Source of the DNA: Candidatus Uhrbacteria bacterium RIFOXYC2_FULL_47_19
GTDB lineage: Bacteria > Patescibacteriota > Patescibacteriia > SG8-24
Assembly (NCBI GenBank): GCA_001791745.1
Contig: MGFG01000020.1
Span: forward strand, 10,712-74,711
Reading direction: 5' to 3'
Length of the DNA stretch: 64,000 nucleotides
Positions 1 to 64,000 of the stretch are shown here, piece by piece. Positions within the stretch are counted from its first letter, which is position 1; the number at the start of each line of letters is the position of its first letter. The notes beneath the pieces were generated by a model. It was not told the origin of the DNA. It saw only the letters and a list, made by a program, of their open reading frames with translations, and made no database searches. The translations under genes and the position numbers were made by a program.

Positions 1-6
1 GGTACT

Positions 7-282
7 ATGGGGTTTACCTATGTCTACGTTTTAGTTAGCGGTCGTGACGGCAAGTTCTACGTCGGTCAGACCAACGATCTCAGAAGGCGATTGCGTCAGC
101 ATCAGTCCGGCATGAACAGGTCTACCGCTGGGCGCCTTCCGGTCATGCTCGTTTTCTATGAGGCTTACCTAAGCAAGGGCGACGCTCTTCGGCGAGAGCG
201 ATATTTCAAGACCACGAAAGGAAAGGTCACGCTTCGTGCCATGCTGGCTGACTATCTGAAGAGTGGGACTGTCCGAAATTGA
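7..282 (+). CDS. GIY-YIG nuclease family protein (YhbQ/UPF0213-like; catalytic domain only, about 90 aa)
   Basis: The N-terminus reads GFTYVYVL...GKFYVGQTNDLRRRLRQH, giving GIY and YIG-type motifs with typical spacing. The conserved Arg and the Glu of the RRERYF segment are present. The start may be clipped by the window edge. Confidence 0.8.
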   Translation: MGFTYVYVLVSGRDGKFYVGQTNDLRRRLRQHQSGMNRSTAGRLPVMLVFYEAYLSKGDALRRERYFKTTKGKVTLRAMLADYLKSGTVRN

Positions 283-297
283 GAGGACTTTAGTTTC

Positions 298-393
298 GCC
301 ACCCCGTACAACGAAGCGGCCCATTCGGGGCCGCGAGGCGATGATCCTAGTCCCGCAGCCACGTCCAAAAACCGCCGTAACAGGGGGTTTTTG
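298..393 (+). ncRNA. Unclassified structured-RNA-like module, copy A (conserved core, GNRA-type hairpin, U-tract)
   Basis: GCCACCCCGTACAACGAAGC is followed by the hairpin GCGGCCC-ATTC-GGGGCCGC and then the core TCCTAGTCCCGCAGCCAC at 345-362. Next comes a hairpin containing CCGTAA and then TTTTTGG. It is homologous to 2090-2185 with stem covariation. Confidence 0.3.
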
Positions 394-418
394 GGTGGGG
401 TTCATCAAACTGGAAATT

Positions 419-461
419 CAAAACCCCGGTCGCACTAAGTGGTGTGCTTCCGGGGTTTGTC
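419..461. repeat. REP-like palindrome AAACCCCGG...CCGGGGTTT
   Basis: This is an inverted repeat with a 21-nt loop. The same AAACCCCGGG arm recurs at 32517 and 32694. Confidence 0.5.
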
Positions 462-522
462 GGGTCAAGTGACCTCGTCGTCCATGCGACCCTTGCATGG
501 CGAGGCTTAGCCTTCCGGTTAC

Positions 523-1656
523 CTACCGGTGGCTGTTGAACTTCCCCATCAGATCCACCAGGGTGGCGGACCCGGAGGGGGCGTCTTCCTTTTCGGGCTT
601 CGGGGCGGGCGGCGAGACGGCCCCGCCGGTTCCCGCCTCCTCGATGTACCAGCAGACCCCGAGAGGGTCGGCCCCGAGGAAGAAGTCGGGGTCGCCGGAG
701 ACCCGGACCACCTCAGCCTTCTTCCTGGCGCGGCCGCAGGACATCTCGTGCTCGTCGAGCCTTGAGACGTCCAGCCTTTCGACCTTCCCCATGAAGGCCC
801 TCACCCTCTCGACGTCGCCGTCGAAGGCGAGGAACAGGCCTTCGGGGAGGCCACTCTCGCGGGCCGCCCTATCTCGGTCGGACTCGAAGGCTGGGACCTC
901 GGTCTCCGTCCCCGGAACCACCGAGACGGTCACGGAGACGTAGCCGCCGCCGTGCCCGCTGGCGTGAGAGACGGCTAGCACGGTGCCGAGCATACCGACG
1001 ACTGTGACGTTGTCCTTCTCCCAGTCCCTTGACGGGTCCAGGAGGCGCAGCTCGCCGCCGTGGCCCTGGATGCCCTTCGGGCTGGTCCAGAACCCCTCCT
1101 TGCACTGTCGGCGGGTGGGGGAGCCGAACGACACCACCACGGTCTCGTTGTCTCGGTCCGCCTCAGCCTCGTCGGCCGCCTCGTCGAGCTCGTCGAGCTT
1201 CCTGTCGACCTCGTCGAGCGCGGCCGCGGCCTTGGGCCGCCAGGAGCGCAGGAAGGTCATCGCCGACGGGACGCTGATCTCGAGGGCGTTGGCCACGTCG
1301 GCCCAGGTGTCGACCGGGCGGCCGAACCGGACCGCGTCGCACAGTCCCTCGACGAACCGGCCGGTCTCCCAGCCGTCGCGTCCGCTGACGGCACGGACGC
1401 CGCGGGCGGTCTCGATACGGTAGGTGGTGCTGGACCACTTACCGTTCTTCTGGTAGTCGTGGCCGCGGACGACCGCGACTCTCTCGATGTCCTGCCCCTT
1501 GAAGGGGAGGACTCGCTCGTCCTCGGTGATGAGGAGGAGCCAGGGGCGTAGGCTTCGGTGTCCGAGTCCGTCGTTCCAGCTAATAATGGTCGTCATTTCT
1601 TCTCTCCCGCCGCCGTTGGCGGCTTTTCCTGTCCTGCCCATGCGGACGGTCACCAT
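523..1656 (-). CDS. Hypothetical protein encoded in a 65-70% GC island; the C-terminal half is weakly VOC/glyoxalase-like (DPLGVCWYIEE)
   Basis: This is the longest ORF in the GC-rich segment and has a protein-like composition. The ORFs on the other strand are typical high-GC antisense artefacts. The likelier start is Met21 (MTTIIS, position 1596), preceded by GGGAGAGAAGAA. Confidence 0.5.
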   Translation of the reverse strand: MVTVRMGRTGKAANGGGREEMTTIISWNDGLGHRSLRPWLLLITEDERVLPFKGQDIERVAVVRGHDYQKNGKWSSTTYRIETARGVRAVSGRDGWETGRFVEGLCDAVRFGRPVDTWADVANALEISVPSAMTFLRSWRPKAAAALDEVDRKLDELDEAADEAEADRDNETVVVSFGSPTRRQCKEGFWTSPKGIQGHGGELRLLDPSRDWEKDNVTVVGMLGTVLAVSHASGHGGGYVSVTVSVVPGTETEVPAFESDRDRAARESGLPEGLFLAFDGDVERVRAFMGKVERLDVSRLDEHEMSCGRARKKAEVVRVSGDPDFFLGADPLGVCWYIEEAGTGGAVSPPAPKPEKEDAPSGSATLVDLMGKFNSHR

Positions 1657-1757
1657 GACCTTCAGACTGTGGCTTCGTGCCGGTGTCTTGTTCGCGTGGG
1701 CTTGGCTGCGTTTGGCCTGTTCCTTTGTAAAGGTTCAAACCAAAGAACTTAGCCTCA

Positions 1758-1785
1758 GAATAGCATATTTTCACTTAAATGTCAA
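1758..1785 (-). promoter_or_regulatory. Sigma70-like promoter (TTGACA, 17-nt spacer, TATTCT) directed at the 523..1656 ORF
   Basis: On the minus strand the sequence reads cTTGACAtttaagtgaaaatatgcTATTCTgagg. It lies in an AT-rich stretch about 100 nt upstream of the ORF start. Confidence 0.35.
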
Positions 1786-1947
1786 GTATCGATTGTCAGT
1801 AATTGGTTTAATGTCTAGAAATCAATGTTTTTTGTGGATAAAGTGCATCTTTCTCGTTTTTTATGTCTGTTTTCGACACTTTCGACAGTATTTCCAGGAA
1901 CTAATCTACGGTGCAGAGGGTTCTAACTTCGTTCAACAGCCCCAGCC

Positions 1948-1986
1948 AACAAATGTGGACCATCCATCGGGTGGTCCACATTTGTT
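1948..1986. repeat. Perfect 15-bp inverted repeat (AACAAATGTGGACCA, 9-nt loop, TGGTCCACATTTGTT)
   Basis: Read directly from the sequence. On the plus strand it is followed by TGTCTCTG. It sits just upstream of RNA-like module copy B. Confidence 0.6.
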
Positions 1987-2089
1987 TGTCTCTGAGGTAC
2001 GGGGACTCGAACGGGTGGGAGCGAGCCAGGCCCGGCGTTCACTAGGTCACAGCGAGCGACGGCGGACCCGAGCCGGCGGAGGGTTCGAT

Positions 2090-2185
2090 GCCACCCTGTA
2101 CAAGGAAGCCCGCCGTTCGGGCGGGTGACGCGGAAGTCCTAGTCCCGCAGCCACCAGGGCATGACCGTAAGGTCGTGTTTTGGTA
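2090..2185 (+). ncRNA. Unclassified structured-RNA-like module, copy B
   Basis: GCCACCCTGTACAAGGAAGC is followed by the hairpin GCCCGCC-GTTC-GGGCGGG and the identical core TCCTAGTCCCGCAGCCAC at 2137-2154. Next come the hairpin CATGACC-GTAA-GGTCGTG and TTTTGG. The upstream 100 nt are GC-rich and self-complementary. Confidence 0.3.
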
Positions 2186-2632
2186 TATTTGAAAAGACAG
2201 ACAATGCTGCTAATAGCGACTTAACTGCCAATAATCATGAACGCCTATATAGATCAATTACGTCGTGAGCCAACGTCCGAAGATGAGGTGAGAGCCGGGT
2301 CAGGCGGAGATAATGGTTAGGGATAACGAACTGGTTTTTGAAATTGGCGGTGCAGTGAAGGGATCCCGCAAGATCAGCCCCGAAGAAAAGCGGGCCATCA
2401 TAGATTTGGGATTTACGGAAGATTAGGTACGGCAGTTCCGAACGCGTCCAGGACGGGCAGCCAACAAGAGCAGGTTTCTCCGAGGTCTGTTTTTGCAATT
2501 TCAAAATTCTCGCCTCGTCTCTTTTCGGTGCTCGTGACGTCACACCCCGTCTTCTCCTGGCAGGTATTTATTGCTAAGTTGATACGGACTTAAGACCGTA
2601 AAAGGTTTGGAACCCCACCCAACCCAACACCT

Positions 2633-4240
2633 ATGGACAGAAGCCGAGCCGAGTTTGCTGATTTTGGTCACGAAAGAAGGGAGACAGAGAAGAAGGCGAT
2701 CGAGATGCTGGAGTTTTCTCGCTTCCGTCTGAGTTTTATGGCCCTGGAGGACTTTGACCCCGAGCCGGGCGACAGTGAAGTAGAAATTCCCCCCGAAATG
2801 AAAAGGGTGATCGATCGTCAGGACGACAGTGCCCATACCTACGAAAAAACCGTACAGAAGTCCGGTTGGCAAAAAGACATCATGTCTTTCGCTGAGGACT
2901 TCATCGGAGGTGAAGGACAGAGGATTGGGGAAGTTTTGGGGATCGAGGACATCAGGGACCTTTCGCCCAGACAGGCCGTAGGGCTCACGATCAGGACCGT
3001 GCTTTCCCTGACTCGGTATTCCCGCAAGGACGGAAAACCTTACGGGGATAGGGCTGACAACAAGACGGTTCTGGAACTGCTGAGGGAAGGTCAGGAAAAC
3101 TCGGGACGGTCGGACTGGGAGGGAAACGGCGTCTGTCGAAATTTTGCCAGCATTACCAAGGCGCTGTTTGAGTCGCTGAAGGGTGGCCAGCGCGACCCCC
3201 GAAAGTTGCGTAATCTGCATTGCGCCTACCAGGTCGACTGTAAAATTCGGCGGGGGAACAAAAGACCGTTCGACAACCATGCCTGGAACTCGTTCTTCTC
3301 CTTCTCAGATGGAAAACTAGACCTGACCGAAGTTGACGTGACTTGGGGCAAATATGATCCGGAGACGGGCAAGGTAAGTGCCTTGGACCAGACGGAGGCT
3401 CGTATAGACGAGCTGCTACGGAAGGTTTTCGTTCAGGTCGAGCCTAAGGACGTCGTTGTCGGACTGGATTACTTTCTTAGGAAAATGAAGTTCGCGGATT
3501 CGGACAAGAGAGATTTTTTTCTTTGGGAAGTCGGAGAGCTTCTTCGGGGCTCGAAGGGGCTGAAGGTCGAGGAAATTCCGTCCGCTACCCTGGCGGCTGT
3601 GATAGAGGAGTTGGACGGTTCGCGTTACGGTCAGTTGATTTTGGATGGGCTGGTTCGCAGAGACATGAGTCCGGAGGAGCTGCCGCCGGCCATGCTCGAG
3701 AGGATCAGGGAGGCGGTTCGCTTTCAGCCCGACACCGGAGCGTTTCTGAAAAAAAGCCGAACAGCCAAGGAGTGGAGACAGGAAAGTCCGTGGAAAACGA
3801 TTGTGACTCAGGACAGACGGTTCGTGGGGTTGGTGCTGGAGGAGTTGGCGAAAAAGGATAATTTCGTCAGGTACCTGGACGAGAACATGAAGCTGAGGTC
3901 GATTGTTCGTCTCCATCGGCCGGATCTTCTGCCTCGGTTTGATCCGGTTCGGGATCGCGGTGACTTTAACGAGCTGAAACACCTGTTGGACAAGGCAGTT
4001 TACGTCAAGAGACCGCTGAAACGGTGGCTGAGGGAACGTGGCCGGGAGGGGTCGTCGTGGGACAGGATCGTTCGGCAGGATGACTATGGTGAGATCGTGG
4101 ATTTTCTGCGGCATTTTTTGAGGGACGTCAATCCGGCGGGATACGATCGTGATCTGTCTCGGGTTTCCGGCTGGAAGATCATTTCGGAGTTTAACGACCT
4201 TTACGAGCGGCTTAGGGATGAGGTTGATTCCGGACGGTGA
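2633..4240 (+). CDS. Hypothetical protein with a central transglutaminase-like (TGc) Cys-His-Asp signature
   Basis: GNGVCRNFASITKALF resembles the G-x-C-x-x-FA Cys motif. About 50 aa later come NHAWNSFF (His motif) and SDGKLDLTEVD (Asp). There is no signal peptide or TM segment. Confidence 0.55.
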   Translation: MDRSRAEFADFGHERRETEKKAIEMLEFSRFRLSFMALEDFDPEPGDSEVEIPPEMKRVIDRQDDSAHTYEKTVQKSGWQKDIMSFAEDFIGGEGQRIGEVLGIEDIRDLSPRQAVGLTIRTVLSLTRYSRKDGKPYGDRADNKTVLELLREGQENSGRSDWEGNGVCRNFASITKALFESLKGGQRDPRKLRNLHCAYQVDCKIRRGNKRPFDNHAWNSFFSFSDGKLDLTEVDVTWGKYDPETGKVSALDQTEARIDELLRKVFVQVEPKDVVVGLDYFLRKMKFADSDKRDFFLWEVGELLRGSKGLKVEEIPSATLAAVIEELDGSRYGQLILDGLVRRDMSPEELPPAMLERIREAVRFQPDTGAFLKKSRTAKEWRQESPWKTIVTQDRRFVGLVLEELAKKDNFVRYLDENMKLRSIVRLHRPDLLPRFDPVRDRGDFNELKHLLDKAVYVKRPLKRWLRERGREGSSWDRIVRQDDYGEIVDFLRHFLRDVNPAGYDRDLSRVSGWKIISEFNDLYERLRDEVDSGR

Positions 4241-4493
4241 GTTCTGTTGAATTGTTTGGGTTTAGAGTTTCGGGTTTCGGTACGTGCAGAGGGTGGTCGG
4301 TCTTAAAGGTCTATCTGCAGACAGTTTGACGGTAGGCAGGCATCAAATTGGAACGATTGGCCGGCGGTCCGGCTGACGGCTATACTAAATAAATGAGCGG
4401 ATTGCCTTTGCGGTCCGTATCTTAAAAAGGCGGATTCGTCGTCAGACGATAGGGCCTTCTTATAGGACTTTCTGCCAAAAGCAGCGCGGTTCG

Positions 4494-6182
4494 TTGTCTT
4501 TAATCTCCATGTGTATGAAAAGAATCACGATTCTGTCACTTCTGCTCCTGCTGACGCCCTTACTCTCGCCCGGTCTCGCCGCCGCATCTGTCGCCGAAAG
4601 GATCAAGGGAAAGATCGTCTTGCAGGTGGAAAGCCATGGCGAGGCTTATTATGTCTCTCCGGACAATCTTCGGAGATACTATTTGGGCCGACCTCAGGAT
4701 GCTTTTGACATAATGCGGACCATGGGATTGGGAATAACCGACGTCAATCTGGCCAGAATTCCCAAGAGCACAGACGGCTGGACGGGCGACGCGTCCCTCG
4801 TCGGTCACGTCAGGGGTAGGATACTGCTTCAGGTTGAGCAGCACGGCGAGGCTTGGTACGTCTATCCGGACAACGGCAAGAGATACTTTTTGGGACGTCC
4901 TAGCGACGCCTTTAACATCATGAGCAGTTTGGGGCTCGGTATTTCGACTAGAGATCTTTCGACTATCGTCGTGGGTACGATAGCCACAGGTCAGACAGGA
5001 GCGACAGGTGGAGACGGTCAACCAGTACCGGCTGACGAAGAAGATGCGTCAGGCGATGCCGATAGCGGCGATACAATTGTCAACACAAACACTGAAGATC
5101 CCAATTCTGTTGTCGTCAGTAGCGTTTCCGCCCTGGTGAGCGCCATAGAAAACGCCAACGATGGCAGCAAGAAGACGATTCTGGTCGAAGACGGAACCTA
5201 CACGCTAGGCAACATGCTCTGGGTTTCGGCGGACGGGGTTACGGTAAGAAGCCGTTCGGGAAACCGCGAGGCGGTTATCCTGCAGGGCGACGGGATGACC
5301 GGCAGCGTTTCGCATATCTTTAACGTCGCCGGAGACGATTTTACCGTCCGTGATCTGACCCTAAGGAGGGTTGCCAATCATGCAATCCAACTGCAGGTAG
5401 ATGTCGACGGTCTTACTGTCGATAATGCTCATTTCTTGGACACGGGCGAGCAGATGCTGAAGGTCGCCTATGACGCTGGGAACATGTCGGCAAGTTCCGA
5501 TGGTGGTCTTGTTGAAAATAGTTTGTTTGAATACAGCGCCGGCCACGGTCCGCAGTACTACATCGGCGGTGTTGATGCGCACAATGCCAAGAATTGGATT
5601 GTCCGTGACAACGTATTCAAAAACATCAAGAGTCCTAGCGACGACATCGCCGAGTTCGCCATTCACTTTTGGTCTGAGTCGGCGAATACCATAGTCGAGA
5701 GAAATACAATCATGAACTGCGACCGGGGGATCGGCTTCGGTCTCGGCGACCGAGGTCACGTCGGCGGGATCATTCGTAACAATATGATCTACCATGACAG
5801 CTCGGAGGATTTCTCCGACGTGGCGATCGGACTCGAGGATGCCAGAAATTCGCAGGTCTACAACAATACGATCTTTATGGTCAACAGCTATCCGAACGCC
5901 ATTGAGTATCGTTTCGGAAGCACGACAGGGGTACAGATTTACAACAACTTAACTAATCGGGCTATCATCGCCCGCGATGGGGCTTCAGGAACGGTCGCAA
6001 ATAACATTACTAGTGCTCAGGTTGATTGGTTTGTTTCTCCATCGTCGGGAAATCTTCACTTGAGCAGCTCTGTTTACTCAGTCGTCGATCAAGGGCGAAA
6101 CGTTTCCGGATTAACTAATGATTTCGACGGCGAGTCGCGACCGAAGGGCGGCGGAATAGACATCGGCGCAGACGAGCTTTAA
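4494..6182 (+). CDS. Secreted right-handed parallel beta-helix (pectin-lyase-fold) protein with two N-terminal 40-aa repeats
   Basis: The signal peptide is MKRITILSLLLLLTPLLSPGLAAA, so the probable start is the ATG at 4515. There are two copies of the HGEAYYVSPDNLRRYYLGRPQDAFDIMRTMGLGI-type repeat. Beta-helix rungs are visible as NNMIYHD, NNTIF and RNTIMNCDRGIGFG. Confidence 0.75.
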   Translation: MSLISMCMKRITILSLLLLLTPLLSPGLAAASVAERIKGKIVLQVESHGEAYYVSPDNLRRYYLGRPQDAFDIMRTMGLGITDVNLARIPKSTDGWTGDASLVGHVRGRILLQVEQHGEAWYVYPDNGKRYFLGRPSDAFNIMSSLGLGISTRDLSTIVVGTIATGQTGATGGDGQPVPADEEDASGDADSGDTIVNTNTEDPNSVVVSSVSALVSAIENANDGSKKTILVEDGTYTLGNMLWVSADGVTVRSRSGNREAVILQGDGMTGSVSHIFNVAGDDFTVRDLTLRRVANHAIQLQVDVDGLTVDNAHFLDTGEQMLKVAYDAGNMSASSDGGLVENSLFEYSAGHGPQYYIGGVDAHNAKNWIVRDNVFKNIKSPSDDIAEFAIHFWSESANTIVERNTIMNCDRGIGFGLGDRGHVGGIIRNNMIYHDSSEDFSDVAIGLEDARNSQVYNNTIFMVNSYPNAIEYRFGSTTGVQIYNNLTNRAIIARDGASGTVANNITSAQVDWFVSPSSGNLHLSSSVYSVVDQGRNVSGLTNDFDGESRPKGGGIDIGADEL

Positions 6183-6212
6183 GATGGGTCGTTGTTTACC
6201 TAACGCGTTCAT

Positions 6213-7391
6213 ATGCACAAAATAATAATGTTCATTGTCGTTTTGGCGATGACCCTGGCTCTGCCGGTCGCCTCCCGTGCGGCAGAGATGCGTAGTGGTG
6301 AAGCTGTCTCGATTAGTGTCAGCCAGATCATCGAAGAGAATCTCTATGCCGCTGGCGGGACGCTTTCGATGGACGGCGAAGTTCGTGGCGACGCCCATCT
6401 GCTCGGCGGAAATCTAACCGTAACCGGACCGGTGTCAGAGGACCTCACTGTGGCCGGCGGATCGCTGATTTTGCTCGGCCCGGTCGGTGACGACGTTCGC
6501 GTCGCCGGAGGCAGCATTACGCTCGGCAGCTCGGTTGGTGGAGAACTGGTTGTCGCCGGTGGTCAGATAACCACTACCCCCGGCCTGTCAGTAGTTGGTG
6601 ATACTGTTATCGCCGGTGGCAGTGTGGTCATCAAAGGCGTCTTCGCTGGAGATGTGACAGTCTATGCCGGCGATGTTCAGGTGGATGGCACCATCGGGGG
6701 CGGTCTCTTCACCACGGCGGAATCGGTCACCCTCGCGTCGGGCGCGGTCGTCAAGGGTGACTTCGCTCACGAAGGTCCGAAGGAGGCGAGTGTCGAGACC
6801 GGTGCCGTCGTTGATGGTGAGCAGACCTATACGCAACGGGATTTCGCGGCTGGCGTACCAGACAAGACTGATGAGTTGATACTCTGGGAATCTTTCGGCA
6901 AGATTTTCGGCGCAATGTTTATCTTCTTCGTGCTGGTGAAGTACCTGGCGTGCCTACTGGTTTCCCTGCTGGCGACTTGGCGGTTGCCGCATCTGTCTCA
7001 GGCCGTAGTCGGTCGTACTCTCAAACATTTTGGCATTGACTTATTGACCGGTTTGTTGATCTCAGTGGTCGCACCGATTGTCCTAGTGCTGCTGTACGTG
7101 ACGGTTGTCGGCTGGTTGGTGGCTTGCATCGTCATGGCAGTTTTAGCTTTAGCCGTCCTGGTTGGCGGCGTCTACTCCACCGTATCTTTTGGAGCTCTGG
7201 TTCGCAGAGTCTTCTCTAAAGGTAAAAAGGATTTTTCGGCCGACTGGAAGAGTTCTCTGCTCGGAACAACTCTACTCACTCTAGTCATACTGATCCCAAT
7301 AGTCGGTTGGCTGGTCGGACTGCTGTTCTTCCTAGCTAGCTTCGGCACCGTAGTTAGGCTGGGCTACGAAGCCCTGTTTCGCCGGCGCTAG
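6213..7391 (+). CDS. Signal-peptide protein with a bactofilin/CcmA-like beta-helical repeat domain and a C-terminal multi-pass TM region
   Basis: The N-terminus is hydrophobic. Repeats of the G-x-V/L-x-V-x-G type run through about 180 aa (LTVAGGSLILLGPVGDDVRVAGGSITLG...). The C-terminal 170 aa contain four to five hydrophobic helices. Confidence 0.65.
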   Translation: MHKIIMFIVVLAMTLALPVASRAAEMRSGEAVSISVSQIIEENLYAAGGTLSMDGEVRGDAHLLGGNLTVTGPVSEDLTVAGGSLILLGPVGDDVRVAGGSITLGSSVGGELVVAGGQITTTPGLSVVGDTVIAGGSVVIKGVFAGDVTVYAGDVQVDGTIGGGLFTTAESVTLASGAVVKGDFAHEGPKEASVETGAVVDGEQTYTQRDFAAGVPDKTDELILWESFGKIFGAMFIFFVLVKYLACLLVSLLATWRLPHLSQAVVGRTLKHFGIDLLTGLLISVVAPIVLVLLYVTVVGWLVACIVMAVLALAVLVGGVYSTVSFGALVRRVFSKGKKDFSADWKSSLLGTTLLTLVILIPIVGWLVGLLFFLASFGTVVRLGYEALFRRR

Positions 7392-8061
7392 CGTACCTGA
7401 ACGCTGAGCCAAGGCCGTCCACCGAACTCCAGTGGGCGGTTTTTGCTTTCGATTTTCATGCTGACGACGGCACGAGCGAATAACGCCGCGTTCTGTGGAA
7501 TATGATCATTCAAGTGGTAGTCACATAATCCTCGAAATGTTTATAGCGCAGCCCGAGGACGATGCGGCACCCAGAACCGAGTTCAATGACGACCGAGTCG
7601 TCTGGGTCGATTATGCAGAGGGGTTGCAGACAGACTCGGCCATGAAAATGTCAGACAGTACTACTCAGGTGTCCAAGCGATGATCAAGACAGTCATCGAT
7701 GTCTTTAAGTTGTGGAACCATAGGTAAGATATCATTGTCAGCCGTCACCGTTTATTTTTTGTCGTCTCCTTCGTTAAATAAAAATGCGAGACCCCCAAGC
7801 GGTGATCCCGTTGAGATCTGCACGGGCGTGTGGTTAGGACTGATGCACGTGGTCGATTAACCCGTCATCATCGCTGTCCGCACGCTCAGGTCCGCGGTCA
7901 TGTCGTCGACATTCGCTTCGGTGTGTCGGCGACAACCATCCACAAAAGAACCACGTGTTGTGGAAATTTTGAAATCACTTTCGAAGTATCTCATTATGAG
8001 CTTGTCTGCAAAGTTATAACTAGGCATAGCTTATGGAACCGGAGCCTGTCATAATCCAGGC

Positions 8062-8748
8062 ATGTGTTTTTCTGCAACAGCCAGCTTCGCCGCTGCCGCT
8101 GGTTTGAGTGCCATGGGCGTGGTGACTCTGCGCGAGGCCAAATCGATAGACCGGATTCCGCTCGCGGCCATGCCGCTGCTTTTTGGTGTTCAGCAAGCGG
8201 TCGAAGGTGTGGTCTGGGTCTCACTCAGCGTCCCTTGGCTGCACTCGTCGGCCGCCTTCGTTTATGTGATGTTTTCGCACGTGTTATGGCCGTTCTACGT
8301 TCCATTGGCGGTTGGTGCGCTCGAACCGCCCGGACGAAGAAGGGCTGTACTCAGGATATTTCTGCTCGTCGGCATTGCACTTAGTCTATGGCTTCTGACC
8401 TATGTGCTGCGCGGACCGGTTACTGCGTTCTGTGCTACAGGTAGCATTATCTACCACATGGTCCTGCCGCCTGTACCCTACGGCCTGGCGGTTTACGTAC
8501 TCGTAACTTGCTGTTCCTGTTTGATTTCTGGTCACAAATTTATACGAGTCCTCGGTCTGGCACTCGTGGGTGCGTTGGCCATTTCGCTCTGGTCTTACTT
8601 GACGGCGTTCTATTCAGTTTGGTGTTTCTTCTCGGCTCTTTTGAGCGCTATCATCTACGTGCATTTGAAACACGGAAAAGAGTTGTCTCGGTTGGTTAAA
8701 AAGTACGAGAGTACAGCTCACAGACGTTTCCGTCATGGTGGACGGTGA
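8062..8748 (+). CDS. Hypothetical polytopic membrane protein
   Basis: Six to seven hydrophobic segments are present. I recognised no family. Confidence 0.5.
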   Translation: MCFSATASFAAAAGLSAMGVVTLREAKSIDRIPLAAMPLLFGVQQAVEGVVWVSLSVPWLHSSAAFVYVMFSHVLWPFYVPLAVGALEPPGRRRAVLRIFLLVGIALSLWLLTYVLRGPVTAFCATGSIIYHMVLPPVPYGLAVYVLVTCCSCLISGHKFIRVLGLALVGALAISLWSYLTAFYSVWCFFSALLSAIIYVHLKHGKELSRLVKKYESTAHRRFRHGGR

Positions 8749-8767
8749 CTGATCGAGAAGATCTAAT

Positions 8768-8965
8768 ATGAAAGACGGAACAAGACGAGCAGATATTTTT
8801 CCGGGACAGGCGGTGGCGATTACCTTGAAGCAGGATCAAGGTACGAATGTTCTGACGCAGGGATTTGTTCGGGATATCCTGACTAGTTCAGCAGTCCATC
8901 CGCGGGGGATTAAGGTTCGGCTAACCACTGGCGAGGTTGGGCGGGTGCAAGTGATCGTCGAATAA
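8768..8965 (+). CDS. YwbE family protein (DUF2196)
   Basis: This 65-aa protein carries ITLKQDQGTNVLTQGFVRDILTSSAVHPRGIKVRLTTGEVGRVQ. That matches the YwbE pattern VLKQDQRTG..T.G.V.DILT.S..HP.GIKVRL..G.VGRVQ. Confidence 0.7.
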   Translation: MKDGTRRADIFPGQAVAITLKQDQGTNVLTQGFVRDILTSSAVHPRGIKVRLTTGEVGRVQVIVE

Positions 8966-9399
8966 ATCTTTTTAGATCAAAGCCTTTGGTTGGACATGAC
9001 TACTTAAAAGTGAAGCGAAGTCGATTTTGATATACTTCGTTCTATGGCTTTAGCCGTGGGTATCTATCTACTCGGCAGGATCAGCGTGCCGGACAGTTTG
9101 ACTGAAAGACTCGAGAATATGGTTGCATTAGAATCCGGAGACGTACGGAGTATGACCGAACAAGCCCTGATTTTATTGGAGATGGCATCGAAAGGGCCAG
9201 AGCTGTTCCTCTTCAATGGAGGAACTTTTAATCCATACACCCTCATGAAATGAGGTCTAGCAGATTCGTCGATGAGAGCGATAAGGGCCGCTTCTTGCGC
9301 CTCTTTTTTGTATCGGAGATTTTTTGGCAAGTGTAATTGCGTCTCCTTAAGGGCCGACCCATTGCCAGAACGCCGCGGATTTGGTACCTTCTTCGCCAT

Positions 9400-10860
9400 A
9401 TGGCGAACGACAGCGTGGTCCTCCGCCTCGACGGTGTGACCTACAAGTACGGAGAGAGCAAGACGATCCTAGATGAGGTCGATTTTTCAGTGCGCAATAG
9501 CTCGAAGTTTGCGCTCATGGGACAGAACGGCGCCGGCAAAACCACGCTTTTCAGCTTGATTCTCGGCGAGCTTAAGCCCAAAGAGGGAAAGATTTTCCTG
9601 ACACCCGAGGACGCGACTGTCGGCATTGCCAAGCAGGTGATCCCCCAGGAGTGTATGGATCTGACCGTTCGTGAATGGTTCGCTGGGACGTTTGTCGAAG
9701 TGCCTTACAATTTGGACAAACAGATCGCCGACGTCTTTGAGGCAGTGAATCTCAAGACTGATCTCGATAAGAAACTGAGTGAGCATTCCGGCGGACAGCA
9801 GGCGCGTCTACTACTTTCGTACGCGCTGATTCAGAGTCCGGACATACTCCTCCTCGATGAGCCGACCAACAACCTGGATCAGGAGGGGATCGAACATCTG
9901 ACCGGCTTCCTAATGATGTACGATAAGACGGCAATCGTCATCTCCCATGACGCTGAGTTCTTGAACGCGTTCACTGACGGCGTGCTTTATCTCGACGTAT
10001 TCAATCACAAGATCGAACAGTATCGCGGTAACTATTTGAATGTAGTCGAGGAGATCGAGGGACGCATCGAACGCGAACGCATGCTTAACGCGCGTGCCGA
10101 GGCCGAAATCAAGCGCAAGATGGCGCAATCCGGTAAGTTCGCACACAAGGGCGGCAAGCTGCGGAGTGTGGCCAAGACCATGCGGGAACGCGCGGACGAG
10201 ATGCGCGAGTCTATGGTCGAGGTTCGGCGTGAGGACAAAACCATCCGCGAATTTGAAATACCATCCCAGGAGTTTGATTTCGAGTTTAATGGGAAGATCT
10301 TGGAATTGAGCAAGATTGGCGCGATCAGAGATGGTCAGTATGTAACCAAAGCAATCGACGTAGTGCTACGCCGCGGCTCGCATGTTCTTTTGGCTGGACC
10401 GAACGGCATTGGCAAGAGTACATTGCTCCGGCGGATTTTTAATCAGACCGCAGAGGGTGCGATTCTCTGCCGCGATGTTCGCATGGGTTATTACTCTCAG
10501 GATTTTTCTACACTCAACTTTGGTCGGACGGCTTACGATATATTACTCGAGGTCATGAAAGAACAGGACGAGCAGGTGTTGCGTTCAACTGCTGCTGGAT
10601 TTCTTCTTGATGGAAAAGCTTTAGCCAGTGAGGTTGGTGGACTATCTGAAGGGCAAAAAGGATTATTGTCGATTGCACGACTAGTATTGATGGAACCAGG
10701 CCTACTGATCCTCGACGAGCCGACCAATCACATTAATTTTCGTCATCTTCCAGTGCTGGCTCAAGCGTTCAATTCCTATCAAGGGGCCATGATTATGGTT
10801 AGTCATATTCCTGATTTTGTGAGTCAAATTCGTATCGACGAGATTATTGATCTGACTTAA
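9400..10860 (+). CDS. ABC-F family ATPase (two tandem ABC domains, no TM domain)
   Basis: Walker A motifs are GQNGAGKTT and GPNGIGKST. Signature motifs are LSGGQQARL and LSEGQKGLL. Walker B motifs are LLLDEPTN and LILDEPTN. The start is at MANDSVV, and the upstream part of the track ORF is a TTG/alternative-start extension. Confidence 0.85.
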   Translation: MANDSVVLRLDGVTYKYGESKTILDEVDFSVRNSSKFALMGQNGAGKTTLFSLILGELKPKEGKIFLTPEDATVGIAKQVIPQECMDLTVREWFAGTFVEVPYNLDKQIADVFEAVNLKTDLDKKLSEHSGGQQARLLLSYALIQSPDILLLDEPTNNLDQEGIEHLTGFLMMYDKTAIVISHDAEFLNAFTDGVLYLDVFNHKIEQYRGNYLNVVEEIEGRIERERMLNARAEAEIKRKMAQSGKFAHKGGKLRSVAKTMRERADEMRESMVEVRREDKTIREFEIPSQEFDFEFNGKILELSKIGAIRDGQYVTKAIDVVLRRGSHVLLAGPNGIGKSTLLRRIFNQTAEGAILCRDVRMGYYSQDFSTLNFGRTAYDILLEVMKEQDEQVLRSTAAGFLLDGKALASEVGGLSEGQKGLLSIARLVLMEPGLLILDEPTNHINFRHLPVLAQAFNSYQGAMIMVSHIPDFVSQIRIDEIIDLT

Positions 10861-11009
10861 GCGTCAGAATCAGTTCTTTAAAAAAGGCTTATTTATGAGG
10901 TAGCGCATTGGGCGTAAGGGCTATTTTTATGCCTATTGCGCTACCTCATGCAGAGGAAGCCGTTTGCCGGAGCGATTCCGGTAAATCCAAATATAGAAGG
11001 AGGATGACG

Positions 11010-11918
11010 ATGTCACAGACATTGATCACCAGCCGAGACCCGAAAGGTCTCCACGCAATCGGTCTCTTCGAGGCCGCCTACAACAAGTCCAAGCTCGACG
11101 AGGAACGCGCACAGCGGCTCAACGAGCGCGGTGGCGAACTGCAGGACGGGATCGCGAAGCTCATCGCTAAGCTGTCCCAGTCCAACCAGTACGTGAGTGA
11201 GGAAGTTCGTTCCAATTATACGTACCCGAAGGAGTACGAAGGGCCGAAGCCGATCAATGACCAGATCAAGGCGATCGCCAAGATTTTCGATCTCGACCCG
11301 AGCCACACCATCGAGTTCGCCAAGACCCTGCCGGAACTCCCGAACGGTGCCGAAGGATGGTTCGCGATTCCCTCGGTGGACGCACTGGCCAAGAAGCACT
11401 TCCCCGAAGTGACCGATCCGATCCAGAAGTACTGCCAGGCGGTCCAGATCGTTCACACCAAGATCGCCGACTCCCGGTCGTTCTACAACTACCGTGAGGG
11501 TCAGATCACGCCGGCGCAACTGCGGGTTCACGCTCGCACGGCGCACGCGCTGGATCTCATCTCCGAAACACAAGAAGCGAGCGACATCCTGATCGTCGCC
11601 GCCCAGCTAGGGCTTCGCCATCGCGGCAAGTCCAGCCGTCGGGCTCGTGAGGTCTTCGTGGAGGGCGAGTTCGGTCTCGGAAGTCTCGCAGTCGGTTCCA
11701 TCGTTCTCACTCATCCCGAACGGCTCGTCTGTTGGGAGGAACTGGACATGGATTGTTCCGGCGACGAGTTTTCTCCGGAGGCCGATGGCGACTTTTCTGA
11801 GTCTCCCGGCTTCGGCTTCATTGGCAACAAGGTCGAGTTCGGCACGCGCCTCGTTGACGGCCCGGACGTGGGCTTCGGTTCGGTGTCCGGCTTCCTCTCG
11901 CAGGAAATCGATCCTTGA
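11010..11918 (+). CDS. Hypothetical protein in a gene of elevated GC (about 60%)
   Basis: The ORF follows the RBS GAAGGAGG at 10996-11003, with the second ATG at good spacing. The product is acidic at the C-terminus and I recognised no family. Confidence 0.5.
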   Translation: MSQTLITSRDPKGLHAIGLFEAAYNKSKLDEERAQRLNERGGELQDGIAKLIAKLSQSNQYVSEEVRSNYTYPKEYEGPKPINDQIKAIAKIFDLDPSHTIEFAKTLPELPNGAEGWFAIPSVDALAKKHFPEVTDPIQKYCQAVQIVHTKIADSRSFYNYREGQITPAQLRVHARTAHALDLISETQEASDILIVAAQLGLRHRGKSSRRAREVFVEGEFGLGSLAVGSIVLTHPERLVCWEELDMDCSGDEFSPEADGDFSESPGFGFIGNKVEFGTRLVDGPDVGFGSVSGFLSQEIDP

Positions 11919-11977
11919 TGTCTTGAATTCTTGGGGCTTTTGATCCCTTGAATTCCGCCGACAGCGGCTCGAAAAAA

Positions 11978-12022
<45 letters not shown>

Positions 12023-12332
12023 ACATATGTTCAAAATTTATTTTTAGGTAATTAAGGTGTTTCGTAACCACGAGGTGTTTAAATATCATTATGGTTACAA
12101 GGCGGAAGAACATTTTTGGTTGCGCGGCCATTTTTTGAGGGGCAAAAAGTGTGTGTTTTATGGTTCAAGAAGTATAGTCAATGAAAGGACCGAAATTTTC
12201 AGAACGGCCGTGTCCTGTGCGGCCTTTTTTATTTTGACGACGTCTTTGGATTTCTCAAAACCCGTCGCATTTGCTAGCATCGTATTAGTAATGTTGGGCT
12301 AAGTATCGTTTGATCGTAACCACAGAAGGAGT

Positions 12333-13016
12333 ATGGAAGGAAATCGGTTCGGAGGAGAGGGGTCTTTTTCACTCGAAAGAAGAGAAAGTGAAGCTTCCGT
12401 TTTTCTTACACCTGAGCAGATCCAGCAATTCGAACAGCTCTCGGCCGAGGTCTACACTAAACCGCCGGAGGAATTTATCGCTGCTGAGTTTAATGAACTG
12501 AATCCGGAACAGCAGGAGGGGATTGAGGGTCTTGAAAAGGAGTATAAAAATGCGCAGTTGGTGGTGCGTGGTAGTGCAGCCAAGAGTCGGTTGCAACTTT
12601 TAGGACAGGCAATACAACGAGCGGCGAAGTTTCTCGATTTGGATACCAAAGAAAAGATTATGTCTGCGGCGCTCGAAGTTATTCCTTACGTCGGTTTGGC
12701 CTACGCTTTCTTCGGCAAGCGAGTTGTAATAGAGAAGGATCCGGAAACAGGTCAACACGGAGTGAGTTTTGAGGATCTTTCAATATTAGATCGGGTAATT
12801 TACTTAGCTGGTGAGGCGCTGGTTAGTGGACATGCGTTAAGAGGTGCGCTCAACTCTATTAAACGTGAAGGCTGGAAGAAGGTTGCGGTTCCGTTCGCTA
12901 AGAAAGTCGCGCAGGACAGCGGTCAACTATTAGTGAGGCGGGTTAAGCAAGGGGTGGAACGTGAGTTAGGGGCTCTTCCGGGCAAGGGAGAGACCATTGG
13001 ACAAGAGGAAGAATAA
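12333..13016 (+). CDS. Hypothetical protein
   Basis: A 227-aa ORF with plausible composition. No family recognised. Confidence 0.45.
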   Translation: MEGNRFGGEGSFSLERRESEASVFLTPEQIQQFEQLSAEVYTKPPEEFIAAEFNELNPEQQEGIEGLEKEYKNAQLVVRGSAAKSRLQLLGQAIQRAAKFLDLDTKEKIMSAALEVIPYVGLAYAFFGKRVVIEKDPETGQHGVSFEDLSILDRVIYLAGEALVSGHALRGALNSIKREGWKKVAVPFAKKVAQDSGQLLVRRVKQGVERELGALPGKGETIGQEEE

Positions 13017-13027
13017 TCTTTGGATCT

Positions 13028-13237
13028 ATGGTAGACATCGAAAAATTGGTAGCGCTTCTCAACAGCGCTGACTTACCGGAGGGCGAACGTGAAGCTTGGA
13101 TTGAATTAGTTCCTTTGCTTCCAGTTGACCAGATCGAGGAATTAATGGTGACACTAGAGACCGAACAGTCCCAGCTGACTGCTCTGCGGCAGGACTATCT
13201 AACCAGAGCTCAGGCTGTCATCGACGAAAGTTCCTGA
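13028..13237 (+). CDS. Hypothetical small acidic protein
   Basis: A 69-aa ORF close behind the previous gene. Confidence 0.3.
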   Translation: MVDIEKLVALLNSADLPEGEREAWIELVPLLPVDQIEELMVTLETEQSQLTALRQDYLTRAQAVIDESS

Positions 13238-13306
13238 CGTTTTGTGATAGCAGGTGTGGATGCTGGCGTTGGTGCATAGGCATCTATATTAAAGTTATTT
13301 CATTTT

Positions 13307-13762
13307 ATGACGAGCCCTGACAGGTGGATAAATTTTCAGCCAGAAGATAGCATTGGTTCGAGTGAACGAAGCAATTTAGAAGGACATAACTTGCGGGGAG
13401 ATCAGTTCGTCTCTAAGGTAGAAAAAGCTAAAAATCTTAATCCTGGTTCGGAAGATGTCGGGGATACTGAACGTGAGATGGACGGTCGGGAGGCAGATGA
13501 ACAAAAGCAGCAAGCCGAAATAGCAGTTTCCGCCATTATTGCGGATCTGGATGAAAGGGAGTTGCGTCTGCGAAGGGGAGAACTTGGGCATCTCCGGGAG
13601 GGGGAGTCGAAGTCCGGCATTTCGTTTATGGTAGAAGTCGAGTTGGACCAGGCTATAAAAAAGGCAGAGGGGGCGGGTGCTAATGTGGGAGAGCTTAGGG
13701 AGCGGCAAACAGAACTACGGAATCGTATCGCTAAATTGGACAGCGAATTTCCGAAAGAATAA
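13307..13762 (+). CDS. Hypothetical coiled-coil protein
   Basis: A 151-aa ORF with charged, heptad-like composition. Confidence 0.4.
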   Translation: MTSPDRWINFQPEDSIGSSERSNLEGHNLRGDQFVSKVEKAKNLNPGSEDVGDTEREMDGREADEQKQQAEIAVSAIIADLDERELRLRRGELGHLREGESKSGISFMVEVELDQAIKKAEGAGANVGELRERQTELRNRIAKLDSEFPKE

Positions 13763-13869
13763 GCAGAGCTTACTATGACCACCCTGTTTACTAGCCTGAC
13801 CGAGGCCGATAAGGGGGGAGCAGTTGAACGGTTGATTGCCGACAGCACTCCACGCGACGATTTTTTTTG

Positions 13870-14486
13870 ATGATTACTTTGTCTGTGATCATGGCGACCT
13901 TTGGGTTGCTGGTCGGCAGCGCTAGCATCATTATTGGTAGCATGCTCATTGCGCCGTTGTTGTCTCCTATACTTGGCTTCTCCATGGGTATTGTTATGGC
14001 TGATCGGGCACTCATTTCACGTTCCTTTTTACTGTTTTGAAGTCGATGGCGTTTGCTCTGCCATGTTCGGTTGTAGTGACCCTATTTTTCTCGCGTATCG
14101 CTGGACTGGACTCGGGTCTTAATCCAGAAATCATTTCTAGATTGAGTCCTGATGTGATTTCCGCCTTTGTTGCCTTGGTGGCTGGGTTAGCCGCTTCTTA
14201 CGCACTTATTAGACCGCAGTTGAGTGCCAGTCTGCCGGGTGTCGTTGTTTCGGTGGCGCTCATCCCGCCGCTCGCGGTCACCGGCATCGGTATCGCGCGG
14301 CTTGAGTGGGTGATCATTGCTGATTCGTTCGTATTGTTTTTATTGAACGTCGGCTTGATCGTGTTCGCTAGTTCGGTCGTCTTCTCCCTTACCCATCTTT
14401 ATACTAAACAGACAGTAGCTGAATTAGCTTTGAAGAAGGAAGATGAGCAACTTCGAAAGGAAGTTGAGCGAGCAAAGAAGAAATAA
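13870..14486 (+). pseudogene. DUF389-family membrane protein split by a frameshift near 14035-14043
   Basis: The N-terminal 57 codons (MITLSVIMATFGLLVGSASIIIGSMLIAPLLSPILGFSMGIVMADRALIS) are in frame 1 and end at the TGA at 14041. The DUF389-like remainder (ORF 14037..14486) is in frame 0. Confidence 0.5.
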
Positions 14487-14561
14487 CGCCGTATCCGCAC
14501 CTGTAGGTAGTGGTGGCGAATCGTGCTAGTTGACATCCGAAGATAAAAAAGTTAAAGTTTT

Positions 14562-15191
14562 TTGTTCTCACGACAAACTATAATAAGGAGGTCTGTCTTG
14601 AGTCAGTCCTTTATAGTTTTGGGAAATTTGATTTTGATGGCCGTTTTCGTCACTTATTTCAATCAAGTACGTCGTGGGCTATCAGTGCCCAATCCGTCAA
14701 CTTGGTTGTTATGGACAGTGGTAGGAGTGATGAACGCAGCTAGCTACTTTCTCGTGGTTCATGGAAACCTGTGGCAATCGGCCTATGTGTTGCTATCGAC
14801 TGTCGGACTGATTGTGATCTGCGTTTATGCCGTTGTCCGTGGTAAGTTTGGTCGAATCGGCTGGACTGAGATCGTTTGTCTGGCGTTAGCTGTAGTTGTA
14901 GGTGTGTTATGGAAAGCCACCAGTGATGCGGTTGTAGCCAATTTGAGCCTTCAGCTGATTTTCATAATCTCGTTCGTGCCAACAGTGAGTGGCCTACTGA
15001 AGCGTACTCTCAAAGAGAAAGCGTTGCCGTGGGCTATGGGAGTTACCTCCTATATATGTACGGTCGTCGGAATACTAACTTCGGTGTCATTTGATCTGAC
15101 TGCCTTGGCCTATCCTGTAATCAATGGGATCGTTGGTAACGGAACAGTCCTGGTCGTAATTCTCTTGACTGGAAGACGCTCGGAAGTCTAG
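14562..15191 (+). CDS. Hypothetical multi-pass membrane protein
   Basis: Five to six hydrophobic helices are present. The likely start is the TTG near 14597, after the RBS TAAGGAGG at 14584-14591. Confidence 0.55.
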   Translation: MFSRQTIIRRSVLSQSFIVLGNLILMAVFVTYFNQVRRGLSVPNPSTWLLWTVVGVMNAASYFLVVHGNLWQSAYVLLSTVGLIVICVYAVVRGKFGRIGWTEIVCLALAVVVGVLWKATSDAVVANLSLQLIFIISFVPTVSGLLKRTLKEKALPWAMGVTSYICTVVGILTSVSFDLTALAYPVINGIVGNGTVLVVILLTGRRSEV

Positions 15192-15419
15192 ACGGTCGAC
15201 AATCAGTAGTATCTAATTCGCATCTTTCATTGGTGCGATTTTTTTAAAACAAACATACAATGATTTATCCACTGTTTTTTAAATTCAAAAAAAACTTTGC
15301 AAGTCGTGCTATACTGATAGCACTTAATTTCTCCTAATTTGCATTAGCCTAAAATTTGATTGATCGCATGACTAAATCGTGCTTTCAGTTTTTCAATTTA
15401 GTTATAATTTTCATAAATT

Positions 15420-18400
15420 ATGAAACTCAGTCCATTTCTAAAAAGAGTATCTCGCCGACCGGCTGAAACTCTACTAACCTTAGTGCTTGTCATTGCGTCG
15501 AGCGGTCTAGGTTCGTTGATCGCTCCGTTGCCGGCTATGGCCGCCTCGACGATTACGGTCAGTACCAGTGGACTGATCAATGGTGGTTTTCCCGGGGCTC
15601 CGATTCCGGCCAGCTCACCGGCCAGCGCCGTACTGAAGTTGTCAGTGACGGCTTCTTCGGCCCTACAGACTCTCAATTCGGTTACAGTGAACTTTAGTGG
15701 TACTGGTTTGGTTCAGGCTGACCTGGCCGATATCGCTACTGATGATAGTTCCGGTGTTGCTTTATATGACGATGAAGGTGGTACAGCCGGAAACTTCGAT
15801 GGCACTGACTCGGTCATTACTCTGGCTGCCTCTCCGGATTGGACCGGTGAGACGACCAACATCACGCTGACACCGGCGACGCCAGTTCCATTAATCAGCG
15901 GTACACCGGTGATTTTTTATGTAGCCATTAGAACTTCAGCTTTGCTAGTCAACGATCATCGTATAGTCGCTTCCGTTCTAGCCAATGGAGTAGTAACTTC
16001 TGATGGTAGTGGTCCAGCTACTACCTTTAATGCTTTTGAATTACGGGCCGACACTGCTCCAGCACAGATTGTGTCGGTTGGTGGTTTTGTCGGTAGCGCA
16101 TCGGTTAATGTCAGATTTAATAAACCAGTACAAAGGGTTGGTGGTGGCAGTTTGATTGCAGCCAGCTTTACTTATGTAGATGGTGGTGGTGCTGCTCAGA
16201 CTATATCTTCTGTAGCTCATACCCCAGGTCAGGATTTTGCTACATTGACCATGAGTGCTGTTTTGGATGCAGGGGATATCGACGGCACTCCGGCGACTAT
16301 AGCCGCTGCTTCTAGTGCCATAGCTGACATGGGTGGCAATGTTATCGGAACCGATGCTGTGGAAATGGCCAGTGCAATCGAAATTTCTACTTCGACCATT
16401 CCGACAGCGATTATTGGAACGACCTACACCACGATTAGTCCACTGGTGGCCTTCTCGGCGATTGGTGGCACCTCTCCTTACATCTTTGAATCAGCCGGAG
16501 AGCCGGATACAGAGGTACTGACCAACGCTGGACTTTCTTTAGTTGATGATGGAGGTACTTACAAGATAACTGGTACGGTATTGAGCGTTCCGGGTAGTTA
16601 TCCTTTATACATTAGGGCTACAGATTCGGCCGGGACACCTCAGGAGGCGGTCCGGCGGTACAATCTGAACGTTGGTACGTCCGCTGGAGCAGTGCCGGGC
16701 GTTACTAGCGTTGTGCCGGGCGGTGCGCCATTAGGTGCGTCGTCTTTGGCAGTTGCAATTACGGGCTCTAATACTCATTTTTCTGGATCAAGCACGATTC
16801 AGTTTATAAGCGGAGGTTCGGCCGACGCCAACGTTACAGCTACAATTTCGTCGTCAACCACTACAACACTTAACCTTTCGGTTAGTGTAGCCGGGGGCGC
16901 CACTGTTGGGCCACACGATGTACGCGTTACGACCGGAGCCGAGATCGTCGAGATGCCGGGTGGCTTCGGTGTGTTTCCGGCCGGTGATAGTGGGTTAAAT
17001 CTCCAAAGTCCAACCGATGCCGCGACCGGCATATCGATACCTCCTACCTTCAACTTTAGCCCCAGCACTAACCCGTCAGCGGCCACTTACCGCGTTACAC
17101 TAAAGTCGACATCTAATTTTTCTGGGGCCGCTTTATGGGATTACGCCTTTCCTAAGCCGGCTGATGCAGAGAATAGCAATGGTAGCCACTGCAACTTGAC
17201 TGGCTGCAATGTGAACTATGGGGCCGGCTCATTCCGGATTATTACTCAGCCGACTCCGCTTGAGCCGAACACCACCTATTATTGGCAAGTGCGGACCTAC
17301 AGCCAGGCACCATCTGCTGTTAGTGACGCTGTGGCCCCGCTTGAAGGGACTCCAGTTAGAGGTTTCACTACGATTTCGTCGGTCATGGATATCATGCCGC
17401 CGAATATCATGCATCGGCCAGTCTTTCAGACTACGGCCAGCACAGACCTGACTTTGTTGGCTCGTGTCGATGATAACTTTGCCTCGCCAACCTCTACCCC
17501 AGCCCTGACAACTACGGTTAATTACTGTGTGGGTGTCGATTGCGATCCAGGGACCGGTACGCAGGCGAGTGGTACCTCGATCGGTAATGGATTTTTTACC
17601 TTCACTATTCCGGGTGCATCGGTTGGCATTGCCGGCACTATAGTTAGGTATTATCTTGGTGCCTCGGACGGCACTAATACGGCGATCTTTAGGGATATGG
17701 ATGAGACTCCGTTCCGGGTAACATCAATCGCCGCCGGTGTTGGTACTATTACTGGTTCAGTCGTCAATGATAGCGATGAATGTCCGGAAGGTATTCAAGG
17801 TGCCACGGTTTTCGCTGAAGGTACTGGTTTCATGACCACCACAGACGGATCGTGTGAATATACTTTGTCCGGACTTCCAACCGGTATCTATGACATCGTG
17901 GCCTTGAAGACTGGTTATGCTGACCGGATCATTAACGGCATACCAGCCGGCTCCACCAGCATAGTTTTCAGCCTGCCAATGGGTTTCGGTGGTGGTTTCG
18001 GCGGCGATGGCACCAGACCTCATGTCATGTTTACTGGTCCCGGTGAGAACTCGACTGGCATTCCAGGCGGCGATTCCTACTTCAAGGTGTTTGTGGCCTT
18101 CGATAAGCCCATGAGTCAATCTTCGATCACGGATACTGGTAATTTGACCATCAACGAGATTAATCCGGCTACAGGGGAGCTGACCAACATAACGTCAAAA
18201 GGAGACTGGGACTATTACGCCTCTTCCGCCGGTGTGGATCGTGTGCCGCCGGCTTCTAATATGGCGGTGTTTTCGTTGTCGCAGGTTGGTTGCGATGGAT
18301 CTCCTTGTACGCTAGGTGACGGCAAGACTATCGCTGTGATTGTGACCGACTCAGCTACCGACACAGCCGGCAATTCAGTCATGGGAAATCAGCCGGATGG

Positions 18401-21400
18401 TTCGTTCTCCTTCACTTTCTCGACTGGTACCACTTTCTCTGGAAGTTTCGGTGAGGGTGAGGTGTTTGGCTCTGGGGAGTTCATTCCGCCACATGTAATC
18501 GGTATGACTCCACCACCTGGTAGTCTTGATGTGCCAGTTGATCGAAGGGTTGTAGTTAGTTTCTCGGATGCCATGGCGGACGATACTATTGGAACCTATC
18601 TTCTTAAGAGTTACATCAAATTGTATTCAGTGTCTGGGGTGACTGAGACGGACGTTTCATCACTCATTAGTGCTACAACTCTCGACTCAGCCAAGAGGAA
18701 TGCAACTCTGACGTTAACCGGCAGTTTAGCTGCCTCGACCCGTTATCGACTCAAAGTGCTAGGTGGTGCTAAAGCAGCGACTGGACTGACAGTCGGACCA
18801 CCAGAGTCGAGTAGTGCAGTCATGTTCACTGGTGAGTTTAGAACTGGAACTGGCACCGATGTTGGTATACCGACAGTTAATGGGACTTTTCCAGACAATA
18901 CTGCGACCAATGTACCAGTTAATCTAAATGCGGTTAGTATCGGCTTTAGTCGAGATATGGACATGTCAACTATCTCGACAAGCACAGTTTATTTGTCGAT
19001 TGGTTCGACGGCAGTTAATGGTTCGGTTGAATATCGTGCCGCAGAGAGAACGGCCTATTTCGTACCACGTTCGGCACTTACTGCCAGTACTACCTACACA
19101 ATCAATGTGACGACCGGAGCTCAGGCTCTGAACGGAACAGCGATCGCTACAGCAGTAGCGCGCACCTTCACTACTGGTTCGGCCGACGTTTTGGCTCCGT
19201 CGATACAGTTCGGCAACGCTGATGATTTCTCGTTGGCAGTGACCTTCTCTGAGCCCATGAATGCCTCTCGGGCGACTGATACTATTAACTTCACAGCTAG
19301 TGTATTGAAGCCGGCTAATTACGTTCTCAAGTACGCCACCATGGGTGAGGATTCTTCTGCTGGTACGGTCCTGACTGTTCCGGCAGCAGCGACCTTTAGT
19401 TACGATCAGGTAACCAACACAGTCAAAATCGCCGGCTATCATGCCGACGCGATCGATCCGGCGACTCTGCGTGGGAAGGAACTTTATGTCGCAATCACTG
19501 GAGTTAAGGACCTGTCCGGAAATTCGATCACGACTGATGATGGCGCGAACACGGCTAGAATGATGATTTTGAATAGCGCCACTACTCAAGGGGCTCTCGG
19601 TCCGATGGGTATGACCGGCGACTCCTTCTCGGATCAAGGCGGGTTCACACCTGACAATTTTGATTCTGGCACTTTCGGTTTTGCACCACAGGCTGAGGTC
19701 CGTCCATTCAATACCATGCCCGGACAGCTCACGATCTATGGCATACGCTTGCCGATCTCCCGGCAGATTCCGGCTTCTGGGGCTGTTGTTGTGACCTTCC
19801 CTATTGGCTTCGACGTTTCGGCCGCCAGACAGGATGTCAACAGTCCGATGCGCCAGGACTTGAATGGTCCAGGAACGGGAAATGTGACCTTTAAGTGCGC
19901 CACAGCCGGTGCGCCGACCGGAGCATCTTGTTCCGGCACGGCCAACGCCGACGATGCTGGGGTGGCCCAGGGTGGACTAGCTGGCGATGGTGTGGTGGTC
20001 GACACGGCCTCACGCAGCGTCAAGATTTACCTTTCTGCAGCGACCAACGTCGAAGGACATGATTTCTTGACCATCGATATCGCCGGAATTAGGAATACGA
20101 CCGTACCCAAGGACATGAACACTTCGGGTTACACGGCTGATATTAAGACCAAGAACGGCACTACACTTCTAGAGACTGCCACTTCGATGCCATTTTTTAT
20201 TCAGTCTGGTGGTACGGGATCGTTCACTTTGGGCGGTACTATAACTGCGACCGGCAACGTCTCTAGTGGCACTATGCAGGTCTACCTAATGTCGCCGCTC
20301 ACCGGACCGCTCGAGACCACTTCGACTAACTTCTCTGGTGGTGAGACTGCAACTTACAGCTTTACCGGACTTCCAGCCGGTGAATTCATGATTTCGACCG
20401 ATCAGCTGGTGCTGATCGATGCGGCTGAATATGTCGGTAAGGCCAATCCGGAACGGATCGGACTCACAGCCAACAAAACTTACAATTTCACCATGGCCAG
20501 TGCTTCGTCCGGTGGGACTGTGGTTACGGTCAACTTGACCGGTCCAGCTAATGAACCGTTGGACGTGTTTGCTGGTTCGCCGACTGGATTTCGCGTCAAA
20601 CAGGTGACATTGAACGGTGGAGGAACTGGTAGTACTACACTCAATCTACCGAACGGCGAGTGGAACATTGGTGTCGGCCCGCAGACACCTAAGGGTTTCT
20701 CCGGTCCGCCGCCGGCACCGTCTTACCTACCGCCACGTAATAAACAGGCCACTATTGCCAATCCAGTCTGTACAGTTGACGGCACAGTGGGTTGTACCAT
20801 CGCTTTTGCCTTAACAACCTCGGATAAGACCATTCGCGGTTTGGTTAAGGATGGTTCCGGCAAGGTCATGGCCAACGCTGAGGTGTTCGCCTACTCGCCT
20901 AACGGTGGTTTCGGTACCAATGCTACAACCGCTACTAACGGTGCGTTTACACTGAACGTAGTCAGTGGCAGCTACGTTGTTGGCGCATTTATTCCGGGCA
21001 TGCCGACCTCTAAGGAAGTGCCAGTAGTGGTAACGGACCATGCTACGACCTATCTGTTAATAGATGGATCGTCGACAGCGATTACACCAGCCGCTGCGGC
21101 TACTTCCTTTATCCTTAAGGTTGCTAAGCCGGACTACACCATCTCCGGACGTGTGACCGACGGCACGAGTATTGTGCAGGGTGCTTCAGTCTACGCTTAT
21201 CGAACCAATGGTCCGGGTCATGCCGATGTGATGACCGATAGTTCCGGTAACTACACTTTGTACGTCGGCGCCGGAACCTGGAACGTTGGCGCGTTCCTAC
21301 CGCAGTACGGTCGACTATCTGAACAGTCGGTGACCGTCTCGACCGCCAATGTCACTAGCATCAACTTTTCTCCATCCCAAACCGGCACCGGAACTTTCTA

Positions 21401-23960
21401 CACTGTTTCCGGTACGGTGACCTCGGGTGGTACACCAGTATCTGGCGCCTTTGTCCGGCTCATGGGTAACAACACCAACAATGAGGTGATGACTGGTGTC
21501 GACGGCACTTACAGCATGAAGGCCCCGTCCTGCGCCACGGCAGGTTGTTACACACTTAAGGCCTTCGCACCGAGCATTGGCGAGTTCCCGCCGCTCGCAG
21601 CCTTCAGTGTGACTAGTGACACAGCTGGCAAGGACTTTACACTTGCCGCACCTCGAACCTTGACCATAACTTTTTCCGCATCGGTCGCTCGCGGTTTCGT
21701 CGATATGTTCGCCACGAATGGTTCAGGTGCGCGCATCGACGTCTCTAATTCGACGGTTGCCACGTTGACCCTACCGGATGGTAATTATCGGGTTCGTGTG
21801 GACGTACCTGGAACGGCGATCGGTCCGTCTAATATATCTGGCGACGGTTACAACAGTACCACTGGTGTGTTCACAGTTTCGGCGGCCAACACTGCTCTGA
21901 CAGTCACATTGCCGACTCGTCGGACCATCACTGGTAAAGTGACTGACAGCACGGACAACATTGCCAATGCTTGGGTCGAGATTGTCAATCCGACTACCGG
22001 TGTCCACTTTGGTACGCAGACCAATTCGACCGCCGGTCCGGATACTAACTTCAGTTTCAGCGTGGCTGATGGTACTTACTTCATCAATGCGATGAAGCCC
22101 GGGTACTTCCGACAGCCGACTACGATCATTGTCGGAGCTGACACCACGACCCAGACTCTGATTATGACTGCAGCCACAACTACCATTGCCGGACAGGTAC
22201 TGATCGGCGCAACTGGTGCACCCAACTCTTTCGTCCGTGGTGAAAAGATGGGTGGTGGCTTCTCCGGTACTCAAGCCGATGCTAACGGTAACTATGTACT
22301 ACCAGTCGATTCTGGAGAGTGGAAGATTTACGCTGTAGCTGAGGGTTATCAGGAGGCCGGTTACGCCAGCAATCCGATCGACGTTAGTAGTGGTTCGGTA
22401 ACGGGTAAAAATATTACCCTCACCACAGCCGTCAACATGGCCTCACCTAGGTCCAGACCGATCACACCATCCTCGGGTGGAACCATCGACGACCAAGACT
22501 CCGGTCTGAGACTCAATGTGCCGGCCAACGCCTTGGGCACATCTAACTCATCCGGAACCTTAACAGCTAGGGAAACCAACAACGTCCGCTCTACTGATAC
22601 TGCCTACCTGGTCATGGTCTACGACTCGCAGACCGAGACTTACGTTCCGGCAGCCAAGGAACTGTCGGCCACAGATAGCGATGGCAATCCGATTACCAAT
22701 CTTGAGGGTTCGGTCAGTTTGGAGATGGACTACACCATCGCTGAGCTGGCAGCCACTCGGTCAGCGCTCGACTCGTCGATTGATACTCGGACCGAGGCAG
22801 ATATGCTGACCATGGCTTACTGGGATGCGACCAATCAGAGCTGGACACCGCTCCCTAGCACGGTGACTTACCGTGATTCCGATGGGGACATTGTCAACGA
22901 GCCGGAGGAGGACCTATCGAATGTCTCGATCGTTACGGTGTCGGCGACCACAAACCACTTCTCGCTCTATGCCCCGATCGTTTCGACTGATCCGTCAGCA
23001 CCGAGCACTCCGTCTGGTTTGGCAGCGAGCGCAACCAGCACCTCTCAGATAAATCTGAGCTGGACACAGACTTCCGGTGCTACTGGTTACGACATTTATC
23101 GGAGCACCACCGTGGGTGGCACTTATTCTCGTCTGGGTAGCGAGCCGACCGTCAGTTCCGGTTCGACGGTCACCTACAGTGACACTGGTCTCTCGGCCTC
23201 GACGACCTACTATTATAAGATTTCGGCGATCAACGCGAACGGTGAGTCGGCGTCGACATCTGCAGTCAGTGCCACAACCAGTAGCGCAGGTGGAGGCGGC
23301 GCAGGTGGAGGTGGCGGTTCAAGCGGTTCGGTTATTCCGCCAACTACCACACCGGTCACGGATGCGTCCGACCCCGACAGTTTCGTTGATAACTCATCTT
23401 CATTCCCGACCGGAACACATGAGCGTGTTGCTTACAATGAGGCCGAAATGGCGGCTCCGTCTTCAGACACTACTGGAGTCGGTGTCTACAGCTCTGAAGT
23501 AGCAATCTTCAATACACCAACCATCGATGTCGATAAGGGTATTTTGCCTCCACCAGCCGACGTCTGGTTACCTTGTGTCGGCGGCGGTCTGATCAAGACC
23601 CAGGATGGTTCGGCTGTCTACTACTGTGGCAAGAATGGACGACGCTACGTCTTCCCTCATCAGAACATTTACTCGACCTGGTACGGCAATTTCGACAGTG
23701 TCGAGTCAGTTCTAAATGAAGACCTAGCTGCAGTGCCATTGGCTGGCACCGTCACCTATCGTCCGGGCGTCAAGATGGTTAAGATTCAGTCCGATCCCAA
23801 GGTTTACGCTGTGTCTAGAAACGGTCTACTTCGCTGGGTGACCAGTGAAGAGATCGCTACTGAGCTTTATGGTCAGAATTGGAATCGACAGATTGATGAT
23901 GTAAATCCGGCCTTCTTCTTCTCCTACACGATCGGTGATCCGATCGAGGCAGCGGAGTAA
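15420..23960 (+). CDS. Giant secreted/surface protein (2,846 aa) with Ig-like, carboxypeptidase-regulatory-like and FN3 domains
   Basis: The N-terminal signal peptide has a hydrophobic core followed by AMAAS. Multiple SbsA/Big-type Ig-like repeats are present, such as PxVxxxxPxxGSxDVPVDRRVVVSFSDAMADDTI. CarboxypepD_reg-like units are present, such as TISGRVTDGTSIVQGASVYAY...SGNYTL. An FN3 domain is visible at LSWTQTSGATGYDIYRS...YYYKISAINANGES, followed by a Gly-rich linker. The C-terminal repeat module is shared with the 4494..6182 gene product. Confidence 0.85.
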   Translation: MKLSPFLKRVSRRPAETLLTLVLVIASSGLGSLIAPLPAMAASTITVSTSGLINGGFPGAPIPASSPASAVLKLSVTASSALQTLNSVTVNFSGTGLVQADLADIATDDSSGVALYDDEGGTAGNFDGTDSVITLAASPDWTGETTNITLTPATPVPLISGTPVIFYVAIRTSALLVNDHRIVASVLANGVVTSDGSGPATTFNAFELRADTAPAQIVSVGGFVGSASVNVRFNKPVQRVGGGSLIAASFTYVDGGGAAQTISSVAHTPGQDFATLTMSAVLDAGDIDGTPATIAAASSAIADMGGNVIGTDAVEMASAIEISTSTIPTAIIGTTYTTISPLVAFSAIGGTSPYIFESAGEPDTEVLTNAGLSLVDDGGTYKITGTVLSVPGSYPLYIRATDSAGTPQEAVRRYNLNVGTSAGAVPGVTSVVPGGAPLGASSLAVAITGSNTHFSGSSTIQFISGGSADANVTATISSSTTTTLNLSVSVAGGATVGPHDVRVTTGAEIVEMPGGFGVFPAGDSGLNLQSPTDAATGISIPPTFNFSPSTNPSAATYRVTLKSTSNFSGAALWDYAFPKPADAENSNGSHCNLTGCNVNYGAGSFRIITQPTPLEPNTTYYWQVRTYSQAPSAVSDAVAPLEGTPVRGFTTISSVMDIMPPNIMHRPVFQTTASTDLTLLARVDDNFASPTSTPALTTTVNYCVGVDCDPGTGTQASGTSIGNGFFTFTIPGASVGIAGTIVRYYLGASDGTNTAIFRDMDETPFRVTSIAAGVGTITGSVVNDSDECPEGIQGATVFAEGTGFMTTTDGSCEYTLSGLPTGIYDIVALKTGYADRIINGIPAGSTSIVFSLPMGFGGGFGGDGTRPHVMFTGPGENSTGIPGGDSYFKVFVAFDKPMSQSSITDTGNLTINEINPATGELTNITSKGDWDYYASSAGVDRVPPASNMAVFSLSQVGCDGSPCTLGDGKTIAVIVTDSATDTAGNSVMGNQPDGSFSFTFSTGTTFSGSFGEGEVFGSGEFIPPHVIGMTPPPGSLDVPVDRRVVVSFSDAMADDTIGTYLLKSYIKLYSVSGVTETDVSSLISATTLDSAKRNATLTLTGSLAASTRYRLKVLGGAKAATGLTVGPPESSSAVMFTGEFRTGTGTDVGIPTVNGTFPDNTATNVPVNLNAVSIGFSRDMDMSTISTSTVYLSIGSTAVNGSVEYRAAERTAYFVPRSALTASTTYTINVTTGAQALNGTAIATAVARTFTTGSADVLAPSIQFGNADDFSLAVTFSEPMNASRATDTINFTASVLKPANYVLKYATMGEDSSAGTVLTVPAAATFSYDQVTNTVKIAGYHADAIDPATLRGKELYVAITGVKDLSGNSITTDDGANTARMMILNSATTQGALGPMGMTGDSFSDQGGFTPDNFDSGTFGFAPQAEVRPFNTMPGQLTIYGIRLPISRQIPASGAVVVTFPIGFDVSAARQDVNSPMRQDLNGPGTGNVTFKCATAGAPTGASCSGTANADDAGVAQGGLAGDGVVVDTASRSVKIYLSAATNVEGHDFLTIDIAGIRNTTVPKDMNTSGYTADIKTKNGTTLLETATSMPFFIQSGGTGSFTLGGTITATGNVSSGTMQVYLMSPLTGPLETTSTNFSGGETATYSFTGLPAGEFMISTDQLVLIDAAEYVGKANPERIGLTANKTYNFTMASASSGGTVVTVNLTGPANEPLDVFAGSPTGFRVKQVTLNGGGTGSTTLNLPNGEWNIGVGPQTPKGFSGPPPAPSYLPPRNKQATIANPVCTVDGTVGCTIAFALTTSDKTIRGLVKDGSGKVMANAEVFAYSPNGGFGTNATTATNGAFTLNVVSGSYVVGAFIPGMPTSKEVPVVVTDHATTYLLIDGSSTAITPAAAATSFILKVAKPDYTISGRVTDGTSIVQGASVYAYRTNGPGHADVMTDSSGNYTLYVGAGTWNVGAFLPQYGRLSEQSVTVSTANVTSINFSPSQTGTGTFYTVSGTVTSGGTPVSGAFVRLMGNNTNNEVMTGVDGTYSMKAPSCATAGCYTLKAFAPSIGEFPPLAAFSVTSDTAGKDFTLAAPRTLTITFSASVARGFVDMFATNGSGARIDVSNSTVATLTLPDGNYRVRVDVPGTAIGPSNISGDGYNSTTGVFTVSAANTALTVTLPTRRTITGKVTDSTDNIANAWVEIVNPTTGVHFGTQTNSTAGPDTNFSFSVADGTYFINAMKPGYFRQPTTIIVGADTTTQTLIMTAATTTIAGQVLIGATGAPNSFVRGEKMGGGFSGTQADANGNYVLPVDSGEWKIYAVAEGYQEAGYASNPIDVSSGSVTGKNITLTTAVNMASPRSRPITPSSGGTIDDQDSGLRLNVPANALGTSNSSGTLTARETNNVRSTDTAYLVMVYDSQTETYVPAAKELSATDSDGNPITNLEGSVSLEMDYTIAELAATRSALDSSIDTRTEADMLTMAYWDATNQSWTPLPSTVTYRDSDGDIVNEPEEDLSNVSIVTVSATTNHFSLYAPIVSTDPSAPSTPSGLAASATSTSQINLSWTQTSGATGYDIYRSTTVGGTYSRLGSEPTVSSGSTVTYSDTGLSASTTYYYKISAINANGESASTSAVSATTSSAGGGGAGGGGGSSGSVIPPTTTPVTDASDPDSFVDNSSSFPTGTHERVAYNEAEMAAPSSDTTGVGVYSSEVAIFNTPTIDVDKGILPPPADVWLPCVGGGLIKTQDGSAVYYCGKNGRRYVFPHQNIYSTWYGNFDSVESVLNEDLAAVPLAGTVTYRPGVKMVKIQSDPKVYAVSRNGLLRWVTSEEIATELYGQNWNRQIDDVNPAFFFSYTIGDPIEAAE

Positions 23961-24126
23961 GTTGGTGTGAATTAGATAGAACGGCCCCAGAGTATGGGGC
24001 CGTTCTTGTTAGATAAGACAATCTACTTCTTCTCGTTCCTACAACTAAATTTGGTTGTAGTTGCCAAACCTTTGTCGATTTAGGATCATGTCTAAGTGAC
24101 ATAGTTTAAACCTTTGCCCAATTAAT

Positions 24127-25260
24127 ATGGATTTTGGAACAGTTGTTATTTGGATCGTTGTTTTGGTCGTTGTAGTTGGTTTCGGTGGTCGTTATATTTG
24201 GCGCATGAAAGTGCGTCGTTTAGTCGGTTTTTCTCAAGAGGAGTTCGTCCGTGATTTGACCGAGGAGGCCAGGAATGGACATCTTGATCCGGTCATTGGG
24301 CGCAATGAAGAGGTGGAAAGAATTATTAATATTTCTGCTCGTCGCACTAAAAATAATCCATTGCTGATTGGTCCACCTGGCGTGGGTAAAACTGCGATCG
24401 TTGAGGGTTTAGCTAGGCGAATTATTGACGGTGACGTTCCGGCGCAGCTTTTAGGAAAGCGGGTAATGGCTCTCAATTTAGGTGAACTTATTTCTGGCAC
24501 TAGTTTACGCGGTGAGTTGGAGGGTAGATTTCAAAAATTTATCGCCGATTTAGAAAGTCGACCGAAGATGACTATTGTGTTTATTGATGAGATTCACATG
24601 ATTTCGCAGGCTCGTGGCACTGAAGGTGGTTTGGATTTAGCGGACATGATCAAACCTGCATTGGCTCGTGGAGATGTCTCGGTGATTGGAGCTACGACTT
24701 GGGATGAGTATCAGCGTACACTTAAATCTGATCCGGCCTTGGATCGAAGATTCCAGCCGGTTTTAATTAGTGAACCTTCAGTCGAAGAAACACTTAGTAT
24801 TCTGCGTGGAGTTAAGGGTGTTTATGAGGAACATCATGGTGTGTTGATTAGTGATGAGGCTCTACAGCGTGCCGTTGAAATGACAACCAAAATGGTTACC
24901 GATAGGTATTTACCAGACAAGGCTTTGGATGTTATTGATGAGGCTGCAGCCAAGGTTTCGATTGATACTTCACCCGGACAATTGGCCTCCCTTGGTGTGG
25001 TTGATGTAGCCGCGAAAAGAAAAGTAGTTGAGCGTATGAGTAAAGAGGCTAAGTTATTAGCGGTAGAGATAGAACATTTAGAAAAACTACGTGGGTCATT
25101 TCCTGATGATTCATCTATTCGACTGGCTAGAGAGGAGCTCGGCCGACATTTGAAACAGATTGAAAATGAACGCAAAACTGTTCGGTCCGATAGTGAACGG
25201 TCGACAGTTACAGCTGCTGATATCGACGCTACGATCGAGTCATGGGGAGTGCAAAGTTGA
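24127..25260 (+). CDS. Membrane-anchored AAA+ ATPase homologous to ClpB/ClpA nucleotide-binding domain 1 only
   Basis: An N-terminal TM helix (VVIWIVVLVVVVGFGG) is present. The sequence is then colinear with ClpB NBD1: GRNEEVERIINISARRTKNNPLLIGPPGVGKTAIVEGLA (Walker A), IVFIDEIH (Walker B) and ALDRRFQPV. The start of the M-domain coiled coil follows, but there is no NBD2. Confidence 0.8.
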   Translation: MDFGTVVIWIVVLVVVVGFGGRYIWRMKVRRLVGFSQEEFVRDLTEEARNGHLDPVIGRNEEVERIINISARRTKNNPLLIGPPGVGKTAIVEGLARRIIDGDVPAQLLGKRVMALNLGELISGTSLRGELEGRFQKFIADLESRPKMTIVFIDEIHMISQARGTEGGLDLADMIKPALARGDVSVIGATTWDEYQRTLKSDPALDRRFQPVLISEPSVEETLSILRGVKGVYEEHHGVLISDEALQRAVEMTTKMVTDRYLPDKALDVIDEAAAKVSIDTSPGQLASLGVVDVAAKRKVVERMSKEAKLLAVEIEHLEKLRGSFPDDSSIRLAREELGRHLKQIENERKTVRSDSERSTVTAADIDATIESWGVQS

Positions 25261-27329
25261 AGGAATTAAATAGGATATCAATTGGGACCGTGGGACTGAC
25301 GGTAGTTACTGCGGTCCTTCTTTTTGTTCCATTACCATTGTTTTGTCGAATAGTAGTTGTGGTGATGTTTTTAGGTTGGTTGGGTTTTCGTTTGGGTCGA
25401 TTTTTAGTGGGTAGTCGTGAGGGTGTTATAACTAGGCTTGTCTTTGGTTTAATGATTGTCTTGTCGTGGTTAGTGGTTAGTCAGTCAATAGTTTATTACC
25501 TCGATCGAATATCAAGATTCAGTCTATTAGTAGGTCTGTTACCCTTGGTCTTTTTTGCTATCCACCGTTTTAATCTCACTGAGACCACTAATCAGACTAT
25601 CATCAAGCCAAAATCATCGATTTGGAGTCGTTGGTTGTCTATAGGTATTCTGGTTGGCGATGTGGTTTTATTTTTTTCTTTCTTATCTGTACGTACCGAC
25701 GAAGCACTGCGAAGTCCATGGGAGGTAGTCTCTTGCTCAGCTTTATTAGCCTTTGTGTCTGTGACTTGGATGTTATTGTTGTTGTGTCGCGAGCCGGACG
25801 CCCCGTTTAAGCGTTCTTTGACTGCGTTACATTTGTTCGTTGCTTATTGTTTATCGGAGACAGTCATGTCACTTGGTTTCGGTTACGATCCCTTTATTCA
25901 TCGTACGGCCGAGGCACACATTGCAGAATTCGGAAATCTTTTACCGAAAAGTCCGTACTATATCGGGCATTACGTATTAATAGTTGCGCTACATTGGTTG
26001 TCCGGTCTTTCAGTAGATGTAATTGATCGATGGTTAGTGCCATTCCTGGCTCCACTAACTTTTCCTTGGGTAGCTAGTTTTGGTTTGAAAAAAGTTTGGG
26101 GCATGAAAGGAAGTGTCGAGCTTTGGATGCCTCTGATACTATTTTTGCCCATGCTGCCGCTGACCTTCACTGTGCCACATGCTCTGACGGTCGTGTTTCT
26201 GCTTTGGTTGGTCTTTTTAGCACCGACAGTCATAAGTTCTAGTCCACTACGTTCATTGGTTATCGGTCTATCTGTGTCGGCTATGATGATTCATCCGCTA
26301 TTGGGTGCAGTGGCAGTCGGATTAATAGCATCATTGTTTTTGTGTCATCGATTCCGGTTCGGTGGGTTGCTATCTGTGATTATCAATGCGATTTTGTTGC
26401 CAATCTTATTTTTCATTCATAACTGGTTAAAAGGCGACTTGCCATTTAATTTTGTCGGACTGTTATCGGATTGGGAACGTTTTATCGCTCTTTTTCGGAA
26501 TCCTTTTTTCTCTGACCTAGAGACGTCTTTTTCGCTTTTGGATTTACTGTATATGTACAGAATGATTATGCCAGCTATTTTTGTGGCTATAGTCGTGATT
26601 GGTGTTATTTTTTTGGTACATCGAAAGATGAAATCATCGGTGATTCAAGCCTATATTTTGACAGCCGTCGGTCTTCTGTTAGCCATCTTTGTTCTGAGTA
26701 CCAGTGTGACGCTATCTGGTATTGTGCCTGGAGAGCAATTGGAATTCTCTTTGAGATTGAAACATGCATTTGGGGTGCTGTTACTTCCATTGTTTTTCTT
26801 TGGTCTAAAATCTCTACTAGATCGTTATCTTAGAGATTCGTTAACTGCTACGGTAGCTGGTTTACTGTTGGTCGTAGCGATAGTAGCTTCGATCAGTTGG
26901 TATCTGACGTATCCACAAGCGAACCATATAGCCAACCGTTCTGGTTGGTGTCTGGGTCGCGCTGATGTCGAAACTATCGAGATAATTGCCAAAGAGGATA
27001 ACGGTCGTCCGTATTTGGTTCTATCCAATCAGATGCTGTCTGTGGCCGCCCTGCGAACCAATGGCTTTGATAATTTTTTCTATGCCTTACCGGTTACTGG
27101 TCGTACTTATGAGTATTACTTGGCTATTTCTCATTCACGACGCAATAGGGGAGTGTTCGAAGAAGCTTTCACTGAGTTTGGGGTAGCACGAGTCTTTTAT
27201 GTGGTGCATGACTATGAATCTGATTTTCATTCTATTGTGGACCAATTGGAGTCTATTTCTGATCAAAGTTGGGTTGTAGCCGATGGCCGAGCCTTTGTTT
27301 TTCTTTTTGAAGATATGGCTTATAATTAG
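25242..27329 (+). CDS. Large polytopic membrane protein (695 aa, at least 12 TM helices)
   Basis: The protein is hydrophobic for about 560 aa and has a soluble C-terminal domain of about 130 aa. It overlaps the upstream AAA+ gene by 19 nt. Confidence 0.65.
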   Translation: MGSAKLKELNRISIGTVGLTVVTAVLLFVPLPLFCRIVVVVMFLGWLGFRLGRFLVGSREGVITRLVFGLMIVLSWLVVSQSIVYYLDRISRFSLLVGLLPLVFFAIHRFNLTETTNQTIIKPKSSIWSRWLSIGILVGDVVLFFSFLSVRTDEALRSPWEVVSCSALLAFVSVTWMLLLLCREPDAPFKRSLTALHLFVAYCLSETVMSLGFGYDPFIHRTAEAHIAEFGNLLPKSPYYIGHYVLIVALHWLSGLSVDVIDRWLVPFLAPLTFPWVASFGLKKVWGMKGSVELWMPLILFLPMLPLTFTVPHALTVVFLLWLVFLAPTVISSSPLRSLVIGLSVSAMMIHPLLGAVAVGLIASLFLCHRFRFGGLLSVIINAILLPILFFIHNWLKGDLPFNFVGLLSDWERFIALFRNPFFSDLETSFSLLDLLYMYRMIMPAIFVAIVVIGVIFLVHRKMKSSVIQAYILTAVGLLLAIFVLSTSVTLSGIVPGEQLEFSLRLKHAFGVLLLPLFFFGLKSLLDRYLRDSLTATVAGLLLVVAIVASISWYLTYPQANHIANRSGWCLGRADVETIEIIAKEDNGRPYLVLSNQMLSVAALRTNGFDNFFYALPVTGRTYEYYLAISHSRRNRGVFEEAFTEFGVARVFYVVHDYESDFHSIVDQLESISDQSWVVADGRAFVFLFEDMAYN

Positions 27330-27367
27330 GCCTAGATTAATTATTTATATATTAAAGGGAATTCCTT

Positions 27368-27595
27368 ATGACAAGGACAACCACTAGCACTAAGACTAAG
27401 GTCGTGGTAGGTGTTGTAGCTGCGGGCTTACTAGCAGGTTTCGGCCTTTGGGGTATCTATAATTTCCAAATGAAGAGGAAACAGGTGGACCTTAAGCCTA
27501 AAGTCGTGGCTCCACCAGGATACGGGGCAGATGTAATTGATTCTGGTTACGGTACTCCGGGTTATACCCCTGGCTATACTCCAGGTTACAAATAG
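27368..27595 (+). CDS. Small single-TM protein with C-terminal GYGTPGYTPGYTPGYK repeats
   Basis: One TM helix (VVVGVVAAGLLAGFGLWGIY) is followed by a PGY(T) repeat tail. An RBS-like AAAGGGAA lies upstream and a terminator follows. Confidence 0.45.
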   Translation: MTRTTTSTKTKVVVGVVAAGLLAGFGLWGIYNFQMKRKQVDLKPKVVAPPGYGADVIDSGYGTPGYTPGYTPGYK

Positions 27596-27615
27596 ACCCT
27601 CTTGAGAAAGAGAAA

Positions 27616-27641
27616 GGTCGGATAGAGATCCGGCCTTTTTA
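27616..27641 (+). terminator. Rho-independent terminator
   Basis: The hairpin GGTCGGAT-agag-ATCCGGCC is followed by TTTTT. Confidence 0.6.
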
Positions 27642-27675
27642 GTTTCTCTTGATAAGGCTATTATGTTTCCGCAAT

Positions 27676-28242
27676 ATGCCAATCCAAAAAGTCTCCAAGA
27701 ATCGACTACTGCTACATGCCTGCTGTGCGCCGTGTAGTATTGCGGTTATTAATGAATTAAGAGTTGAGTATGAGCTTTACGTGCTTTTCTTTAACCCCAA
27801 TATTCATCCTGAGGCCGAATATCTAAAACGTAAAAGTGAAGTGGTTCGGGTTTGTCGAGAGTGGAAAGTATCCATGATTGATTTAGATTATGAATCAACA
27901 CTCTGGGAGGAATTAGTTGCACCAGTGTCTCAAAAAAAGGAAGGTGGCCCTCGCTGTTCAACTTGTTTCCGTTTACGTTTAGCTCGAACTGCAGATTATG
28001 CCAAGGAACATGGATTCGTTTATTTTGCCACAAGCTTAACTATGGGTCGACGCAAGGATTCAACTGTGATTAATGCTATCGGGCGGACTATTGCAGTACA
28101 GTTTGGATTAAAGTTTTTGGACACTAATTGGAAGAAAGGTGGACGATGGGAGACAGGTCGTCGATTGACTGAGGAATGGGGGATTTATCGGCAGTCCTAT
28201 TGTGGTTGTAGATTTTCGTTGGAAGAGATGGCTAAGCGTTAA
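27676..28242 (+). CDS. queH: Epoxyqueuosine reductase QueH (DUF208)
   Basis: The sequence reads LLLHACCAPCS...FFNPNIHPEAEY...CSTCF...YCGC, which is the QueH Cys-motif pattern. The start is at MPIQK. Confidence 0.8.
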   Translation: MPIQKVSKNRLLLHACCAPCSIAVINELRVEYELYVLFFNPNIHPEAEYLKRKSEVVRVCREWKVSMIDLDYESTLWEELVAPVSQKKEGGPRCSTCFRLRLARTADYAKEHGFVYFATSLTMGRRKDSTVINAIGRTIAVQFGLKFLDTNWKKGGRWETGRRLTEEWGIYRQSYCGCRFSLEEMAKR

Positions 28243-28310
28243 ATAAGTGATATTAACTTATTAGGTTTTTCCTGCTGTGCTACGGGAGTGAATAATGAGT
28301 AGTTTTAAAT

Positions 28311-28343
28311 AAAAAAGACGACTCAATGAAGGTCGTCTTTTTT
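28311..28343. terminator. Bidirectional terminator between queH and typA
   Basis: AAAAAAGACGAC-tcaatgaag-GTCGTCTTTTTT. An A-tract and a T-tract flank a 9-bp stem. Confidence 0.7.
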
Positions 28344-28358
28344 GCACTTGGCGTTATT

Positions 28359-30161
28359 CTATTCGGATTTACTTGCATTACGTTTACGTTCGTGTTCTTT
28401 TAGAAATTTTTTACGAATGCGGATAGATTGCGGTGTTACTTCTACGTATTCATCGTCGGCAATAAACTCAAGTGCACGTTCTAAATTCATTTCCACAGGT
28501 GGAGCCAAAATAATAGCGTCATCAGCGTTACTGGTGCGCATATTAGTCAATTTCTTTCCACGAACAGGGTTAATGACCATAGTATCGCGCATGCTCGATC
28601 CAACCACCATACCTTCGTAGACTTCGATTCCTGGTCCGATGAATAACATACCGCGCTCTTGAATCAAATTCAGGGCATAGGCTGTCGACTTGCCGTTTTC
28701 CATTGAAATGAGGGAAAAAGATGACCGTCGAACAATATCACCTTTGTGTGGACCATAATGCGAGAAAATATGCGACAGAGTGCCTTCGCCTCGAGTATTA
28801 GTTAGGAATTCCATGCGGTAACCAAGTAGTCCGCGAGTAGGTATTACGTATTCCAGTCTGGTACTACCATGTTCACTTTTCATGGTCTTCATTTCGCCCT
28901 TTCTTCGCCCTAGTTTTTCTATAATTGTCCCAGCTTGTGCGTCGGGGACATCAATCGTCACTGTTTCATAAGGCTCGAGCGTCTTTCCTTCTTCCTCACG
29001 CATGATTACCTGAGGTTGACTGACCTGGAGCTCGTAGCCCTCACGTCGCATGGTTTCAATTAAAACTGATAGGTGCATTTCACCGCGTCCGCTTACACGG
29101 AAAGCATCGCCACCTTCAGGAAATTCTATTTGTAGTCCGACATTGGTTTCTAATTCGCGCTGTAGACGATCGCGAATCTGCCGTGAGGTTACGTATTTTC
29201 CTTCTCGTCCCGCCAGTGGCGAATTATTAACTAAGAAGTTCATGGTCAAAGTCGGCGGATCAACACTAATACTTGGTAGTGCCTCAGCCATCGGATCTTC
29301 TGCCACCGTCTCGCCTACATTAAGATCAGAAATGCCGGCAATTAGGATGATATCCCCCGATTGAGCTTCTTCGACTTCAACACTACGTAGGCCTTCCGAG
29401 GTTAATATCTTGGTCAGCTTGGCTGTATCACGAGATCCGTCGGCTCGAATAATGGTGACGGGCATACCAACATGCGCTCGTCCTTCATAGATGCGCCCCA
29501 ATCCCATTCGTCCGACATAGTCATCGTAGGATAGGTTGGCTGGCTGTAAACGGAAGGGCTTAGATGGATCACTAAATGCTGGTGGTACTTTCTTGATGAT
29601 TGTATCGAAAAGCGGTTGAAGATCCTGACTTGGGTCATCAAGTGTCTTTTTGGCTATTCCTTCGCGTGCGACGGCGTAAATGCATTCAAAGTCGGTTTGT
29701 TCATCATTAGCTCCCAGTTCAACAAACAAGTCGAACACCATATCAAGGACCTCGGTCGGTCTGGCGGCAGCCTTGTCAATTTTATTGATGACCACAATTG
29801 GTTTGAGTCCGAGCTCTAGTGATTTTCTGAGTACAAATCTGGTTTGAGGCATCGGACCTTCTTGGGCATCCACTAGTAACAACACCGAGTCGACCATTCT
29901 GAGTACTCGTTCAACCTCGGAACCGAAGTCGGCATGGCCGGGAGTATCGACAATGTTCACCTTGACATCACCTAGACGAATGCTGGTGTTCTTGGCATAG
30001 ATCGTAATACCACGCTCTTTTTCGAGAGCGTTACTATCCATGACTCTTTCGCCAACGACTTCTCGGTCCGTGAAGGTACCGGTTTGCTTGAGCATGGCAT
30101 CTACAAGGGTCGTTTTGCCATGGTCGACGTGCGCGATGATAGCGATGTTGCGGAATTCCAC
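28359..30161 (-). CDS. typA: Translational GTPase TypA/BipA
   Basis: [25 protein letters not shown] and NKIDK are present. The sequence aligns with TypA over its full length. It has a GTG start. Confidence 0.95.
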
Positions 30162-30337
30162 TTCGATTAACGTTTAACCTTACATAACGACAGAATGCTA
30201 CTCCCGAAACGGTTGATTGTCAACTTGGTCAGGTTCTGTCGTTATTTTTGCTCTCTTTGGGGAGTACTTATTTCATAACCAAAAGCCACGACATGGTTGT
30301 CGTGGCTGGCGACTGTTTTTGTCTCGAACAGTATATT

Positions 30338-31060
30338 TTAGAAATATGGTCGTTCTTGAGAGTCTTTGACTAAGTCAAAGGCCTCCTCAGCAGTGTCGAC
30401 AATTTTTACAATATCTAAGTCTTTTTCTTTTATATATTCGTTAGATAGTAAGTCTTGTCGAATCCAGCTGAACAAGCCTTCCCAATACTTGCGATCGATT
30501 AGGACGATCGGTATTGGCGCCATCTTACCAGTTTGGATTAGAGTGATCAGTTCAAACATTTCGTCGAGTGTGCCGAAGCCACCAGGAAAGAAAAGATAGG
30601 CCTGGGACGAGGCCGACATCATTACTTTGCGAGTGAAGAAATAATAGAAACCCTTGCCATGTTTAACGTACTTATTAGTGCGTTGTTCCATCGGTAGTTG
30701 GATGTTTAGTCCAACTGACTCGGCACCAGCTTCGAATGCACCGCGGTTAGCCGCTTCCATAATACCTGGACCTCCGCCGGTGATAATGGTGAAGCCAGCC
30801 TCACCCAGTAGTCGTGCCAGCTTACGTGCTGATTCGTAGTCTGGATGCCCTTCAGTTACACGAGCTGAACCAAAAAAGGTAACTTCTCGTTTGAGATCAG
30901 CTAAGAATTCGAAACCCTCAGTGAACTCGGCCATGATGCGAAAAATTTTCCAACTAGCACCCTCACGAAAATCTGGTACTTGAGGTAGAGGTACCTCGTC
31001 TGTTCCTGGGATTTTTCTTTCTTTGTGTTCAGTGCCTTTGGGTTGTGTTTCGTCGATCAT
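30338..31060 (-). CDS. LOG family protein (TIGR00730; cytokinin riboside 5'-monophosphate phosphoribohydrolase-like)
   Basis: VTFFGSAR...TGGGPGIMEAANRGA...PGGFGTLDE fits the PGGxGTxxE LOG signature. Confidence 0.85.
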   Translation of the reverse strand: MIDETQPKGTEHKERKIPGTDEVPLPQVPDFREGASWKIFRIMAEFTEGFEFLADLKREVTFFGSARVTEGHPDYESARKLARLLGEAGFTIITGGGPGIMEAANRGAFEAGAESVGLNIQLPMEQRTNKYVKHGKGFYYFFTRKVMMSASSQAYLFFPGGFGTLDEMFELITLIQTGKMAPIPIVLIDRKYWEGLFSWIRQDLLSNEYIKEKDLDIVKIVDTAEEAFDLVKDSQERPYF

Positions 31061-31144
31061 GCTTTTGGTGATTATTTTTTGGTTCTAGTTTCTAGTCGGA
31101 ATTATACCCGGCTTTTTGTTCTAACCTAACTTATTTTACTATGG

Positions 31145-32017
31145 TTATTCGAACCGTTCCTGCCAGCGTTCTTCGACATCGACATCCAAATCAATGAAGA
31201 CTTGGCGACCGGTAATAGTTTCCATTTCATGACGAACTGATTGTCCAATAGCCTTGATAGTACGTCCACCTTGACCGATCAACATGCCGCGGTAGCGGTC
31301 GGCGTTGGTTAGGATACGAGCTCGGACATATAGTATGCCGTTCTCTCGTTCAGAAACTTCATCAACCTCTGCTGTAGTCGAATAAGGAACTTCTTCATGC
31401 ATCCGCATAAAGACTTTCTCTCGGATCAGTTCAGCGATGCGAAAATTGCGATCAAGATTGGTTAGTATGTCCGTCGGATAAGATGGTTCTCCCTCGGGTA
31501 GTAGATCAAGCAGTCGATCGGTAAGTGCTTTTAGATTGTGTCCTTTTGTAGCGGAGAGTTCGATGACTGAGTCAAATTCATTACTCCAGATACGATACTC
31601 GTCGGCATACGGACCCCTTAGATCCGACTTGTTGATGACCATGATCTTTGGGCAGTCGGCGGCCGTGACTAGGCCATGCACGATCTTTTCTTCGTCGCCA
31701 ATATGCCGAGTGGGGTCGACTACATAAATTACTACATCGATGCCACGCAGTGACTGTCTGACTTTTTCATTCAGGCGGGCGGTTAAGTTGTCCGGTACGT
31801 GGGTGAAGATACCTGGAGTGTCGACGATTACCGCTTGTCCGCGTGGGTCATTAAGGATGCCCTGGATAGCATGGCGGGTGGTTTGCGGCTTGGGTGTAGT
31901 GATGGCTACCTTGGTGCCGATGAGTGCGTTCAAAAGCGTGGATTTGCCCACGTTGGAACGGCCGACCAGTACAGCGAAGCCCGATTTTTGCCCTGGTTTT
32001 GGGGTTTCTTTGTTCAT
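31145..32017 (-). CDS. era: GTPase Era
   Basis: GFAVLVGRSNVGKSTLLN, DTPG and NKSD are present. The C-terminus is KH-domain-like. Confidence 0.9.
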   Translation of the reverse strand: MNKETPKPGQKSGFAVLVGRSNVGKSTLLNALIGTKVAITTPKPQTTRHAIQGILNDPRGQAVIVDTPGIFTHVPDNLTARLNEKVRQSLRGIDVVIYVVDPTRHIGDEEKIVHGLVTAADCPKIMVINKSDLRGPYADEYRIWSNEFDSVIELSATKGHNLKALTDRLLDLLPEGEPSYPTDILTNLDRNFRIAELIREKVFMRMHEEVPYSTTAEVDEVSERENGILYVRARILTNADRYRGMLIGQGGRTIKAIGQSVRHEMETITGRQVFIDLDVDVEERWQERFE

Positions 32018-32485
32018 ATGTCTGTAGTGTGCTCGTAGCGTACAGCAGACGTCCGGCTTTTTCCAGCCCCTGGGATCGGAAACATTGACGAACTCGCTGG
32101 TAAGCGGGTAGGCTCAGAGTCGGTACTTTATTCGGCTTGACGATTATAGTCGAAGAAAGAGAGATCGCCTTGGTTACGAGACGACGTGAACGGGATCTCT
32201 TAAGGCGGGAGATAAGTGAACAGTTGGATGAATATTGGGAGGAACAGTGGCAAGTTGAGTGTTCAAGAAGTGAAGGCTTGGACTGCCTGGGTTCAACCTC
32301 GATAAGGGTAACGTCAAATAGTGCTCAAAGATCGCAGGTTGTTCATTGTTCAGGCTGGCAGATTCCTTGGGACTTGGTCACTATTCAGTGTCTGCCTATC
32401 CCATCGCGCTGTTGGGCGCAGGTTCTCGGCGGACAGGTGCCACTCATTTTATTCTTTGCGAATCAAAACTAAGGTTCATCGTTCC

Positions 32486-32507
32486 GAGCCCTCTAGGGCT
32501 CTTTTTT
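32486..32507 (+). terminator. Terminator-like hairpin with a T-tract
   Basis: GAGCCCT-cta-AGGGCTC is followed by TTTTTT. It could terminate a plus-strand small RNA from the 32.0-32.5 kb spacer. Confidence 0.5.
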
Positions 32508-32516
32508 ATCGCCCCG

Positions 32517-32542
32517 CAAAACCCCGGGCGTAAGCCCGGGAG
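32517..32542. repeat. REP-like element AAACCCCGGGC-GTAA-GCCCGGGAG (copy 1)
   Basis: A 6-7 bp GC stem with a GNRA (GTAA) loop. It is identical to the copy at 32694. Confidence 0.6.
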
Positions 32543-32693
32543 TTCCGTGCCCGCCTTTGGCCTCCTGCCCTCCGTGAAGTAAGGTGACGGGGTATGGAGT
32601 ATCGACCGTCGGCTGTGATGAGACGACGATCCGCCGGTACATCGAAGCGCAAGGGCAGGAGGACAAAGGACAAACGAAGTTTGTGTGGTAAAG

Positions 32694-32718
32694 AAACCCC
32701 GGGCGTAAGCCCGGGGAG
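32694..32718. repeat. REP-like element AAACCCCGGGC-GTAA-GCCCGGGGAG (copy 2)
   Basis: Same 24-nt palindrome as copy 1. The two copies flank an 11-bp long-range complement: CCTCCTGCCCT at 32561-32571 pairs with AGGGCAGGAGG at 32652-32662. Confidence 0.6.
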
Positions 32719-32808
32719 TGTCATTGCCTTGTTAGAAACCTGAACGGATTATTCGGCACTTGACGTTATTTGGTGGCCTGGTTTAAGCTTCAGTTTGAAG
32801 GAGGAGAC

Positions 32809-33219
32809 ATGGAAAACAGGAATGAGCCAACCTTGGGGCAGCAGTGGTTCGCTGCTATTAAAGAACGAGGAGATCGGACCAAAAAATCAGACGGCGTTGA
32901 TTCTTCTAGAGTAGTTGTTACTCAACACATCAGCGTCTTAAGGGATAATATTAGAGAGGCTATGGATTCTAGAAATCCTCAGACTGTCAGAGTACCTGGG
33001 TTTGAGGATGTCTATAGTTACGACGAAATGTCTCGGATACAGTCTGTCCACTCTGAAAAAATTCCACTAAACCCAGATGATTTTGAAGGAGTTCAACGCG
33101 AGATGATCCTCTGGTGCCAGAAGGAGGGACTGGTTTGTTACTATCTTTACATCAGCTCAGATGCCATGGGCGTCGTTCCTCCTTGTGTGGGGGTCCGCTG
33201 TTTTCCAGCTGAATCTTAG
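32809..33219 (+). CDS. Hypothetical protein
   Basis: The ATG lies after the RBS GAAGGAGGAGAC. The product is MENRNEPTLGQQWF... (about 136 aa). No family recognised. Confidence 0.45.
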   Translation: MENRNEPTLGQQWFAAIKERGDRTKKSDGVDSSRVVVTQHISVLRDNIREAMDSRNPQTVRVPGFEDVYSYDEMSRIQSVHSEKIPLNPDDFEGVQREMILWCQKEGLVCYYLYISSDAMGVVPPCVGVRCFPAES

Positions 33220-33312
33220 TCACAAGTTGTGTAGTTCATCGAAAATGACTTTGGAGCTTTCCCCTCGATCTCGAGGGGTTTTTAATAATTTGTTTATTGT
33301 TTAGTGTTTTAT

Positions 33313-34629
33313 TTATTTCAGTTCCAATTTGGCGACCAGCTCGACGTGCGGTGAGTTGGGGAACAGATCTAGAGCACGTAGATCGGCTAGATGGTATTGA
33401 GTTTCGAGTAGTGACCATTCGCGAACAAAACTATCGTAGTTACAGGAGACATAAATAATAGTAGATGGTCGTTGTTTCAGTAAGTTTTCGATCACCTTAG
33501 GATGTAGGCCTGAACGTGGCGGATCAACGATTACTAAGTCTGGTCGTTCGTTGTTCCAAACCAATGACTCAGCTTTAGCATCGGTGAAGGTTAGGTTGCT
33601 TAGTCCGTTGAGTTCGGCATTGCGGCGGGCAGTGGTGATAGCTTCGGCATCTAGCTCGACACCATGCACCTGTTGTACCAGATCGGCTACACCTACTGCG
33701 AAGAATCCTACGCCACAGTATAAGTCTAAAAGTGTTTTAGCACCGGAGTTTACAACATGTTCGCGGACTGTTTCGAGTAGTTTTTCGGCCATGATCGTGT
33801 CGGTCTGAAAGAAGGAGTTGGGTGGAATCAGGTAGTCGTGTCCACCGACGCGTTCGAGGAGTAATTCCTCACCCGAGAGTAATTCCAGCCGCTCGGCGAG
33901 CGATAGATCGGTTATGGTCGGATTGATGCCGTGATAGATGGAGGTGGCCAGTGGACTGAGTCGGGCGATCAAGTCGTCACGTCCAGGTAGGGGAGCGTCG
34001 GCTGTTACAACAGTAATCATACGTCGATTGGTGTTCTTGCCCTCGCGCACCACCAAGTAGCGAACATATCCAGTGTGTCGAAAGACACACCAAGGTGTGA
34101 CGCTGTTAGTTTGTATCCAGTCTCTGAACTCGCGTAGTATGTCAGCCGCGACAGGCGAGAGTAATGGACAGACATTCAAGTCGACATAAGAATTCCAACG
34201 ACCCGGTTCCTTTAGTCCCACCTGTCCCTCCGGACCGACACAAAAGTCCATACGATTGCGGTAGCCTAGAGTCTGCGGCGACGGTAGAACAGTTTCGATA
34301 CGTTTTGGGAGTCCGCCCCGCTCCAAAGCCTCATTCACTAGTTGGCGTTTCAGCTCAAGTTGGAATTTATAGTTGATGTGCTGCCAGGCGCAACCACCGC
34401 AAATGCCGGCATGCGGACAGGTCGGAGTGATTCGTTTTGGTGAGGCCTTGAGGATTTTTTCTAAATGAAACTTTTTGACACCCTTACATCGACCGACAAA
34501 CGAAGCTTCGACCAGTTCGCCGGGTACAGTAAAAGGTACGCCGGCCGGCCGGTCATTCATCAGTCCGTAGCCACGCCCCTTGCGGTCACAGGAGGTTATT
34601 TCTATTTCATGCAGTTCGCCGTATTTCAT
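33313..34629 (-). CDS. 23S rRNA (uracil-C5)-methyltransferase RlmD/RumA family (TRAM, Fe-S cluster, SAM methyltransferase)
   Basis: The N-terminus is TRAM-like. A Cys cluster CPHAGICGGCAWQH is present. SAM motifs are LLDLYCGVGFF and DPPRSG. Confidence 0.85.
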   Translation of the reverse strand: MKYGELHEIEITSCDRKGRGYGLMNDRPAGVPFTVPGELVEASFVGRCKGVKKFHLEKILKASPKRITPTCPHAGICGGCAWQHINYKFQLELKRQLVNEALERGGLPKRIETVLPSPQTLGYRNRMDFCVGPEGQVGLKEPGRWNSYVDLNVCPLLSPVAADILREFRDWIQTNSVTPWCVFRHTGYVRYLVVREGKNTNRRMITVVTADAPLPGRDDLIARLSPLATSIYHGINPTITDLSLAERLELLSGEELLLERVGGHDYLIPPNSFFQTDTIMAEKLLETVREHVVNSGAKTLLDLYCGVGFFAVGVADLVQQVHGVELDAEAITTARRNAELNGLSNLTFTDAKAESLVWNNERPDLVIVDPPRSGLHPKVIENLLKQRPSTIIYVSCNYDSFVREWSLLETQYHLADLRALDLFPNSPHVELVAKLELK

Positions 34630-34689
34630 GGAGGTAGGGTACTTTTTTTGTTAGATTGGGGTCAAATTTTGATTTTTAGTGTTTATGTT

Positions 34690-35012
34690 TCTGCCTCTGG
34701 GTCCCGGGTCTCGGCCCGGGATGACAGTGTTTTTTGTCATCTCAATTCTTCTTATGAATCTGTCATCCCTACTTTTTATTTTGTCATCTTAAAACCACAA
34801 GCCTTTTTATTTTGTCATCTCGAAACCTCAAGCCTTTTTTAATATGTCATCCCGGAAGGCCGAGCGAAGCGAAGTCTATCCGGGATCCAGAGTCTAATCA
34901 TAATCCGATCTTTCTGCCTCTGGGTCCCGGATACTACTCGCTACGTTCGCTCACAGTTCCGGGACGACGGTGCTTTAATATGTCATCCCGGGCCGAGACC
35001 CGGGATCCACGA
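34690..35012. repeat. Cluster of palindromic CTCTGGGTCCCGG...CCGGGATGACA elements (REP/MITE-like) and degenerate TGTCATC mini-repeats
   Basis: A full palindrome lies at 34693-34727 and inverted copies at 34845-34895 and 34981-35012. A variant lies at 34913-34975. TTTGTCATC(T/C)...AAGCCTTTTT units occur about four times in 34725-34850. Confidence 0.6.
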
Positions 35013-35019
35013 TTCGATC

Positions 35020-35300
35020 TCCACGGCGCATACCTCCCGCGGCAACCTCGGAGGCGTCCGGGCTGGGTCCCGTGCCGTGAGGCGAGGGCCGGACGCCGAG
35101 AGTTAGGACGGACCGCCGCCGGAGCGGGCCGACCCGTGCCGCGACGGTATGCGCCGGAGGCCCGTCCGGCCCGAGGACATAAAGTCCCCGCATAGTGGGA
35201 GGTAGGGCGGCCGCTCTCTTCCCTCCGTTTCTCTAGCGGGACAGAGAAACCGGGCCGGGGGCCCTGGGGAAGTGGAACTTCCCCAATTGAAGAGAATTAA
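35020..35300. other. GC-rich (about 70%) highly self-complementary segment; candidate structured RNA or foreign DNA
   Basis: There are nested inverted repeats: CGGCGCATACC (35024-35036) with GGTATGCGCCG (35146-35157), GGCGTCCGGGC with GGGCCGGACGCC, and GGGGAAGT-gga-ACTTCCCC. I could not fit the RNase P, SRP or tmRNA consensus by eye. Confidence 0.3.
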
Positions 35301-35390
35301 TTAGGGTTCCCTAGAGGGATGAAATCTCCTTAGGAAAGGGGAATATTCTGGGTCCCAGGTCAAGCCCGGGACGACAAAGGATAAAGATTT

Positions 35391-36530
35391 ATGCTATTTT
35401 CTGTACATCAACTTATGACTTTTATCTTGACTCTAATTGGCGCGGCCGTGTTGTCGGTAGTCGTTACCAGCCTGGTACGGATCATGGCTCGGCGTTTCGG
35501 TGTACTCGACAGACCGGCCGGTCGAAAACAGCATCGCACCCCGACACCGCTTTTAGGTGGTTTTGCCATTTACTTGTCTTTAGTTGGAGCGGTTGTGGTT
35601 ATGTCGTCACTTGGTCTTTTTAATGGTTCACATATCAAAGCTAAATATTTGGTGGGTATTATTGCTGCTGCATCATTTTTAGCTTTCGGTGGAGCTTTGG
35701 ATGATCGGTTTAATCTTAAACCATTACGTCAGTTGATTTGGCCTCTATTAGCTGTGGTCGCGATCATTGCGAGTGGTGTTGGTGTGGCCTATGTCACTAA
35801 TCCATTTGGTGGATTGATCGAACTCAATCGAATTACTACTACGGTTTTGTGGTTCGATGGTATTCCCTATCGTTTGACCTTACTTGCTGATTTGTTTGCC
35901 ATGGTTTGGCTTTTAACTTTAACGTACACTACAAAATTCCTAGATGGACTCGATGGTCTAGTATCTGGTGTGACCGTAATTGGTTGCTTGGTAGTCGCTG
36001 CAGTTAGTTTGACACGCGATGTAGCTCAGGCCGATACCGCTCTGTTGGCCCTGGCGATCGGCGGGGTGTTTGCTGGATTTTTAGTTTTTAACTTTCATCC
36101 AGCACGTATGTTTCTAGGTGAAGGTGGTTCAACTTTGGCCGGCTTTTTACTTGGTACATTGGCTATCATCTCAGGCGGAAAGATTGCTACGACTTTGTTA
36201 GTGCTCGGCCTGCCACTTTTTGATGCGGTAGTCGTAGTGGTGCGACGGGTACTGCGGGGCAAGTCACCATTTGGTGGTGACCGTTCTCATTTACATTTCC
36301 TATTGGTTGATGGTGGTGTACCACATGGTCAAGCCGTATTATTATATTGGGTTTTGGCAGCAGCGTTTGGAATTTCGACACTGTTGTTGCGTGGACCACA
36401 GAAGATCGCTGCTCTCGGATTGATTGGTAGTTTGGCCCTGGCTGGTGTGGCGTTATTAATGTCGATTCGACAACGCAATAAGATTATAAAAAGTAGTCTG
36501 ACGACAAATGACAACAGAACATCCGAATGA
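35391..36530 (+). CDS. Glycosyltransferase family 4 polyprenyl-phosphate sugar-1-phosphate transferase (WecA/MraY-like)
   Basis: VLDRPAGRKQHRTPTPLLGG matches D-x-P-x-x-RK-x-H-x-x-P-x-P-x-x-GG. About ten TM helices are present. Confidence 0.8.
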   Translation: MLFSVHQLMTFILTLIGAAVLSVVVTSLVRIMARRFGVLDRPAGRKQHRTPTPLLGGFAIYLSLVGAVVVMSSLGLFNGSHIKAKYLVGIIAAASFLAFGGALDDRFNLKPLRQLIWPLLAVVAIIASGVGVAYVTNPFGGLIELNRITTTVLWFDGIPYRLTLLADLFAMVWLLTLTYTTKFLDGLDGLVSGVTVIGCLVVAAVSLTRDVAQADTALLALAIGGVFAGFLVFNFHPARMFLGEGGSTLAGFLLGTLAIISGGKIATTLLVLGLPLFDAVVVVVRRVLRGKSPFGGDRSHLHFLLVDGGVPHGQAVLLYWVLAAAFGISTLLLRGPQKIAALGLIGSLALAGVALLMSIRQRNKIIKSSLTTNDNRTSE

Positions 36531-37041
36531 TAATCATCGACCCGTTCTCTTGTCGATTGGTTTAGTTGATTGGCGTAGTACGCTAGCTATGGCTGCGTTG
36601 ATTATTTTGGTTGTAGTAACACTACTGCTTCGTTGGCAACAGCACGGATTTGGTCGAGCTAAAGTAACACTGAACGGTACTGTAATATTGTCGGTCGAGG
36701 TGGCAGCTAGCGATTCAACTCGTCGACGGGGTTTGTCTGGTCGGACTAGTCTTCCAGAAGACATGGGAGTATTATTTTTGTTTTCCGAACCAAAGAAACA
36801 TATTTTTTGGATGAAGGATATGAAATTTCCGATTGAGGCGATTTGGATTCGAGATGGTCAAATCGTCGATTTGAGCTACGGGTTGTTACCTCCGTCTGAG
36901 GGTGAGTCACCTCAAGTTTTTACGTCAACCGAGTCTGCTGGAGCAGTGCTAGAGGTTTCAGCAGGTTTTATTGAAAAGCATGATATTAGGCTGGGTCAGC
37001 CGGTCACAGCCGACGTTGACAGGTTAGGCGGTTTGCGCTAA
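36508..37041 (+). CDS. DUF192 domain protein
   Basis: An N-terminal TM or signal segment is followed by RRRGLSGRTSLPEDMGVLFLF...HIFWMKDMKFPIEAIWIRDGQIVD, which matches the DUF192 core. Confidence 0.7.
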   Translation: MTTEHPNDNHRPVLLSIGLVDWRSTLAMAALIILVVVTLLLRWQQHGFGRAKVTLNGTVILSVEVAASDSTRRRGLSGRTSLPEDMGVLFLFSEPKKHIFWMKDMKFPIEAIWIRDGQIVDLSYGLLPPSEGESPQVFTSTESAGAVLEVSAGFIEKHDIRLGQPVTADVDRLGGLR

Positions 37042-37085
37042 AGTATTCCTGCTTAGCCCCAAAAAGCATTCCAAGCAAATATAAT

Positions 37086-37406
37086 ATGGCCCAAATTGCA
37101 GTCATTGAGACCGGTAGTAAGCAGTATATTGTTAAGCCGGGAGACGTTATCAGAATAGAGAAGTTGGAGGCCAAGGAAGGTGAGAAGTTGAACTTCGAAC
37201 CACTCTTGGTCGCAGACGAGGACGATAAAGAAGCCAAGGTCGGTACACCGACTGTGGCTGGTGCCTCGGTCAGCGCGGTGGTCCTCGGTGAGGGTCGCGG
37301 CCGACGAATTGAGGTGGTCAAGTATAAGCCGAAGGTCCGTTACCATAAAGCAGCTGGTCATCGGCAACACTTCACTGAGATTCGTATTGAGGAAGTCAAA
37401 GGTTAA
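37086..37406 (+). CDS. rplU: 50S ribosomal protein L21
   Basis: MAQIAVIETGSKQYIVKPGDVIRIEKL......VKYKPKVRYHKAAGHRQHFTEIRI. The bL21 family consensus is matched throughout. Confidence 0.9.
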   Translation: MAQIAVIETGSKQYIVKPGDVIRIEKLEAKEGEKLNFEPLLVADEDDKEAKVGTPTVAGASVSAVVLGEGRGRRIEVVKYKPKVRYHKAAGHRQHFTEIRIEEVKG

Positions 37407-37408
37407 AT

Positions 37409-37438
37409 CAAAAAGTCCGGCCTAGGCCGGACTTTTTG
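37409..37438. terminator. Bidirectional terminator (rplU / recR)
   Basis: AAAAAGTCCGGCC-ta-GGCCGGACTTTTT. Confidence 0.75.
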
Positions 37439-37479
37439 ATTTGAGATGGACATCCACAACGAGCGGTATTCTTTTTGTA

Positions 37480-38139
37480 CTAGGTCGATAGCTTTTCCGT
37501 GATAATTGGTGTCTGAATTGGTGTGACAGGAACTCCACTTCGGATCTCGTTGCGACCCTTTAGTGCGTCAGTCAGAGTGATTTCGTCGGCGTAACCAACT
37601 TCGCTACCGATCGGCAAGCCGCGGGCTAGCCTGGTAACTCGGACATTGAACTGACTAACTGTTCTGGTTAGGTACATCATGGTCGACTCACCTTCAATAG
37701 TATGGTCAAAGGCTAGAATAATTTCTCGGACGGTTGAACCTTGGAGTCGAGCAATCAATTGCCGTACATTTAGTTCACGGGGTGTTAGTCCTTCAGCTGG
37801 TGATAGCCGACCACCGAGCACATGGTATAACCCACTGAATTCCCTAGTACGTTCTACGGCTAATAAATCTTGTTCAGTGGCGACTACACAGATTACACCG
37901 CGGTCGCGTCGAGCGTCGGAGCAAATGTTGCAAGGATCACTCTCGGTGTAGTTGCCACAGGTAGAACAAGCAGTCAAAGATCCGCCGGCTTCCATAATAG
38001 CTTCAGCCAATCGTTCGCGGTCGTCAGGTCGTCTTTTGAGCAAAGCAAAAGCATAACGCTCGGCTGTTTTTGGTCCAACGCCAGGCAACTGACCTAATTC
38101 ATCAATCAGACGTCCGATCGGTTCTGGAAAATTATTCAT
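37480..38139 (-). CDS. recR: Recombination protein RecR
   Basis: The HhH motif LPGVGPKTAERYAF is present. A C4 zinc finger reads CSTCGNYTESDPCNICSD, and a Toprim domain follows. Confidence 0.9.
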   Translation of the reverse strand: MNNFPEPIGRLIDELGQLPGVGPKTAERYAFALLKRRPDDRERLAEAIMEAGGSLTACSTCGNYTESDPCNICSDARRDRGVICVVATEQDLLAVERTREFSGLYHVLGGRLSPAEGLTPRELNVRQLIARLQGSTVREIILAFDHTIEGESTMMYLTRTVSQFNVRVTRLARGLPIGSEVGYADEITLTDALKGRNEIRSGVPVTPIQTPIITEKLST

Positions 38140-38147
38140 CTTTTATT

Positions 38148-38441
38148 CTATTGCAGTCCAGGGATATTTAAATCGCCACTCTGTTTCATGACTTCGATCA
38201 TTTTGCGCTGAACTTTCTTGACTGAGTCGTTAAATGCTTCACGAAGTGCGTCTTCTAATTTGTTACGATCAGACATCATGTCTGGATCAATATTGATTTT
38301 TTTGACTGATTGATTGCCATCAATTTCAATACGGACCTTACCCCAAGCTGCTGAACCTTCGACTGTAACTTCTCCCAGTTTAGATTGTAGTTGCTTTGCT
38401 TTGTCACGGAGATCTTTGACCTGTTTGAGCTTATTGAACAT
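38148..38441 (-). CDS. ybaB: Nucleoid-associated protein YbaB/EbfC
   Basis: The 97-aa sequence MFNKLKQVKDLRDKAKQLQ...VEGSAAWGKVRIEIDGNQ is colinear with the YbaB family. Confidence 0.85.
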   Translation of the reverse strand: MFNKLKQVKDLRDKAKQLQSKLGEVTVEGSAAWGKVRIEIDGNQSVKKINIDPDMMSDRNKLEDALREAFNDSVKKVQRKMIEVMKQSGDLNIPGLQ

Positions 38442-38548
38442 ACGATTGTCTAATTCTTAGATGTTTTGTGCCTTCATGGTTCCGTACTTGAGCTCGACAG
38501 TCAATACTTCTAGTTGAATGTTAGCAGTATTTATTTAAGTAGTTTCCA

Positions 38549-40126
38549 TTAATTAGAAGTCTGGGACATTTTTTGTTCTGCGACTTCTTCATTATTGGTA
38601 GTCCGTCTACTGTTACCAGGTGGTATTTGTCCCGGGCTTGGTGATGGCATGACTACGGGTATTGGTGTAGTGGCCATGACGACTTGAGGAGGGGGCGGAG
38701 ATTGGACAGTGATTTGTGCTGGTGGATTGTGTATTGGCAGAGCATAGTCATTGCCAGAGAATTTTTTGTCCAGATCACGGAAGCTGACTCGAGCTTCATC
38801 AAAAAACATTTTGATTACTCCAGTTGGACCATTACGATGTTTGGCTATGTGTATTTCGGCTAGGTATCGTTCGTCTAGTGGTATCTCTTCAGTTCGATAA
38901 TTTTTATCAGCGGCTTTGCGATAAATGAAGATAACCACGTCAGCATCCTGTTCAATCGATCCGGAGTCGCGTAGGTGCGACAGTTTAGGGATGGCAGGTT
39001 TAGATTGCTCAGTTATGCGTGATAGCTGAGAGAGGGCGACAACTGGGATGTTTAATTCACGAGCAATTCCTTTGAGTGCCCTAGTTATTTCAGCAACTTC
39101 TTGGGTGCGATTGCCGTCCGAATTTCGACCACGTGATTCCATTAACTGTAGGTAGTCGATCACCAACAAACCTAGCCCGTGTTCGATTTGGAGTCGACGA
39201 GCCTTGGTCCGTATTTCCATGACATTAATACTGGCTGTATCATCGATGAAAATCGGTGCTTCGGATAGATTACCGAGAGCATTACCAATACGTGAGAAGT
39301 CACCTTGGTCGTCAGAGTCGTTAAGTTGCCCACGACGCATACGCCAAAGATCTACACCAGCCTCAGCACAGATCATACGGTCGACTAGTTGTTCCTTGGA
39401 CATTTCAAGCGAGAAGATACCGACTGGTACCTTAGCACGGACCGCTGCTTGGCGCGCAATGTCTAAAGCGAAACTGGTTTTACCTACTGATGGTCGAGCA
39501 GCAAGGACAATTAGGTCCGAACGTTGCAGTCCACCTAGTAGTCCGTCGAGGTCGCGGTAGCCAGTGGTAATACCACGCAGTTTACCTCGTTCGCGGTGCA
39601 ACTCGTCAATACGCTCAAACGCTTCGGACAGTGCATCCTTCAATGGAGTGAAGTTGGTTTTGAGATACTTTTGTGAGACACCAAACAAAGTCTGTTCCGC
39701 CGAGTCGAGTAGTTTGTCTACATCTTCGACATCTTCAAAAGCCGAGGTTGTAATTTCACTGGCCGCAGTTAGCAAACGACGTAGAGTGGCTTTTTTTTGA
39801 ATGATGGCGGCGTAGTGATTAATGTGTGCAGCCGATGGTACTAAAGTTGTTAGTTCTGTTAGATAGGTTCGTCCTCCAATCGACTCCAGTCGAGTCATTT
39901 CTTCAAGACGATTGGTTAACGACAATAGATCAATCGGTTCTCGTTTTGCGTGTAGATCGAGAATAGCACGGAAGATGTCAACATGACTCTGCTTATAGAA
40001 ATCTTCTGGCCGGACTGAGTCGGCAATTCTAAGAATAGAATCGCGGTCAATAAGTAACGCACCCAAAAATGATTGTTCGGCCTCCAGATTTTGTGGTGGG
40101 ATTCTTTCAGCTTGAGACATAAGCAA
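38549..40126 (-). CDS. dnaB: Replicative DNA helicase DnaB (with a 70-aa Pro-rich C-terminal tail)
   Basis: PPQNLEAEQSFLGALL is the N-terminal signature. Walker A is ARPSVGKTSFAL. Walker B and the RecA-like motifs are present. The C-terminal extension reads PPAQITVQSPPPPQVV... Confidence 0.9.
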   Translation of the reverse strand: MLMSQAERIPPQNLEAEQSFLGALLIDRDSILRIADSVRPEDFYKQSHVDIFRAILDLHAKREPIDLLSLTNRLEEMTRLESIGGRTYLTELTTLVPSAAHINHYAAIIQKKATLRRLLTAASEITTSAFEDVEDVDKLLDSAEQTLFGVSQKYLKTNFTPLKDALSEAFERIDELHRERGKLRGITTGYRDLDGLLGGLQRSDLIVLAARPSVGKTSFALDIARQAAVRAKVPVGIFSLEMSKEQLVDRMICAEAGVDLWRMRRGQLNDSDDQGDFSRIGNALGNLSEAPIFIDDTASINVMEIRTKARRLQIEHGLGLLVIDYLQLMESRGRNSDGNRTQEVAEITRALKGIARELNIPVVALSQLSRITEQSKPAIPKLSHLRDSGSIEQDADVVIFIYRKAADKNYRTEEIPLDERYLAEIHIAKHRNGPTGVIKMFFDEARVSFRDLDKKFSGNDYALPIHNPPAQITVQSPPPPQVVMATTPIPVVMPSPSPGQIPPGNSRRTTNNEEVAEQKMSQTSN

Positions 40127-40400
40127 CAGAGAGTAGTGGGGTGATTTTCGCGACGTTTAGCCTATCCATAGTAGGCCGGACAGAAACTGGTAGCAAATCC
40201 ATCTTGGGGAGTTTCTGTGGGTCTTTTTTCCACTTTTGGTGAATAAGAGCCCAACTTAAGCCGGGACAAGAGGGTTCGATTGGTGGGATTGTTATCGATT
40301 GAAATTGAAACTTTTGAAGTTTATCCCATGGTTTGGGTTTCAGTGCGAGCGCAAAGCAGATATAATTTCAGACATGAAACACAAAGGAGGTAATCATCAG

Positions 40401-41531
40401 GTGTTAATGGCAGCCGTCACTTTAGTCGGAACGACTATTGGTGTCGGTATTTTTGGTATACCTTACGCTATCAGCCAAGTTGGGATTGGTTTGGCTTTAG
40501 TCTACTTTTTAGTTTTGGGTGGAATTCAGTTATTGCAATCGCTCTTTTATGCCGAAGCGGTCATGGCTTCTTCAGAGGAATTACGGTTGGTTGGTTTGGC
40601 TGGAAAGTTTTTTGGTCGGCATGTTCGCAGTGTTGCAGCAGTGGTATCGATTTTGGGTTTTTGGGGCGGACTAATTGCTTATATATTGGTTGGTGGAGTT
40701 TTTTTACATCTACTATTATCGCCTTGGTTAGGTGGAGCACTACTCCATTATCAGATTTTTTGGGGATTGGTTGGTGCAGTAGTCGTTTATTTTGGACTGG
40801 GTTTCATTGAGAAAGTTGATTTTTGGTTTACTGTTGCGTTGGTGATGGCGCTACTAGTCATAGTTAGCGTGGCTGGAGCACGAATCGAACCAGCTAATCT
40901 CGTAGCTTTAGTTCCGAGTGGTGATTTATTCCTACCATACGGTGTGATTCTGTTTTCTCTCTCTGGTATGTCAGCGATTCCAGAGATGAAGGATTTTATG
41001 GAAGGACGCAAACGGGGGTTTCGAAAGGCGATTGTTGTTGGTATGCTGGTGGCTATTTTTCTAACTTTATTGTTTGGTCTTGTGGTTTACGGTGTTACTG
41101 GACCAGGAACGACAAAGGATGCACTCGATGGATTAAATTTGGTTTTGGGTGGTGGTGTGGCTAGATTTGGAGCAATGTTTGGCTTTTTAGCTGTGGCAAC
41201 ATCATATTTTATGATCGGTCTGACCCTACGCTCGACCTTCGAATATGATTATCGACTACGGCGGACGTTGGCTTGGTTTTTGGCAGTAATGGTTCCTCTG
41301 GCGATAGTGATTTTAGGAGTTGATGATTTTATTTCAATTATTAGCTTTACTGGAGCGGTGTTTGGTGGTGTAACTGCAGTGATTATCGCTATGTTGTATG
41401 TGACTGTAACTAAACGTGGTTTATTGAAAAGCAGACGATTGGGTGTTAGTCGGATTTGGGCCTACATTAGTATTGTTGTGTTGTTATTAGGAGCTGGCTA
41501 TGAGACCTTAACCACATTATTGCGGTGGTAA
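40401..41531 (+). CDS. Amino-acid permease-like transporter (11-12 TM; Trp/Tyr-permease/HAAAP-like)
   Basis: The polytopic membrane protein begins VTLVGTTIGVGIFGIPYAISQ, typical of amino-acid transporter N-termini. The RBS AAAGGAGG at 40384-40391 places the start at GTG 40401 or ATG 40407. Confidence 0.6.
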   Translation: MLMAAVTLVGTTIGVGIFGIPYAISQVGIGLALVYFLVLGGIQLLQSLFYAEAVMASSEELRLVGLAGKFFGRHVRSVAAVVSILGFWGGLIAYILVGGVFLHLLLSPWLGGALLHYQIFWGLVGAVVVYFGLGFIEKVDFWFTVALVMALLVIVSVAGARIEPANLVALVPSGDLFLPYGVILFSLSGMSAIPEMKDFMEGRKRGFRKAIVVGMLVAIFLTLLFGLVVYGVTGPGTTKDALDGLNLVLGGGVARFGAMFGFLAVATSYFMIGLTLRSTFEYDYRLRRTLAWFLAVMVPLAIVILGVDDFISIISFTGAVFGGVTAVIIAMLYVTVTKRGLLKSRRLGVSRIWAYISIVVLLLGAGYETLTTLLRW

Positions 41532-41552
41532 TATCGAGTTTTTAGAAAAAGA

Positions 41553-41577
41553 AAAAACTCCCTTGTGGGAGTTTTTT
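41553..41577. terminator. Bidirectional terminator
   Basis: AAAAAACTCCC-ttgt-GGGAGTTTTTT. Confidence 0.7.
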
Positions 41578-41828
41578 GAAAATCTTCAAATTGGAAAACT
41601 TTCTACTAGGCTGCTGTTTCTTCAGTTGGGGTTTCTGGCTGGCTCTCTTCCGTTGCGGGAGCCTGACCCTCGGTAGCGGTTTCCTCGATCTTTTCTTCTC
41701 CGTCTTGTGGCTGAACGGCTTCTGTTGCTTCTTCTGACATAACTTTTTCGTTAGTCTGAGTTAATCGGTATCGGTTTATTCTTAATGGAGATTTTTGTTA
41801 AGCCGATGATGTTATTCTTTTTCTTCTT

Positions 41829-41857
41829 AAGAAAGAAAAACGGGGGAGTAACCCCCG
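41829..41857 (-). terminator. Rho-independent terminator for the 41877..42266 gene
   Basis: The minus strand reads CGGGGGTTACTCCCCCG followed by TTTTTCTTTCTT. Confidence 0.55.
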
Positions 41858-41876
41858 AAAGTTCTTTGAGAATGAC

Positions 41877-42266
41877 TTATGCAGCCTGTTGTCTCGGTTT
41901 CTTTTTCGGCTTAGCGTCGATCTGCGGATGTCTCATTTCTCCGCATTTGGTGCAAAGTTTCATGAGTGATCCACAAAAGTCGCTTATAGTGTGAGAAGTT
42001 TGTTCTTCACACCAGCGACAATAGATGATCTGGTTCGGTCTTTCGGGAGGCTCTATTTCCCGAAGCCGACTCCTTTCTTCTTTGGGGCGCTTTGGATTGT
42101 AGTGCTTTCCAATGAGTAACTTCTCTTCGGCACGGCGTTGTCTCCTCAACCTCCTTTTTTGGAGACGTGATTGTCGCCGATGCTTTCTCCTCTCGAGAAG
42201 TTCTTCTTCGGAAGGCTTTTTACCAGAGCTTTTCCCCTTGAGACGCCCAGATTTTTGTTTTGCCAT
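41877..42266 (-). CDS. Highly basic protein with a C-terminal C4 zinc ribbon
   Basis: The N-terminal 80 aa are Lys/Arg-rich (KHRRQSRLQKRRLRRQRR). The C-terminus reads CRWC...CTKC. Confidence 0.5.
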   Translation of the reverse strand: MAKQKSGRLKGKSSGKKPSEEELLERRKHRRQSRLQKRRLRRQRRAEEKLLIGKHYNPKRPKEERSRLREIEPPERPNQIIYCRWCEEQTSHTISDFCGSLMKLCTKCGEMRHPQIDAKPKKKPRQQAA

Positions 42267-42335
42267 CCTGCCTCCTTGGTCTAAAGAACTACCTCTAATA
42301 TGAATGCGGTGATTTGGTGGTCACCACCGATGTTT

Positions 42336-43193
42336 TTAGGTATTTGTGTTTTTGTTGGTTGGTAGGTCTTTTGCTAGACGCACAACGTTTCGAAGTAACA
42401 TGGCGACAGTAACTGGTCCGACACCACCAGGTACTGGGGTGATCCAATTGGCCACTTTACTTGCTGACTCGAAATCGACATCGCCGAGTATTCGACCATT
42501 AAGGCGTGTCGTACCAACATCGATAATCGTCACACCAGGCTTTAGCATTTGTCCGTTTATTAATCCCGGTCGGCCAACAGCTGTGATAAGTAGATCTGCT
42601 CGTTCGATCGTTGGTATCAAGTTGGTGGAGTCACTACCTACGGTTTTTATCTTCGCGCCCTGACGCTCTAGAAACAGTTCAAGCGGACGTGAGAAGACTC
42701 CGCTATTGGAGACAATAACGACTCTTTTTTCTTTCAATTCTAGTCCGGTTTCATCGAAGAGTCGTTTAAGCCCCTCGATTAGTCCAGGTAGTCGGCAGTT
42801 GGGATCTTGGAATATACGTTTGATTAGTTCAGGGTGAAATCCATCAACATCTTTGTTCGGATCGATCGTTCGAACGATTAGTTCAGTCTCTAATCCCTTG
42901 GGTAGTGGTAGTTGAACTACAATGCCGTGGATATCCTCGCGTTCGTTCAGTTCGATCACAGTCCGTACGACTTGATCTTCGCTAGCATCTTTAGGAAAGA
43001 GGAATGATTCGAAATGTACGCCGATTTTTTCGGCAGTCTCCTTTTTTTTGCGGACATAAATTTTGGAGGCTGGATCGTCTCCAACCAGAATGACCCCTAA
43101 TCCAGGGGTCGATTCAAGTGTTTTTATTTCCGAGCGTGTTTCGGCCAGTATTTTTTCAGCTACGGCTCGACCATCAATAATTTTAGCGGTCAT
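42336..43193 (-). CDS. folD: Bifunctional methylenetetrahydrofolate dehydrogenase/cyclohydrolase FolD
   Basis: [12 protein letters not shown]...[16 protein letters not shown]...VVQLPLP...TVAMLLRN. The full length is colinear with FolD. Confidence 0.9.
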
Positions 43194-44472
43194 GATTATA
43201 GTCGAGGTTTGCGTAAAGCGGAAAAGCCTCAGTTAATTGACGAACCTCGGAGCGAATACGATTAAGTTCACTTTCGTTATTTGCCTTTAATGTTTGAGCA
43301 ATAAGTGAGGCAACTCGCCGCATTTCTGGCTCACATAATCCGCGAGTAGTCAGAACAGGTGTTCCTAGCCGTAATCCTGATGGATCAGTCGGTTTACGCT
43401 CATCGAAAGGGATTAAGTTTTTGTTGGAATGAATGCCGACATTATCTAGTTTGGTTGACGCTTCTTGTCCAAAAATACCGACTGGTGTTAGGTCGACGAG
43501 TACTAGATGATTATCCGTTCCGCCCGAGACCACTCGTAATCCTTCCTCGATTAATGCAGAGGAGAGTTCTTTAGCGTTCGCAATTACTTGGTGTTGGTAT
43601 TTAATGAAGTCGGAATGCAACGCTTCGCCGAAGGCTACAGCTTTAGCCGCAATAACGTGCATTAATGGGCCGCCTTGTATGCCAGGGAAGACCGCCGAAT
43701 CGATTCGTTGAGCCAGATTCTTTTTGTTGTTAGGACGCAACCGGTCTTCTGTTCGGCAAAGAATTAGTCCACCACGTGGACCGCGTAGAGTTTTGTGAGT
43801 GGTCGAGGTTACAACATCAGCTACAGCGATTGGGTCTGGATGCAACTTAGCTGCGATCAGTCCGGCAATATGCGCCATGTCGACCATTAAGTAGGCTCCG
43901 ACCTCATCAGCTATTTTTTTAAATTCAGCAAAGTCGATTGAACGTGGGTAGGCGGTAAAGCCGGCTAGGATAATTTTAGGACGTTCCTGTAGTGCCAGCT
44001 CTCGGATTTGATCTAGATCCAAAGTTTCGGTTTCTCGACTGACACCGTAGGGAATGAAAGAGTAGAGCTTACCAGAGAAATTAACTCGGCTACCGTGGGT
44101 CAGGTGTCCACCATGTGCTAGGTCCAGGGCCATGATTTTGTCACCGGGTTCAGCTAATGCAAAGTAGGCCGCCATGTTGGCTTGTGAACCGCAGTGTGGT
44201 TGGACGTTGGCATGTTCAGCACCAAAAAGATGCTTAGCACGTTCGATGGCTAGTGTTTCGGCAACATCAACATGCTCGTTACCGCCGTAGTAACGTTTGG
44301 CTGGGTAGCCCTCAGCGTACTTGTTGGTCAGTACTGTACCCAAGGTTTCGAGTACTGACTCAGAGACCGCGTTTTCGGAGGCGATCATCTCAAGTCCATT
44401 ACGCTGCCGATTCAACTCGGCGGATACTGCAGCGGCTACTTCTGGATCTTGTTGTCGTAGATGTTCAAGCAT
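43183..44472 (-). CDS. glyA: Serine hydroxymethyltransferase
   Basis: [16 protein letters not shown], the PLP site [12 protein letters not shown] and [10 protein letters not shown] are present. The likely start is the ATG at MLEHL. The longer track ORF uses a TTG. Confidence 0.9.
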
Positions 44473-44585
44473 AGGTCGGTAAAACTCTAGCACGCGTTTG
44501 ATGACATTTGAAGAAGATAAGTAGCTTTTTATGTTTGCCTTAATTAAGAAGGACAAATTGAAGGTCTTTTGAACTTTATGAGCAG

Positions 44586-46277
44586 TTAGTTGAGATCAAG
44601 TTTTTTAATCATGTAAGTACCATGACGTCGGTAACCAAGTTTACGATAGTAGGCTCGTACACCAATACCAGAAATGACCGCCATTTTTTTGAAGCCAGCT
44701 TCACGAGCTAGTTTTTCGGCTTGGTTCATTAACTGACGTCCATGACCGCGATGTTGGGCGGATCCCGAACTGTGATTATCAATCGGCACTAGGTGACCGT
44801 AGGTATGAAGTTCACGTAGTAGGGCAGCATCACGAATTTCAGTTGGTAAATTTTGTGGGTCAGTGATTCCTCTAGGGAGACGCAAACGACAGAAGGCAAA
44901 AACTGCTCGGCGTTTGGGGTCTTCGAATGATAAAAAATGTTCAGTTCCACCCGATGCTTCATAGATTTCATCAAAGAGCTTTGGTTTGATTGATAGGATA
45001 TCGGGATTAGTTTGAGCGACCCGTCCAACCTCACGACAGCGCAGGCAACGACAGGATAATCCACGTGCCTTCATCTCTTTTTCGATGTTTTGTCGCAGAC
45101 TGGTAATAGAATTACCAGCCATGATTGATGACGATGGAATGTCACGAATAACACGTGAGACACGACAGTATAGTGGTAGTTCTTTTTTGATTGCAATGAG
45201 TGTCTCGAGTAGCCCGGCATCTGAGTAAGGTCGATAGCGTCCGGATTTCCACCAGTTGTATAGTTCGGCGGTTTCGAGCACAGCGCAGGGGTAAATTTTA
45301 ATCATGTCCGGTCGGTAGTCCGAGTTATCGAAAATTTCTTGTAACATTTTGGTGTCTGATTTTGGTGTAGCTCCGGGTAGTTGAGGCATTAGATGATAGT
45401 CGACTTTGAAGCCGGCATTTTTTAGTAGCGCAGTAGCTTGAATCACGGCCGATGAGTCATGATCACGGTGACAGTTAGTCAAAATTTTATCATTGATAGT
45501 TTGTACACCTAATTCGATGCGTGTACAGCCCAACTCTCGCAGTCGGGCAATTTCTAGTGAATTAATGAAGTCGGGTCGAGTTTCGAGGGTTAAGCCGACA
45601 ATACGTTGAGTAGCCGACTCGTTACGAAGTTGTGATGTAGATAAATTGAATGATGCTTTATGACGATGCGCTGTGAAGTCATTGCAGGCATCAAAACAAC
45701 GACGAATGAATTCGCATCGATAGTCCCAACGATAGGCCGACCAGGTGCCACCTTTGACGATCAGTTCGATTTTGTCAGTCGGATGACCGTTATTTGTTAG
45801 AGCTTGTAATCGACCGATTACTTGGTGATAAGGATCGAACTTGTAGGTAAGTGCTCGCATGGCGGCCGGCTCGTTTGATAGATAGCTCTTCGGCATTCGA
45901 GCTTCAGAAGGACAATAGACGCAGCGACCAGGGCAAGGATAGGGCTTGGTTAGTACGGTTATTATCGCTACGCCAGAGAGTGATCTAATACGAGCTTTGA
46001 TTAGTAGACGCTCAAATAACGGATCGGCTAGATCAGGGTGAGTGGTGATCAATTCACGATAGACGGAAAGTAGTTTGCGAATTGGTGGCTGGCTGAGGTG
46101 GTGTTGGGAAAAGGTCTGGCGTACTACAGCAAAAAGATCATCACGTGTCTGAACGTGGGATTTAAGGGCGGTGCGAATAGCAGTGCGGGTCAACGTGGTA
46201 GTGTTGGGCGCATCTTTTGGGAGGTCATTCATAATGTCCGTCTTAAGACGGAAGATTAGCATCAGGGTTCTCGTCAA
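44586..46277 (-). CDS. Elp3-like radical-SAM/GNAT tRNA modification enzyme
   Basis: The radical SAM cluster motif is CPGRCVYCP. The C-terminal GNAT motif is [40 protein letters not shown]. The domain order is as in Elp3. Confidence 0.85.
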
Positions 46278-46378
46278 GCAATTGGACTGGTAGAAATAGG
46301 AGGCTTGACGCTAGCCTTAAGTTCTGCTTAAATTAATAGGTTGTCTGTACGTTTGTTGGCAGACACAGGAGGAGAGGG

Positions 46379-47335
46379 ATGGAGTACAACGAAGAGAGAC
46401 GACTTATAGTTGCTTTTCGTAATGGACTCGGGAGCGTCCTGTCGCACTGGAGGGAGTGTGGAGAGAATTCGGTCGGCGCCTACGGAAAATGTGTGGCCTA
46501 CTTGCACTCCTTCAGTCAGATGGCTGCCAAAGTGCGTTATAATGGCGGACGGTCGTTCATGGCCGGTTTGATCATTGAGCAGCTACTTATCGATTCTGTG
46601 CCACGACAGGTGCAAAGTCTGGTTCTGACAGCATTGGCACGGTGGGAACATGATGCCAACCCAGAAATTTCAGGGCTCCTGAAAGGTAAGACTGTTTCCT
46701 GGTTCGGGCGGGTGCTTGAGCTAGTGGCTGAGAGTCGAGCGGTAGCCTGTGTTTGTTGGTTCGAGGATATGGGCCGAGGAATTCTCATAGAGAATGACCA
46801 GGTCCGTTGTTGGATTCTGCCACCGCAACCGATTCGTATGTTACGCGGACTACTATTCGGTACTAAGCCGGGCAGTGATGGTATGGTCCGATTCTGGCAG
46901 CTGGCCGCCAGGTCGACAAGTTTTCCAGAGAAAATTTTCACCGATCCGGGTGACCATGACCGGCATATTTGCTACTTGACCGAGCAACATGTTAGACAGC
47001 TGGCAGCGTTCTTTTCTATCGCTCCAGAAGAGGCTGTCTGTCGATTCGGTAAGGTGTTGCAGACAATTGTTGAAAATATGACCTGCATCACCTACGTGCA
47101 GATCAGGAGTCAGGGTCGATTTTTTCAACGATCATTCTGCGACCATGAGGAGAATATTTCTTCGGACATGTTTCCAGAATTGACAAGGTCAGATCTGGCA
47201 AGAATGACCGAGGAAGATATCATCGTCTGGTCTATCGAAGTGCCGGATGAAAAACGACCACTTATTTTAAGGGCCATTCTGGCGTCAGTTGAGAGTGGTC
47301 GCCGTGAAGTAATTCGGAGAATCTTTTTTCACTAG
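46379..47335 (+). CDS. Hypothetical protein
   Basis: A 318-aa Cys-rich soluble protein. No family recognised. Confidence 0.5.
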   Translation: MEYNEERRLIVAFRNGLGSVLSHWRECGENSVGAYGKCVAYLHSFSQMAAKVRYNGGRSFMAGLIIEQLLIDSVPRQVQSLVLTALARWEHDANPEISGLLKGKTVSWFGRVLELVAESRAVACVCWFEDMGRGILIENDQVRCWILPPQPIRMLRGLLFGTKPGSDGMVRFWQLAARSTSFPEKIFTDPGDHDRHICYLTEQHVRQLAAFFSIAPEEAVCRFGKVLQTIVENMTCITYVQIRSQGRFFQRSFCDHEENISSDMFPELTRSDLARMTEEDIIVWSIEVPDEKRPLILRAILASVESGRREVIRRIFFH

Positions 47336-47477
47336 TTGACTAAGGGTCGACAAAAAGGCAAAACATTTCTTTCAATCGAGGTGCTATCTGCAGCACCTCG
47401 TCTTTTTTTGTTCGTATTTTTGTATGTTAGACAAGTTACGGTTTCATTTTGTTGGATTCGTGGCATAATTTGTCTAT

Positions 47478-48884
47478 ATGGATTGGCTTAAAGAAGTCAA
47501 AAGAGCTCACATCATCGGTATTGGTGGAATTGGCGTGTCAGCAGTGGCCCGTCTACTTTTGTCTTCAGGGGTTGAAGTTAGTGGTTCTGACTTTGCTGAG
47601 AGTGGTGTAGTTGAAGTGTTACGTCGTGTCGGAGCAAAAGTAACAATTGGTCATGACGCAGCTAATTTGCCAGCTGATGTTGACTTGGTGGTACGTACGA
47701 GTGCTGTGCCGGATGATAATCCAGAGTTGGTCGAAGCTCGTCGACGTAATATACGTAACCTGACTTATTTTGAGTTTCTTGGTCAGTATGCGGACGGTAA
47801 ACGAACTGTGGCTGTGGCTGGTACTAATGGTAAGAGTACAACTACAGCCATGTTGGGATTGATTTTGATTGAGGCAGGTTTCGATCCAACTGTGATTGTC
47901 GGCACTAAAGTTCCTTCGTTTGATGGTGGGAATTTGCGATTGGGTGGTAGTAATCTTTTGGTGGTAGAGGCCTGCGAGCATCAGGCACATTTGTTGGTTT
48001 TTCGACCAGCAGCAGCGGTTGTTACCAACGTTGAAGAGGATCATCTTGACTATTACACCGACCGTCAGCACATCATGGATACCTTTGAGCAGTTTTTGAG
48101 TCAGATTCGGCCAGAAGGTTTTGTTGTGTTGAACGCTAATGATTCAGATGGTGCTGGGGCACTACAGTGTAGTGGTCGAAGTTTACGTTTTGGTTCTGGT
48201 GAAGAAGCTGACTATCGACTTGGAGAGATTATGGTCGGGGATGGGGTTCAAAGTTTTCATCTATATAAAAGTGAACAGGATTTGGGTGAGATTGAGTTGC
48301 ATGTGCCCGGTCGATTTAATATCGAAAACGCTGCTGCTGCGGCAATTATGGCTTTGGAGCATGGTGCATCGTTCGAAATTGTTCGGAAGGCATTGTCTGA
48401 GTACAGCGGTATTTGGCGTCGATTTGAGGTAGTGGGGGAGCCATACGGTGGACCAGTGATCTCTGACTATGGTCATCATCCAGTTGCGGTTGAAGGAACC
48501 ATTGCAGCAGCACGTGAGTTTTATCCAGATCGTAAAATCGTATTAGTCTTTCAGCCTCATCATCGCAATCGAACTCGTAATCTTTTTGACCGCTTTGTGA
48601 AATCATTTGATGGTGCAGATTCAGTCGTATTGCTTGAGATTTATGATGTAATTGGACGAGAGGGAGACGAAGATGCAGACATTAGTTCGCGTAATTTAAT
48701 GGAGGCAGTGATTGAACATGATCATTCGCGTGGTATTGAACGACAGATTAGATATGCAGCCTCTCTTGAGGAGGGTTTTGCAGCTATTCATTCCGTGTTA
48801 GCACCAGGTGCAGTTACATTGGTCTTGGGGGCTGGTGATGTTGATCGATTAGCACGGCGACTGTCCGGAAAAGAAACTGACTGA
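47478..48884 (+). CDS. murC: UDP-N-acetylmuramate--L-alanine ligase
   Basis: HIIGIGGIGVSAVARLL and GTNGKSTTTAM (P-loop) are present. The Mur ligase middle and C-terminal domains follow. Confidence 0.9.
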   Translation: MDWLKEVKRAHIIGIGGIGVSAVARLLLSSGVEVSGSDFAESGVVEVLRRVGAKVTIGHDAANLPADVDLVVRTSAVPDDNPELVEARRRNIRNLTYFEFLGQYADGKRTVAVAGTNGKSTTTAMLGLILIEAGFDPTVIVGTKVPSFDGGNLRLGGSNLLVVEACEHQAHLLVFRPAAAVVTNVEEDHLDYYTDRQHIMDTFEQFLSQIRPEGFVVLNANDSDGAGALQCSGRSLRFGSGEEADYRLGEIMVGDGVQSFHLYKSEQDLGEIELHVPGRFNIENAAAAAIMALEHGASFEIVRKALSEYSGIWRRFEVVGEPYGGPVISDYGHHPVAVEGTIAAAREFYPDRKIVLVFQPHHRNRTRNLFDRFVKSFDGADSVVLLEIYDVIGREGDEDADISSRNLMEAVIEHDHSRGIERQIRYAASLEEGFAAIHSVLAPGAVTLVLGAGDVDRLARRLSGKETD

Positions 48885-48887
48885 TTT

Positions 48888-49877
48888 ATGTCAAACCAGA
48901 TTGAAGAATTGCACCGTCTTGTGTCGCCTGATATCACCATTGATGAGCCGTTAGCTTTGCACACTACATATCGGATTGGTGGTCCGGCTGATTTCTTTTT
49001 TGCTGCTCCGTCCGTTGCCCTGGTGACAGCGGCAGTTCAAGTCGCCCAAGAACTAAATTTGCCGTATTACATCTTAGGTGGAGGTTCAAACGTTTTAGTT
49101 TCAGATGATGGTTTTCGAGGGCTGGTAATAAAAATGATTAATCGTGGTATCGAGATTGATGGAAACAAAGTTAGGGTTGAGGCTGGTACGCCGACTTCTT
49201 TAGTAGCACTTCAATCAACCGAGGCTGGCATGACTGGATTTGAGTGGGCTATTGGTTTGCCTGGAACAATCGGTGGTGCCATTCGTGGTAATGCTGGTTG
49301 CTATGGTGGTTCAACCGGCGAGTCGATTGAGAGTGTCAGTTGTTTGCGTAATGGGCAATTGATTGAAATGCTTCAAGCAGAGTGTGAGTTCGGCTATCGT
49401 CAGAGTGTATTCAAGTCTGAACCAGGTTATGTAATTTTGTCTGCAGTTCTATTATTACGTACTGCAGATAATGCAACTAATGGTCAGGTTAGATTGAAAG
49501 AGATTTTGAATGATAAAAGATCGACTCAACCAACGGGACAGTCGACCGCTGGCTGCGTGTTTAAAAACTGGCACCCCGAATCACCTGAGGATTTGGACGA
49601 TTTACGTCGTTGGTTAGATCTTGATTCAGACGAGAAGGTTCCAGTAACAACTGATGGAACTGTTCCAGCCGGTTGGATTTTAGATCGAGCCCAATTGAAG
49701 GGGACTAAGGTCGGTCATGTTGGTATTTCCGATCGACATGCTAATTTTTTGGTCAATGATGGACAGGCAACTGCTGGAGAAGTGATTGAATTAATTGCTG
49801 TAGTTAAGTCGCGATTACGTAGTCAGACTCAAGGACGAGTTAATCTTCTGGAAGAAATCGAGTATGTCGGATTTTGA
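48888..49877 (+). CDS. murB: UDP-N-acetylenolpyruvoylglucosamine reductase
   Basis: The FAD-binding domain reads TTYRIGGPADFF...ILGGGSNVLVSD. The catalytic motifs are GCVFKN and GHVGISDRHANF. Confidence 0.9.
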   Translation: MSNQIEELHRLVSPDITIDEPLALHTTYRIGGPADFFFAAPSVALVTAAVQVAQELNLPYYILGGGSNVLVSDDGFRGLVIKMINRGIEIDGNKVRVEAGTPTSLVALQSTEAGMTGFEWAIGLPGTIGGAIRGNAGCYGGSTGESIESVSCLRNGQLIEMLQAECEFGYRQSVFKSEPGYVILSAVLLLRTADNATNGQVRLKEILNDKRSTQPTGQSTAGCVFKNWHPESPEDLDDLRRWLDLDSDEKVPVTTDGTVPAGWILDRAQLKGTKVGHVGISDRHANFLVNDGQATAGEVIELIAVVKSRLRSQTQGRVNLLEEIEYVGF

Positions 49878-50877
49878 GGTACTGCCAGTTCAAATCGAGG
49901 AGAATGATGTTGATTTGTCTAACTCTGGAATTAAAAAAGAAATTACCAATCCTACTTTACAATCAAAAAAACGACGGATAGTGATTCGTTGGATTTGGCT
50001 AGTAATTGTCGTAGTAGTTGTTGGTCTGGTCTGGTGGTGGTTCGGAGGTAATGTTTGTAGTCTACCGATTGAATATCGCATTGGGCATTACGACGAACGA
50101 TTTGATATCTCTAAAGAGGAGTTTTTGATGGTATTATCTGAGGCTGAACTAAAATGGGAAAGTGCGACCGGTCAGGACTTACTGCGCTATAATGCAAATA
50201 GTACTGAGGCTGTGGCGGTAAATTTGGTTTTTGATGATCGGCAGGTGGCGACACAGGAGTTGGAACGATTGAAGTTCGAACGTGATGGTTTAGAATCGGA
50301 AATTGGTTCAATAGCCGATGAGTATCAAAAACTTAGGTCCGTCTACGATGCTCGTGAGGCATCGATCGCTGAATTAAAAACATATTACGAAGAGCAACTT
50401 CAATTATTTGAATTGACTGTCCGAGCTTGGAATACCCGTGGTGGTGCATCTCGGGATGTCTACGATGAGTTGTTACGCGAACAGAGTCGTCTAGATAATT
50501 ATGTTAGCGATTTGAATGCACTTATTGATGAGCAAAATCGTCAGGCTGAGCAGCTTAATCAGTTAGCCGGACAGGAGCAGGAAAAGGTTGTGGGTTTCAA
50601 TGCTGGAGTTAGTCGTTTTAACGAAACGTTTACCTTGGGAGAAGATGATGAACAGGGAATTTATAGTTCTGGAACCATTAATGTTTATCAGTTTGATAAT
50701 CGTGAGGATTTAGTTATGTTATTAATGCATGAGTTTGGGCATGCATTGGGGTTAGGTCACGATAGTGATCCTCAATCGATAATGTTTCCTCGTAAAAACG
50801 AGCAGCAAGATGATGGCGACGCTTACATTTCATCAGGTACCCTACAGGGGTTATTCCGTCGCTGTAACTTACACTAA
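49864..50877 (+). CDS. Membrane-anchored matrixin-like (metzincin) zinc metalloprotease with a coiled-coil region
   Basis: A TM helix reads IWLVIVVVVVGLVWWWF. The catalytic motif HEFGHALGLGHDSDPQSIMFP matches HExxHxxGxxH plus a Met-turn. The gene overlaps the murB stop by 14 nt. Confidence 0.7.
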   Translation: MSDFEVLPVQIEENDVDLSNSGIKKEITNPTLQSKKRRIVIRWIWLVIVVVVVGLVWWWFGGNVCSLPIEYRIGHYDERFDISKEEFLMVLSEAELKWESATGQDLLRYNANSTEAVAVNLVFDDRQVATQELERLKFERDGLESEIGSIADEYQKLRSVYDAREASIAELKTYYEEQLQLFELTVRAWNTRGGASRDVYDELLREQSRLDNYVSDLNALIDEQNRQAEQLNQLAGQEQEKVVGFNAGVSRFNETFTLGEDDEQGIYSSGTINVYQFDNREDLVMLLMHEFGHALGLGHDSDPQSIMFPRKNEQQDDGDAYISSGTLQGLFRRCNLH

Positions 50878-50918
50878 CTCGAGTCAATTTTGTTAATTGA
50901 ACCTAATGGACTAACGAT

Positions 50919-51302
50919 ATGCATGTCGATATTAAGACCAAAGGTATCGAGTTAACCGAGGCGATTCGGTCAGCAGTTGAACAACGACTAGCTAAACTGG
51001 AGTCTGAGCTTGAGCGATTCGGGACAGCTGTATCACTTGAAGCCGTAGTCGGCAAAACAACCGAACATCATAACAAAGGACCGTTCTTTAGGGCCGAGCT
51101 ACGAGTTGGACTACCGGGTAAGTTTGTTTATGCCGAAGCTGAGGATGAGGATCTCTATGTGGCGATACGTGAGGCCAAAGATCGGGCTAGGCGTCAGATT
51201 CTCGATTATAAGAGTAAATTCGATGATCAGACTAGAGTGACTAATAATCAGAGCTCGCTTGAACTTTTGCATGATCAGGAAACCCACTCGGAAGAGTTTT
51301 AA
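50919..51302 (+). CDS. hpf: Ribosome hibernation promoting factor (HPF/RaiA)
   Basis: MHVDIKTKGIELTEAIRSAVEQRLAKL...YAEAEDEDLYVAIREAKDRARRQI. This is colinear with the HPF family. Confidence 0.85.
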   Translation: MHVDIKTKGIELTEAIRSAVEQRLAKLESELERFGTAVSLEAVVGKTTEHHNKGPFFRAELRVGLPGKFVYAEAEDEDLYVAIREAKDRARRQILDYKSKFDDQTRVTNNQSSLELLHDQETHSEEF

Positions 51303-51470
51303 CTTCTATATATAATAAGAAGGTCCGAATACGGACGCGCTCAGTCGGGCGCGTTCGTCATTTATCAGGATTTGAGACTCCAAAACAACTATTTTAAGCT
51401 TGAAGCATGGACGGTTTGGCTTTTATGGGTATATATTGAGGCCGTCAGTCACGGATTTATTAGAACCTAC

Positions 51471-54281
51471 ATGTCATTCTTACATCGAATTTTTGGCGAT
51501 CCCAATGAGAAAGTATTGGCGGAGATGAATCCCCGAATAGAGGACATCAACGCATTGGAAGAGGAAATTAGTCAACTAGGACCGGAGGCAATTCGGGATC
51601 GGTCAGTCGATCTTAAACGACGGGTGGCAATTGGAGTGTCTTTGGATGAGATTCTACCTGAGGCCTTTGCACTCTGTCGTGAGGCAGCCAAGCGCACGCT
51701 CGGTCAACGTCATTACGACGTCCAATTAATGGGCGGTATTGTGTTACACAATGGGCAGATCGCTGAGATGCGGACTGGTGAGGGTAAGACTCTAACAGCA
51801 ACTTTAGCTGTTTATTTGAACGCATTATCTGGCAAAGGCGTGCACGTGGTGACAGTTAATGATTATCTGTCGCGTCGTGATGCAGCTTGGATGGGTCAGG
51901 TCTACCATGCACTCGGTTTGAGTGTGTCCTGTGTTAATCATCAGACGGCTTATGTTTACGATCCAGACTGGAAAGTACCGGAACAGACGACTGAATTAAC
52001 CATGGAAGATTTAGCGGAGGCTTCGGAAAAGGAAGAAGGGGGAGCTGTGGATCAGAAGCGCGATGCAACCGGTTCATTCCAAGTCGAAATGGATTACCTT
52101 CGTCCGGTCGGACGAAAAGACGCCTATTTGGCGGATATCACTTACGGTACCAATAACGAGTACGGTTTTGATTATTTGCGTGACAACATGGCCGTTCGTC
52201 CGGAACAGAAGGTTCAACGTCCGCTGCATTATGCCATTGTTGATGAGGTTGACTCGATCCTGATTGATGAGGCTAGGACGCCACTCATTATTTCTGCACC
52301 AGCCGAAGAGGCGGCAGATACCTACTACAAATTTGCAACTTTGGTTAAGCCTCTACAAGAGGACGTAGACTTCAATCGTGACGAGAAAATGAAGGCTGCA
52401 AGTTTCACCGAAGAGGGACAGAATCGAGTTTCGCGCGAATTGGGCTTTGACCCTTGGGCCGACAATGATACACGGACTATTTTTCATCTTGAAGCCGCGT
52501 TGCGTGCCGGCAAAATGTATGAGATTGACCGTGATTACGTAGTTAAGGATGGCGAGGTGATTATTGTTGATGAGTTTACTGGTCGGTTAATGAATGGTCG
52601 ACGCTACAGTGAGGGCCTACATCAAGCTATCGAAGCTAAGGAAGGAGTGGCTATCCAACGAGAGAGTCGAACACTTGCTACTGTCACTTTCCAGAATTAT
52701 TTTCGCATGTACGAGAAGTTGGCCGGTATGACCGGTACGGCCGCGACTGAGGCTGAAGAGTTTTCTAAGATTTACAGTCTAGAGGTCACAGTAATTCCAA
52801 CTAATCGACCAACTTGCCGTGAGGATTTACCAGATCGAATTTTTAAAAACGAAAAAGGTAAGTTCGCCGCGGTGGTGGAGGAAATTCGAGCTAGGCACGA
52901 AAAAGGACAACCGGTATTGGTTGGTACAGCTTCAATTGAGAAAAATGAGATACTAGGGAAATTGCTCGAGCGTGAAGGTATACCGCATGAGTTGTTGAAT
53001 GCTAAGAATCACGAGCGTGAGGCCAAGATAATCGCTCAAGCTGGTCGGGTTGGGGCGGTAACGATCGCTACTAATATGGCCGGGCGTGGTGTGGATATTA
53101 TTTTAGGTGGTAATCCGCCAGATTCAGCAGCGATTGAAAAGGTACGTGAATTAGGTGGATTGTTTGTTATTGGTACCGAACGACATGAGTCACGACGTAT
53201 TGATAATCAGTTGCGCGGCCGTGCCGGACGACAAGGTGATCCGGGCAGTACTAGGTTCTTTATTTCGCTCGAGGATGATTTGATGCGGATTTTTGCTTCG
53301 GACAGCATGCGCGCTATGATAGACCGTCTTGGTTTGCCGGATGACTTACCAATCGAGAATCGAATCGTTAATCGCTCCATTGAGAGTGCTCAGAAGAAAG
53401 TTGAAGGACACCACTTCGATGTTCGTAAGCATCTCTTGGAGTACGACGATGTACTAAATCGGCATCGCGAGGTTTTTTATCGCAAACGTGATGAGATGTT
53501 GGCTTTGTCGCCAGATGATTCAATTGGTATGCGTCAGCATACGCTTGAAATGGTGGAGTCGGAGATTGAGCGGGTAGTTTTATTCCATACTTCAGCCGAG
53601 GACGAGAAGGCCTGGGATTTGAAGGAAATCTACGAGGTTGTCGACACTATTTTTCCAATGTCGACTGAGGAACGTGAAAAATTAACAGAAATTAGTCGTG
53701 AAGCTGGTTCTAAGAAAGAGGATGCCGAAGCTCGAACCAAGATCATTGAATTTTTGATGTCGGTGGCCGGTATAGAATACGATAAATTGGAGTCTAGAGT
53801 TGGTGCAGCTCTCGCTACAATAGGTGGTGGTAATAGCCATTTTCCTGACATTGTTCGTGGCATGATCTTACGTGCTATGGATATGTTATGGGTTGAGCAT
53901 TTGGACGCTATTGATCATATGCGAACCGGTGTTGGGTTGCAGGGCTATGGTCAGCGTGATCCATTGGTTGAGTACAAGAGGGAGTCTTTTCGTATGTTCA
54001 ATGAGTTCATGGCTATGATCGAAAAGCAGGTCGTTTACTCGTTGTTCAAAATGAGCGTGGTGGCCCAGCGGCCACAGACTGTCCAGCCGGCCAAGTCGCT
54101 TTTGGATCAGAAAGGATTAAAAATGTCAGGTGCTCAAAAATCGGCCGATGGTGGGGTGGTTGAGTCCGGTGCTGGAGCGGCTAGCGACAAGATTGGTCGC
54201 AATGACCCTTGTCCTTGTGGGGCAAGCAAGGAGGATGGTACTCCGGTCAAGTATAAGAAGTGTCATGGCCGGGAGGTTTAA
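51471..54281 (+). CDS. secA: Preprotein translocase ATPase SecA
   Basis: MRTGEGKTLTATL is the Walker A motif. The DEAD-like, PPXD and HSD domains are present. The C-terminal Zn motif is CPCGASKEDGTPVKYKKCHG. The ATG at MSFLHRIFG is the start; the upstream part of the track ORF begins with a TTG. Confidence 0.9.
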   Translation: MSFLHRIFGDPNEKVLAEMNPRIEDINALEEEISQLGPEAIRDRSVDLKRRVAIGVSLDEILPEAFALCREAAKRTLGQRHYDVQLMGGIVLHNGQIAEMRTGEGKTLTATLAVYLNALSGKGVHVVTVNDYLSRRDAAWMGQVYHALGLSVSCVNHQTAYVYDPDWKVPEQTTELTMEDLAEASEKEEGGAVDQKRDATGSFQVEMDYLRPVGRKDAYLADITYGTNNEYGFDYLRDNMAVRPEQKVQRPLHYAIVDEVDSILIDEARTPLIISAPAEEAADTYYKFATLVKPLQEDVDFNRDEKMKAASFTEEGQNRVSRELGFDPWADNDTRTIFHLEAALRAGKMYEIDRDYVVKDGEVIIVDEFTGRLMNGRRYSEGLHQAIEAKEGVAIQRESRTLATVTFQNYFRMYEKLAGMTGTAATEAEEFSKIYSLEVTVIPTNRPTCREDLPDRIFKNEKGKFAAVVEEIRARHEKGQPVLVGTASIEKNEILGKLLEREGIPHELLNAKNHEREAKIIAQAGRVGAVTIATNMAGRGVDIILGGNPPDSAAIEKVRELGGLFVIGTERHESRRIDNQLRGRAGRQGDPGSTRFFISLEDDLMRIFASDSMRAMIDRLGLPDDLPIENRIVNRSIESAQKKVEGHHFDVRKHLLEYDDVLNRHREVFYRKRDEMLALSPDDSIGMRQHTLEMVESEIERVVLFHTSAEDEKAWDLKEIYEVVDTIFPMSTEEREKLTEISREAGSKKEDAEARTKIIEFLMSVAGIEYDKLESRVGAALATIGGGNSHFPDIVRGMILRAMDMLWVEHLDAIDHMRTGVGLQGYGQRDPLVEYKRESFRMFNEFMAMIEKQVVYSLFKMSVVAQRPQTVQPAKSLLDQKGLKMSGAQKSADGGVVESGAGAASDKIGRNDPCPCGASKEDGTPVKYKKCHGREV

Positions 54282-54355
54282 GAGTAGTATTGGTTGGTTT
54301 TAGCCAGATTAATTAAAAAGAGCGATCAGACCATTAATCTACAGTGATTCAATAG

Positions 54356-54386
54356 TAAAAACCGTGCCCCCAAGGTTCGGTTTTTT
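54356..54386 (+). terminator. Terminator-like hairpin after secA
   Basis: AAAACCG-tgcccccaaggtt-CGGTTTTTT. Confidence 0.4.
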
Positions 54387-54503
54387 GGTTTGATTTGACA
54401 GTGTTTTGTTGGTATTTTAAAAGGGATGTTGTTATAGAAATAATCGACGGATTATGAATAATGAGCAGGTAATAATTGACAAAATAGACGGCTTGGCCTC
54501 CTT

Positions 54504-54767
54504 TTGAGAGGACAGATCGAAGGGTTAGCGGCCGATGTCAGGGAGTTGAATGGGCGAGAGGATTTACTTTTTCAGAAAGTAATGGAGATTGAAGATAAGA
54601 TTTACGTTCTGTCATCCAATGCACGAGTCTCCGATTTGGAGAGTTGTATGATGACCGAGTTTGATAGACGGTCCTTGGTATTGAAAAAATTGGATGAAGA
54701 ACGTTTAGCGTCGTTTGTGCGCATGGATCAGATTGAAGATTGCTTCAATTCAGCTAGCGTCGTTTGA
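54504..54767 (+). CDS. Hypothetical small protein (TTG start; weak call)
   Basis: An 87-aa ORF with no ATG start. Coiled-coil-like. Confidence 0.3.
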   Translation: MRGQIEGLAADVRELNGREDLLFQKVMEIEDKIYVLSSNARVSDLESCMMTEFDRRSLVLKKLDEERLASFVRMDQIEDCFNSASVV

Positions 54768-54807
54768 CCAGTAGATCGAATTCTATCGGTCTATAATCAA
54801 TATTTCA

Positions 54808-56256
54808 TTGTCGGGAAACAATAAATTGTATTCTATGGAGAGTTTTTTTTCGCAAGAGCATTTTCGGTCACTGCCAAAAGAATCCTTGCAGGAAGTTTAT
54901 GAAAATAAACGTGTAGAACTACCATTTATCCCAAAAGATTTGGCATTTTTTGTTGATACCACTCACGGTAATTTACAACTACGTGTACTGCCGTATCATC
55001 ATCGTAGTGCGGATTTGGGTATTTCTTTACCCATAGTTGAAAGAGGAAAGAGAGAAAATAGAGTTTACTGCCAAGTTGATGTTAAGGGTGGTGGTTTTTT
55101 GTTTCCTAAAAGTTTTGAATCTAAGAAGGACGGCATAGTAATGGGTCAACTAGATGATGCCGAGGAAGTTTATTTTATGCCGGACTCTAAAGAAACGCCT
55201 TGGAGTTATGATTTTCTAGGGTTGATGGATGAGAGGTTGGCTATGAGAGTTACCGAGGTGATCGAGATGTTGGCTGAGACGGGCATGAGGACGGAGGCTC
55301 TGGCCGGTGTTTATAGGACTGATCGGGTAGTGATTAACGGACAAGATGTTTCTATAGATGACCTCAAAGAGAAAGTCGTCGATCAGTTACAACAAGCCAT
55401 CAGTGCTGCCAACAGTGATCATGAGAAGTCTGAATTGGAAGGTAAGATAGAAGATCTGAAGGAAAATTTTGATCCGGTAATAGTTATTCGTCTGATGCGT
55501 TCGGTGTTGCGCATTAGGGATATGAAGGAAGTTATGGGTGATATTGGTCAGGAAGGGGTAGTTCAGATGATTTCTGAGGCCTGTAAGAATTTAAACATTG
55601 AAGCTAAGGCTCTTGGCCACTCGGACCGATTTGATGCCTCGACTCCGGAAGGGCGTGAGAAGTGGGTAAAATTTGTCTGTTTTTGGTACGGGAAAAACGC
55701 CGGTATTATGCATCGCGAGGGGGTAGTCCATCAGTTTCTACACATGGGTAACCTGACTTTGGCAGGGGAGGTGGTCGATATGGATTCCGTCGGACAGTTG
55801 CTGACACACAAGAAGTTTAGGGGTCGACCAGAGAACAAGGAGAAATGGATCAAGCGTGGTGATCGTAATGGTGACGGGACACCGTTCAGCGAACGGTCAT
55901 TCTTTAGGTCTACCGATGACGGTTGTGTTTTTATTAGTCCCGAAGTGGGCCTGCATCAGCAACCAGATGAACGTTTTGGTTTACCCAAGGCTTTATTAAA
56001 GGACTTACGTGATTCATGCTTTTCTATACATTTGATGTGTAAAAATATTTTGACTAAATTGCCAGGTATGAATGTTTCTGAGTTAAGACAGAAGTTGGCT
56101 GATGATTTTGTTCGTGGGTACAAGGATGGATTAGACGGCTCAGAGCCATTTGATAAGATTGGTATTACTGGGGACAGGTTGATATCTGTTTGCACTGAAA
56201 TATCCGAGAGCGTTATTGCCAGAGGTGAGTATTATGCGCCAATTCCTATCGATTAA
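54808..56256 (+). CDS. Hypothetical protein (482 aa)
   Basis: A soluble protein. The segment GIMHREGVVHQFLHMGNLTLAGEVVDMD loosely resembles the catalytic H-x-D...N...D loop of phosphotransferases. This resemblance is weak. Confidence 0.55.
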   Translation: MSGNNKLYSMESFFSQEHFRSLPKESLQEVYENKRVELPFIPKDLAFFVDTTHGNLQLRVLPYHHRSADLGISLPIVERGKRENRVYCQVDVKGGGFLFPKSFESKKDGIVMGQLDDAEEVYFMPDSKETPWSYDFLGLMDERLAMRVTEVIEMLAETGMRTEALAGVYRTDRVVINGQDVSIDDLKEKVVDQLQQAISAANSDHEKSELEGKIEDLKENFDPVIVIRLMRSVLRIRDMKEVMGDIGQEGVVQMISEACKNLNIEAKALGHSDRFDASTPEGREKWVKFVCFWYGKNAGIMHREGVVHQFLHMGNLTLAGEVVDMDSVGQLLTHKKFRGRPENKEKWIKRGDRNGDGTPFSERSFFRSTDDGCVFISPEVGLHQQPDERFGLPKALLKDLRDSCFSIHLMCKNILTKLPGMNVSELRQKLADDFVRGYKDGLDGSEPFDKIGITGDRLISVCTEISESVIARGEYYAPIPID

Positions 56257-56301
56257 GTGTCGAGTTTTTAATAAAAATTCATAATTTATCAATCCTGAAT
56301 A

Positions 56302-59300
56302 TTGGCCTTGCGGTTTATGAACAGAAAACCTTTTGAGAGTGGTGGACGTGGTGAGCAAGAAAGAGAGCATATTGATTTTTCTTTGCAAGCGGAAGAAAAG
56401 AATCTTACTCCTTTGCAGTTGATGGTTTTGGAGGAAGTAAAGTTTGTTCTTGGTAATTGGGGTGAAGCGGAAAGAATTGATAATGAAGCCATCAATGGAG
56501 ACGAGGTGTTTCGTGTTTTTGATATTGAGAAATTAACTAGTGCGATTGATGAGGCTAAACACAGGTTTGACGTTAACAATATTCCAGAAGCTTTCGTCAA
56601 TAGGTGTATTAAAGAGATAGTTGAGAATCTCATTGATTGGCATGAGTATAGGGCATCATTTCTTTTGTCTAAAGAATTTTCTCTGACTTCTCAGGACTTT
56701 GGTTCAGATATTTTTTTTGAAAGTTTAGTCGATCAGGCTCATGAATTTATTTTGTCTTCTCTAGAAGAAGGTAGGTTGAATGAAGCCTTGAATGTAATAG
56801 AAGGTCTTGATTCATCAGATGACATCATCAAGACGCGTGAATTTGAGCTTTCCTTATGGAAAGGAATAGAAATTGAATTGTGTGTAGGGGATATTGATTC
56901 TGTACTACAGGTCGTTGATAAGTTAGGGATCAGAGAGGCTTTATCAGCCTCGGAGGATGCAAAAAGATGGGCAATGTGGGGGGTAGAGTATTTGCATGAA
57001 AATTTTGGATTATCGGAGGAAAAAATCTTGAAGATAGCAAATACTTTCAATATAAGAAATGAGATAGCAGTAAGAATTATATCTTTGGAATTGTTTCAGG
57101 ATGATTTTTTGCGCGATGTTGAGTCTTTTTTAATCTCGGTTGATTTTTTAGGGGTAGATTCTGAAGTTATTAAGTCATCCAAAGAGGTACGACAAGAGGC
57201 TTTAGCAAAAGCCTTACTGATTTTTACGAAAAATGATGAAGATAATAATGCAACCAAAAGAAAAGCTTTGGCTACGATTGACTATCTGGGAATAGATGAA
57301 CAGGAAAAGAAGAATTTCTTATCTAAACTGGTCGAATCTGGTGATCTCGATATAGCAAGGCAAGCCTACAATGATTTTGGTCTCAAATGGGATGACCTAA
57401 CTAAGAGCAAAGAGCTTCAAGAATTAGGCTGGTCAGGTGTGCTTTCTAATTTGAGTTTCACTAGATTCTCTGACTCACTAATGATGGCCGACGAGTTTTC
57501 TCTTCGTGAGCGTCTCCTCAGCTCACCGGAAGCTAGACAGAGCGCACTAATGGGTATGGTAAATGCTTTTTTAAATCGGGGTGAGTCAGTCGGCATAGAA
57601 TTCATTCATAAGTTCGCAGATCTTATCGGTGTAGAATGGAAGACCTTTGCTTCATCTGAAGATGTACAGAACGCAGCTTGGGATGGAATGATGTGTTGTT
57701 TGAGACAACATTATCAGGATTCAATATTAACCATCGCCGACGAGTTTTCTCTTGGTGAGCGTCTCCTCAGCTCACCAGAAGCTAGACAGAGCGTGTTAGT
57801 TGGTATGGAAAATCATTTTTATTGGCAAGGATCTGTATCAAACGGCATAGAATTCATTCATAAGTTCGCAGATCTTATCGGTGTAGAATGGAAGACCTTT
57901 GCTTCATCTGAAGATGTACAGAACGCAGCTTGGGATGGGATGATGCAAAACTTAAAACATTTGGCTAATGATTTAAAGTCAATATTAACCATCGCTGACG
58001 AGTTTTCTCTTCGTGAGCGTCTCCTCAGCTCACCGGAAGCTAGACAGAACGCATTGAATAAAGCTTTTTTGTGTCTTCGTAGTTTTTCTTACAAAAAGTG
58101 TCTTGATATAGTGAATTTTTTTGAATTAGGTCAGGAGGTAGTTTCTACAAAAGGGGGTGAGGATTTAGTATTAGAGGTTTTTTTCTACATCTTGAGAGCT
58201 GATGATGTTTCTAAAGCCTCCAGTTTTATTAGCAGTTTTAAACCCCTCGCTAGTCGAAGTAAGAGGTTTTTACGAATTTTTGGCAATTTAGGACTTCAAA
58301 TCCATTGGAATATTTTGCAGGATATTTATGACGGTGTAATTTCGTCCGACGTTGCTGAGTTGGGTGTAAGTAGAGTTGGAGAATCCGGCGTTCTTGAATT
58401 AGAAGATTCTTTTCGTAGAGAAAAACATAATTTTTTAAAAAAAGATATTTCATCTGATGAAAGACTTAAGGTTTTGATCAAAAATCCAATTTTTAGAATT
58501 TTTTTACAGTCGTTAACTAGATTTAACGATTCTGAATACGGCAGACATGATGACGTGATTTGGGATAGTATGGTGGACGATTTTAATAGGAGGCTTCACG
58601 CCGGACAATTGAAACCCCTTCCTGTAGAGTATGTCCCTAGCGGGAAATTAGAGATTAAAAAGATAGGTCGATCACAAGAGTCCAACAAAGAGAAAAAGTT
58701 TGTGCATGATAAAAATTTTCTTAAACGTTACGGCCAGCTGGTCCATGAAATACAAGAAGCACAGGCAAAGATGAAAGAAAAATTCTTTGGTGGACTCACT
58801 GTTGATTTTCTTAGGGGGTTAACTGAGATTATCGAAAATAAGCTTGTTGACTTAGAGAAGGTAGAGGATGGTTTAGTTGCCCAAGGCGATTTGGAACGGC
58901 CAGTATTGGTTGATGTCGGTAGTAAGATCATCTTCCTTAGAGATATCTCTGAGGCCTTACATGAGATATTGCGTACACCGGAAATGGATTTAAAAGGTGA
59001 CTTTATCGGTCGTATAGCAAATGATTTGCGAAAATCCATATGTCAAGAGTCCTCTAAATTAGAGGGTGAAAAAGAAGCTTGGAAGATAAAATTAGATTCG
59101 GACGATCGAATGGTAAACGAAAAGGCCAGTTTTGTTCTTAAGAATATTGAAAAAAAAATAGGAGATTTGAATCGACTTACATCCCTGCTCAACAATGATC
59201 GGCCTAATTTTGATGAATTAATTTCTCGTTTTGTTGGTTTTGACACATCTATAAAGAGTTTACGTCAAGGTTTAATATTTCTGTCATTTTTAATGAACCC

Positions 59301-60078
59301 ACGTTTATTAGAAAATGATTATTCCAATTTGGCGGAAGGTATAGATAGGCAGGACGTATCAGAGGATGAAATATCTAAAGTCATAAATTTTATCGATCAG
59401 GTAACCAATCGTGAAACCTTCGGTGTATTTTTGGACGATAAAGAAAAATGCAAGATTCTTGATTCACTACTCTCAGTTTCTAGTTTAAAACAGGAAATCA
59501 ATCGGTTGCAGGAGGCCAAGTCTCCAACAGGTAAGACTACATCTGTAGCTTTTATCCCATCTCGCGACCTTAAGACGGAAATTTCAGGGCATATGGCCGA
59601 TGCTTGTTGGGCTAATAAAGAAAAATCTATTCTTCAGTCTCATCCTAATTTTATTTCAGTGACTTTTGTTGGTAATCCAGAAAGTGAGGTTAATGAACGT
59701 GTGGTTGGAGCCTGCATACTCATTGAAACCAAGACTAGAGATAATGCCCCTATTATAGTTATTAGAGGATTTAATCCTATTGAAAATTTTACAAATTCAG
59801 TTGATCAGGAGTCTTTTTTCAGTCAATTTGTCAATTGGGTTAGGCCGATAGCTAAGTTGCGTGGATGTAAATTAGCGATGGTTATAGACGGAGAACGTGG
59901 CCTCGCGGCCAGTAATCGACAGGTTACTTATGATTATCTTGCTAGTCTCAGATCATCTTTGGAGAAAGTAACCTTGGCATCGAGCGTAGACACTAGTTTT
60001 AATGGATATTATATTGTCGACGATACCTACTTGATTCCTGATGATCTGTTTCAAGCAAAAAACCATCAAAAAAGTTAA
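56302..60078 (+). CDS. Large hypothetical protein (1,258 aa) containing about 2.3 near-identical 85-aa tandem repeats
   Basis: A long alpha-helical-looking ORF. The LTIADEFSLRERLLSSPEARQSAL...GIEFIHKFADLIGVEWKTFASSEDVQNAAWDGMM repeats are very similar at the DNA level. Confidence 0.65.
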   Translation: MALRFMNRKPFESGGRGEQEREHIDFSLQAEEKNLTPLQLMVLEEVKFVLGNWGEAERIDNEAINGDEVFRVFDIEKLTSAIDEAKHRFDVNNIPEAFVNRCIKEIVENLIDWHEYRASFLLSKEFSLTSQDFGSDIFFESLVDQAHEFILSSLEEGRLNEALNVIEGLDSSDDIIKTREFELSLWKGIEIELCVGDIDSVLQVVDKLGIREALSASEDAKRWAMWGVEYLHENFGLSEEKILKIANTFNIRNEIAVRIISLELFQDDFLRDVESFLISVDFLGVDSEVIKSSKEVRQEALAKALLIFTKNDEDNNATKRKALATIDYLGIDEQEKKNFLSKLVESGDLDIARQAYNDFGLKWDDLTKSKELQELGWSGVLSNLSFTRFSDSLMMADEFSLRERLLSSPEARQSALMGMVNAFLNRGESVGIEFIHKFADLIGVEWKTFASSEDVQNAAWDGMMCCLRQHYQDSILTIADEFSLGERLLSSPEARQSVLVGMENHFYWQGSVSNGIEFIHKFADLIGVEWKTFASSEDVQNAAWDGMMQNLKHLANDLKSILTIADEFSLRERLLSSPEARQNALNKAFLCLRSFSYKKCLDIVNFFELGQEVVSTKGGEDLVLEVFFYILRADDVSKASSFISSFKPLASRSKRFLRIFGNLGLQIHWNILQDIYDGVISSDVAELGVSRVGESGVLELEDSFRREKHNFLKKDISSDERLKVLIKNPIFRIFLQSLTRFNDSEYGRHDDVIWDSMVDDFNRRLHAGQLKPLPVEYVPSGKLEIKKIGRSQESNKEKKFVHDKNFLKRYGQLVHEIQEAQAKMKEKFFGGLTVDFLRGLTEIIENKLVDLEKVEDGLVAQGDLERPVLVDVGSKIIFLRDISEALHEILRTPEMDLKGDFIGRIANDLRKSICQESSKLEGEKEAWKIKLDSDDRMVNEKASFVLKNIEKKIGDLNRLTSLLNNDRPNFDELISRFVGFDTSIKSLRQGLIFLSFLMNPRLLENDYSNLAEGIDRQDVSEDEISKVINFIDQVTNRETFGVFLDDKEKCKILDSLLSVSSLKQEINRLQEAKSPTGKTTSVAFIPSRDLKTEISGHMADACWANKEKSILQSHPNFISVTFVGNPESEVNERVVGACILIETKTRDNAPIIVIRGFNPIENFTNSVDQESFFSQFVNWVRPIAKLRGCKLAMVIDGERGLAASNRQVTYDYLASLRSSLEKVTLASSVDTSFNGYYIVDDTYLIPDDLFQAKNHQKS
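57481..58080 (+). repeat. Tandem direct repeat (period about 255 bp, about 2.3 copies) inside the 1,258-aa gene
   Basis: Stretches longer than 90 nt are identical between copies (gcatagaattcattcataagttcgcagatcttatcggtgtagaatggaagacctttgcttcatctgaagatgtacagaacgcagcttgggatgg). Confidence 0.8.
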
Positions 60079-60090
60079 AAAAGTCGTGAC

Positions 60091-60501
60091 ATGAAAATTA
60101 GTCAATATTTAGATGAATATTCGTCTGGTGAGCGGGTTAAATTGCATTACGTATTTGATGAAGTACGTGAATTACTAATTGAGGTGATTAGATTTAATCC
60201 TGATGGCGTAAATGAGGAATTCGAAGATGTATTATTTTTTGTCCAATTATGGTTGTTTTGGCGGTTTGGGATTGATGGTGAGACTTGGCGATTAACCAAG
60301 CATTCCGTTGAAAAATTTATGACCCGTCGTCCTATTTGGCGTCGTTTGTATCGAGAGGTGGGTCTACCAGAAACCATTTCTAATTTTTGTGGTAATTGCA
60401 ACAAAGTTGAGAAGGTGATCAAGCAGTTAAGCCTCTTTGGCATCGATCGCAAAATGGCTATAGCTGCCCATCGAAAAATCATCTTAGGAGATAGATCATG
60501 A
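60091..60501 (+). CDS. MazG-like all-alpha nucleoside triphosphate pyrophosphohydrolase (putative)
   Basis: LHYVFDEVRELLIEV...EEFEDVLFFVQLWLFWRFGID resembles the MazG/HisE EExxE...E-ADVL...GID pattern. The stop overlaps the next start (ATGA). Confidence 0.5.
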   Translation: MKISQYLDEYSSGERVKLHYVFDEVRELLIEVIRFNPDGVNEEFEDVLFFVQLWLFWRFGIDGETWRLTKHSVEKFMTRRPIWRRLYREVGLPETISNFCGNCNKVEKVIKQLSLFGIDRKMAIAAHRKIILGDRS

Positions 60502-61043
60502 AGATTGATACAAAGACAGAAGTAGTTTCGTCCGAAGGAGGTTGTACTTCAAAAGAGGCCTCTATGGTAGTTCATTGGATAGAGGAGGCAGCTGCGGTCG
60601 CTCGGCAGGCTACCTGCCGGCGGGTTTTGTGCGGGGCGATTATTGTGAGCGGTGAGGAAGTGATCGGTCAGGGATTCAACTTGCCACCCGGCAACGACGA
60701 GCAGGAACGACGTTGTCACCGGCATAAGTCATCCTACGATCTAAAGATCACAGACAAGACTTGCTGCGTACACGCCGAGTAACGGGCGGTAATGGACGCA
60801 CTGGCTCGACATCCAGATCGACTGGCTGGTTCAACTATGTATTTTGTTGGTTTGCTGCCTGATGGTAGTCCACGCTCGCAGGGTGGTGAGATCCGTCTCT
60901 ACTGTACGATCTGCACCAAGATGATGCGTGATGTAGGTATCGCCAAGTACGTACTGCAAACTCCGGACGGATCGTCAGTCTCCTATTCGGCGGATGAGTA
61001 TCTGCGTCTATCTTATGAATACAGTCATCAATTTACTAACTAA
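60498..61043 (+). pseudogene. dCMP/cytidine deaminase-fold gene (ComEB-like) interrupted by an in-frame TAA
   Basis: CRRVLCGAIIVSGEEVIGQGFN...C-x-x-x-x-C...CCVHAE is followed by TAA at 60780-60782. The same frame continues RAVMDALARHPDRLAGSTMYFVGLLPDG...LYCTICTKMM (a C-x-x-C Zn ligand). The stop falls at the residue after the HAE motif. Confidence 0.6.
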
Positions 61044-61054
61044 TCTCATTTGGT

Positions 61055-61471
61055 ATGCGAATTGGGGTGGTTGGCAGCATGCATTTTACAGAGACGATGT
61101 TGGAGATGCGGGATAGACTGATCGATCTCGGTCATGATGCTTATTTGACCGGGTTGGCCGCACCGTTTATTGGTAAGTCAGACAAGGAAAAAGAAAAGAT
61201 TAAGATTGAACAAAAGACACATCAAGACGCGATTCGTGATTTTTGGAGATTGATGCAAGGAGGAGATGCAATTTTAGTCGTTAATCCCGATCGTCATGGT
61301 ATTGTTAACTATATAGGAGGAAATACTTTTTTGGAGATGGGGTTTGCTCACGTTTTAGATCAGAAGATATTTTTACTTAATCCAATTCCCGACATACCGT
61401 TTTATCGTACTGAAATTGAGGCTTTTCAACCGATTATTCTAAATGGCGACCTGGATCGTCTAATCGTATAA
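61055..61471 (+). CDS. Nucleoside 2-deoxyribosyltransferase / DNPH1(Rcl)-like protein (putative)
   Basis: IGVVGSMHF...GGDAILVVNPDRHGIVNYIGGNTFLEMGFAHVLDQKIFLLNP matches the ADAVVA...G-x-x-TAFE-x-GYA...KPV pattern of the NDT/DNPH1 fold. Confidence 0.5.
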   Translation: MRIGVVGSMHFTETMLEMRDRLIDLGHDAYLTGLAAPFIGKSDKEKEKIKIEQKTHQDAIRDFWRLMQGGDAILVVNPDRHGIVNYIGGNTFLEMGFAHVLDQKIFLLNPIPDIPFYRTEIEAFQPIILNGDLDRLIV

Positions 61472-61561
61472 AAAATTTATTGCAATTAATTTATCGTTGG
61501 GGATGACATCGATCTTCGGAGCTGATAGCATACAAGACATCTTCAACTAAACCCGACCATC

Positions 61562-62005
61562 ATGTGGGACATCAATGAGATACATCGTCGTCTTAAAGAA
61601 AAGAAAAAAGAACGTCGTGATTTAAATCGTGTCGTCAAGGATGAGTTGTCCCAGAACGCCGAGTATCAGCAAGTTATTGAAGAATTGAAAACGCTCAAAG
61701 AGCGTAAGAAATCGATTGAGGGGACGATTAAGATGTCCTGCTCATCTGAGGTCGACCGCATGGACGTACTGAAAGACGAAATTGCTGCCGATACCGAATT
61801 ACTTTCCGATTTAGCACTCAATATGTACGTTGAAGGCAAGACTGTTGAAATTGTCGAGGATGAAACGCGTTATGTACCGCAGTTTACTGTTCGGTTCAAA
61901 AAAGACGACACACCGGTTTCCGCAGCCATGGCCGAAGCAGCTGCAGCAGCACGAGCCGAGTCGCACCAGGAACGTACTTTCGCTCCATTCGTCCAGCCGG
62001 TTTGA
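61562..62005 (+). CDS. Hypothetical coiled-coil protein
   Basis: A 147-aa charged helical ORF with an Ala-rich C-terminus. Confidence 0.45.
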   Translation: MWDINEIHRRLKEKKKERRDLNRVVKDELSQNAEYQQVIEELKTLKERKKSIEGTIKMSCSSEVDRMDVLKDEIAADTELLSDLALNMYVEGKTVEIVEDETRYVPQFTVRFKKDDTPVSAAMAEAAAAARAESHQERTFAPFVQPV

Positions 62006-62030
62006 ATAAAATAATCAATATATAAAGACC

Positions 62031-62064
62031 AAGGTGGATTTACGGATTCACCTTTCTGTTTTTT
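62031..62064 (+). terminator. Rho-independent terminator
   Basis: AAGGTG-gatttacggatt-CACCTT is followed by TCTGTTTTTT. Confidence 0.55.
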
Positions 62065-62216
62065 ATCGATTTGTATTTAAGTGAGCGGTATTAACCACAT
62101 TGGCTGTTCTAGTTGCCAAAATAAGCATATTTAATTAGGATGATGGGCAGTTGTGAATAATCTGATGCGGACAGATCAATCTGTTACGCTCGTTTTTTCC
62201 GAGTCTTTACTCGAGT

Positions 62217-64000
62217 ATGAGCATGAAACCTTTTCTTAATGGCTTACGCCGTACATCTCATGGGTTCTGGAATGCCCTACTATCGCTCTTGCTTCCAACT
62301 ACACCTCGTGGTCGGATTAGACGAGCGGTGTTTTTCATTGTTTTATTACTAGTCTTCTCCAGTGCGTTGAGCTATCCAAAGTGGTGGAATTCGTCGGTTG
62401 ACCGAATCAATGGTTGGTCCGAGAGCACTCTTGGATTGGATCTACACCTTCCTCAGTTTTGGGAATTGCCATTTGTTCTTGGTTTGGATCTGCAAGGTGG
62501 AACACATTTGGTCTACGTTGCCGACATGGCTAACATTCCTGATTCAGAGCAGGATACGTCGATCGCTGGTGTACGAGATGTCATTGAGCGACGGGTCAAT
62601 TCTTTTGGTGTTTCGGAACCGTTAGTCCAGACTAATAAATCCGGTAATGAGTGGCGGTTGATTGTTGATTTGGCCGGTGTATCGGACATTTCTGAGGCTA
62701 TTAAACTGATTGGAGAAACTCCAATTCTTGAGTTTAAAGAACAGAACAATGAGCCACCGCGAGCGTTGACTGCTGAAGAACAAGCTGATTTGGAAGCAAG
62801 TAACACGGCTGCAAAATCTAAGGCCGATGATCTGTTAGCACGGGCGTTAGCCGGAGGAGATTTTGCTACCTTGGCTACTGAGAATTCAGACGATTTATCT
62901 ACTAGGGGTGTTGGCGGCAATCTTGACTTTCAATCTAAGTCGGGTCCGTACTCTGAGTTAATCGATCAATTATTGAGTGGTGACATGTCTGAGGGGCAGG
63001 TGGTTCCTCGGTTACTAGAAGATTATCGTGGTTACCATATTGTTCGTTACGAGGAACAGCGAGAGTCTGGCCAGGAGATGAAAGCTTCACATGTTTTGAT
63101 TTGCTATGCCGGGGCTGCACAATGTGAATCCGAACGTAGTAAGGATGAGGCTTTGAGTTTAGCTCGGGAGTTGGCTGGACAGGCCACACCAGAAAACTTT
63201 GCTCAATTGGCTCAGGACAATTCTTCCGATGTTGGCACTGCTGAGAATGGTGGTGATCTAGGTTGGTTCCAGCCAGGAATCATGGTTAAGCCTTTCGAAG
63301 ACGCGACACAGGCTCTGGAGGTTGGGAGTATTACAACTGAACCAGTTGAAACTGACTTTGGTTTTCATGTTATCTATAAGACTGATGCTCGACCGATTAG
63401 TGAATATCGTCTGAGTCACATTCAGATCAACAAGAAGACTGCAGCAGATTATGTACCGCCGGCTGATCAGTGGAAGAACACTCAGCTTTCTGGTAAACAG
63501 CTCAAACGTTCAGTAGTGCAGTTTCATCCGCAGACTAATGAACCACAGGTTGCTCTGGAATTTGATTCCGAAGGCAAGGATTTGTTTGCGGATATTACCG
63601 GACGAAATGTTGGTCAGCCAGTAGCCATCTTCCTTGATGGAGAGGCTATTAGTATCCCGACCGTCAATGAGGTCATTTCTGGTGGTGAAGCGGTTATTAG
63701 TGGTAATTTCTCTATTCAAGAAGCCAAGTTGCTGGCTCAACGATTAAATGCTGGTGCGTTACCAGTACCAATTCATCTTGAAACACAGCAGTCGGTTGGT
63801 GCCACTCTAGGTAATGATTCACTTTATTCGTCACTTCGGGCTGGATTGATTGGCTTTTTAGTAGTAGTGCTGTTCATGTTACTGTACTACCGTTTGCCTG
63901 GACTAATTGCGGTTGTGGCTTTGTGCATTTACACAGCTGTCAACTTAGCTATCTATAAGTTGATTCCAGTTACTTTAACCTTATCGGGTATCGCTGGGTT
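62217..64000 (+). CDS. secD: Protein translocase subunit SecD with inserted tandem parvulin-like (PpiC) domains; 3'-partial at the window end
   Basis: No stop occurs in frame 0 from ATG 62217 to the window end; I translated this by eye. An N-terminal TM helix is followed by LGLDLQGGTHLVYVAD (SecD P1 head). A degenerate parvulin-like domain and a canonical one follow (ASHVLICYAG...GGDLGWFQPGIMVKPFEDA...FGFHVIYK). Then comes the SecD core: QPVAIFLDGEAISIPTVNEVISGGEAVISGNFSIQEAKLLAQRLNAGALP. This gene is not in the supplied ORF track. Confidence 0.8.
   Translation, partial: MSMKPFLNGLRRTSHGFWNALLSLLLPTTPRGRIRRAVFFIVLLLVFSSALSYPKWWNSSVDRINGWSESTLGLDLHLPQFWELPFVLGLDLQGGTHLVYVADMANIPDSEQDTSIAGVRDVIERRVNSFGVSEPLVQTNKSGNEWRLIVDLAGVSDISEAIKLIGETPILEFKEQNNEPPRALTAEEQADLEASNTAAKSKADDLLARALAGGDFATLATENSDDLSTRGVGGNLDFQSKSGPYSELIDQLLSGDMSEGQVVPRLLEDYRGYHIVRYEEQRESGQEMKASHVLICYAGAAQCESERSKDEALSLARELAGQATPENFAQLAQDNSSDVGTAENGGDLGWFQPGIMVKPFEDATQALEVGSITTEPVETDFGFHVIYKTDARPISEYRLSHIQINKKTAADYVPPADQWKNTQLSGKQLKRSVVQFHPQTNEPQVALEFDSEGKDLFADITGRNVGQPVAIFLDGEAISIPTVNEVISGGEAVISGNFSIQEAKLLAQRLNAGALPVPIHLETQQSVGATLGNDSLYSSLRAGLIGFLVVVLFMLLYYRLPGLIAVVALCIYTAVNLAIYKLIPVTLTLSGIAG

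What the first reader, a model, noticed from the sequence alone, without database searches (positions are those of the whole stretch)
15420..23960. A 2,846-aa multi-domain surface protein (8.5 kb, 13% of the window)
It combines a signal peptide, repeated Ig-like (SbsA/Big) domains, carboxypeptidase-regulatory-like domains, an FN3 domain, a Gly-rich linker and the terminal repeat module. Giant adhesin-like proteins are candidates for host or episymbiont attachment in small-genome bacteria. The AT-rich 230-bp leader (15192-15419) contains a TATACT -10-like element.
Basis: partly seen in the sequence, partly recalled or inferred. Interest (0 to 1): 0.55.

Follow-up and report, generated by a model that had tools for sequence, protein, structure and literature searches.

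The report
Giant wall-tethered surface protein, self-cleaving joint
The 8.5-kb gene is real and encodes a 291-kDa secreted chain of about 25 beta-sandwich domains from an Uhrbacteria-like (CPR) bacterium, and near its cell-wall anchor it carries a previously unnoticed domain that looks like the self-cleaving GAIN/MAIN "breakaway joint" of adhesion receptors.

Summary
ORF 15420..23960 (+) is intact and encodes 2846 aa with no DNA repeats. Pfam finds CarboxypepD_reg x6, Big_5 x3 and fn3. A signal-peptide-like N-terminus, a Gly/Ser linker and a two-repeat C-terminal module are also present.

- **Fixed-architecture family.** It is not a repeat-expansion adhesin. At least 38 Patescibacteria proteins (46-93% identity) are collinear with residues 1-~2620, with no indel above about 12 aa.
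- **Swapped tail.** Only the ~200-aa tail after the linker differs. Relatives carry SLH x3, PG_binding_1, SH3b or unknown modules there. This marks the tail as a wall anchor. This protein's tail matches no Pfam model, yet it hits 5283 protein clusters, including M23 peptidases.
- **Self-cleaving domain.** Residues 2338-2528 fold (pLDDT 92) into a beta-sandwich. Its best solved-structure matches are GAIN (CD97, BAI3) and ZU5 domains. An invariant H2513-F-S2515 sits in the turn between the last two strands. This matches the HX(S/T) site of the recently described microbial MAIN domains.

Best reading: a Sec-exported, wall-tethered fibre that cleaves itself at F2514|S2515, so the 252-kDa ectodomain is held non-covalently and can be released. 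Cleavage, wall binding and adhesion are all inferred. It is a new member of a known kind, of moderate interest.

The parts
15218..15238 (+). Terminator-like hairpin plus T-run that closes the upstream gene (14562..15191). It marks the start of an independent transcription unit.
   Evidence: 7-bp stem, TTTTTTT tail.
15307..15315 (+). A second perfect TATAAT lies at 15403-15408.
   Evidence: Read from the sequence. The sigma-70 scan found no full promoter, so this is a consensus match only.
15420..23960 (+). CDS of the giant protein: 2846 aa, 291 kDa, pI 4.45, T+G+S+A = 45%.
15420..15542 (+). Signal-peptide-like N-terminus (res 1-41, predicted cleavage AMA|AS).
   Evidence: Hydropathy. Homologues share the pattern. 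By inspection only; SignalP was not run.
15543..16409 (+). Conserved N-terminal region (res 42-330) with no known family. Its second half has a Big_5-like 'F.KPV...DMGGN' pattern (by eye).
   Evidence: No Pfam hit in any of 11 orthologues, no PDB sequence match, 66% mean column identity.
16410..17744 (+). Res 331-775: beta-sandwich domains, He_PIG-like and CARDB/IPT-like, then an FN3-like domain at 560-665. Invariant Cys pairs at C591/C596 and C703/C708.
   Evidence: He_PIG (3.4e-6) and CARDB (9.2e-5) each hit in one orthologue. Weak FN3 cross-hits. Invariant columns.
17745..17999 (+). CarboxypepD_reg domain 1 (res 776-860).
18012..19574 (+). Block of Big_5 (SbsA-type Ig-like) domains, res 865-1385. 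Pfam-supported copies lie near 1023-1126 and 1150-1252, plus one more stretch that the tool does not locate (about 865-1000 is my inference from the internal HMM hit, iE 0.0037). A further Big_5-like unit near 1260-1385 was recognised by eye.
19617..20219 (+). Highly conserved region of unknown fold (res 1400-1600; 63-68% mean identity to homologues).
   Evidence: No Pfam hit apart from one SdrD_B match in one orthologue. No PDB sequence match.
20817..22424 (+). Array of six CarboxypepD_reg/transthyretin-like domains (res 1800-2335).
   Evidence: Internal HMM hits at 1800-1884, 1906-1993, 1992-2075, 2086-2153, 2165-2250 and 2254-2335.
22431..23003 (+). GAIN_B/ZU5/MAIN-like beta-sandwich (res 2338-2528).
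   Evidence: AF2 model pLDDT 92.1, pTM 0.87. Top Foldseek PDB hits are CD97 GAIN, BAI3 GAIN and ankyrin ZU5. No Pfam or PDB sequence match.
22956..22964 (+). H2513-F2514-S2515, the predicted autoproteolysis site (cleavage F|S). It lies in the turn between the last two strands of the domain.
   Evidence: H and S are invariant and position 2514 is F or L in 39/39 sequences. Distant relatives keep H-[FL]-[ST]. Strand positions. Motif and position match MAIN/GAIN as described in 10.64898/2026.05.12.724683.
22995..23279 (+). Fibronectin type III domain (res 2526-2620).
   Evidence: Pfam fn3 E 8.5e-8. PDB 3mpc Fn3-like E 1.3e-8.
23280..23585 (+). Gly/Ser linker (2621-2637) plus a low-complexity spacer (2638-2722). 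Homology among orthologues ends here.
23586..23951 (+). C-terminal tandem two-repeat module (res 2723-2844), the putative cell-wall anchor.
23979..24005 (+). GC-rich hairpin (GAACGGCCCC / GGGGCCGTTC, 7-nt loop) 19 nt after the stop codon. Terminator-like with a weak T tract.
   Evidence: Read from the sequence. The strict scan did not call it.

Best explanation
This is a Sec-exported, cell-wall-tethered giant fibre of an Uhrbacteria-like Patescibacterium. After signal-peptide removal, about 25 beta-sandwich domains (res 42-2337) project away from the cell. These comprise novel N-terminal domains, He_PIG/CARDB-like domains, an FN3-like domain, Big_5 copies and CarboxypepD_reg copies. Next to the membrane-proximal end sits a GAIN_B/MAIN-like domain (2338-2528). 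It most likely cleaves its own backbone between F2514 and S2515 by the His-activated Ser N-to-O acyl shift known for GAIN and MAIN domains. The 252-kDa N-terminal fragment would then stay bound non-covalently, because the new N-terminal strand S2515-LYAPIV remains inserted in the sandwich. The 34.5-kDa C-terminal fragment consists of that strand, an FN3 domain, a ~100-aa flexible Gly/Ser/Thr/Pro spacer and a two-repeat module. It would be held in the wall by the module, which binds peptidoglycan or a wall glycopolymer. Pulling on the ectodomain, for example when it is bound to a host cell or a surface, could extract the strand and release the fibre without tearing the wall. SHOWN: ORF integrity, domain content, family collinearity, tail swapping, the fold and motif of the 2338-2528 domain, and the distribution of the tail module. 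INFERRED: export, the signal-peptide cleavage site, autoproteolysis, wall binding, adhesion and force-dependent release.
For: (1) Surface location. The N-terminus is signal-peptide-like. SecA and a Mur ligase lie in the same window. The protein is acidic and Thr/Ser/Gly/Ala-rich with only 16 Cys, and all recognised domains are extracellular beta-sandwiches. (2) Anchor. In 38 collinear orthologues, homology stops at the Gly/Ser linker. The tail after it is SLH x3 (E 7e-51), PG_binding_1 (E 8e-15 and 1e-6), SH3_3 x2 (E 1e-21) or an unknown module. This protein's module also occurs after M23 peptidase domains and next to PG_binding_1. It sits at the N- or C-terminus of 5283 cluster representatives with varied ectodomains. 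Each repeat is a 4-strand + 2-helix unit, like the EccB1 repeats, which are its best though weak PDB matches (E 0.056). Those repeats were themselves likened to the wall-binding PlyCB (PMC4769845). Phage hits include amidase, CHAP and lysozyme proteins at weak scores. (3) Autoproteolytic joint. The model is confident (pLDDT 92). The top solved-structure hits are GAIN of CD97 (E 3.4e-4, prob 1.00) and BAI3, and ZU5 of ankyrins. H-[FL]-S is invariant in 39/39 sequences. H2513 is one of only 3 invariant His among 16. Relatives at 28-36% identity switch Ser to Thr (DHFT, DHLT, GHLT, NHFT), as expected for a nucleophile. The motif lies in the turn between the last two strands. The order signal peptide, adhesion domains, MAIN, anchor is what Brogan & Rudner report for about 15,000 MAIN proteins, with cleavage proven at HF|S in YfkN. 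An unrelated 1968-aa protein (P0210) has the same cassette of MAIN-like domain (EHFS), Gly linker and this module.
Confidence: 0.58

Rival explanations
1. It is a conventional non-cleaving giant adhesin or sheath protein. On this view the 2338-2528 domain is just another beta-sandwich spacer of ZU5-like topology, and H-F-S is conserved for structural reasons.
For: Modest TM-scores. No sequence-level match to GAIN, GPS or ZU5 models. Background conservation in the family is high, with 7.5% of columns invariant. From general knowledge, ankyrin ZU5 domains, which are among the hits, are not autoproteolytic.
Against: Four of the 12 invariant columns of the 191-residue domain cluster in T-x-H-x-S-x-x-A. 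Ser and Thr exchange, while His and the hydrophobic residue between them are kept, at 28-36% overall identity. The motif position between the last two strands and the placement just before the anchor both match the experimentally cleaving MAIN proteins.
Confidence: 0.25
2. It is the S-layer (lattice-forming) protein of this bacterium.
For: Some orthologues carry SLH x3 and are named S-layer homology proteins. Big_5 is the SbsA S-layer Ig domain. The composition is acidic, Thr/Ser/Ala/Gly-rich and Cys-poor. Length is strictly conserved. The gene is monocistronic with an AT-rich leader.
Against: Predicted patescibacterial S-layer proteins are about 640-730 or 1130-1275 aa, not 2850 aa (supplement of 10.1101/2024.05.28.596244). 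A linear string of about 25 beta-sandwich domains with a single terminal anchor and a release-type domain looks like a fibre, not a tile. SLH domains also anchor many non-S-layer proteins. No lattice test was possible.
Confidence: 0.12
3. It is an extracellular enzyme (peptidase or glycosidase), as the database name 'carboxypeptidase regulatory-like domain-containing protein' might suggest.
For: Homologues carry that name. About 1,000 residues have no assigned family (42-330, 666-775, 1400-1800).
Against: CarboxypepD_reg is a non-catalytic transthyretin-like sandwich. No catalytic family was found in Pfam or NCBIfam for the query or in 11-16 orthologues of each unassigned region. PDB sequence profiles found none either.
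Confidence: 0.03
4. It is an assembly artefact: a chimeric or collapsed repeat ORF.
For: Multi-domain repetitive proteins are prone to this. The gene's GC (52.8%) exceeds that of its flanks (43-47%).
Against: There are no DNA repeats. The protein aligns in one HSP to 38 homologues from independent assemblies, including one at 93% identity over its full length. The higher GC follows from the Gly/Ala/Thr/Pro-rich composition.
Confidence: 0.01

Closest known systems
MAIN-domain cell-surface proteins, e.g. Bacillus subtilis YfkN (Brogan & Rudner, bioRxiv 2026, 10.64898/2026.05.12.724683)
   Same: Order of signal peptide, large adhesion ectodomain, GAIN_B-like sandwich, then wall anchor. An HX(S/T) motif (here HFS, as in YfkN) in the turn before the last strand. 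Large size. SLH or wall-binding anchors in relatives.
   Different: The lineage is Patescibacteria, which the paper does not mention. There is no sortase signal. The anchor is a module with no Pfam model. An FN3 domain and a ~100-aa spacer lie between the domain and the anchor. No enzymatic domain is present. Sequence homology to YfkN MAIN was not tested, and cleavage is unproven.
GAIN domain of adhesion GPCRs (CD97/ADGRE5 9mqr and 8ikj; BAI3 4dlo)
   Same: Best solved-structure matches to the 2338-2528 model (E 3.4e-4 to 3e-2, prob 0.77-1.00). H-hydrophobic-S/T precedes the last beta-strand. The ectodomain is rich in adhesion domains (mechanism as summarised).
   Different: No helical GAIN_A subdomain, no 7TM, and none of the GPS cysteines. 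TM-scores are only 0.39-0.46. No sequence-level match.
ZU5 domains (ankyrin-B/G/R: 4d8o, 3ud2, 6m3q, 6m3p)
   Same: Similar beta-sandwich (E about 2e-2, prob 0.92-0.99, TMq 0.42-0.47). From general knowledge, ZU5 domains of PIDD, UNC5CL and NLRP1-FIIND cleave at HF|S or SF|S.
   Different: Those are cytoplasmic eukaryotic modules. The ankyrin ZU5 domains that were hit do not cleave. Pfam ZU5 does not match.
SLH-anchored S-layer and surface proteins with SbsA-type Ig (Big_5) domains
   Same: Big_5 domains are present. Orthologues carry SLH x3 at the same C-terminal position. The composition is acidic and Thr/Ser-rich.
   Different: This protein has no SLH. It is 2-4 times longer than predicted patescibacterial S-layer proteins. 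No evidence of lattice formation.
EccB (ESX type VII secretion) periplasmic repeat domains, the PlyCB-like fold
   Same: Each tail repeat is a ~55-60-aa unit of 4 strands and 2 helices, arranged in tandem. EccB1/3/5 are the top PDB matches.
   Different: Scores are weak (E 0.056, TMq 0.38). There is no sequence similarity, and peptidoglycan binding by EccB1 is itself only proposed.
Repeat-expansion giant adhesins (e.g. Ebh, SiiE, LapA/Bap type; from general knowledge)
   Same: Size, beta-sandwich content, surface location.
   Different: Those are built from many near-identical tandem repeats whose number varies. This protein has no DNA repeats, divergent domains and a fixed domain count across at least 38 orthologues.

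Membership tests
MAIN (microbial GAIN-like autoproteolysis-inducing) domain proteins | GAIN_B-like beta-sandwich fold | tested here: met
MAIN (microbial GAIN-like autoproteolysis-inducing) domain proteins | Conserved HX(S/T) motif (X hydrophobic) in the beta-turn before the last strand | tested here: met
   H2513-F-S2515 lies between model strands 167-174 and 179-185. It reads H-[FL]-S in 39/39 family members. All 17 more distant relatives examined keep H-[FL]-[ST].
MAIN (microbial GAIN-like autoproteolysis-inducing) domain proteins | Architecture: signal peptide, adhesion or enzyme domains, MAIN, cell-surface anchor | tested here: met
   The anchor role of the tail is inferred from SLH, PG_binding_1 and SH3b at the same position in orthologues.
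MAIN (microbial GAIN-like autoproteolysis-inducing) domain proteins | Sequence homology to YfkN MAIN (the family was defined by PSI-BLAST from YfkN) | not testable with these tools
   No YfkN or MAIN sequence was obtainable here. No Pfam or NCBIfam model covers the region. A word-indexed profile search found only a fragment of the same protein family.
MAIN (microbial GAIN-like autoproteolysis-inducing) domain proteins | Actual cis-autoproteolysis with the fragments staying associated | not testable with these tools
   Requires expression of wild type and S2515A, or proteomics.
S-layer proteins (SLH-anchored) | SLH domains | tested here: not met
   No SLH in this protein. SLH x3 is present in orthologues P0020, 21, 27 and 33-36.
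S-layer proteins (SLH-anchored) | Self-assembly into a 2D lattice; dominant envelope protein | not testable with these tools
   Indirect only: predicted patescibacterial S-layer proteins are far shorter.
Sortase-anchored (LPXTG) surface proteins | C-terminal LPXTG-like motif, hydrophobic segment and basic tail | tested here: not met
   A regex search found no LPX[TSA][GAS]. The C-terminus is ...GDPIEAAE, and the only hydrophobic 19-mer is the signal peptide.
Big_5 / SbsA Ig-like domain (PF13205) | Pfam match above the gathering score | tested here: met
   83.4 bits against a cutoff of 23.6, in 3 stretches.
CarboxypepD_reg (PF13620) | Pfam match above the gathering score | tested here: met
   121.1 bits against a cutoff of 32.3, in 6 stretches.
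Repeat-expansion giant adhesins | Many near-identical tandem repeats, variable in number between strains | tested here: not met
   No DNA repeats. The domain count is fixed across 38 orthologues, with indels of about 12 aa or less.

The most novel reading that the evidence does not exclude
This orthologous family is the principal host- or substrate-attachment fibre of Uhrbacteria-like CPR bacteria. It would be equipped with a force-sensitive, autoproteolytic GAIN/MAIN breakaway joint. It would be plugged into the wall by an interchangeable anchor cassette that tracks each lineage's wall chemistry. The module with no Pfam model used here (over 5,000 clusters) would be the general patescibacterial wall anchor, shared with peptidoglycan hydrolases and perhaps with the ~1,200-aa candidate S-layer proteins. 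That would give a molecular handle on how episymbionts attach to and let go of hosts, and would extend GAIN-type mechanochemistry to the CPR.
Probability: 0.25. Interest if true: 0.75.

Novelty: new member of a known kind. Interest (0 to 1): 0.5.

Why it matters
How CPR bacteria build their envelope and hold on to other cells is largely unknown; the Parcubacterium genome paper states that the envelope of all CPR studied remains unclear (PMC5220378). This gene offers three concrete, testable handles:
- a conserved ~290-kDa surface fibre with a fixed architecture;
- a probable self-cleaving GAIN/MAIN-type joint, which would extend a mechanism shown so far mainly in Bacillota and in animal adhesion GPCRs to the Patescibacteria;
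- a very large domain family with no Pfam model that behaves like a wall anchor and could be used to list the patescibacterial surface proteome.

If none of the inferred steps holds, it is simply one more large multi-Ig hypothetical surface protein.

Tried and rejected
- **NCBIfam** on the whole protein: no hit.
- **PDB sequence searches.** The whole protein matched only FN3. Family profiles of 2338-2528, 42-330, 331-775 and 1390-1800 found nothing meaningful.
- **Pfam on orthologues of the unassigned regions:** isolated He_PIG, CARDB and SdrD_B hits only, and no catalytic domain.
- **Conserved synteny:** neighbours differ between loci, so this is a stand-alone gene.
- **Other copies of the tail module** in the window or in 22 related loci: only the giant gene carries it.
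- **Profile search with the MAIN-like alignment** in the word-indexed protein database: one fragment only, so unproductive.
- **Names for the ~1,200-aa proteins** with the module at their N-terminus: all 'hypothetical'. The link to published predicted patescibacterial S-layer proteins therefore rests on size only.
- **Rfam** on the whole window, including the AT-rich leader: nothing.
- **Correction to my recollection:** I remembered that EccB repeats resemble PlyPSA. The paper says PlyCB.
- **Alternative start:** P0001 starts 9 residues later, but the corresponding codon in the window is GTA, so ATG 15420 stands.
- **Recalled resemblance, not used as evidence:** 'YWD..(5)..W ... T.HFS.YA' looks like the GPS consensus 'FW...W..GC...C.C.HLT.FA'. 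This comes from memory and was not tested.
Full report
**1. Observation**

- The ORF listing returns an ORF at exactly 15420..23960 (+), ATG start, 2846 aa. The translation has no internal stop.
- Pfam on the whole protein and on ten overlapping segments gives three families:
  - CarboxypepD_reg: 6 stretches, E 2.4e-35; located copies start near 777, 1804, 1905, 1996, 2169 and 2282.
  - Big_5, the SbsA-type Ig domain: 3 stretches, E 2.2e-23; best-located at about 1023-1126 and 1150-1252.
  - fn3: 2529-2617, E 8.5e-8.
- NCBIfam finds nothing.
- The Gly/Ser linker (2621-2637) and a C-terminal module made of two ~60-aa repeats (2723-2844) are present.
- The N-terminus has a basic n-region and the only strongly hydrophobic segment of the protein, followed by AMA|A. 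No signal-peptide predictor was available.
- The protein is 291 kDa with pI 4.45. T, G, S and A make up 45% of residues, and there are 16 Cys.
- The leader 15192-15419 is 228 nt at 28.9% GC.
  - It starts with a terminator-like hairpin of the upstream gene at 15218-15238.
  - It contains TGCTATACT at 15307-15315 and TATAAT at 15403-15408.
  - The sigma-70 scan found no complete promoter, so the promoter remark is only a consensus match.
- A GC-rich hairpin follows the stop codon at 23979-24005. The gene looks monocistronic.
- There are no direct DNA repeats of 24 nt or more, and only a 15-nt x2.2 repeat in the linker.

**2. Source organism**

- The best homologue is a hypothetical protein of Parcubacteria group bacterium CG1_02_58_44: 93% identity over the full length.
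- A 295-aa partial protein of a Candidatus Uhrbacteria bacterium is 100% identical.
- A scan of GTDB species genomes finds the family in four Ca. Uhrbacteria and in other Parcubacteria/Patescibacteria MAGs. One Peribacteria MAG also has it, and Falkowbacteria have it at 30-36% identity.
- The window also encodes SecA and a Mur ligase. Sec export and peptidoglycan are therefore expected.

**3. A fixed-architecture orthologous family with a swappable tail**

- Thirty-eight proteins of 2692-3044 aa score above 2000 bits.
- Thirty-seven of them align to query residues 1-~2620 in a single BLASTP HSP at 46-93% identity; the remaining one, P0014, gave no BLASTP alignment.
- In a MAFFT alignment, no insertion relative to the query exceeds 11 aa between residues 40 and 2620. 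Mean identity per 50-residue block is 0.41-0.77, and the N-terminal tip (51-150) is at 0.56-0.61.
- Identity collapses to 0.12-0.14 after about residue 2650.
- A Gly/Ser-rich run follows the FN3 domain in most members.
- The tails after it fall into several unrelated classes, confirmed by Pfam on representatives:
  - SLH x3 (E 7e-51);
  - PG_binding_1 (E 8e-15 and 1e-6);
  - two short 'GD.KVYV...G.K.WI' repeats plus PG_binding_1, or plus SH3_3 x2 (E 1e-21);
  - a 'GAGER.GVVNSF...AYSGA.R' domain with no Pfam match;
  - Ig-like repeats;
  - the type found here, shared with P0001, P0002, P0003 and P0019.
- Three of these classes are classical wall-binding modules. The simplest reading is that the tail is the wall anchor and has been exchanged as a cassette.
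- Synteny is not conserved. In the SLH-type genome, the neighbouring genes include two more SLH proteins.

**4. The tail module of this protein**

- No Pfam model matches it.
- Close homologues are mostly gene fragments, but they include two proteins where it follows an M23 peptidase domain and a Gly-rich linker. In one it precedes PG_binding_1. In several it directly follows a signal peptide.
- A profile search of 1.84 billion cluster representatives found 5283 proteins at E<=1e-3 and 2442 at E<=1e-30. The module sits at the N- or C-terminus of proteins of 150-2000 aa.
- In a sample of 55 of these proteins, the partner domains include fn3, various Ig-like domains, Ice_binding, DUF3048, Laminin_G_3, GDSL lipase and beta-helix. 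No shared Pfam family covers the module itself.
- The AF2 model (pLDDT 84, pTM 0.56) shows the same unit of four strands and two helices twice. The halves align at E 0.0026.
- The best PDB matches are the periplasmic repeat domains of EccB1/3/5 (E 0.056, prob 0.85) and an endolysin binding domain.
- The EccB1 paper describes its repeats as a 4-stranded sheet plus two helices, similar to the wall-binding PlyCB (PMC4769845).
- Against predicted viral structures, the best hits are uncharacterised actinophage proteins (E 2e-5). Weak hits include CHAP, amidase and lysozyme proteins.
- Wall binding is thus supported by position, association and a weak fold resemblance, but it is not shown.

**5.

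- Residues 2338-2528 have no Pfam or PDB sequence match.
- I noticed '...TTNHFSLYAP...' at the end of this region and recalled that ZU5 and GAIN domains cleave at HF|S or HL|T, so I tested the idea.
- A 30-sequence alignment gave a confident model (pLDDT 92.1, pTM 0.87), a beta-sandwich whose last two strands are residues 167-174 and 179-185.
- Foldseek against the PDB ranks these hits:

| Hit | E-value | Prob | TMq |
|---|---|---|---|
| CD97 GAIN (9mqr) | 3.4e-4 | 1.00 | 0.46 |
| BAI3 GAIN (4dlo) | 9.8e-3 | 0.98 | 0.39 |
| Ankyrin-B ZU5-ZU5-UPA (4d8o) | 2.1e-2 | 0.99 | 0.44 |
| Erythrocyte ankyrin ZU5A-ZU5B (3ud2) | 2.2e-2 | 0.99 | 0.44 |

- Further CD97 and ankyrin entries follow.
- H-F-S occupies model residues 176-178, the turn between the last two strands.
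- Across 39 sequences, T2511, H2513, S2515 and A2518 are invariant and position 2514 is F (31) or L (8). Four of the domain's 12 invariant columns lie in this octapeptide. H2513 is one of 3 invariant His among 16.
- Relatives at only 28-36% identity keep the motif but often with Thr: DHFT, DHLT, GHLT, AHLT, NHFT, NHLT. Other remote members have HFS or HLS.
- Some tails carry a second copy of the domain: THFT, THFS, DHFT, and one degenerate TNFS.
- A literature search found a 2026 preprint by Brogan & Rudner (10.64898/2026.05.12.724683). It reports the following:
  - GAIN_B-like 'MAIN' domains are widespread in bacteria and archaea.
  - They use a conserved HX(S/T) motif.
  - They cleave between F and S of HFS in B. 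subtilis YfkN. Cleavage is abolished by S-to-A and rescued by S-to-T.
  - The fragments stay associated.
  - The domains almost always occur in the order signal peptide, adhesion or enzyme domains, MAIN, surface anchor (sortase signal, wall-binding domain or SLH).
  - The mean protein size is 158 kDa.
- Patescibacteria are not mentioned in that preprint.
- The protein here fits that description in fold, motif, motif position and architecture.
- An unrelated 1968-aa protein (P0210) repeats the cassette: MAIN-like domain (EHFS), Gly linker, this tail module.

**6. Mechanism proposed**

- The protein is exported by Sec and the signal peptide is removed.
- The domain cleaves itself at F2514|S2515.
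- The 252-kDa N-terminal fragment (42-2514) is retained through the inserted strand S2515-LYAPIV.
- The 34.5-kDa C-terminal fragment comprises the strand, FN3, a ~100-aa flexible spacer and the two-repeat module. The module fixes it in the wall (fragment sizes).
- Load on the fibre could release it.
- The conserved tip argues for a conserved ligand or a structural role rather than an arms-race adhesin.
- All of these steps are inferences.

**7. Rivals**

- A non-cleaving ZU5-like spacer remains possible (about 0.25).
- An S-layer role is less likely (about 0.12). Predicted patescibacterial S-layer proteins are 640-730 or 1130-1275 aa, and this architecture is fibre-like.
- An enzymatic role has no support.
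- Mis-assembly is excluded for practical purposes.

**8. Novelty and score**

- Giant multi-Ig surface proteins are common in CPR genomes, and the MAIN concept now exists. This is therefore a new member of a known kind.
- The added value has three parts:
  - the likely extension of MAIN to Patescibacteria;
  - the cassette-like anchor exchange in an otherwise rigid 2,600-residue orthologue;
  - a wall-anchor-like domain family of over 5,000 clusters with no Pfam model.
- Interest: 0.5.

Noticed in passing
window 4494-6182 (+): A 562-aa secreted-looking protein with a signal peptide. It has two N-terminal ~70-aa repeats ('G.I.LQVE.HGEAWYV.P...KRYYLGRP.DAF.IM..LGLGI'), a Gly/Asp-rich linker, and a C-terminal region with beta-helix-like 'NN.I' periodicity. 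There is no Pfam hit at 1e-5. The repeats give only non-significant matches to the giant protein's tail profile (E about 0.3) and may be another wall-binding module.
   Followed up: partly
proteins P0105-P0147 (not in the window): Dozens of ~1130-1275-aa and ~630-750-aa proteins carry the tail module right after their signal peptide. These sizes coincide with the patescibacterial S-layer proteins predicted in bioRxiv 10.1101/2024.05.28.596244 (1131-1274 and 643-727 aa). The module may therefore be the S-layer anchor of this phylum. All sources name these proteins 'hypothetical', so identity could not be checked.
   Followed up: partly
Neither has an obvious signal peptide.
   Followed up: partly
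window 24127-27329 (+): Directly downstream of the giant gene lies a 377-aa AAA + AAA_lid_9 protein (Clp/Hsp100-like single ATPase module). It overlaps by 19 nt a 695-aa ORF with a hydrophobic N-terminus and no Pfam hit. This neighbourhood is not conserved in the two related loci inspected.
   Followed up: partly
tails of P0011 and P0015; L014 near ORF residue 2971-2988; L017 near 2432-2549; L016 near 2045-2167: Some family members carry a second, smaller GAIN/MAIN-like domain in the tail, ending in THFT, THFS or DHFT. In L016 the His is replaced (TNFS), which suggests one inactive copy.
   Followed up: partly
L008 (CAYIPP010000016.1) and L021 (CAYHWE010000019.1): Two contigs carrying clear members of this Patescibacteria family are deposited as 'uncultured Gammaproteobacteria bacterium' MAGs. 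This is probably mis-binning.
   Followed up: no
window 1-64000: No Rfam family, tRNAs included, reaches its gathering score anywhere in 64 kb. GC ranges from 0.61 (1-2000) to 0.37 (58-60 kb). The giant gene is GC-richer (0.53) than its flanks, which its Gly/Ala/Thr/Pro-rich composition explains.
   Followed up: partly
window 17187-17207 and 17523-17543 (res 590-596 and 703-708): Two invariant closely spaced Cys pairs (H590-C591...C596 in 'SHCNLTGCN'; C703...C708 in 'YCVGVDC') lie in an otherwise Cys-poor protein. They are probably small disulfide loops or a metal site in the unassigned 560-775 region.
   Followed up: no

Follow-up and report, generated by a model that had tools for sequence, protein, structure and literature searches.

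A membrane-anchored single-ring Clp ATPase, a GT-C-like membrane protein and a PGY-repeat protein in a conserved gene cassette of Patescibacteria

Three neighbouring genes in a 64,000-nucleotide stretch of DNA (the window) from Candidatus Uhrbacteria bacterium RIFOXYC2_FULL_47_19 encode an AAA+ ATPase, a polytopic membrane protein and a small PGY-repeat protein, and are best explained as a cell-envelope operon conserved in one clade of Patescibacteria (Table 1). With functions inferred throughout from the fold, the predicted topology and the genes nearby, we tentatively propose, at a little under even likelihood, that a GT-C-like enzyme encoded in this envelope cassette modifies the PGY repeats, while a Clp-D1 ring engages K/T-rich tails. 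The cassette points to an undescribed route for cell-surface building in uncultured Patescibacteria.

Table 1 Features of the three-gene cassette and of the upstream surface-protein gene, in window coordinates.
Feature	Coordinates	Strand	Description	Basis
C-terminal domain of 2846-aa surface protein	23613..23957	+	about 115-125 aa	blastp
ATPase ORF	24127..25260	+	377 aa; predicted membrane-anchored single-ring Clp/Hsp100 D1-only AAA+	Pfam, ClpB/ClpC D1 alignment, AF2, Foldseek
N-terminal TM anchor helix of ATPase	24133..24219	+	residues 3-31	hydropathy scan, AF2
Walker A	24370..24393	+	GPPGVGKT, residues 82-89	G85, G87, K88, T89 family-invariant
D1 pore loop	24496..24516	+	GTSLRGE; Leu at ClpB Tyr251 position	alignment to ClpB
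Walker B	24574..24597	+	IVFIDEIH, residues 150-157	D154, E155 invariant
Short ClpC-type M-domain coiled-coil hairpin	25000..25185	+	residues 292-353	AF2 helices 292-324, 329-353
ATPase stop/membrane-gene start overlap	25242..25260	+	19 nt	ATG at 25242 as start
Membrane protein ORF	25242..27329	+	695 aa; polytopic, GT-C-fold glycosyltransferase-like (predicted)	AF2, Foldseek, hhalign
Invariant motif G-F-G-Y-D-P-F-I-H	25875..25901	+	D216, H220; candidate catalytic/metal site	alignment, topology reasoning
C-terminal soluble alpha/beta domain	26910..27326	+	residues 557-695; predicted extracytoplasmic	AF2, charges, topology
Third gene	27368..27595	+	75 aa; K/T-rich N-tail, one TM helix, C-terminal (P/G)GY repeats	
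Intrinsic-terminator-like hairpin and T-run	27611..27640	+	13-bp stem, then TTTTT; closes the three-gene operon	

The ATPase and membrane-protein ORFs lie exactly where the original prediction had placed them, and the overlap that it had noted between the stop of one and the start of the other was borne out, spanning 4 nt (TTGA) rather than 19 nt if translation begins at an alternative TTG at 25257. The ATPase is identical to A2480_03110 of the source organism and the membrane protein to A2480_03115, both annotated as hypothetical. Pfam recognized AAA (residues 79-209) and AAA_lid_9 (218-285) in the ATPase, and the predicted colinearity with nucleotide-binding domain 1 (D1) of ClpB/ClpA, including both Walker motifs, was upheld. 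Residues 38-352 align to positions 157-453 of the 853-position NCBIfam ClpB model, and because the alignment stops at position 453, the protein was assigned as D1 only; its scores lie far below the curated family cut-offs (345.5 vs 1232.1 bits for ClpB, 315.6 vs 993 for ClpA and 322 vs 885 for ClpV). The D1 is complete, with the coiled-coil hairpin and the terminal D1 strand and helix, its alignment covering residues 165-483 of B. subtilis ClpC and 163-437 of E. coli ClpB. The M-domain coil was thus rightly predicted, although not merely its start but the entire short ClpC-type hairpin is present.

The absence of an N-domain and a second ring, with a TM helix instead, was agreed upon by Pfam, the NCBIfam alignment, hydropathy and tblastn. 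The Pfam search found no Clp_N (PF02861), residues 1-38 being TM helix and linker, and tblastn with a two-ring relative searched the window in every frame and found no NBD2. The hydropathy scan gave one TM segment, at the N terminus (residues 3-21), with a hydrophobic core at 5-21 followed by an R/K cluster; in the AF2 model (pLDDT 88.5), a low-confidence linker of 7 residues connects the helix to D1, which begins at residue 39. Foldseek returned the D1 domains of ClpC and ClpB as best matches for this model, and neither Pfam nor NCBIfam found a Peptidase_M41 domain, the best matches being Clp D1 and not the classical AAA clade. The catalytic and pore motifs expected of D1, sensor-1 among them, are present: in a 35-member family alignment, K88, D154/E155, the arginine fingers R207/R208 and R128, G129 and E132 of the pore loop are invariant and T190/T191 nearly so, and the aromatic column of the pore loop holds Y in 23 members, F in 7 and L in 5. 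Judged by its sequence, this is a genuine Clp/Hsp100 ATPase that is anchored in the membrane and has D1 as its only ring, with intact Walker A and B motifs and arginine fingers.

An artefact, in which a sequencing error would have truncated or frameshifted a normal clpB or clpC and for which only the ClpB D1 similarity speaks, is refuted: homologues with 64-87% identity are also 377 aa long, all 35 aligned members carry the N-terminal TM helix and stop precisely at the D1 boundary across dozens of independent assemblies, the window holds no NBD2, and the next ORF encodes a conserved membrane protein. Hundreds of Patescibacteria homologues share this architecture, although the hairpin is deleted in family members of 320-340 aa and is absent from about half of the family. 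We found no account of this family in the literature.

The original prediction gave the membrane partner about 12 TM helices and a soluble C-terminal domain; the AF2 model (pLDDT 87.7, pTM 0.89) instead shows approximately 15 hydrophobic helices, and retains the C-terminal alpha/beta domain at 557-695. As to the partner's type, which had been left between a GT-C glycosyltransferase, a flippase and a DUF, Foldseek and hhalign favoured a GT-C-like protein. The leading Foldseek hit in the PDB was PglB (E 1.3e-3, probability 1.0), followed by AftA, with ArnT, ALG9 and AglB lower, and hhalign of the family against an alignment of PMT_2-positive neighbours gave 82% probability (E 1e-5, 289 columns). 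With a TM-score of 0.37, the likeness to solved GT-C enzymes is weak; none of the 21 family members tested matched a Pfam or NCBIfam model, GT-C models included, and a sequence-profile search of the PDB returned no match. The family comprises 1,489 clusters without a Pfam or NCBIfam model.

Several invariant residues of this family (S/T158-P-W, D216, H220, H351, E498 and R505) sit in predicted outward-facing loops, D216 and H220 being in loop 209-240, whose orientation was predicted from loop charges. The C-terminal domain, rich in conserved Tyr and Pro, is net acidic (11 K/R vs 19 D/E), and the preceding TM helix is predicted to run in-to-out. A search with the G-F-G-Y-D-P-F-I-H motif retrieved 467 loci. 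Among 120 neighbours of members from distant clades, GT4 glycosyltransferases (24), CDP-alcohol phosphatidyltransferases (14), PMT_2 (12) and DUF3160 (11) were found, and about 70 further family members lie in glycan clusters that lack the ATPase. The GT4, PMT_2 and CDP-alcohol phosphatidyltransferase neighbours would be an indirect hint of a polyprenyl-phosphate-linked sugar donor. The protein resembles PglB/AglB, ArnT, AftA and PMT/PMT_2 enzymes in having a polytopic core, for which GT-C enzymes have 8-13 or more TM helices, and a predicted extracytoplasmic C-terminal domain. Its conserved acidic and His residues, in loops predicted to face outward, may correspond to theirs, its best structural and profile-profile matches suggest this superfamily, and its distant relatives have a glycan-synthesis context; it differs from these enzymes in the lack of model matches and the low TM-score. 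To our knowledge, the signature G[FY]G[FY]DPF[IL]H matches no catalytic motif of a characterized GT-C family. Together, the modelled fold and topology point to a GT-C-fold glycosyltransferase-like protein of a new family, with its conserved residues predicted to face outward.

In a neighbour-joining tree, all ATPase-linked membrane proteins fell into one clade of 21 leaves (clade A), the ATPase gene adjoining in 16. At least 16 species-level genomes retain the two genes side by side, in most cases with an overlap, so that the conservation expected of a real gene pair was found. The 19-nt overlap recurs in L001, L005 and L006, the two genes share 4-59 nt in L007, L032, L047, L052, L169, L170 and L174, and the link survives rearrangement to divergent (L009, L010, L101) or convergent (L014) orientations. 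The third gene, however, does not fit the two-protein system originally described, since no other gene, the ATPase gene included, adjoins the membrane gene as constantly. Preceded by AAAGGGA upstream of its ATG, it encodes a protein with the N-tail TRTTTSTKTK and five GY in its C-terminal repeats. A gene of this kind adjoins at least 18 of the 21 clade-A members; in all, 20 distinct loci carry one, each being a clade-A or ATPase locus, and none of approximately 150 other loci compared does. The gene persists even where its position is permuted, lying upstream of the ATPase in L169 and L174. The small protein has 38 database homologues of 64-218 aa, and an independent start from a PGY protein of 28% identity recovered the whole trio in L174.

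These gene arrangements bear on whether the ATPase and the membrane protein form a binary machine, in which the ATPase would dock on the polytopic protein by its TM helix and power export or flipping, or remodel or regulate its partner, with the small ORF and the K/T tails incidental. The overlap of the genes in most loci that have both, and an adjacency that survives inversion (L009, L010, L014 and L101), would be expected from such a machine. The dependence is nonetheless loose on both sides: among nine loci retrieved through the ATPase, six lack the GT-C-like gene and three have it, and five of the 21 clade-A membrane genes have no ATPase within 6 kb, besides the relatives in ATPase-free glycan clusters. 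Given also the greater constancy of the PGY gene, and that we know of no ATP requirement in GT-C enzymes, we regard the binary machine as unlikely. The original suggestion of a membrane remodelling or export machine fares unevenly: membrane remodelling stays plausible, whereas export by the pair gained no specific support.

What accompanies the ATPase more faithfully is a class of surface proteins. With the GT-C-like gene or without it, ATPase-family genes have neighbours whose products begin with the same kind of K/T-rich tail as the small PGY protein, followed by an Ala/Val/Gly-rich TM helix. A K/T-tail gene adjoins the ATPase in seven of the nine ATPase-first loci, and two ATPase loci, L165 and L168, showed none. 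An HMM of the tail, trained on ATPase-locus sequences and hence a test of specificity, not of discovery rate, matched in 23 of 25 ATPase loci vs 2 of 69 Patescibacteria control loci (Fisher p = 1.7e-17), and in none of approximately 79 generic ClpB loci. Immediately upstream of the ATPase, or divergent from it, lie genes for large K/T-tail proteins with domains of extracellular type: CARDB, beta-helix/PMP repeats and Ig-like. The ATPase family is thus linked to genes for surface proteins that combine a K/T tail with a TM helix, and not to the GT-C-like protein.

This association also weighs on a generic quality-control role, in which the ATPase, like an FtsH without its protease or a bacterial Msp1, would dislocate any damaged or mislocalized membrane protein and sit in envelope operons through co-regulation only. 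The N-terminal TM helix with an AAA+ ring whose pore is predicted to face the membrane would suit such a dislocase, as would the wide spread of the family in Patescibacteria with varied neighbours and its occurrence beside a full-length Clp (907 aa) in L165, a coexistence which indicates that the D1-only family is an addition, not a replacement. One would not expect a housekeeping enzyme to follow a single substrate class, and the specific co-location with K/T-tail genes makes this role improbable. An anti-phage defence module built around the ATPase is far less probable still. Defence systems often contain AAA+ ATPases, and the ATPase of the cassette gave weak P-loop matches to the TRIP13 and IetA models; these PADLOC matches are generic and confined to the P-loop region (E 1e-5 to 1e-3), the other two proteins had no PADLOC match, the surrounding genes encode surface and housekeeping proteins, and the cassette is vertically conserved in its clade.

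For the proposed action of the ring on K/T-tail proteins, FtsH and Msp1 provide the closest architectural models, being described as membrane-anchored AAA+ motors that act on membrane proteins (PMC7949044, PMC12793716). The ATPase resembles FtsH and Msp1/ATAD1 in its N-terminal TM anchor, single AAA+ ring and predicted membrane-side entry face, and its putative substrates likewise carry a short cytoplasmic tail beside a TM helix; it differs in belonging to the Clp D1 clade instead of the classical AAA clade and, from FtsH, in lacking a protease domain. We know of no specific genomic linkage of FtsH or Msp1 to a substrate class or to a GT-C-like enzyme. In ClpB and ClpC, the N-domain marks the substrate-entry side of the ring, and because the TM anchor occupies its place here, the ATPase would form a hexamer with this face towards the membrane, in the same geometry as FtsH and Msp1. 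The ring may then grip the 10-20-residue K/T-rich cytoplasmic N-tails of signal-anchored proteins and pull, so that the anchor would be extracted or cleared, whether to turn the protein over, to release it or to police substrate left unmodified. Extracting a protein with a large or glycosylated extracellular part while its anchor is uncleaved would be mechanically implausible, and we are not aware of D1-only Clp constructs that hexamerize robustly on their own.

The retro-translocation of large domains would be avoided if the K/T tail and long Ala-rich helix were a dedicated, cleavable signal similar in kind to the KxYKxGKxW signals of accessory Sec, with the ATPase acting as a membrane receptor, targeting factor or clearer of cleaved signal peptides and not as an extractor of whole proteins. 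Ala-rich, AxA-like stretches end many of the hydrophobic segments, the cargo domains are of a typical secreted kind, and in L172 the second gene downstream encodes a Peptidase_M50 protein. Yet hydrophobic segments of 20-23 residues suit an anchor more than a signal, and the small PGY proteins would have nearly nothing left once cleaved, making such a signal-peptide pathway rather unlikely.

The anchored reading of the cassette requires the PGY repeats to be outside the cell. Basic residues flank the TM helix of the small protein on both sides, leaving the positive-inside rule ambiguous, and an N-in/C-out topology was assigned chiefly by likeness to the large K/T-tail proteins. We propose that the GT-C-like enzyme would take a lipid-linked donor at the outer face and modify these extracytoplasmic repeats, the product being a glycopeptide anchored by a TM helix. 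The leading guess for the modification is O-Tyr glycosylation, because no hydroxyl residue other than Tyr is conserved in the repeats. For O-glycans on Tyr of bacterial surface proteins there is a precedent in the Paenibacillus alvei WsfB system, where S-layer proteins receive such glycans outside the membrane from a lipid carrier (PMC2943079).

As a system, the cassette has a conceptual analogue in accessory Sec (SecA2/Y2), where KxYKxGKxW signals, a dedicated ATPase and glycosyltransferases are encoded with the surface-protein cargo. There is no homology between the two: SecA2 is not an AAA+ protein, glycosylation is cytoplasmic in accessory Sec, and the signals differ. WsfB, for its part, is a transferase of the O-antigen-ligase/Wzy_C type, not GT-C-like, its acceptor is an S-layer protein and not a PGY-repeat peptide, and we know of no AAA+ partner for it.

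Upstream of the ATPase, a gene at 15420-23960 encodes a 2846-aa surface protein, the C-terminal domain of which is covered by no Pfam family. By blastp, this domain matches ORFs in L012, L015, L045, L050 and L080 (E 1e-22 to 1e-35), an orthologue of it is also present in L006, and approximately 150 other loci gave no match. The domain recurs only in loci of the ATPase-linked clade. The 2846-aa protein probably serves as client or ligand of the operon product. A wider and distinctly more doubtful reading is that a dedicated ATP-dependent pathway in Patescibacteria serves surface proteins with a K/T tail and Ala-rich TM helix, recognized by the membrane-tethered Clp-D1 motor, and that in one branch the GT-C-type enzyme glycosylates Tyr in the PGY repeats of the small peptide, giving a peptide-anchored glycan that holds proteins with the C-terminal domain of the 2846-aa neighbour. 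If this were true, the peptide-anchored glycan could also replace lipoglycans in organisms unable to make their own lipids.

Relative to ClpC and ClpB, the ATPase keeps a D1 of about 50% identity with the Walker A/B motifs, arginine fingers, pore-loop motif, AAA_lid_9 and short ClpC-like hairpin; it lacks Clp_N, D2 and the ClpP-docking loop and has gained the TM anchor, and in its subclade the pore Tyr is replaced with Leu. K/T-tail, PGY and GT-C-like genes were absent from L173, the one genomic context examined for a related group, the TM-anchored two-ring Clp ATPases (P0098, P0109 and P0137, one of them labelled Eremiobacterota). These proteins share the TM helix, the lack of Clp_N and a D1 55-58% identical to that of the ATPase; they keep D2, lack the hairpin, and have an N-terminal Zn-ribbon that is absent in some. 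The pore-loop Leu occurs in the window's subclade (the window, L001, L005, L006 and L007) and P0047, and in that subclade it may weaken threading.

The original prediction of a membrane-anchored ATPase, reduced to the first nucleotide-binding domain (D1) of ClpB and coupled to a polytopic membrane protein, had placed both reading frames correctly in this window, which comes from Candidatus Uhrbacteria bacterium RIFOXYC2_FULL_47_19 (Patescibacteria). The two genes overlap by 19 nt if the second starts at ATG 25242, and by 4 nt (TTGA) if it starts at TTG 25257. They are followed by a third, small ORF for a protein with (P/G)GY repeats (hereafter PGY protein), which is preceded by AAAGGGA and succeeded by a 13-bp hairpin and a T-run (27611-27640).

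Coordinates of the three-gene cassette, the giant surface protein and its C-terminal domain, and other genes of the window (L-numbers denote retrieved homologous loci)
Feature	Locus	Position	Strand	Remarks
Giant surface protein	window	15420..23960		2846 aa; carboxypeptidase-regulatory-like, Big_5 and fn3 domains
C-terminal domain of the giant	window	23613-23957		final ~120 aa; no Pfam match
ATPase ORF	window	24127..25260	+	377 aa; identical to A2480_03110, annotated 'hypothetical protein'
Membrane-protein ORF	window	25242..27329	+	695 aa; identical to A2480_03115, annotated 'hypothetical protein'
PGY-repeat gene	window	27368..27595	+	75-aa ORF immediately 3' of the membrane gene
QueH gene	window	27649-28242		epoxyqueuosine reductase, PF02677, E 5.5e-60
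QueH gene	L006	8293-9063
SecA gene	window	51372-54281
Long ORFs	window	2633-4240, 4494-6182, 6213-7391, 10908-11918, 54808-56256, 56302-60078		336-1258 aa; no Pfam match at E 1e-4
Copy of giant's C-terminal domain	L006			orthologue of the giant
Copy of giant's C-terminal domain	L012	324-2384		686-aa K/T-tail protein
Copy of giant's C-terminal domain	L015	11519-13519
Copy of giant's C-terminal domain	L045	2064-2606	-
Copy of giant's C-terminal domain	L050	4121-4663	-
Copy of giant's C-terminal domain	L080	4775-5341	-

Pfam recognized AAA (79-209) and AAA_lid_9 (218-285) in the ATPase, while the NCBIfam ClpB, ClpV and ClpA models matched its D1 part only, with scores far under their cut-offs (ClpB, 345 against 1232 bits, residues 38-352 aligning with positions 157-453 of 853). 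Among PDB sequences it aligned with E. coli ClpB 163-437 and, over residues 39-373, with B. subtilis ClpC 165-483, a span comprising the entire D1, including the short middle domain of ClpC and the strand and helix with which the small subdomain ends. The AF2 model (pLDDT 88.5) consists of a helix (3-31), a 7-residue low-confidence linker and the large and small D1 subdomains, with an antiparallel coiled-coil hairpin formed by 292-324 and 329-353; its closest structures were the D1 domains of ClpC and ClpB. A hydropathy scan found a single TM segment (residues 3-21) followed by an R/K cluster, from which the ATPase domain is predicted to be cytoplasmic and the N-terminus to lie outside.

A match confined to D1 could also come from an artefactually truncated clpB. 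This explanation was ruled out by the many database homologues of like length (315-390 aa, 43-87% identity), by their shared D1 end boundary ('V-T-x-x-D-[IV]...W'), present together with a hydrophobic helix at the start in 35/35 aligned homologues, and by a tblastn search of all frames of the 64 kb with a two-ring relative, which matched D1 alone (24214-25014) and so bore out the predicted absence of NBD2. The Walker A lysine (K88), the Walker B pair (D154/E155) and the arginine fingers R207/R208 do not vary across the 35-member alignment, and the sensor T190/T191 hardly does; the coiled-coil hairpin is missing in about half of the members. The position of the pore-loop aromatic (ClpB Tyr251) is Tyr in 23, Phe in 7 and Leu in 5 sequences, Leu being found in the window's own subclade (GTSLRGE, window 24496-24516; also L001, L005, L006 and L007) and in the more distant homologue P0047. 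When a metagenome scan was seeded with this alignment, almost all of the matches listed were ordinary two-ring ClpB/ClpC; among them L101 was the only family member with a complete ATPase ORF, and L085, a 2.3-kb contig, has a partial one.

The ATPase is not a member of the ClpB, ClpC or ClpA families, as D2 and the N-domain are absent. It would work like FtsH and Msp1, yet it belongs to another clade and is without a protease domain. Among two-ring proteins, the nearest to it are TM-anchored, uncharacterised Clp proteins; they often bear a Zn-ribbon, and one carries the label Eremiobacterota. These two-ring proteins (P0098, P0109, P0110, P0117, P0137, P0140, P0141 and L173 6001-7935), some with an N-terminal Zn-ribbon and TM helix, have a D1 55-58% identical to the window ATPase; the Zn-ribbon forms lack Clp_N and an M-domain and show no obvious ClpP loop. 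The L173 gene follows a SIMPL-domain gene after a 5-nt gap; this context, the one examined for these relatives, was uninformative.

No Pfam or NCBIfam model matched the membrane protein or 20 homologues (21 members, E up to 1), and a search of PDB sequences with the family profile returned noise only. The family is nevertheless sharply bounded, with 1,489 clusters at 50% identity, 1,024 of them at E < 1e-30, and lengths of 618-773 aa in the best 150 of the 1,489. Invariant residues are P159-W160, G212, D216, F218, H220, E498 and R505, with D216 and H220 in the motif G[FY]G[FY]DPF[IL]H, together with several Tyr and Pro residues of the C-terminal domain. The AF2 model (pLDDT 87.7, pTM 0.89) has ~15 membrane helices and an alpha/beta domain (557-695). 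Foldseek against the PDB gave GT-C glycosyltransferases as the top five hits (PglB, E 1.3e-3, probability 1.0; AftA), with ArnT, ALG9 and AglB lower in the list, at TM-scores of only about 0.31-0.37. Profile-profile comparison with 24 PMT_2-type proteins adjoining distant family members gave 82% probability, E 1e-5, over 289 columns. By loop charge, residues 461-464 (RKMK) and an R/K-bearing segment at ~184-192 are predicted to be inside; the conserved RSPW and DPFIH loops and the C-terminal domain, which is net acidic, would then be outside. GT-C enzymes work at the extracytoplasmic face using lipid-linked donors. On the strength of the Foldseek hits, the PMT_2 profile match and the outward conserved loops, we call the protein GT-C-like; the modelled fold is probably of this kind, with a low TM-score and no established place in a named GT-C family.

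Relatives of the membrane protein occur at 467 loci of species-representative genomes, 80 of which were fetched; their names are Patescibacteria-type or uninformative, e.g. 'uncultured Gammaproteobacteria'. In L005, L006, L007, L008, L012, L032, L047, L051 and L052 the ATPase gene immediately precedes the membrane-protein gene on the same strand, with an overlap or a gap of up to 70 nt; this arrangement recurs in L001, fetched separately through the membrane-protein homologue P0003. L009 and L010 also have the ATPase gene directly upstream, in divergent orientation; in L014 it is convergent and lies downstream, and about 68 of the 80 loci lack it. The 120 nearest neighbours in the ATPase-less loci were enriched for GT4 (24), CDP-alcohol phosphatidyltransferase (14), PMT_2 (12) and DUF3160 (11). 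A neighbour-joining tree of 89 family members gathered all ATPase-linked membrane proteins in one 21-leaf clade (clade A), in which 16 members adjoin the ATPase and five loci are exceptions. The cassette is almost certainly real and conserved.

The distant clades (L003, L011-L084) are flanked by genes for GT4, a ~207-aa CDP-alcohol phosphatidyltransferase, a PMT_2-type GT-C protein and DUF3160, often with a second, 700-790-aa paralogue of the membrane protein near; we take this gene set to resemble phosphatidylinositol-mannoside and lipomannan-type pathways. The ATPase of L052 (1745-2663) and the GT-C-like gene of L101 (2740-4837, - strand) are each split into two overlapping ORFs, which may reflect a frameshift, a pseudogene or an assembly error.

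To sample the ATPase neighbourhood further, 8 individual look-ups of ATPase homologues were made. Nine loci reached only through the ATPase were informative (L101, L165-L172). The GT-C-like gene adjoins the ATPase in three of them (L101, L169, L170), and in 7/9 a neighbouring gene product starts with a K/T-rich tail and an Ala/Val/Gly-rich TM helix (for example L166, 587 aa; L167, 407 aa; L171, 432 and 524 aa; L172, 442 aa), with CARDB in the 524-aa and 442-aa proteins. Large K/T-tail proteins also lie directly upstream of clade-A ATPases in L009 (563 aa), L010 (572 aa), L012 (686 aa), L014 (568 aa) and L047 (897 aa, beta-helix/PMP repeats), and divergently from the ATPase in L170 (590 aa). 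For the K/T-tail proteins, Pfam and NCBIfam yielded only weak matches, to CARDB, Kre9 and beta-helix models.

An HMM of the tail, built from 24 N-termini and run on six-frame translations of the window and 172 loci (E < 1e-3), was positive in 23/25 ATPase loci (22 in the main search, plus L174, added later) and in 2/69 ATPase-less Patescibacteria loci, both of clade A. About 79 ordinary ClpB loci gave no hit, nor did any other part of the window. Fisher's test on these counts (p = 1.7e-17) speaks to specificity only, because the HMM was trained on positives. The tail is not the organism's generic signal, since the secreted 2846-aa neighbour has a conventional signal peptide. L165 and L168 are ATPase loci that break the linkage. 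We give about even weight to the proposal that the ATPase acts on K/T tails. Downstream of the ATPase, L171 (6989-9917) encodes two consecutive K/T-tail proteins, one with CARDB, and L172 has a Peptidase_M50 (site-2 protease) gene two genes away (8581-9255).

In the window's own PGY protein, a K/T-rich tail (MTRTTTSTKTK) leads into a single TM helix, and the C-terminal tail beyond it holds five GY (PPGY...SGYGTPGYTPGYTPGY). PGY ORFs adjoin clade-A genes in L001, L005-L009, L012, L014, L015, L021, L032, L045, L047, L050, L080, L101, L169 and L170, with 63-142 aa (176-375 aa in L080, L045 and L050) and 4-14 GY, mostly as P/G-G-Y; versions in L010, L051 and L052 are degenerate or truncated. The sole further PGY locus is the short contig L085, where the ORF adjoins the partial ATPase gene. 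ORFs with at least 4 xGY per 50 residues were found at 20 distinct loci, every one a clade-A or ATPase locus, and at none of about 150 other fetched loci. A profile search of a 5.8-billion-protein database found 38 small PGY proteins, all unnamed or 'hypothetical', and a Pfam/NCBIfam scan of the small PGY protein gave no match. An independent test from the distant homologue P0173 (28% identity) led to L174, which encodes, in this order, a PGY protein (88 aa), an ATPase (328 aa) and a GT-C-like protein (638 aa; E 1e-142 against the family profile); gene order in L169 is permuted in the same way. We lean towards the view that the PGY protein is a partner or substrate of the GT-C-like enzyme. The repeats of the L009 and L170 orthologues are without Thr and Ser, which leaves Tyr as the sole conserved hydroxyl residue.

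The charges flanking the TM helix of the small PGY protein are ambiguous for topology, and in an N-out orientation its Thr-rich N-tail would be the glycosylation target. We judged this unlikely, given the 3-7 basic residues of the tail and the clearly extracellular C-terminal domains of the large proteins that share it. At L045 (2592-3707), L050 (4630-5754) and L080 (5360-5887), clade-A loci in which no ATPase gene adjoins, the repeats lie inside larger Cys-rich proteins, and the N-tails in L045 and L050 have lost most Lys/Arg (MAMSVSTQSATATASK).

In both ClpB and ClpC it is the N-domain that covers the face by which substrates enter the D1 ring. The cassette ATPase carries a TM helix on a short linker instead, so that its entry face would be turned to the membrane, as it is in FtsH and Msp1. 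Our proposal is a system that works from both sides of the membrane on signal-anchored proteins in an N-in/C-out orientation. Outside, the GT-C-like enzyme would modify the PGY repeats, with O-glycosylation of Tyr as the leading guess; inside, the putative D1 ring would grip the K/T tail and pull, and the anchor would be extracted or cleared for turnover, post-cleavage release or quality control of unmodified substrate. FtsH and Msp1 are described in PMC7949044 and PMC12793716 as membrane-anchored AAA+ machines acting on membrane proteins, and bacterial Tyr O-glycosylation has a precedent (PMC2943079). That the ATPase extracts its clients rather than targeting them is a tentative reading, held at less than even odds. 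The Leu in the pore loop of the window's ATPase subclade is a weak point of the scheme. More doubtful still is a farther-reaching reading, a pathway dedicated to surface proteins that would have a new signal and a Tyr-linked glycan anchored by a peptide.

Full-text literature searches gave no description of the ATPase family or the cassette, and for Tyr O-glycosylation background only. The parts, a putative membrane-anchored AAA+ unfoldase and a GT-C-like enzyme, are both of known kinds; their joint association had previously gone unnoticed. A reading as a defence system was rejected, PADLOC giving generic P-loop matches only.

Patescibacteria (CPR) account for a large part of the diversity of bacteria and are mostly uncultured and attached to host cells; almost nothing is known of how they build their envelope and display very large surface proteins. 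The cassette supplies a previously undescribed Clp/Hsp100 architecture, a membrane-tethered ring of D1 alone; a GT-C-like family, ~1,500 clusters strong, that Pfam and NCBIfam lack; and a sequence-defined N-terminal tag and PGY-repeat peptide genomically tied to both. If the mechanism is true, the ATPase would be a bacterial Clp-derived counterpart of FtsH and Msp1, new protein-glycosylation chemistry may be added, and an entire class of CPR surface proteins would become recognisable to annotators.

The C-terminal domain of the giant surface protein recurs elsewhere at clade-A loci only (blastp E 1e-22 to 1e-35), where it either ends a large protein or makes up a 180-aa ORF by itself. This confinement suggests that the giant is functionally connected to the operon, although its gene is probably transcribed as a unit of its own. 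G+C steps at ~24000 from 0.52-0.54 over the giant gene to 0.42-0.43 over the three-gene operon, which may reflect merely the Ala/Gly/Thr-rich make-up of the giant. Directly 3' of the operon lies the QueH gene, which keeps this position in the closest relative, L006.

Follow-up and report, generated by a model that had tools for sequence, protein, structure and literature searches.

The window analysed here, i.e. the whole 64,000-nt stretch of DNA, contains between two divergent genes a GC-rich element that is real, non-random and conserved in two uncultivated species. On balance we favour reading it as a structured element that is specific to its lineage, is maintained by selection and stands outside the described families; most likely it is an RNA of ~270 nt. 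The more general statement, that it acts as a functional single-stranded structure and that this structure is RNA, we consider likely. The element is a worthwhile but modest candidate.

The site of the element is a 761-nt gap (34630-35390) between the following genes:

33313-34629, minus strand: RlmD/RumA-type m5U RNA methyltransferase gene, 438 aa (Pfam PF05958, E=1.3e-21)
35391-36530, plus strand: MraY/WecA-family (GT4) glycosyltransferase gene (Pfam PF00953)

The genome is that of a Candidatus Uhrbacteria (Patescibacteria): in public sources an identical methyltransferase protein carries the name 'Candidatus Uhrbacteria bacterium RIFOXYC2_FULL_47', and the homologues of the glycosyltransferase are those of Patescibacteria. 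The wider neighbourhood has a housekeeping character (Era, LOG, BipA, RecR, YbaB, DnaB, SHMT, FolD, Mur ligase). Within the gap, the segment 35000-35290 reaches a GC content of 73-80% compared to 48% (0.477) for the whole 64-kb window. This confirms the GC-rich segment that had been noticed from the letters at 35020-35300, where about 70% was given. In 100-nt windows over 35000-35200 the GC content is 0.73-0.78, while values of 0.31-0.55 are found directly upstream.

The same sequence-only reading had listed three nested inverted repeats, all of which were recovered at their positions. CGGCGCATACC (35024-35034) pairs with GGTATGCGCCG (35146-35156) in 11/11 positions, with the arms being 111 nt apart, GGCGTCCGG (35053-35061) pairs with CCGGACGCC (35089-35097), and TGGGGAAGT (35265-35273) with ACTTCCCCA (35277-35285). 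Folding also bore out the multi-helix fold predicted from these repeats. For the 291-nt stretch 35010-35300 a minimum free energy (MFE) of -159.4 kcal/mol was obtained on the plus strand and of -159.9 kcal/mol on the minus strand, and none of 200 dinucleotide shuffles was as stable on either strand (z -4.46 on plus, -5.11 on minus). The MFE layout of this stretch consists of two domains followed by a terminal hairpin. When domain 1 (35024-35156) was folded alone, MFE and centroid structures coincided at -81.9 kcal/mol (z -3.7). The entire 761-nt gap folds with -343.8 kcal/mol (z -6.8). The parts of the element are:

35011-35020, plus strand: GATTCGATCT motif immediately 5' of the element
35024-35156, plus strand (provisional): domain 1, a 133-nt three-way junction, from the MFE fold and with a homologue in species 2
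35024-35034/35146-35156, plus strand (provisional): P1, closing helix of 11 bp
35038-35044/35137-35143, plus strand (provisional): P2
35047-35049/35100-35102, plus strand (provisional): P3
35053-35061/35089-35097, plus strand (provisional): P4
35062-35088, plus strand (provisional): P5 tip with a GUGA loop at its end
35106-35134, plus strand (provisional): P6 arm
35157-35263, plus strand: domain 2, a species-specific GC-rich branched region, from folds and alignment
35264-35286, plus strand: terminal hairpin of 9-10 bp, CUGGGGAAGU-GGA-ACUUCCCCAA, from the inverted repeat and four variants
35286-35297, plus strand: conserved tail 3' of the terminal hairpin, AAUUGAAGAGAA, consensus ARUUSAAGARAA

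Domain 2 contains the hairpins GGGAGG..CCCUCC and GUUUCUCU..AGAGAAAC. The tail AAUUGAAGAGAA is common to the window and to the contigs L026 and L030 (see below) but missing in the variant of contig L015. Motifs of the GATTCGATCT type (ATYCGATCT) are repeated ahead of other hairpin modules, namely at 34903 of the window and at 3448 and 3620 of contig L034 from species 2. In species 2 the counterpart of GATTCGATCT ahead of the element is GATCCGATCT.

Among the GTDB representatives we found one relative, Parcubacteria/Uhrbacteria bacterium CG1_02_58_44 (species 2, with the organism of the window being species 1), whose methyltransferase is 86% identical. Contigs L024-L031 of this species carry a homologous element at the matching site, upstream of the same methyltransferase. 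The copy is complete in L026 and present as a variant in L030; one scaffold (L025) is N-gapped there and several contigs end inside. With our model R1 the homologue of domain 1 in L026/L030 scores 162.5 bits. Within the core (35038-35143, i.e. columns 30-135 of the 152-column domain 1 alignment) 99 of 106 positions are identical between the two species, and 89 of 90 when the P5 tip is left aside. In the adjacent methyltransferase gene nucleotide identity amounts to 77% overall and to 51% at third positions, and it falls to 47% at the four-fold degenerate sites (n=211). Compared to the latter value, the 99/106 identity of the core indicates strong constraint, well above the neutral level. The core has also kept its own composition: GC3 of the methyltransferase gene changes from 0.50 in species 1 to 0.81 in species 2, while the GC content of the element is ~75-77% in both.

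The strands of the closing helix P1 are identical at 6 of 14 and 6 of 13 positions, which corresponds to neutral-level divergence, yet species 2 can still form 10 of the 11 P1 pairs. Both partners are exchanged in four pairs (CG>GC, GC>AU, AU>GC, UA>GC), one pair is broken, and two extra pairs are present in species 2. Sliding the 3' partners of P1 by 1-3 columns reduced the pairing from 98.9% to 30-40%. The terminal hairpin is retained in four variants, with 95% of the cells being paired. Its loop-closing pair has undergone one UA<->AU double change, and another pair occurs as a series of AU, GU and GC. For domain 2 there is no conservation, its place in species 2 being taken by a linker and a 30-nt hairpin that ends in a GCGA loop. 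With two species and four variants the shuffle controls were weak (34/500 for domain 1 and 65/500 for the hairpin), and the helices P2-P6 are invariant between the two species, such that the case rests mainly on the constraint and on the replacement of P1. Within this very small sample the changes in P1 and in the terminal hairpin indicate that base pairs are kept by compensatory change.

In relatives with a methyltransferase identity of 61-72% the element is not present at the equivalent site. Species 3 (L032, methyltransferase 72% identical) has a 225-aa gene and a 155-nt spacer there, and in the relative L041 (61% identical) GT2 and methyltransferase genes are only 105 nt apart. Since these more distant relatives have just 105-155 nt at the site, the element and its surroundings are a lineage-specific insertion, which was acquired on the branch towards species 1 and 2 and has been retained since their split. 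The ancestral gene order is PFOR-GT2 divergent from methyltransferase-Era-LOG-BipA. A coding fragment or pseudogene of the 225-aa gene of species 3 was rejected, as tblastn revealed no similarity. Model R1 found no further copy of domain 1 in ~179 kb (the 64-kb window and other loci). A 20-mer from the species-specific domain 2 had no match in the GTDB representative genomes, and its sole match in the JGI metagenomes was the present locus. The regions upstream of MraY homologues with 66-86% identity (L007-L013) showed no similarity.

The assemblies fork at the 3' end of the element. JGI contigs L014 and L015/L022 follow the window up to 35234, the former from 32502 and the latter from 32551, with L015 having one mismatch at 32627. 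They then carry 8 differences in 35235-35282 and continue after 35285 into unrelated sequence (an 81-aa ORF, GT2 and PFOR genes). At a second fork (32502-32550) L014 carries tRNA-Leu and an LTD-domain gene in place of the Era side. The forks bound a 2.7-kb block (32502-35285) with a 149-aa ORF, the methyltransferase gene and the element, which may be duplicated, mobile, strain-variable or mis-joined. Synteny with relatives agrees with the left side of the window (Era), but with the right side of the alternative version (GT2/PFOR). The junction of the window to MraY was seen again in another assembly, L001. The left neighbour of the element is constant, being the methyltransferase gene in all variants and both species. 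The right-hand neighbour is, by variant, GT4, the 81-aa ORF plus GT2, or GT2; the GT4 gene, which a DUF192 gene follows, takes this place in the arrangement of this window only. Since the element and the hairpin repeats around it are sites where metagenome assemblies break or join alternative flanks, the gene order there, including the methyltransferase-to-MraY junction, can be trusted only with long reads.

The hairpin repeats form a mosaic within the gap. It holds five short units in alternating orientation and in two mirror forms, CTGGGYCCYGG-loop-CCGGGRYGACA and TGTCATCCCGG-loop-CCGGGATCCAG, next to a set of tandem repeats:

34697-34726: forward hairpin unit, CTGGGTCCCGG-loop-CCGGGATGACA, which pairs with 34981-35009 (29 nt, 97%)
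34772-34865: three tandem 31-nt AT-rich repeats (CTTTTTATTTTGTCATCTTAAAACCACAAGC) with a TGTCATC motif
34845-34890: inverse hairpin unit, TGTCATCCCGG...CCGGGATCCAG, 92.6% identical to the unit of species 2
34920-34969: forward hairpin unit with a long loop
34981-35009: inverse hairpin unit, directly 5' of the element
35348-35376: forward hairpin unit, just ahead of the ribosome-binding site of the glycosyltransferase gene

Part of the mosaic can be drawn as a 312-nt nested palindrome (34698-35009), with outer arms of 29 nt that are 97% complementary and an inner pairing of 34846-34892 with 34918-34968. By eye, GATC is locally dense in the repeat units and linkers of 34884-35020 (GGGATCCAG, CCGATCT, GATTCGATCT).

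This mosaic is the basis of the main rival explanation, which we consider unlikely. The element would be one module in a mosaic of palindromic repeats that is specific to the lineage and comparable to REP/BIME, BOX or MITE; it would act at the DNA level and have no dedicated RNA function. Together with the short hairpin units it would represent selfish or structural repeats, which would fold as single-stranded DNA or as cruciforms, be spread or homogenised by a cognate enzyme or by gene conversion, and promote rearrangement. The element sits amid the five alternating units. In species 2 the units also occur at a second locus, where they fill the 682-nt FtsI|MraY gap (L034 3226-3908); a 47-nt unit therein shares 100% identity with the copy beside the methyltransferase gene, and the stretch at ~3775-3797, upstream of MraY, is similar to the unit 35348-35376 of the window. 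The FtsI|MraY gap contains in addition a different GC-rich folded module (L034 3605-3750, z -3.7), which follows an ATYCGATCT motif and lies upstream of MraY. (Several contigs of species 2 begin ~190-220 nt upstream of MraY.) Between the species the multi-copy units are 93-96% identical (92.6% for 34845-34890), i.e. they are about as conserved as the core. This keeps the repeat explanation alive, since the conservation might reflect the repeat family. The whole mosaic is moreover missing from the relatives with a short intergenic region, and the assemblies fork, with different genes being joined, exactly at the 3' end of the element (35235-35285) and at 32502-32550.

Against the explanation by repeats stands that domain 1 was found with model R1 at one locus only in the ~179 kb searched, and that the 20-mer scan of the JGI metagenomes gave this locus alone. 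The units are likewise not dispersed, since every match to their motifs in the 64 kb lies in this one gap. The orientation of the unit 5' of the element differs between the species, with inverse in species 1 and forward in species 2, such that no conserved terminal inverted repeats surround the element. No transposase, Y1 (RAYT-type), integrase, reverse transcriptase or Cas domain was seen among the 23 larger ORFs (of 44 with >=110 aa) that were scanned against Pfam. Finally, an invariant junction closed by a freely covarying clamp helix is more typical of functional RNAs.

That the segment is functionless foreign or junk DNA, or an assembly chimera derived from a GC-rich organism, is very improbable and largely refuted. 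The idea is suggested by a GC content of 75-80% in a genome with 48% GC, by the absence from relatives, by the N-gap in L025 and by the many contigs that start or end inside. Contigs coming from the right begin at 35094, 35160, 35180 and 35205, and contigs from the left stop at 34996, 35150, 35214 and 35234. These ends, however, fit forks of the de Bruijn graph at variant sites. For example, a contig with k=141 begins at 35094, i.e. 141 nt before the first variant base 35235, and another one ends at 35234, as a fork at 35235 would give. At least six independent assemblies, drawn from four sources (ENA, JGI, NCBI and Logan), carry the element with 100% identity, and in L001, L014 and L015/L022 both flanks are attached to it. 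The sequence is therefore real and not an assembly artefact. A conservation of 93% where neutral sites retain 47%, together with the compensatory changes in the helices, argues further against this idea. Nor was there meaningful similarity to mobile DNA: no phage record matches and three core strings are missing from viral contigs, for which reason a phage origin was rejected, and a plasmid origin was dismissed because its matches were at chance level (a 62-nt stretch, 80% identical, within an Azospirillum efflux gene, E=1e-3). Of the foreign fragment considered in the sequence-only reading, the insertion thus stands, given the absence from distant relatives, but not the junk, given a conservation far beyond that of neutral sites.

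It had also been proposed that the composition of the segment matches that of an island at 480-1700. The compositions do agree, the island having >70% GC, but a link was rejected since the two share no sequence similarity and the island holds an ORF (377 aa, 523-1656, minus strand, without Pfam match). The island lies between two copies of a 65-nt direct repeat (298-362 and 2090-2154, 79% identical, with the exact 18-mer TCCTAGTCCCGCAGCCAC at the end). The hairpin stem of this repeat differs between the copies yet pairs in both (GCGGCCC..GGGGCCGC vs CCCGCC..GGGCGGG). The 65-nt repeats may represent either att-like termini of an element that has integrated or an RNA motif in repeated copies. 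Just upstream of the island an ORF at 7-282 looks GIY-YIG-like by eye. Elsewhere in the window a 2846-aa ORF extends over 15420-23960, and the large ORFs at 2633-4240, 4494-6182, 6213-7391 and 25242-27329 had no Pfam match. A replication origin was rejected, as the cumulative GC skew climbs monotonically across the window.

Searches with the 4227 models of Rfam 15 returned no family at gathering score anywhere in the 64-kb window, and no riboswitch or other cis-regulatory RNA family matched at or near its gathering score. At E<=10, using inputs of 2 kb, 441 nt and 701 nt from two species, the matches were chance-level miRNAs, snoRNAs and viral stem-loops that remained well below gathering scores and of which none was common to both species. 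ARAGORN detected neither tRNA nor tmRNA in the 64-kb window. These results agree with the earlier by-eye impression that RNase P, SRP and tmRNA do not match, and the novelty suggested at that time stands after the Rfam search. Of its alternative "unknown structured RNA or foreign fragment" the first half has gained: the element is structured, conserved in a second species and without Rfam match. That a divergent housekeeping RNA (RNase P, SRP, tmRNA or 6S) was overlooked by the standard models in Patescibacteria is barely conceivable, since, although none of the four was detected anywhere in the window and the strings GAGGACAUAAAGUCCCCGCAUAG and GGGACAGAGAAACCGGGC in domain 2 of species 1 (~35172-35195 and 35238-35256) recall the P4 strands of RNase P RNA, no such model matched at E<=10 in either species, the look-alike strings belong to a domain that species 2 lacks, the putative P4 strands are only ~65 nt apart, and the absence from the locus in the 61-72% relatives fits an essential RNA poorly.

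Several other identities were rejected. A 1-nt indel lies within the conserved core between the two species and the ORFs overlapping the element have no Pfam match, which argues that the element is not coding. A guide RNA of IscB/TnpB (omega RNA, HEARO) was discarded because the 438-aa neighbour is an m5U methyltransferase (PF05958) and HEARO gave no match. The two 3'-end variants do not represent template and variable repeat of a DGR: their eight differences (A>G, G>A, C>A, C>T, A>G, G>C, T>C, C>T) are not adenine-specific, and the 23 larger ORFs scanned against Pfam include no reverse transcriptase. Short strings such as CCCGCGGCAA, GAGAGUUAGG and AAGUUCC resemble rRNA. Mimicry of 23S or 5S rRNA was nevertheless treated as chance, since the strings have no model support and AAGUUCC is not conserved. 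The best reading is that the element matches no described RNA family and is a candidate for a new, narrowly distributed structured RNA of two species.

If the element is transcribed, the indicators of the strand are mixed and weakly favour plus. The MFE of the whole element is better on the plus strand by 2.7-5.8 kcal/mol in three variants and by 3.4 kcal/mol in the L015 variant. The consensus fold of the terminal hairpin reaches -14.3 on plus vs -8.5 kcal/mol on minus, and GNRA loops (GUGA, GCGA) occur on plus only. For the longer window stretch the MFE is about tied between the strands, and the consensus fold of domain 1 is slightly better on minus (-82.5 vs -77.6).

A scan of 34500-35500 for sigma-70-like promoters found none. 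At the start of the methyltransferase gene 23 nt (34630-34652) are nearly identical in three species; on the gene strand this stretch has a conserved GTACCCTACCTCC and reads ...AAAAAAAGTACCCTACCTCC-ATG, without a Shine-Dalgarno sequence. It may be the promoter of a leaderless or near-leaderless methyltransferase mRNA. A promoter so close to the start codon would argue against a minus-strand leader of 400 nt. The TGTCATC motif occurs six times on one strand in 34730-34990, and the TGTCATC repeats could be protein-binding sites in a divergent promoter region.

Given a functional RNA, about half of our expectation goes to a leader on the plus strand, and the rest is shared by two alternatives, a small RNA that stands alone and a minus-strand RNA linked to the methyltransferase gene. 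For the leader the following mechanism can be envisaged. The inner helices of domain 1 (P2, P3, P4 and P6) would form together with the junction a specific binding surface for a protein or a small ligand. P1 would be a generic clamp helix that holds this surface in shape, such that its sequence is free while its pairing is required. Transcription would proceed rightward on the plus strand and read through into the downstream polyprenyl-phosphate glycosyltransferase gene. Genes of the relatives end in canonical U-tract terminators, whereas the hairpin of the element is without U-tract, because of which a plus-strand transcript would run into the downstream gene. In the ancestral arrangement the target would be GT2-PFOR, in the window the MraY/WecA-type GT4, and the element might, as we suggest with low confidence, act as a cis-acting leader that controls or stabilises the glycosyltransferase mRNA. 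Against the leader speaks that the right-hand gene differs among the variants, which is odd for a dedicated leader. Since the methyltransferase gene is constant while the right-hand gene varies, a stand-alone or a methyltransferase-linked RNA stays in play. We identified neither an expression platform (alternative pairing with a terminator or a ribosome-binding site) nor a clue to a ligand for the element. A bolder version is a long shot: domain 1 would serve as the sensor in a novel class of cis-regulatory RNA of Patescibacteria, be it a riboswitch or a leader that binds a protein, and the genes under its control would be those of polyprenyl-phosphate-dependent glycosyltransferases (GT2-PFOR operon and MraY/WecA-type GT4). 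If true, the domain 1 sensor would let a metabolite or protein signal act on the synthesis of envelope glycans.

For the Patescibacteria, which are uncultivated bacteria with reduced genomes, to our knowledge almost nothing is known about gene regulation, and descriptions of non-coding RNAs are very few. An RNA-like element that is near-invariant while the neighbouring synonymous sites are saturated would provide a concrete handle on the regulation of cell-envelope genes in this group.

Among the known systems, bacterial RNase P RNA has a similar GC-rich multi-helix look, and two strings of species 1 recall its P4. The element differs from it in that no covariance model matches, the strings are not conserved, and size and topology are wrong. 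Mosaic intergenic repeats such as REP/BIME of enterobacteria, BOX of Streptococcus pneumoniae and Correia of Neisseria are short imperfect palindromes that alternate and combine into mosaics, can fold in mRNA and are linked to rearrangements. Like these, the present locus has five units flanking the element, which repeat at a second locus in species 2. Unlike these, the apparent copy number is low here, all units of the 64 kb lying in a single cluster; the 23 ORFs scanned nearby include neither a RAYT-like nor a transposase gene; and the 133-nt junction domain is far larger, more intricate and confined to one locus. From the orphan structured RNA motifs and riboswitch candidates the element differs by having no match among the 4227 Rfam models, two species only, a varying downstream gene and no identified expression platform or ligand clue. 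Like them, however, it is intergenic, precedes metabolic or envelope genes in the same orientation, exceeds its genome in GC content, and combines a multi-stem junction and an invariant core with a covarying closing helix.
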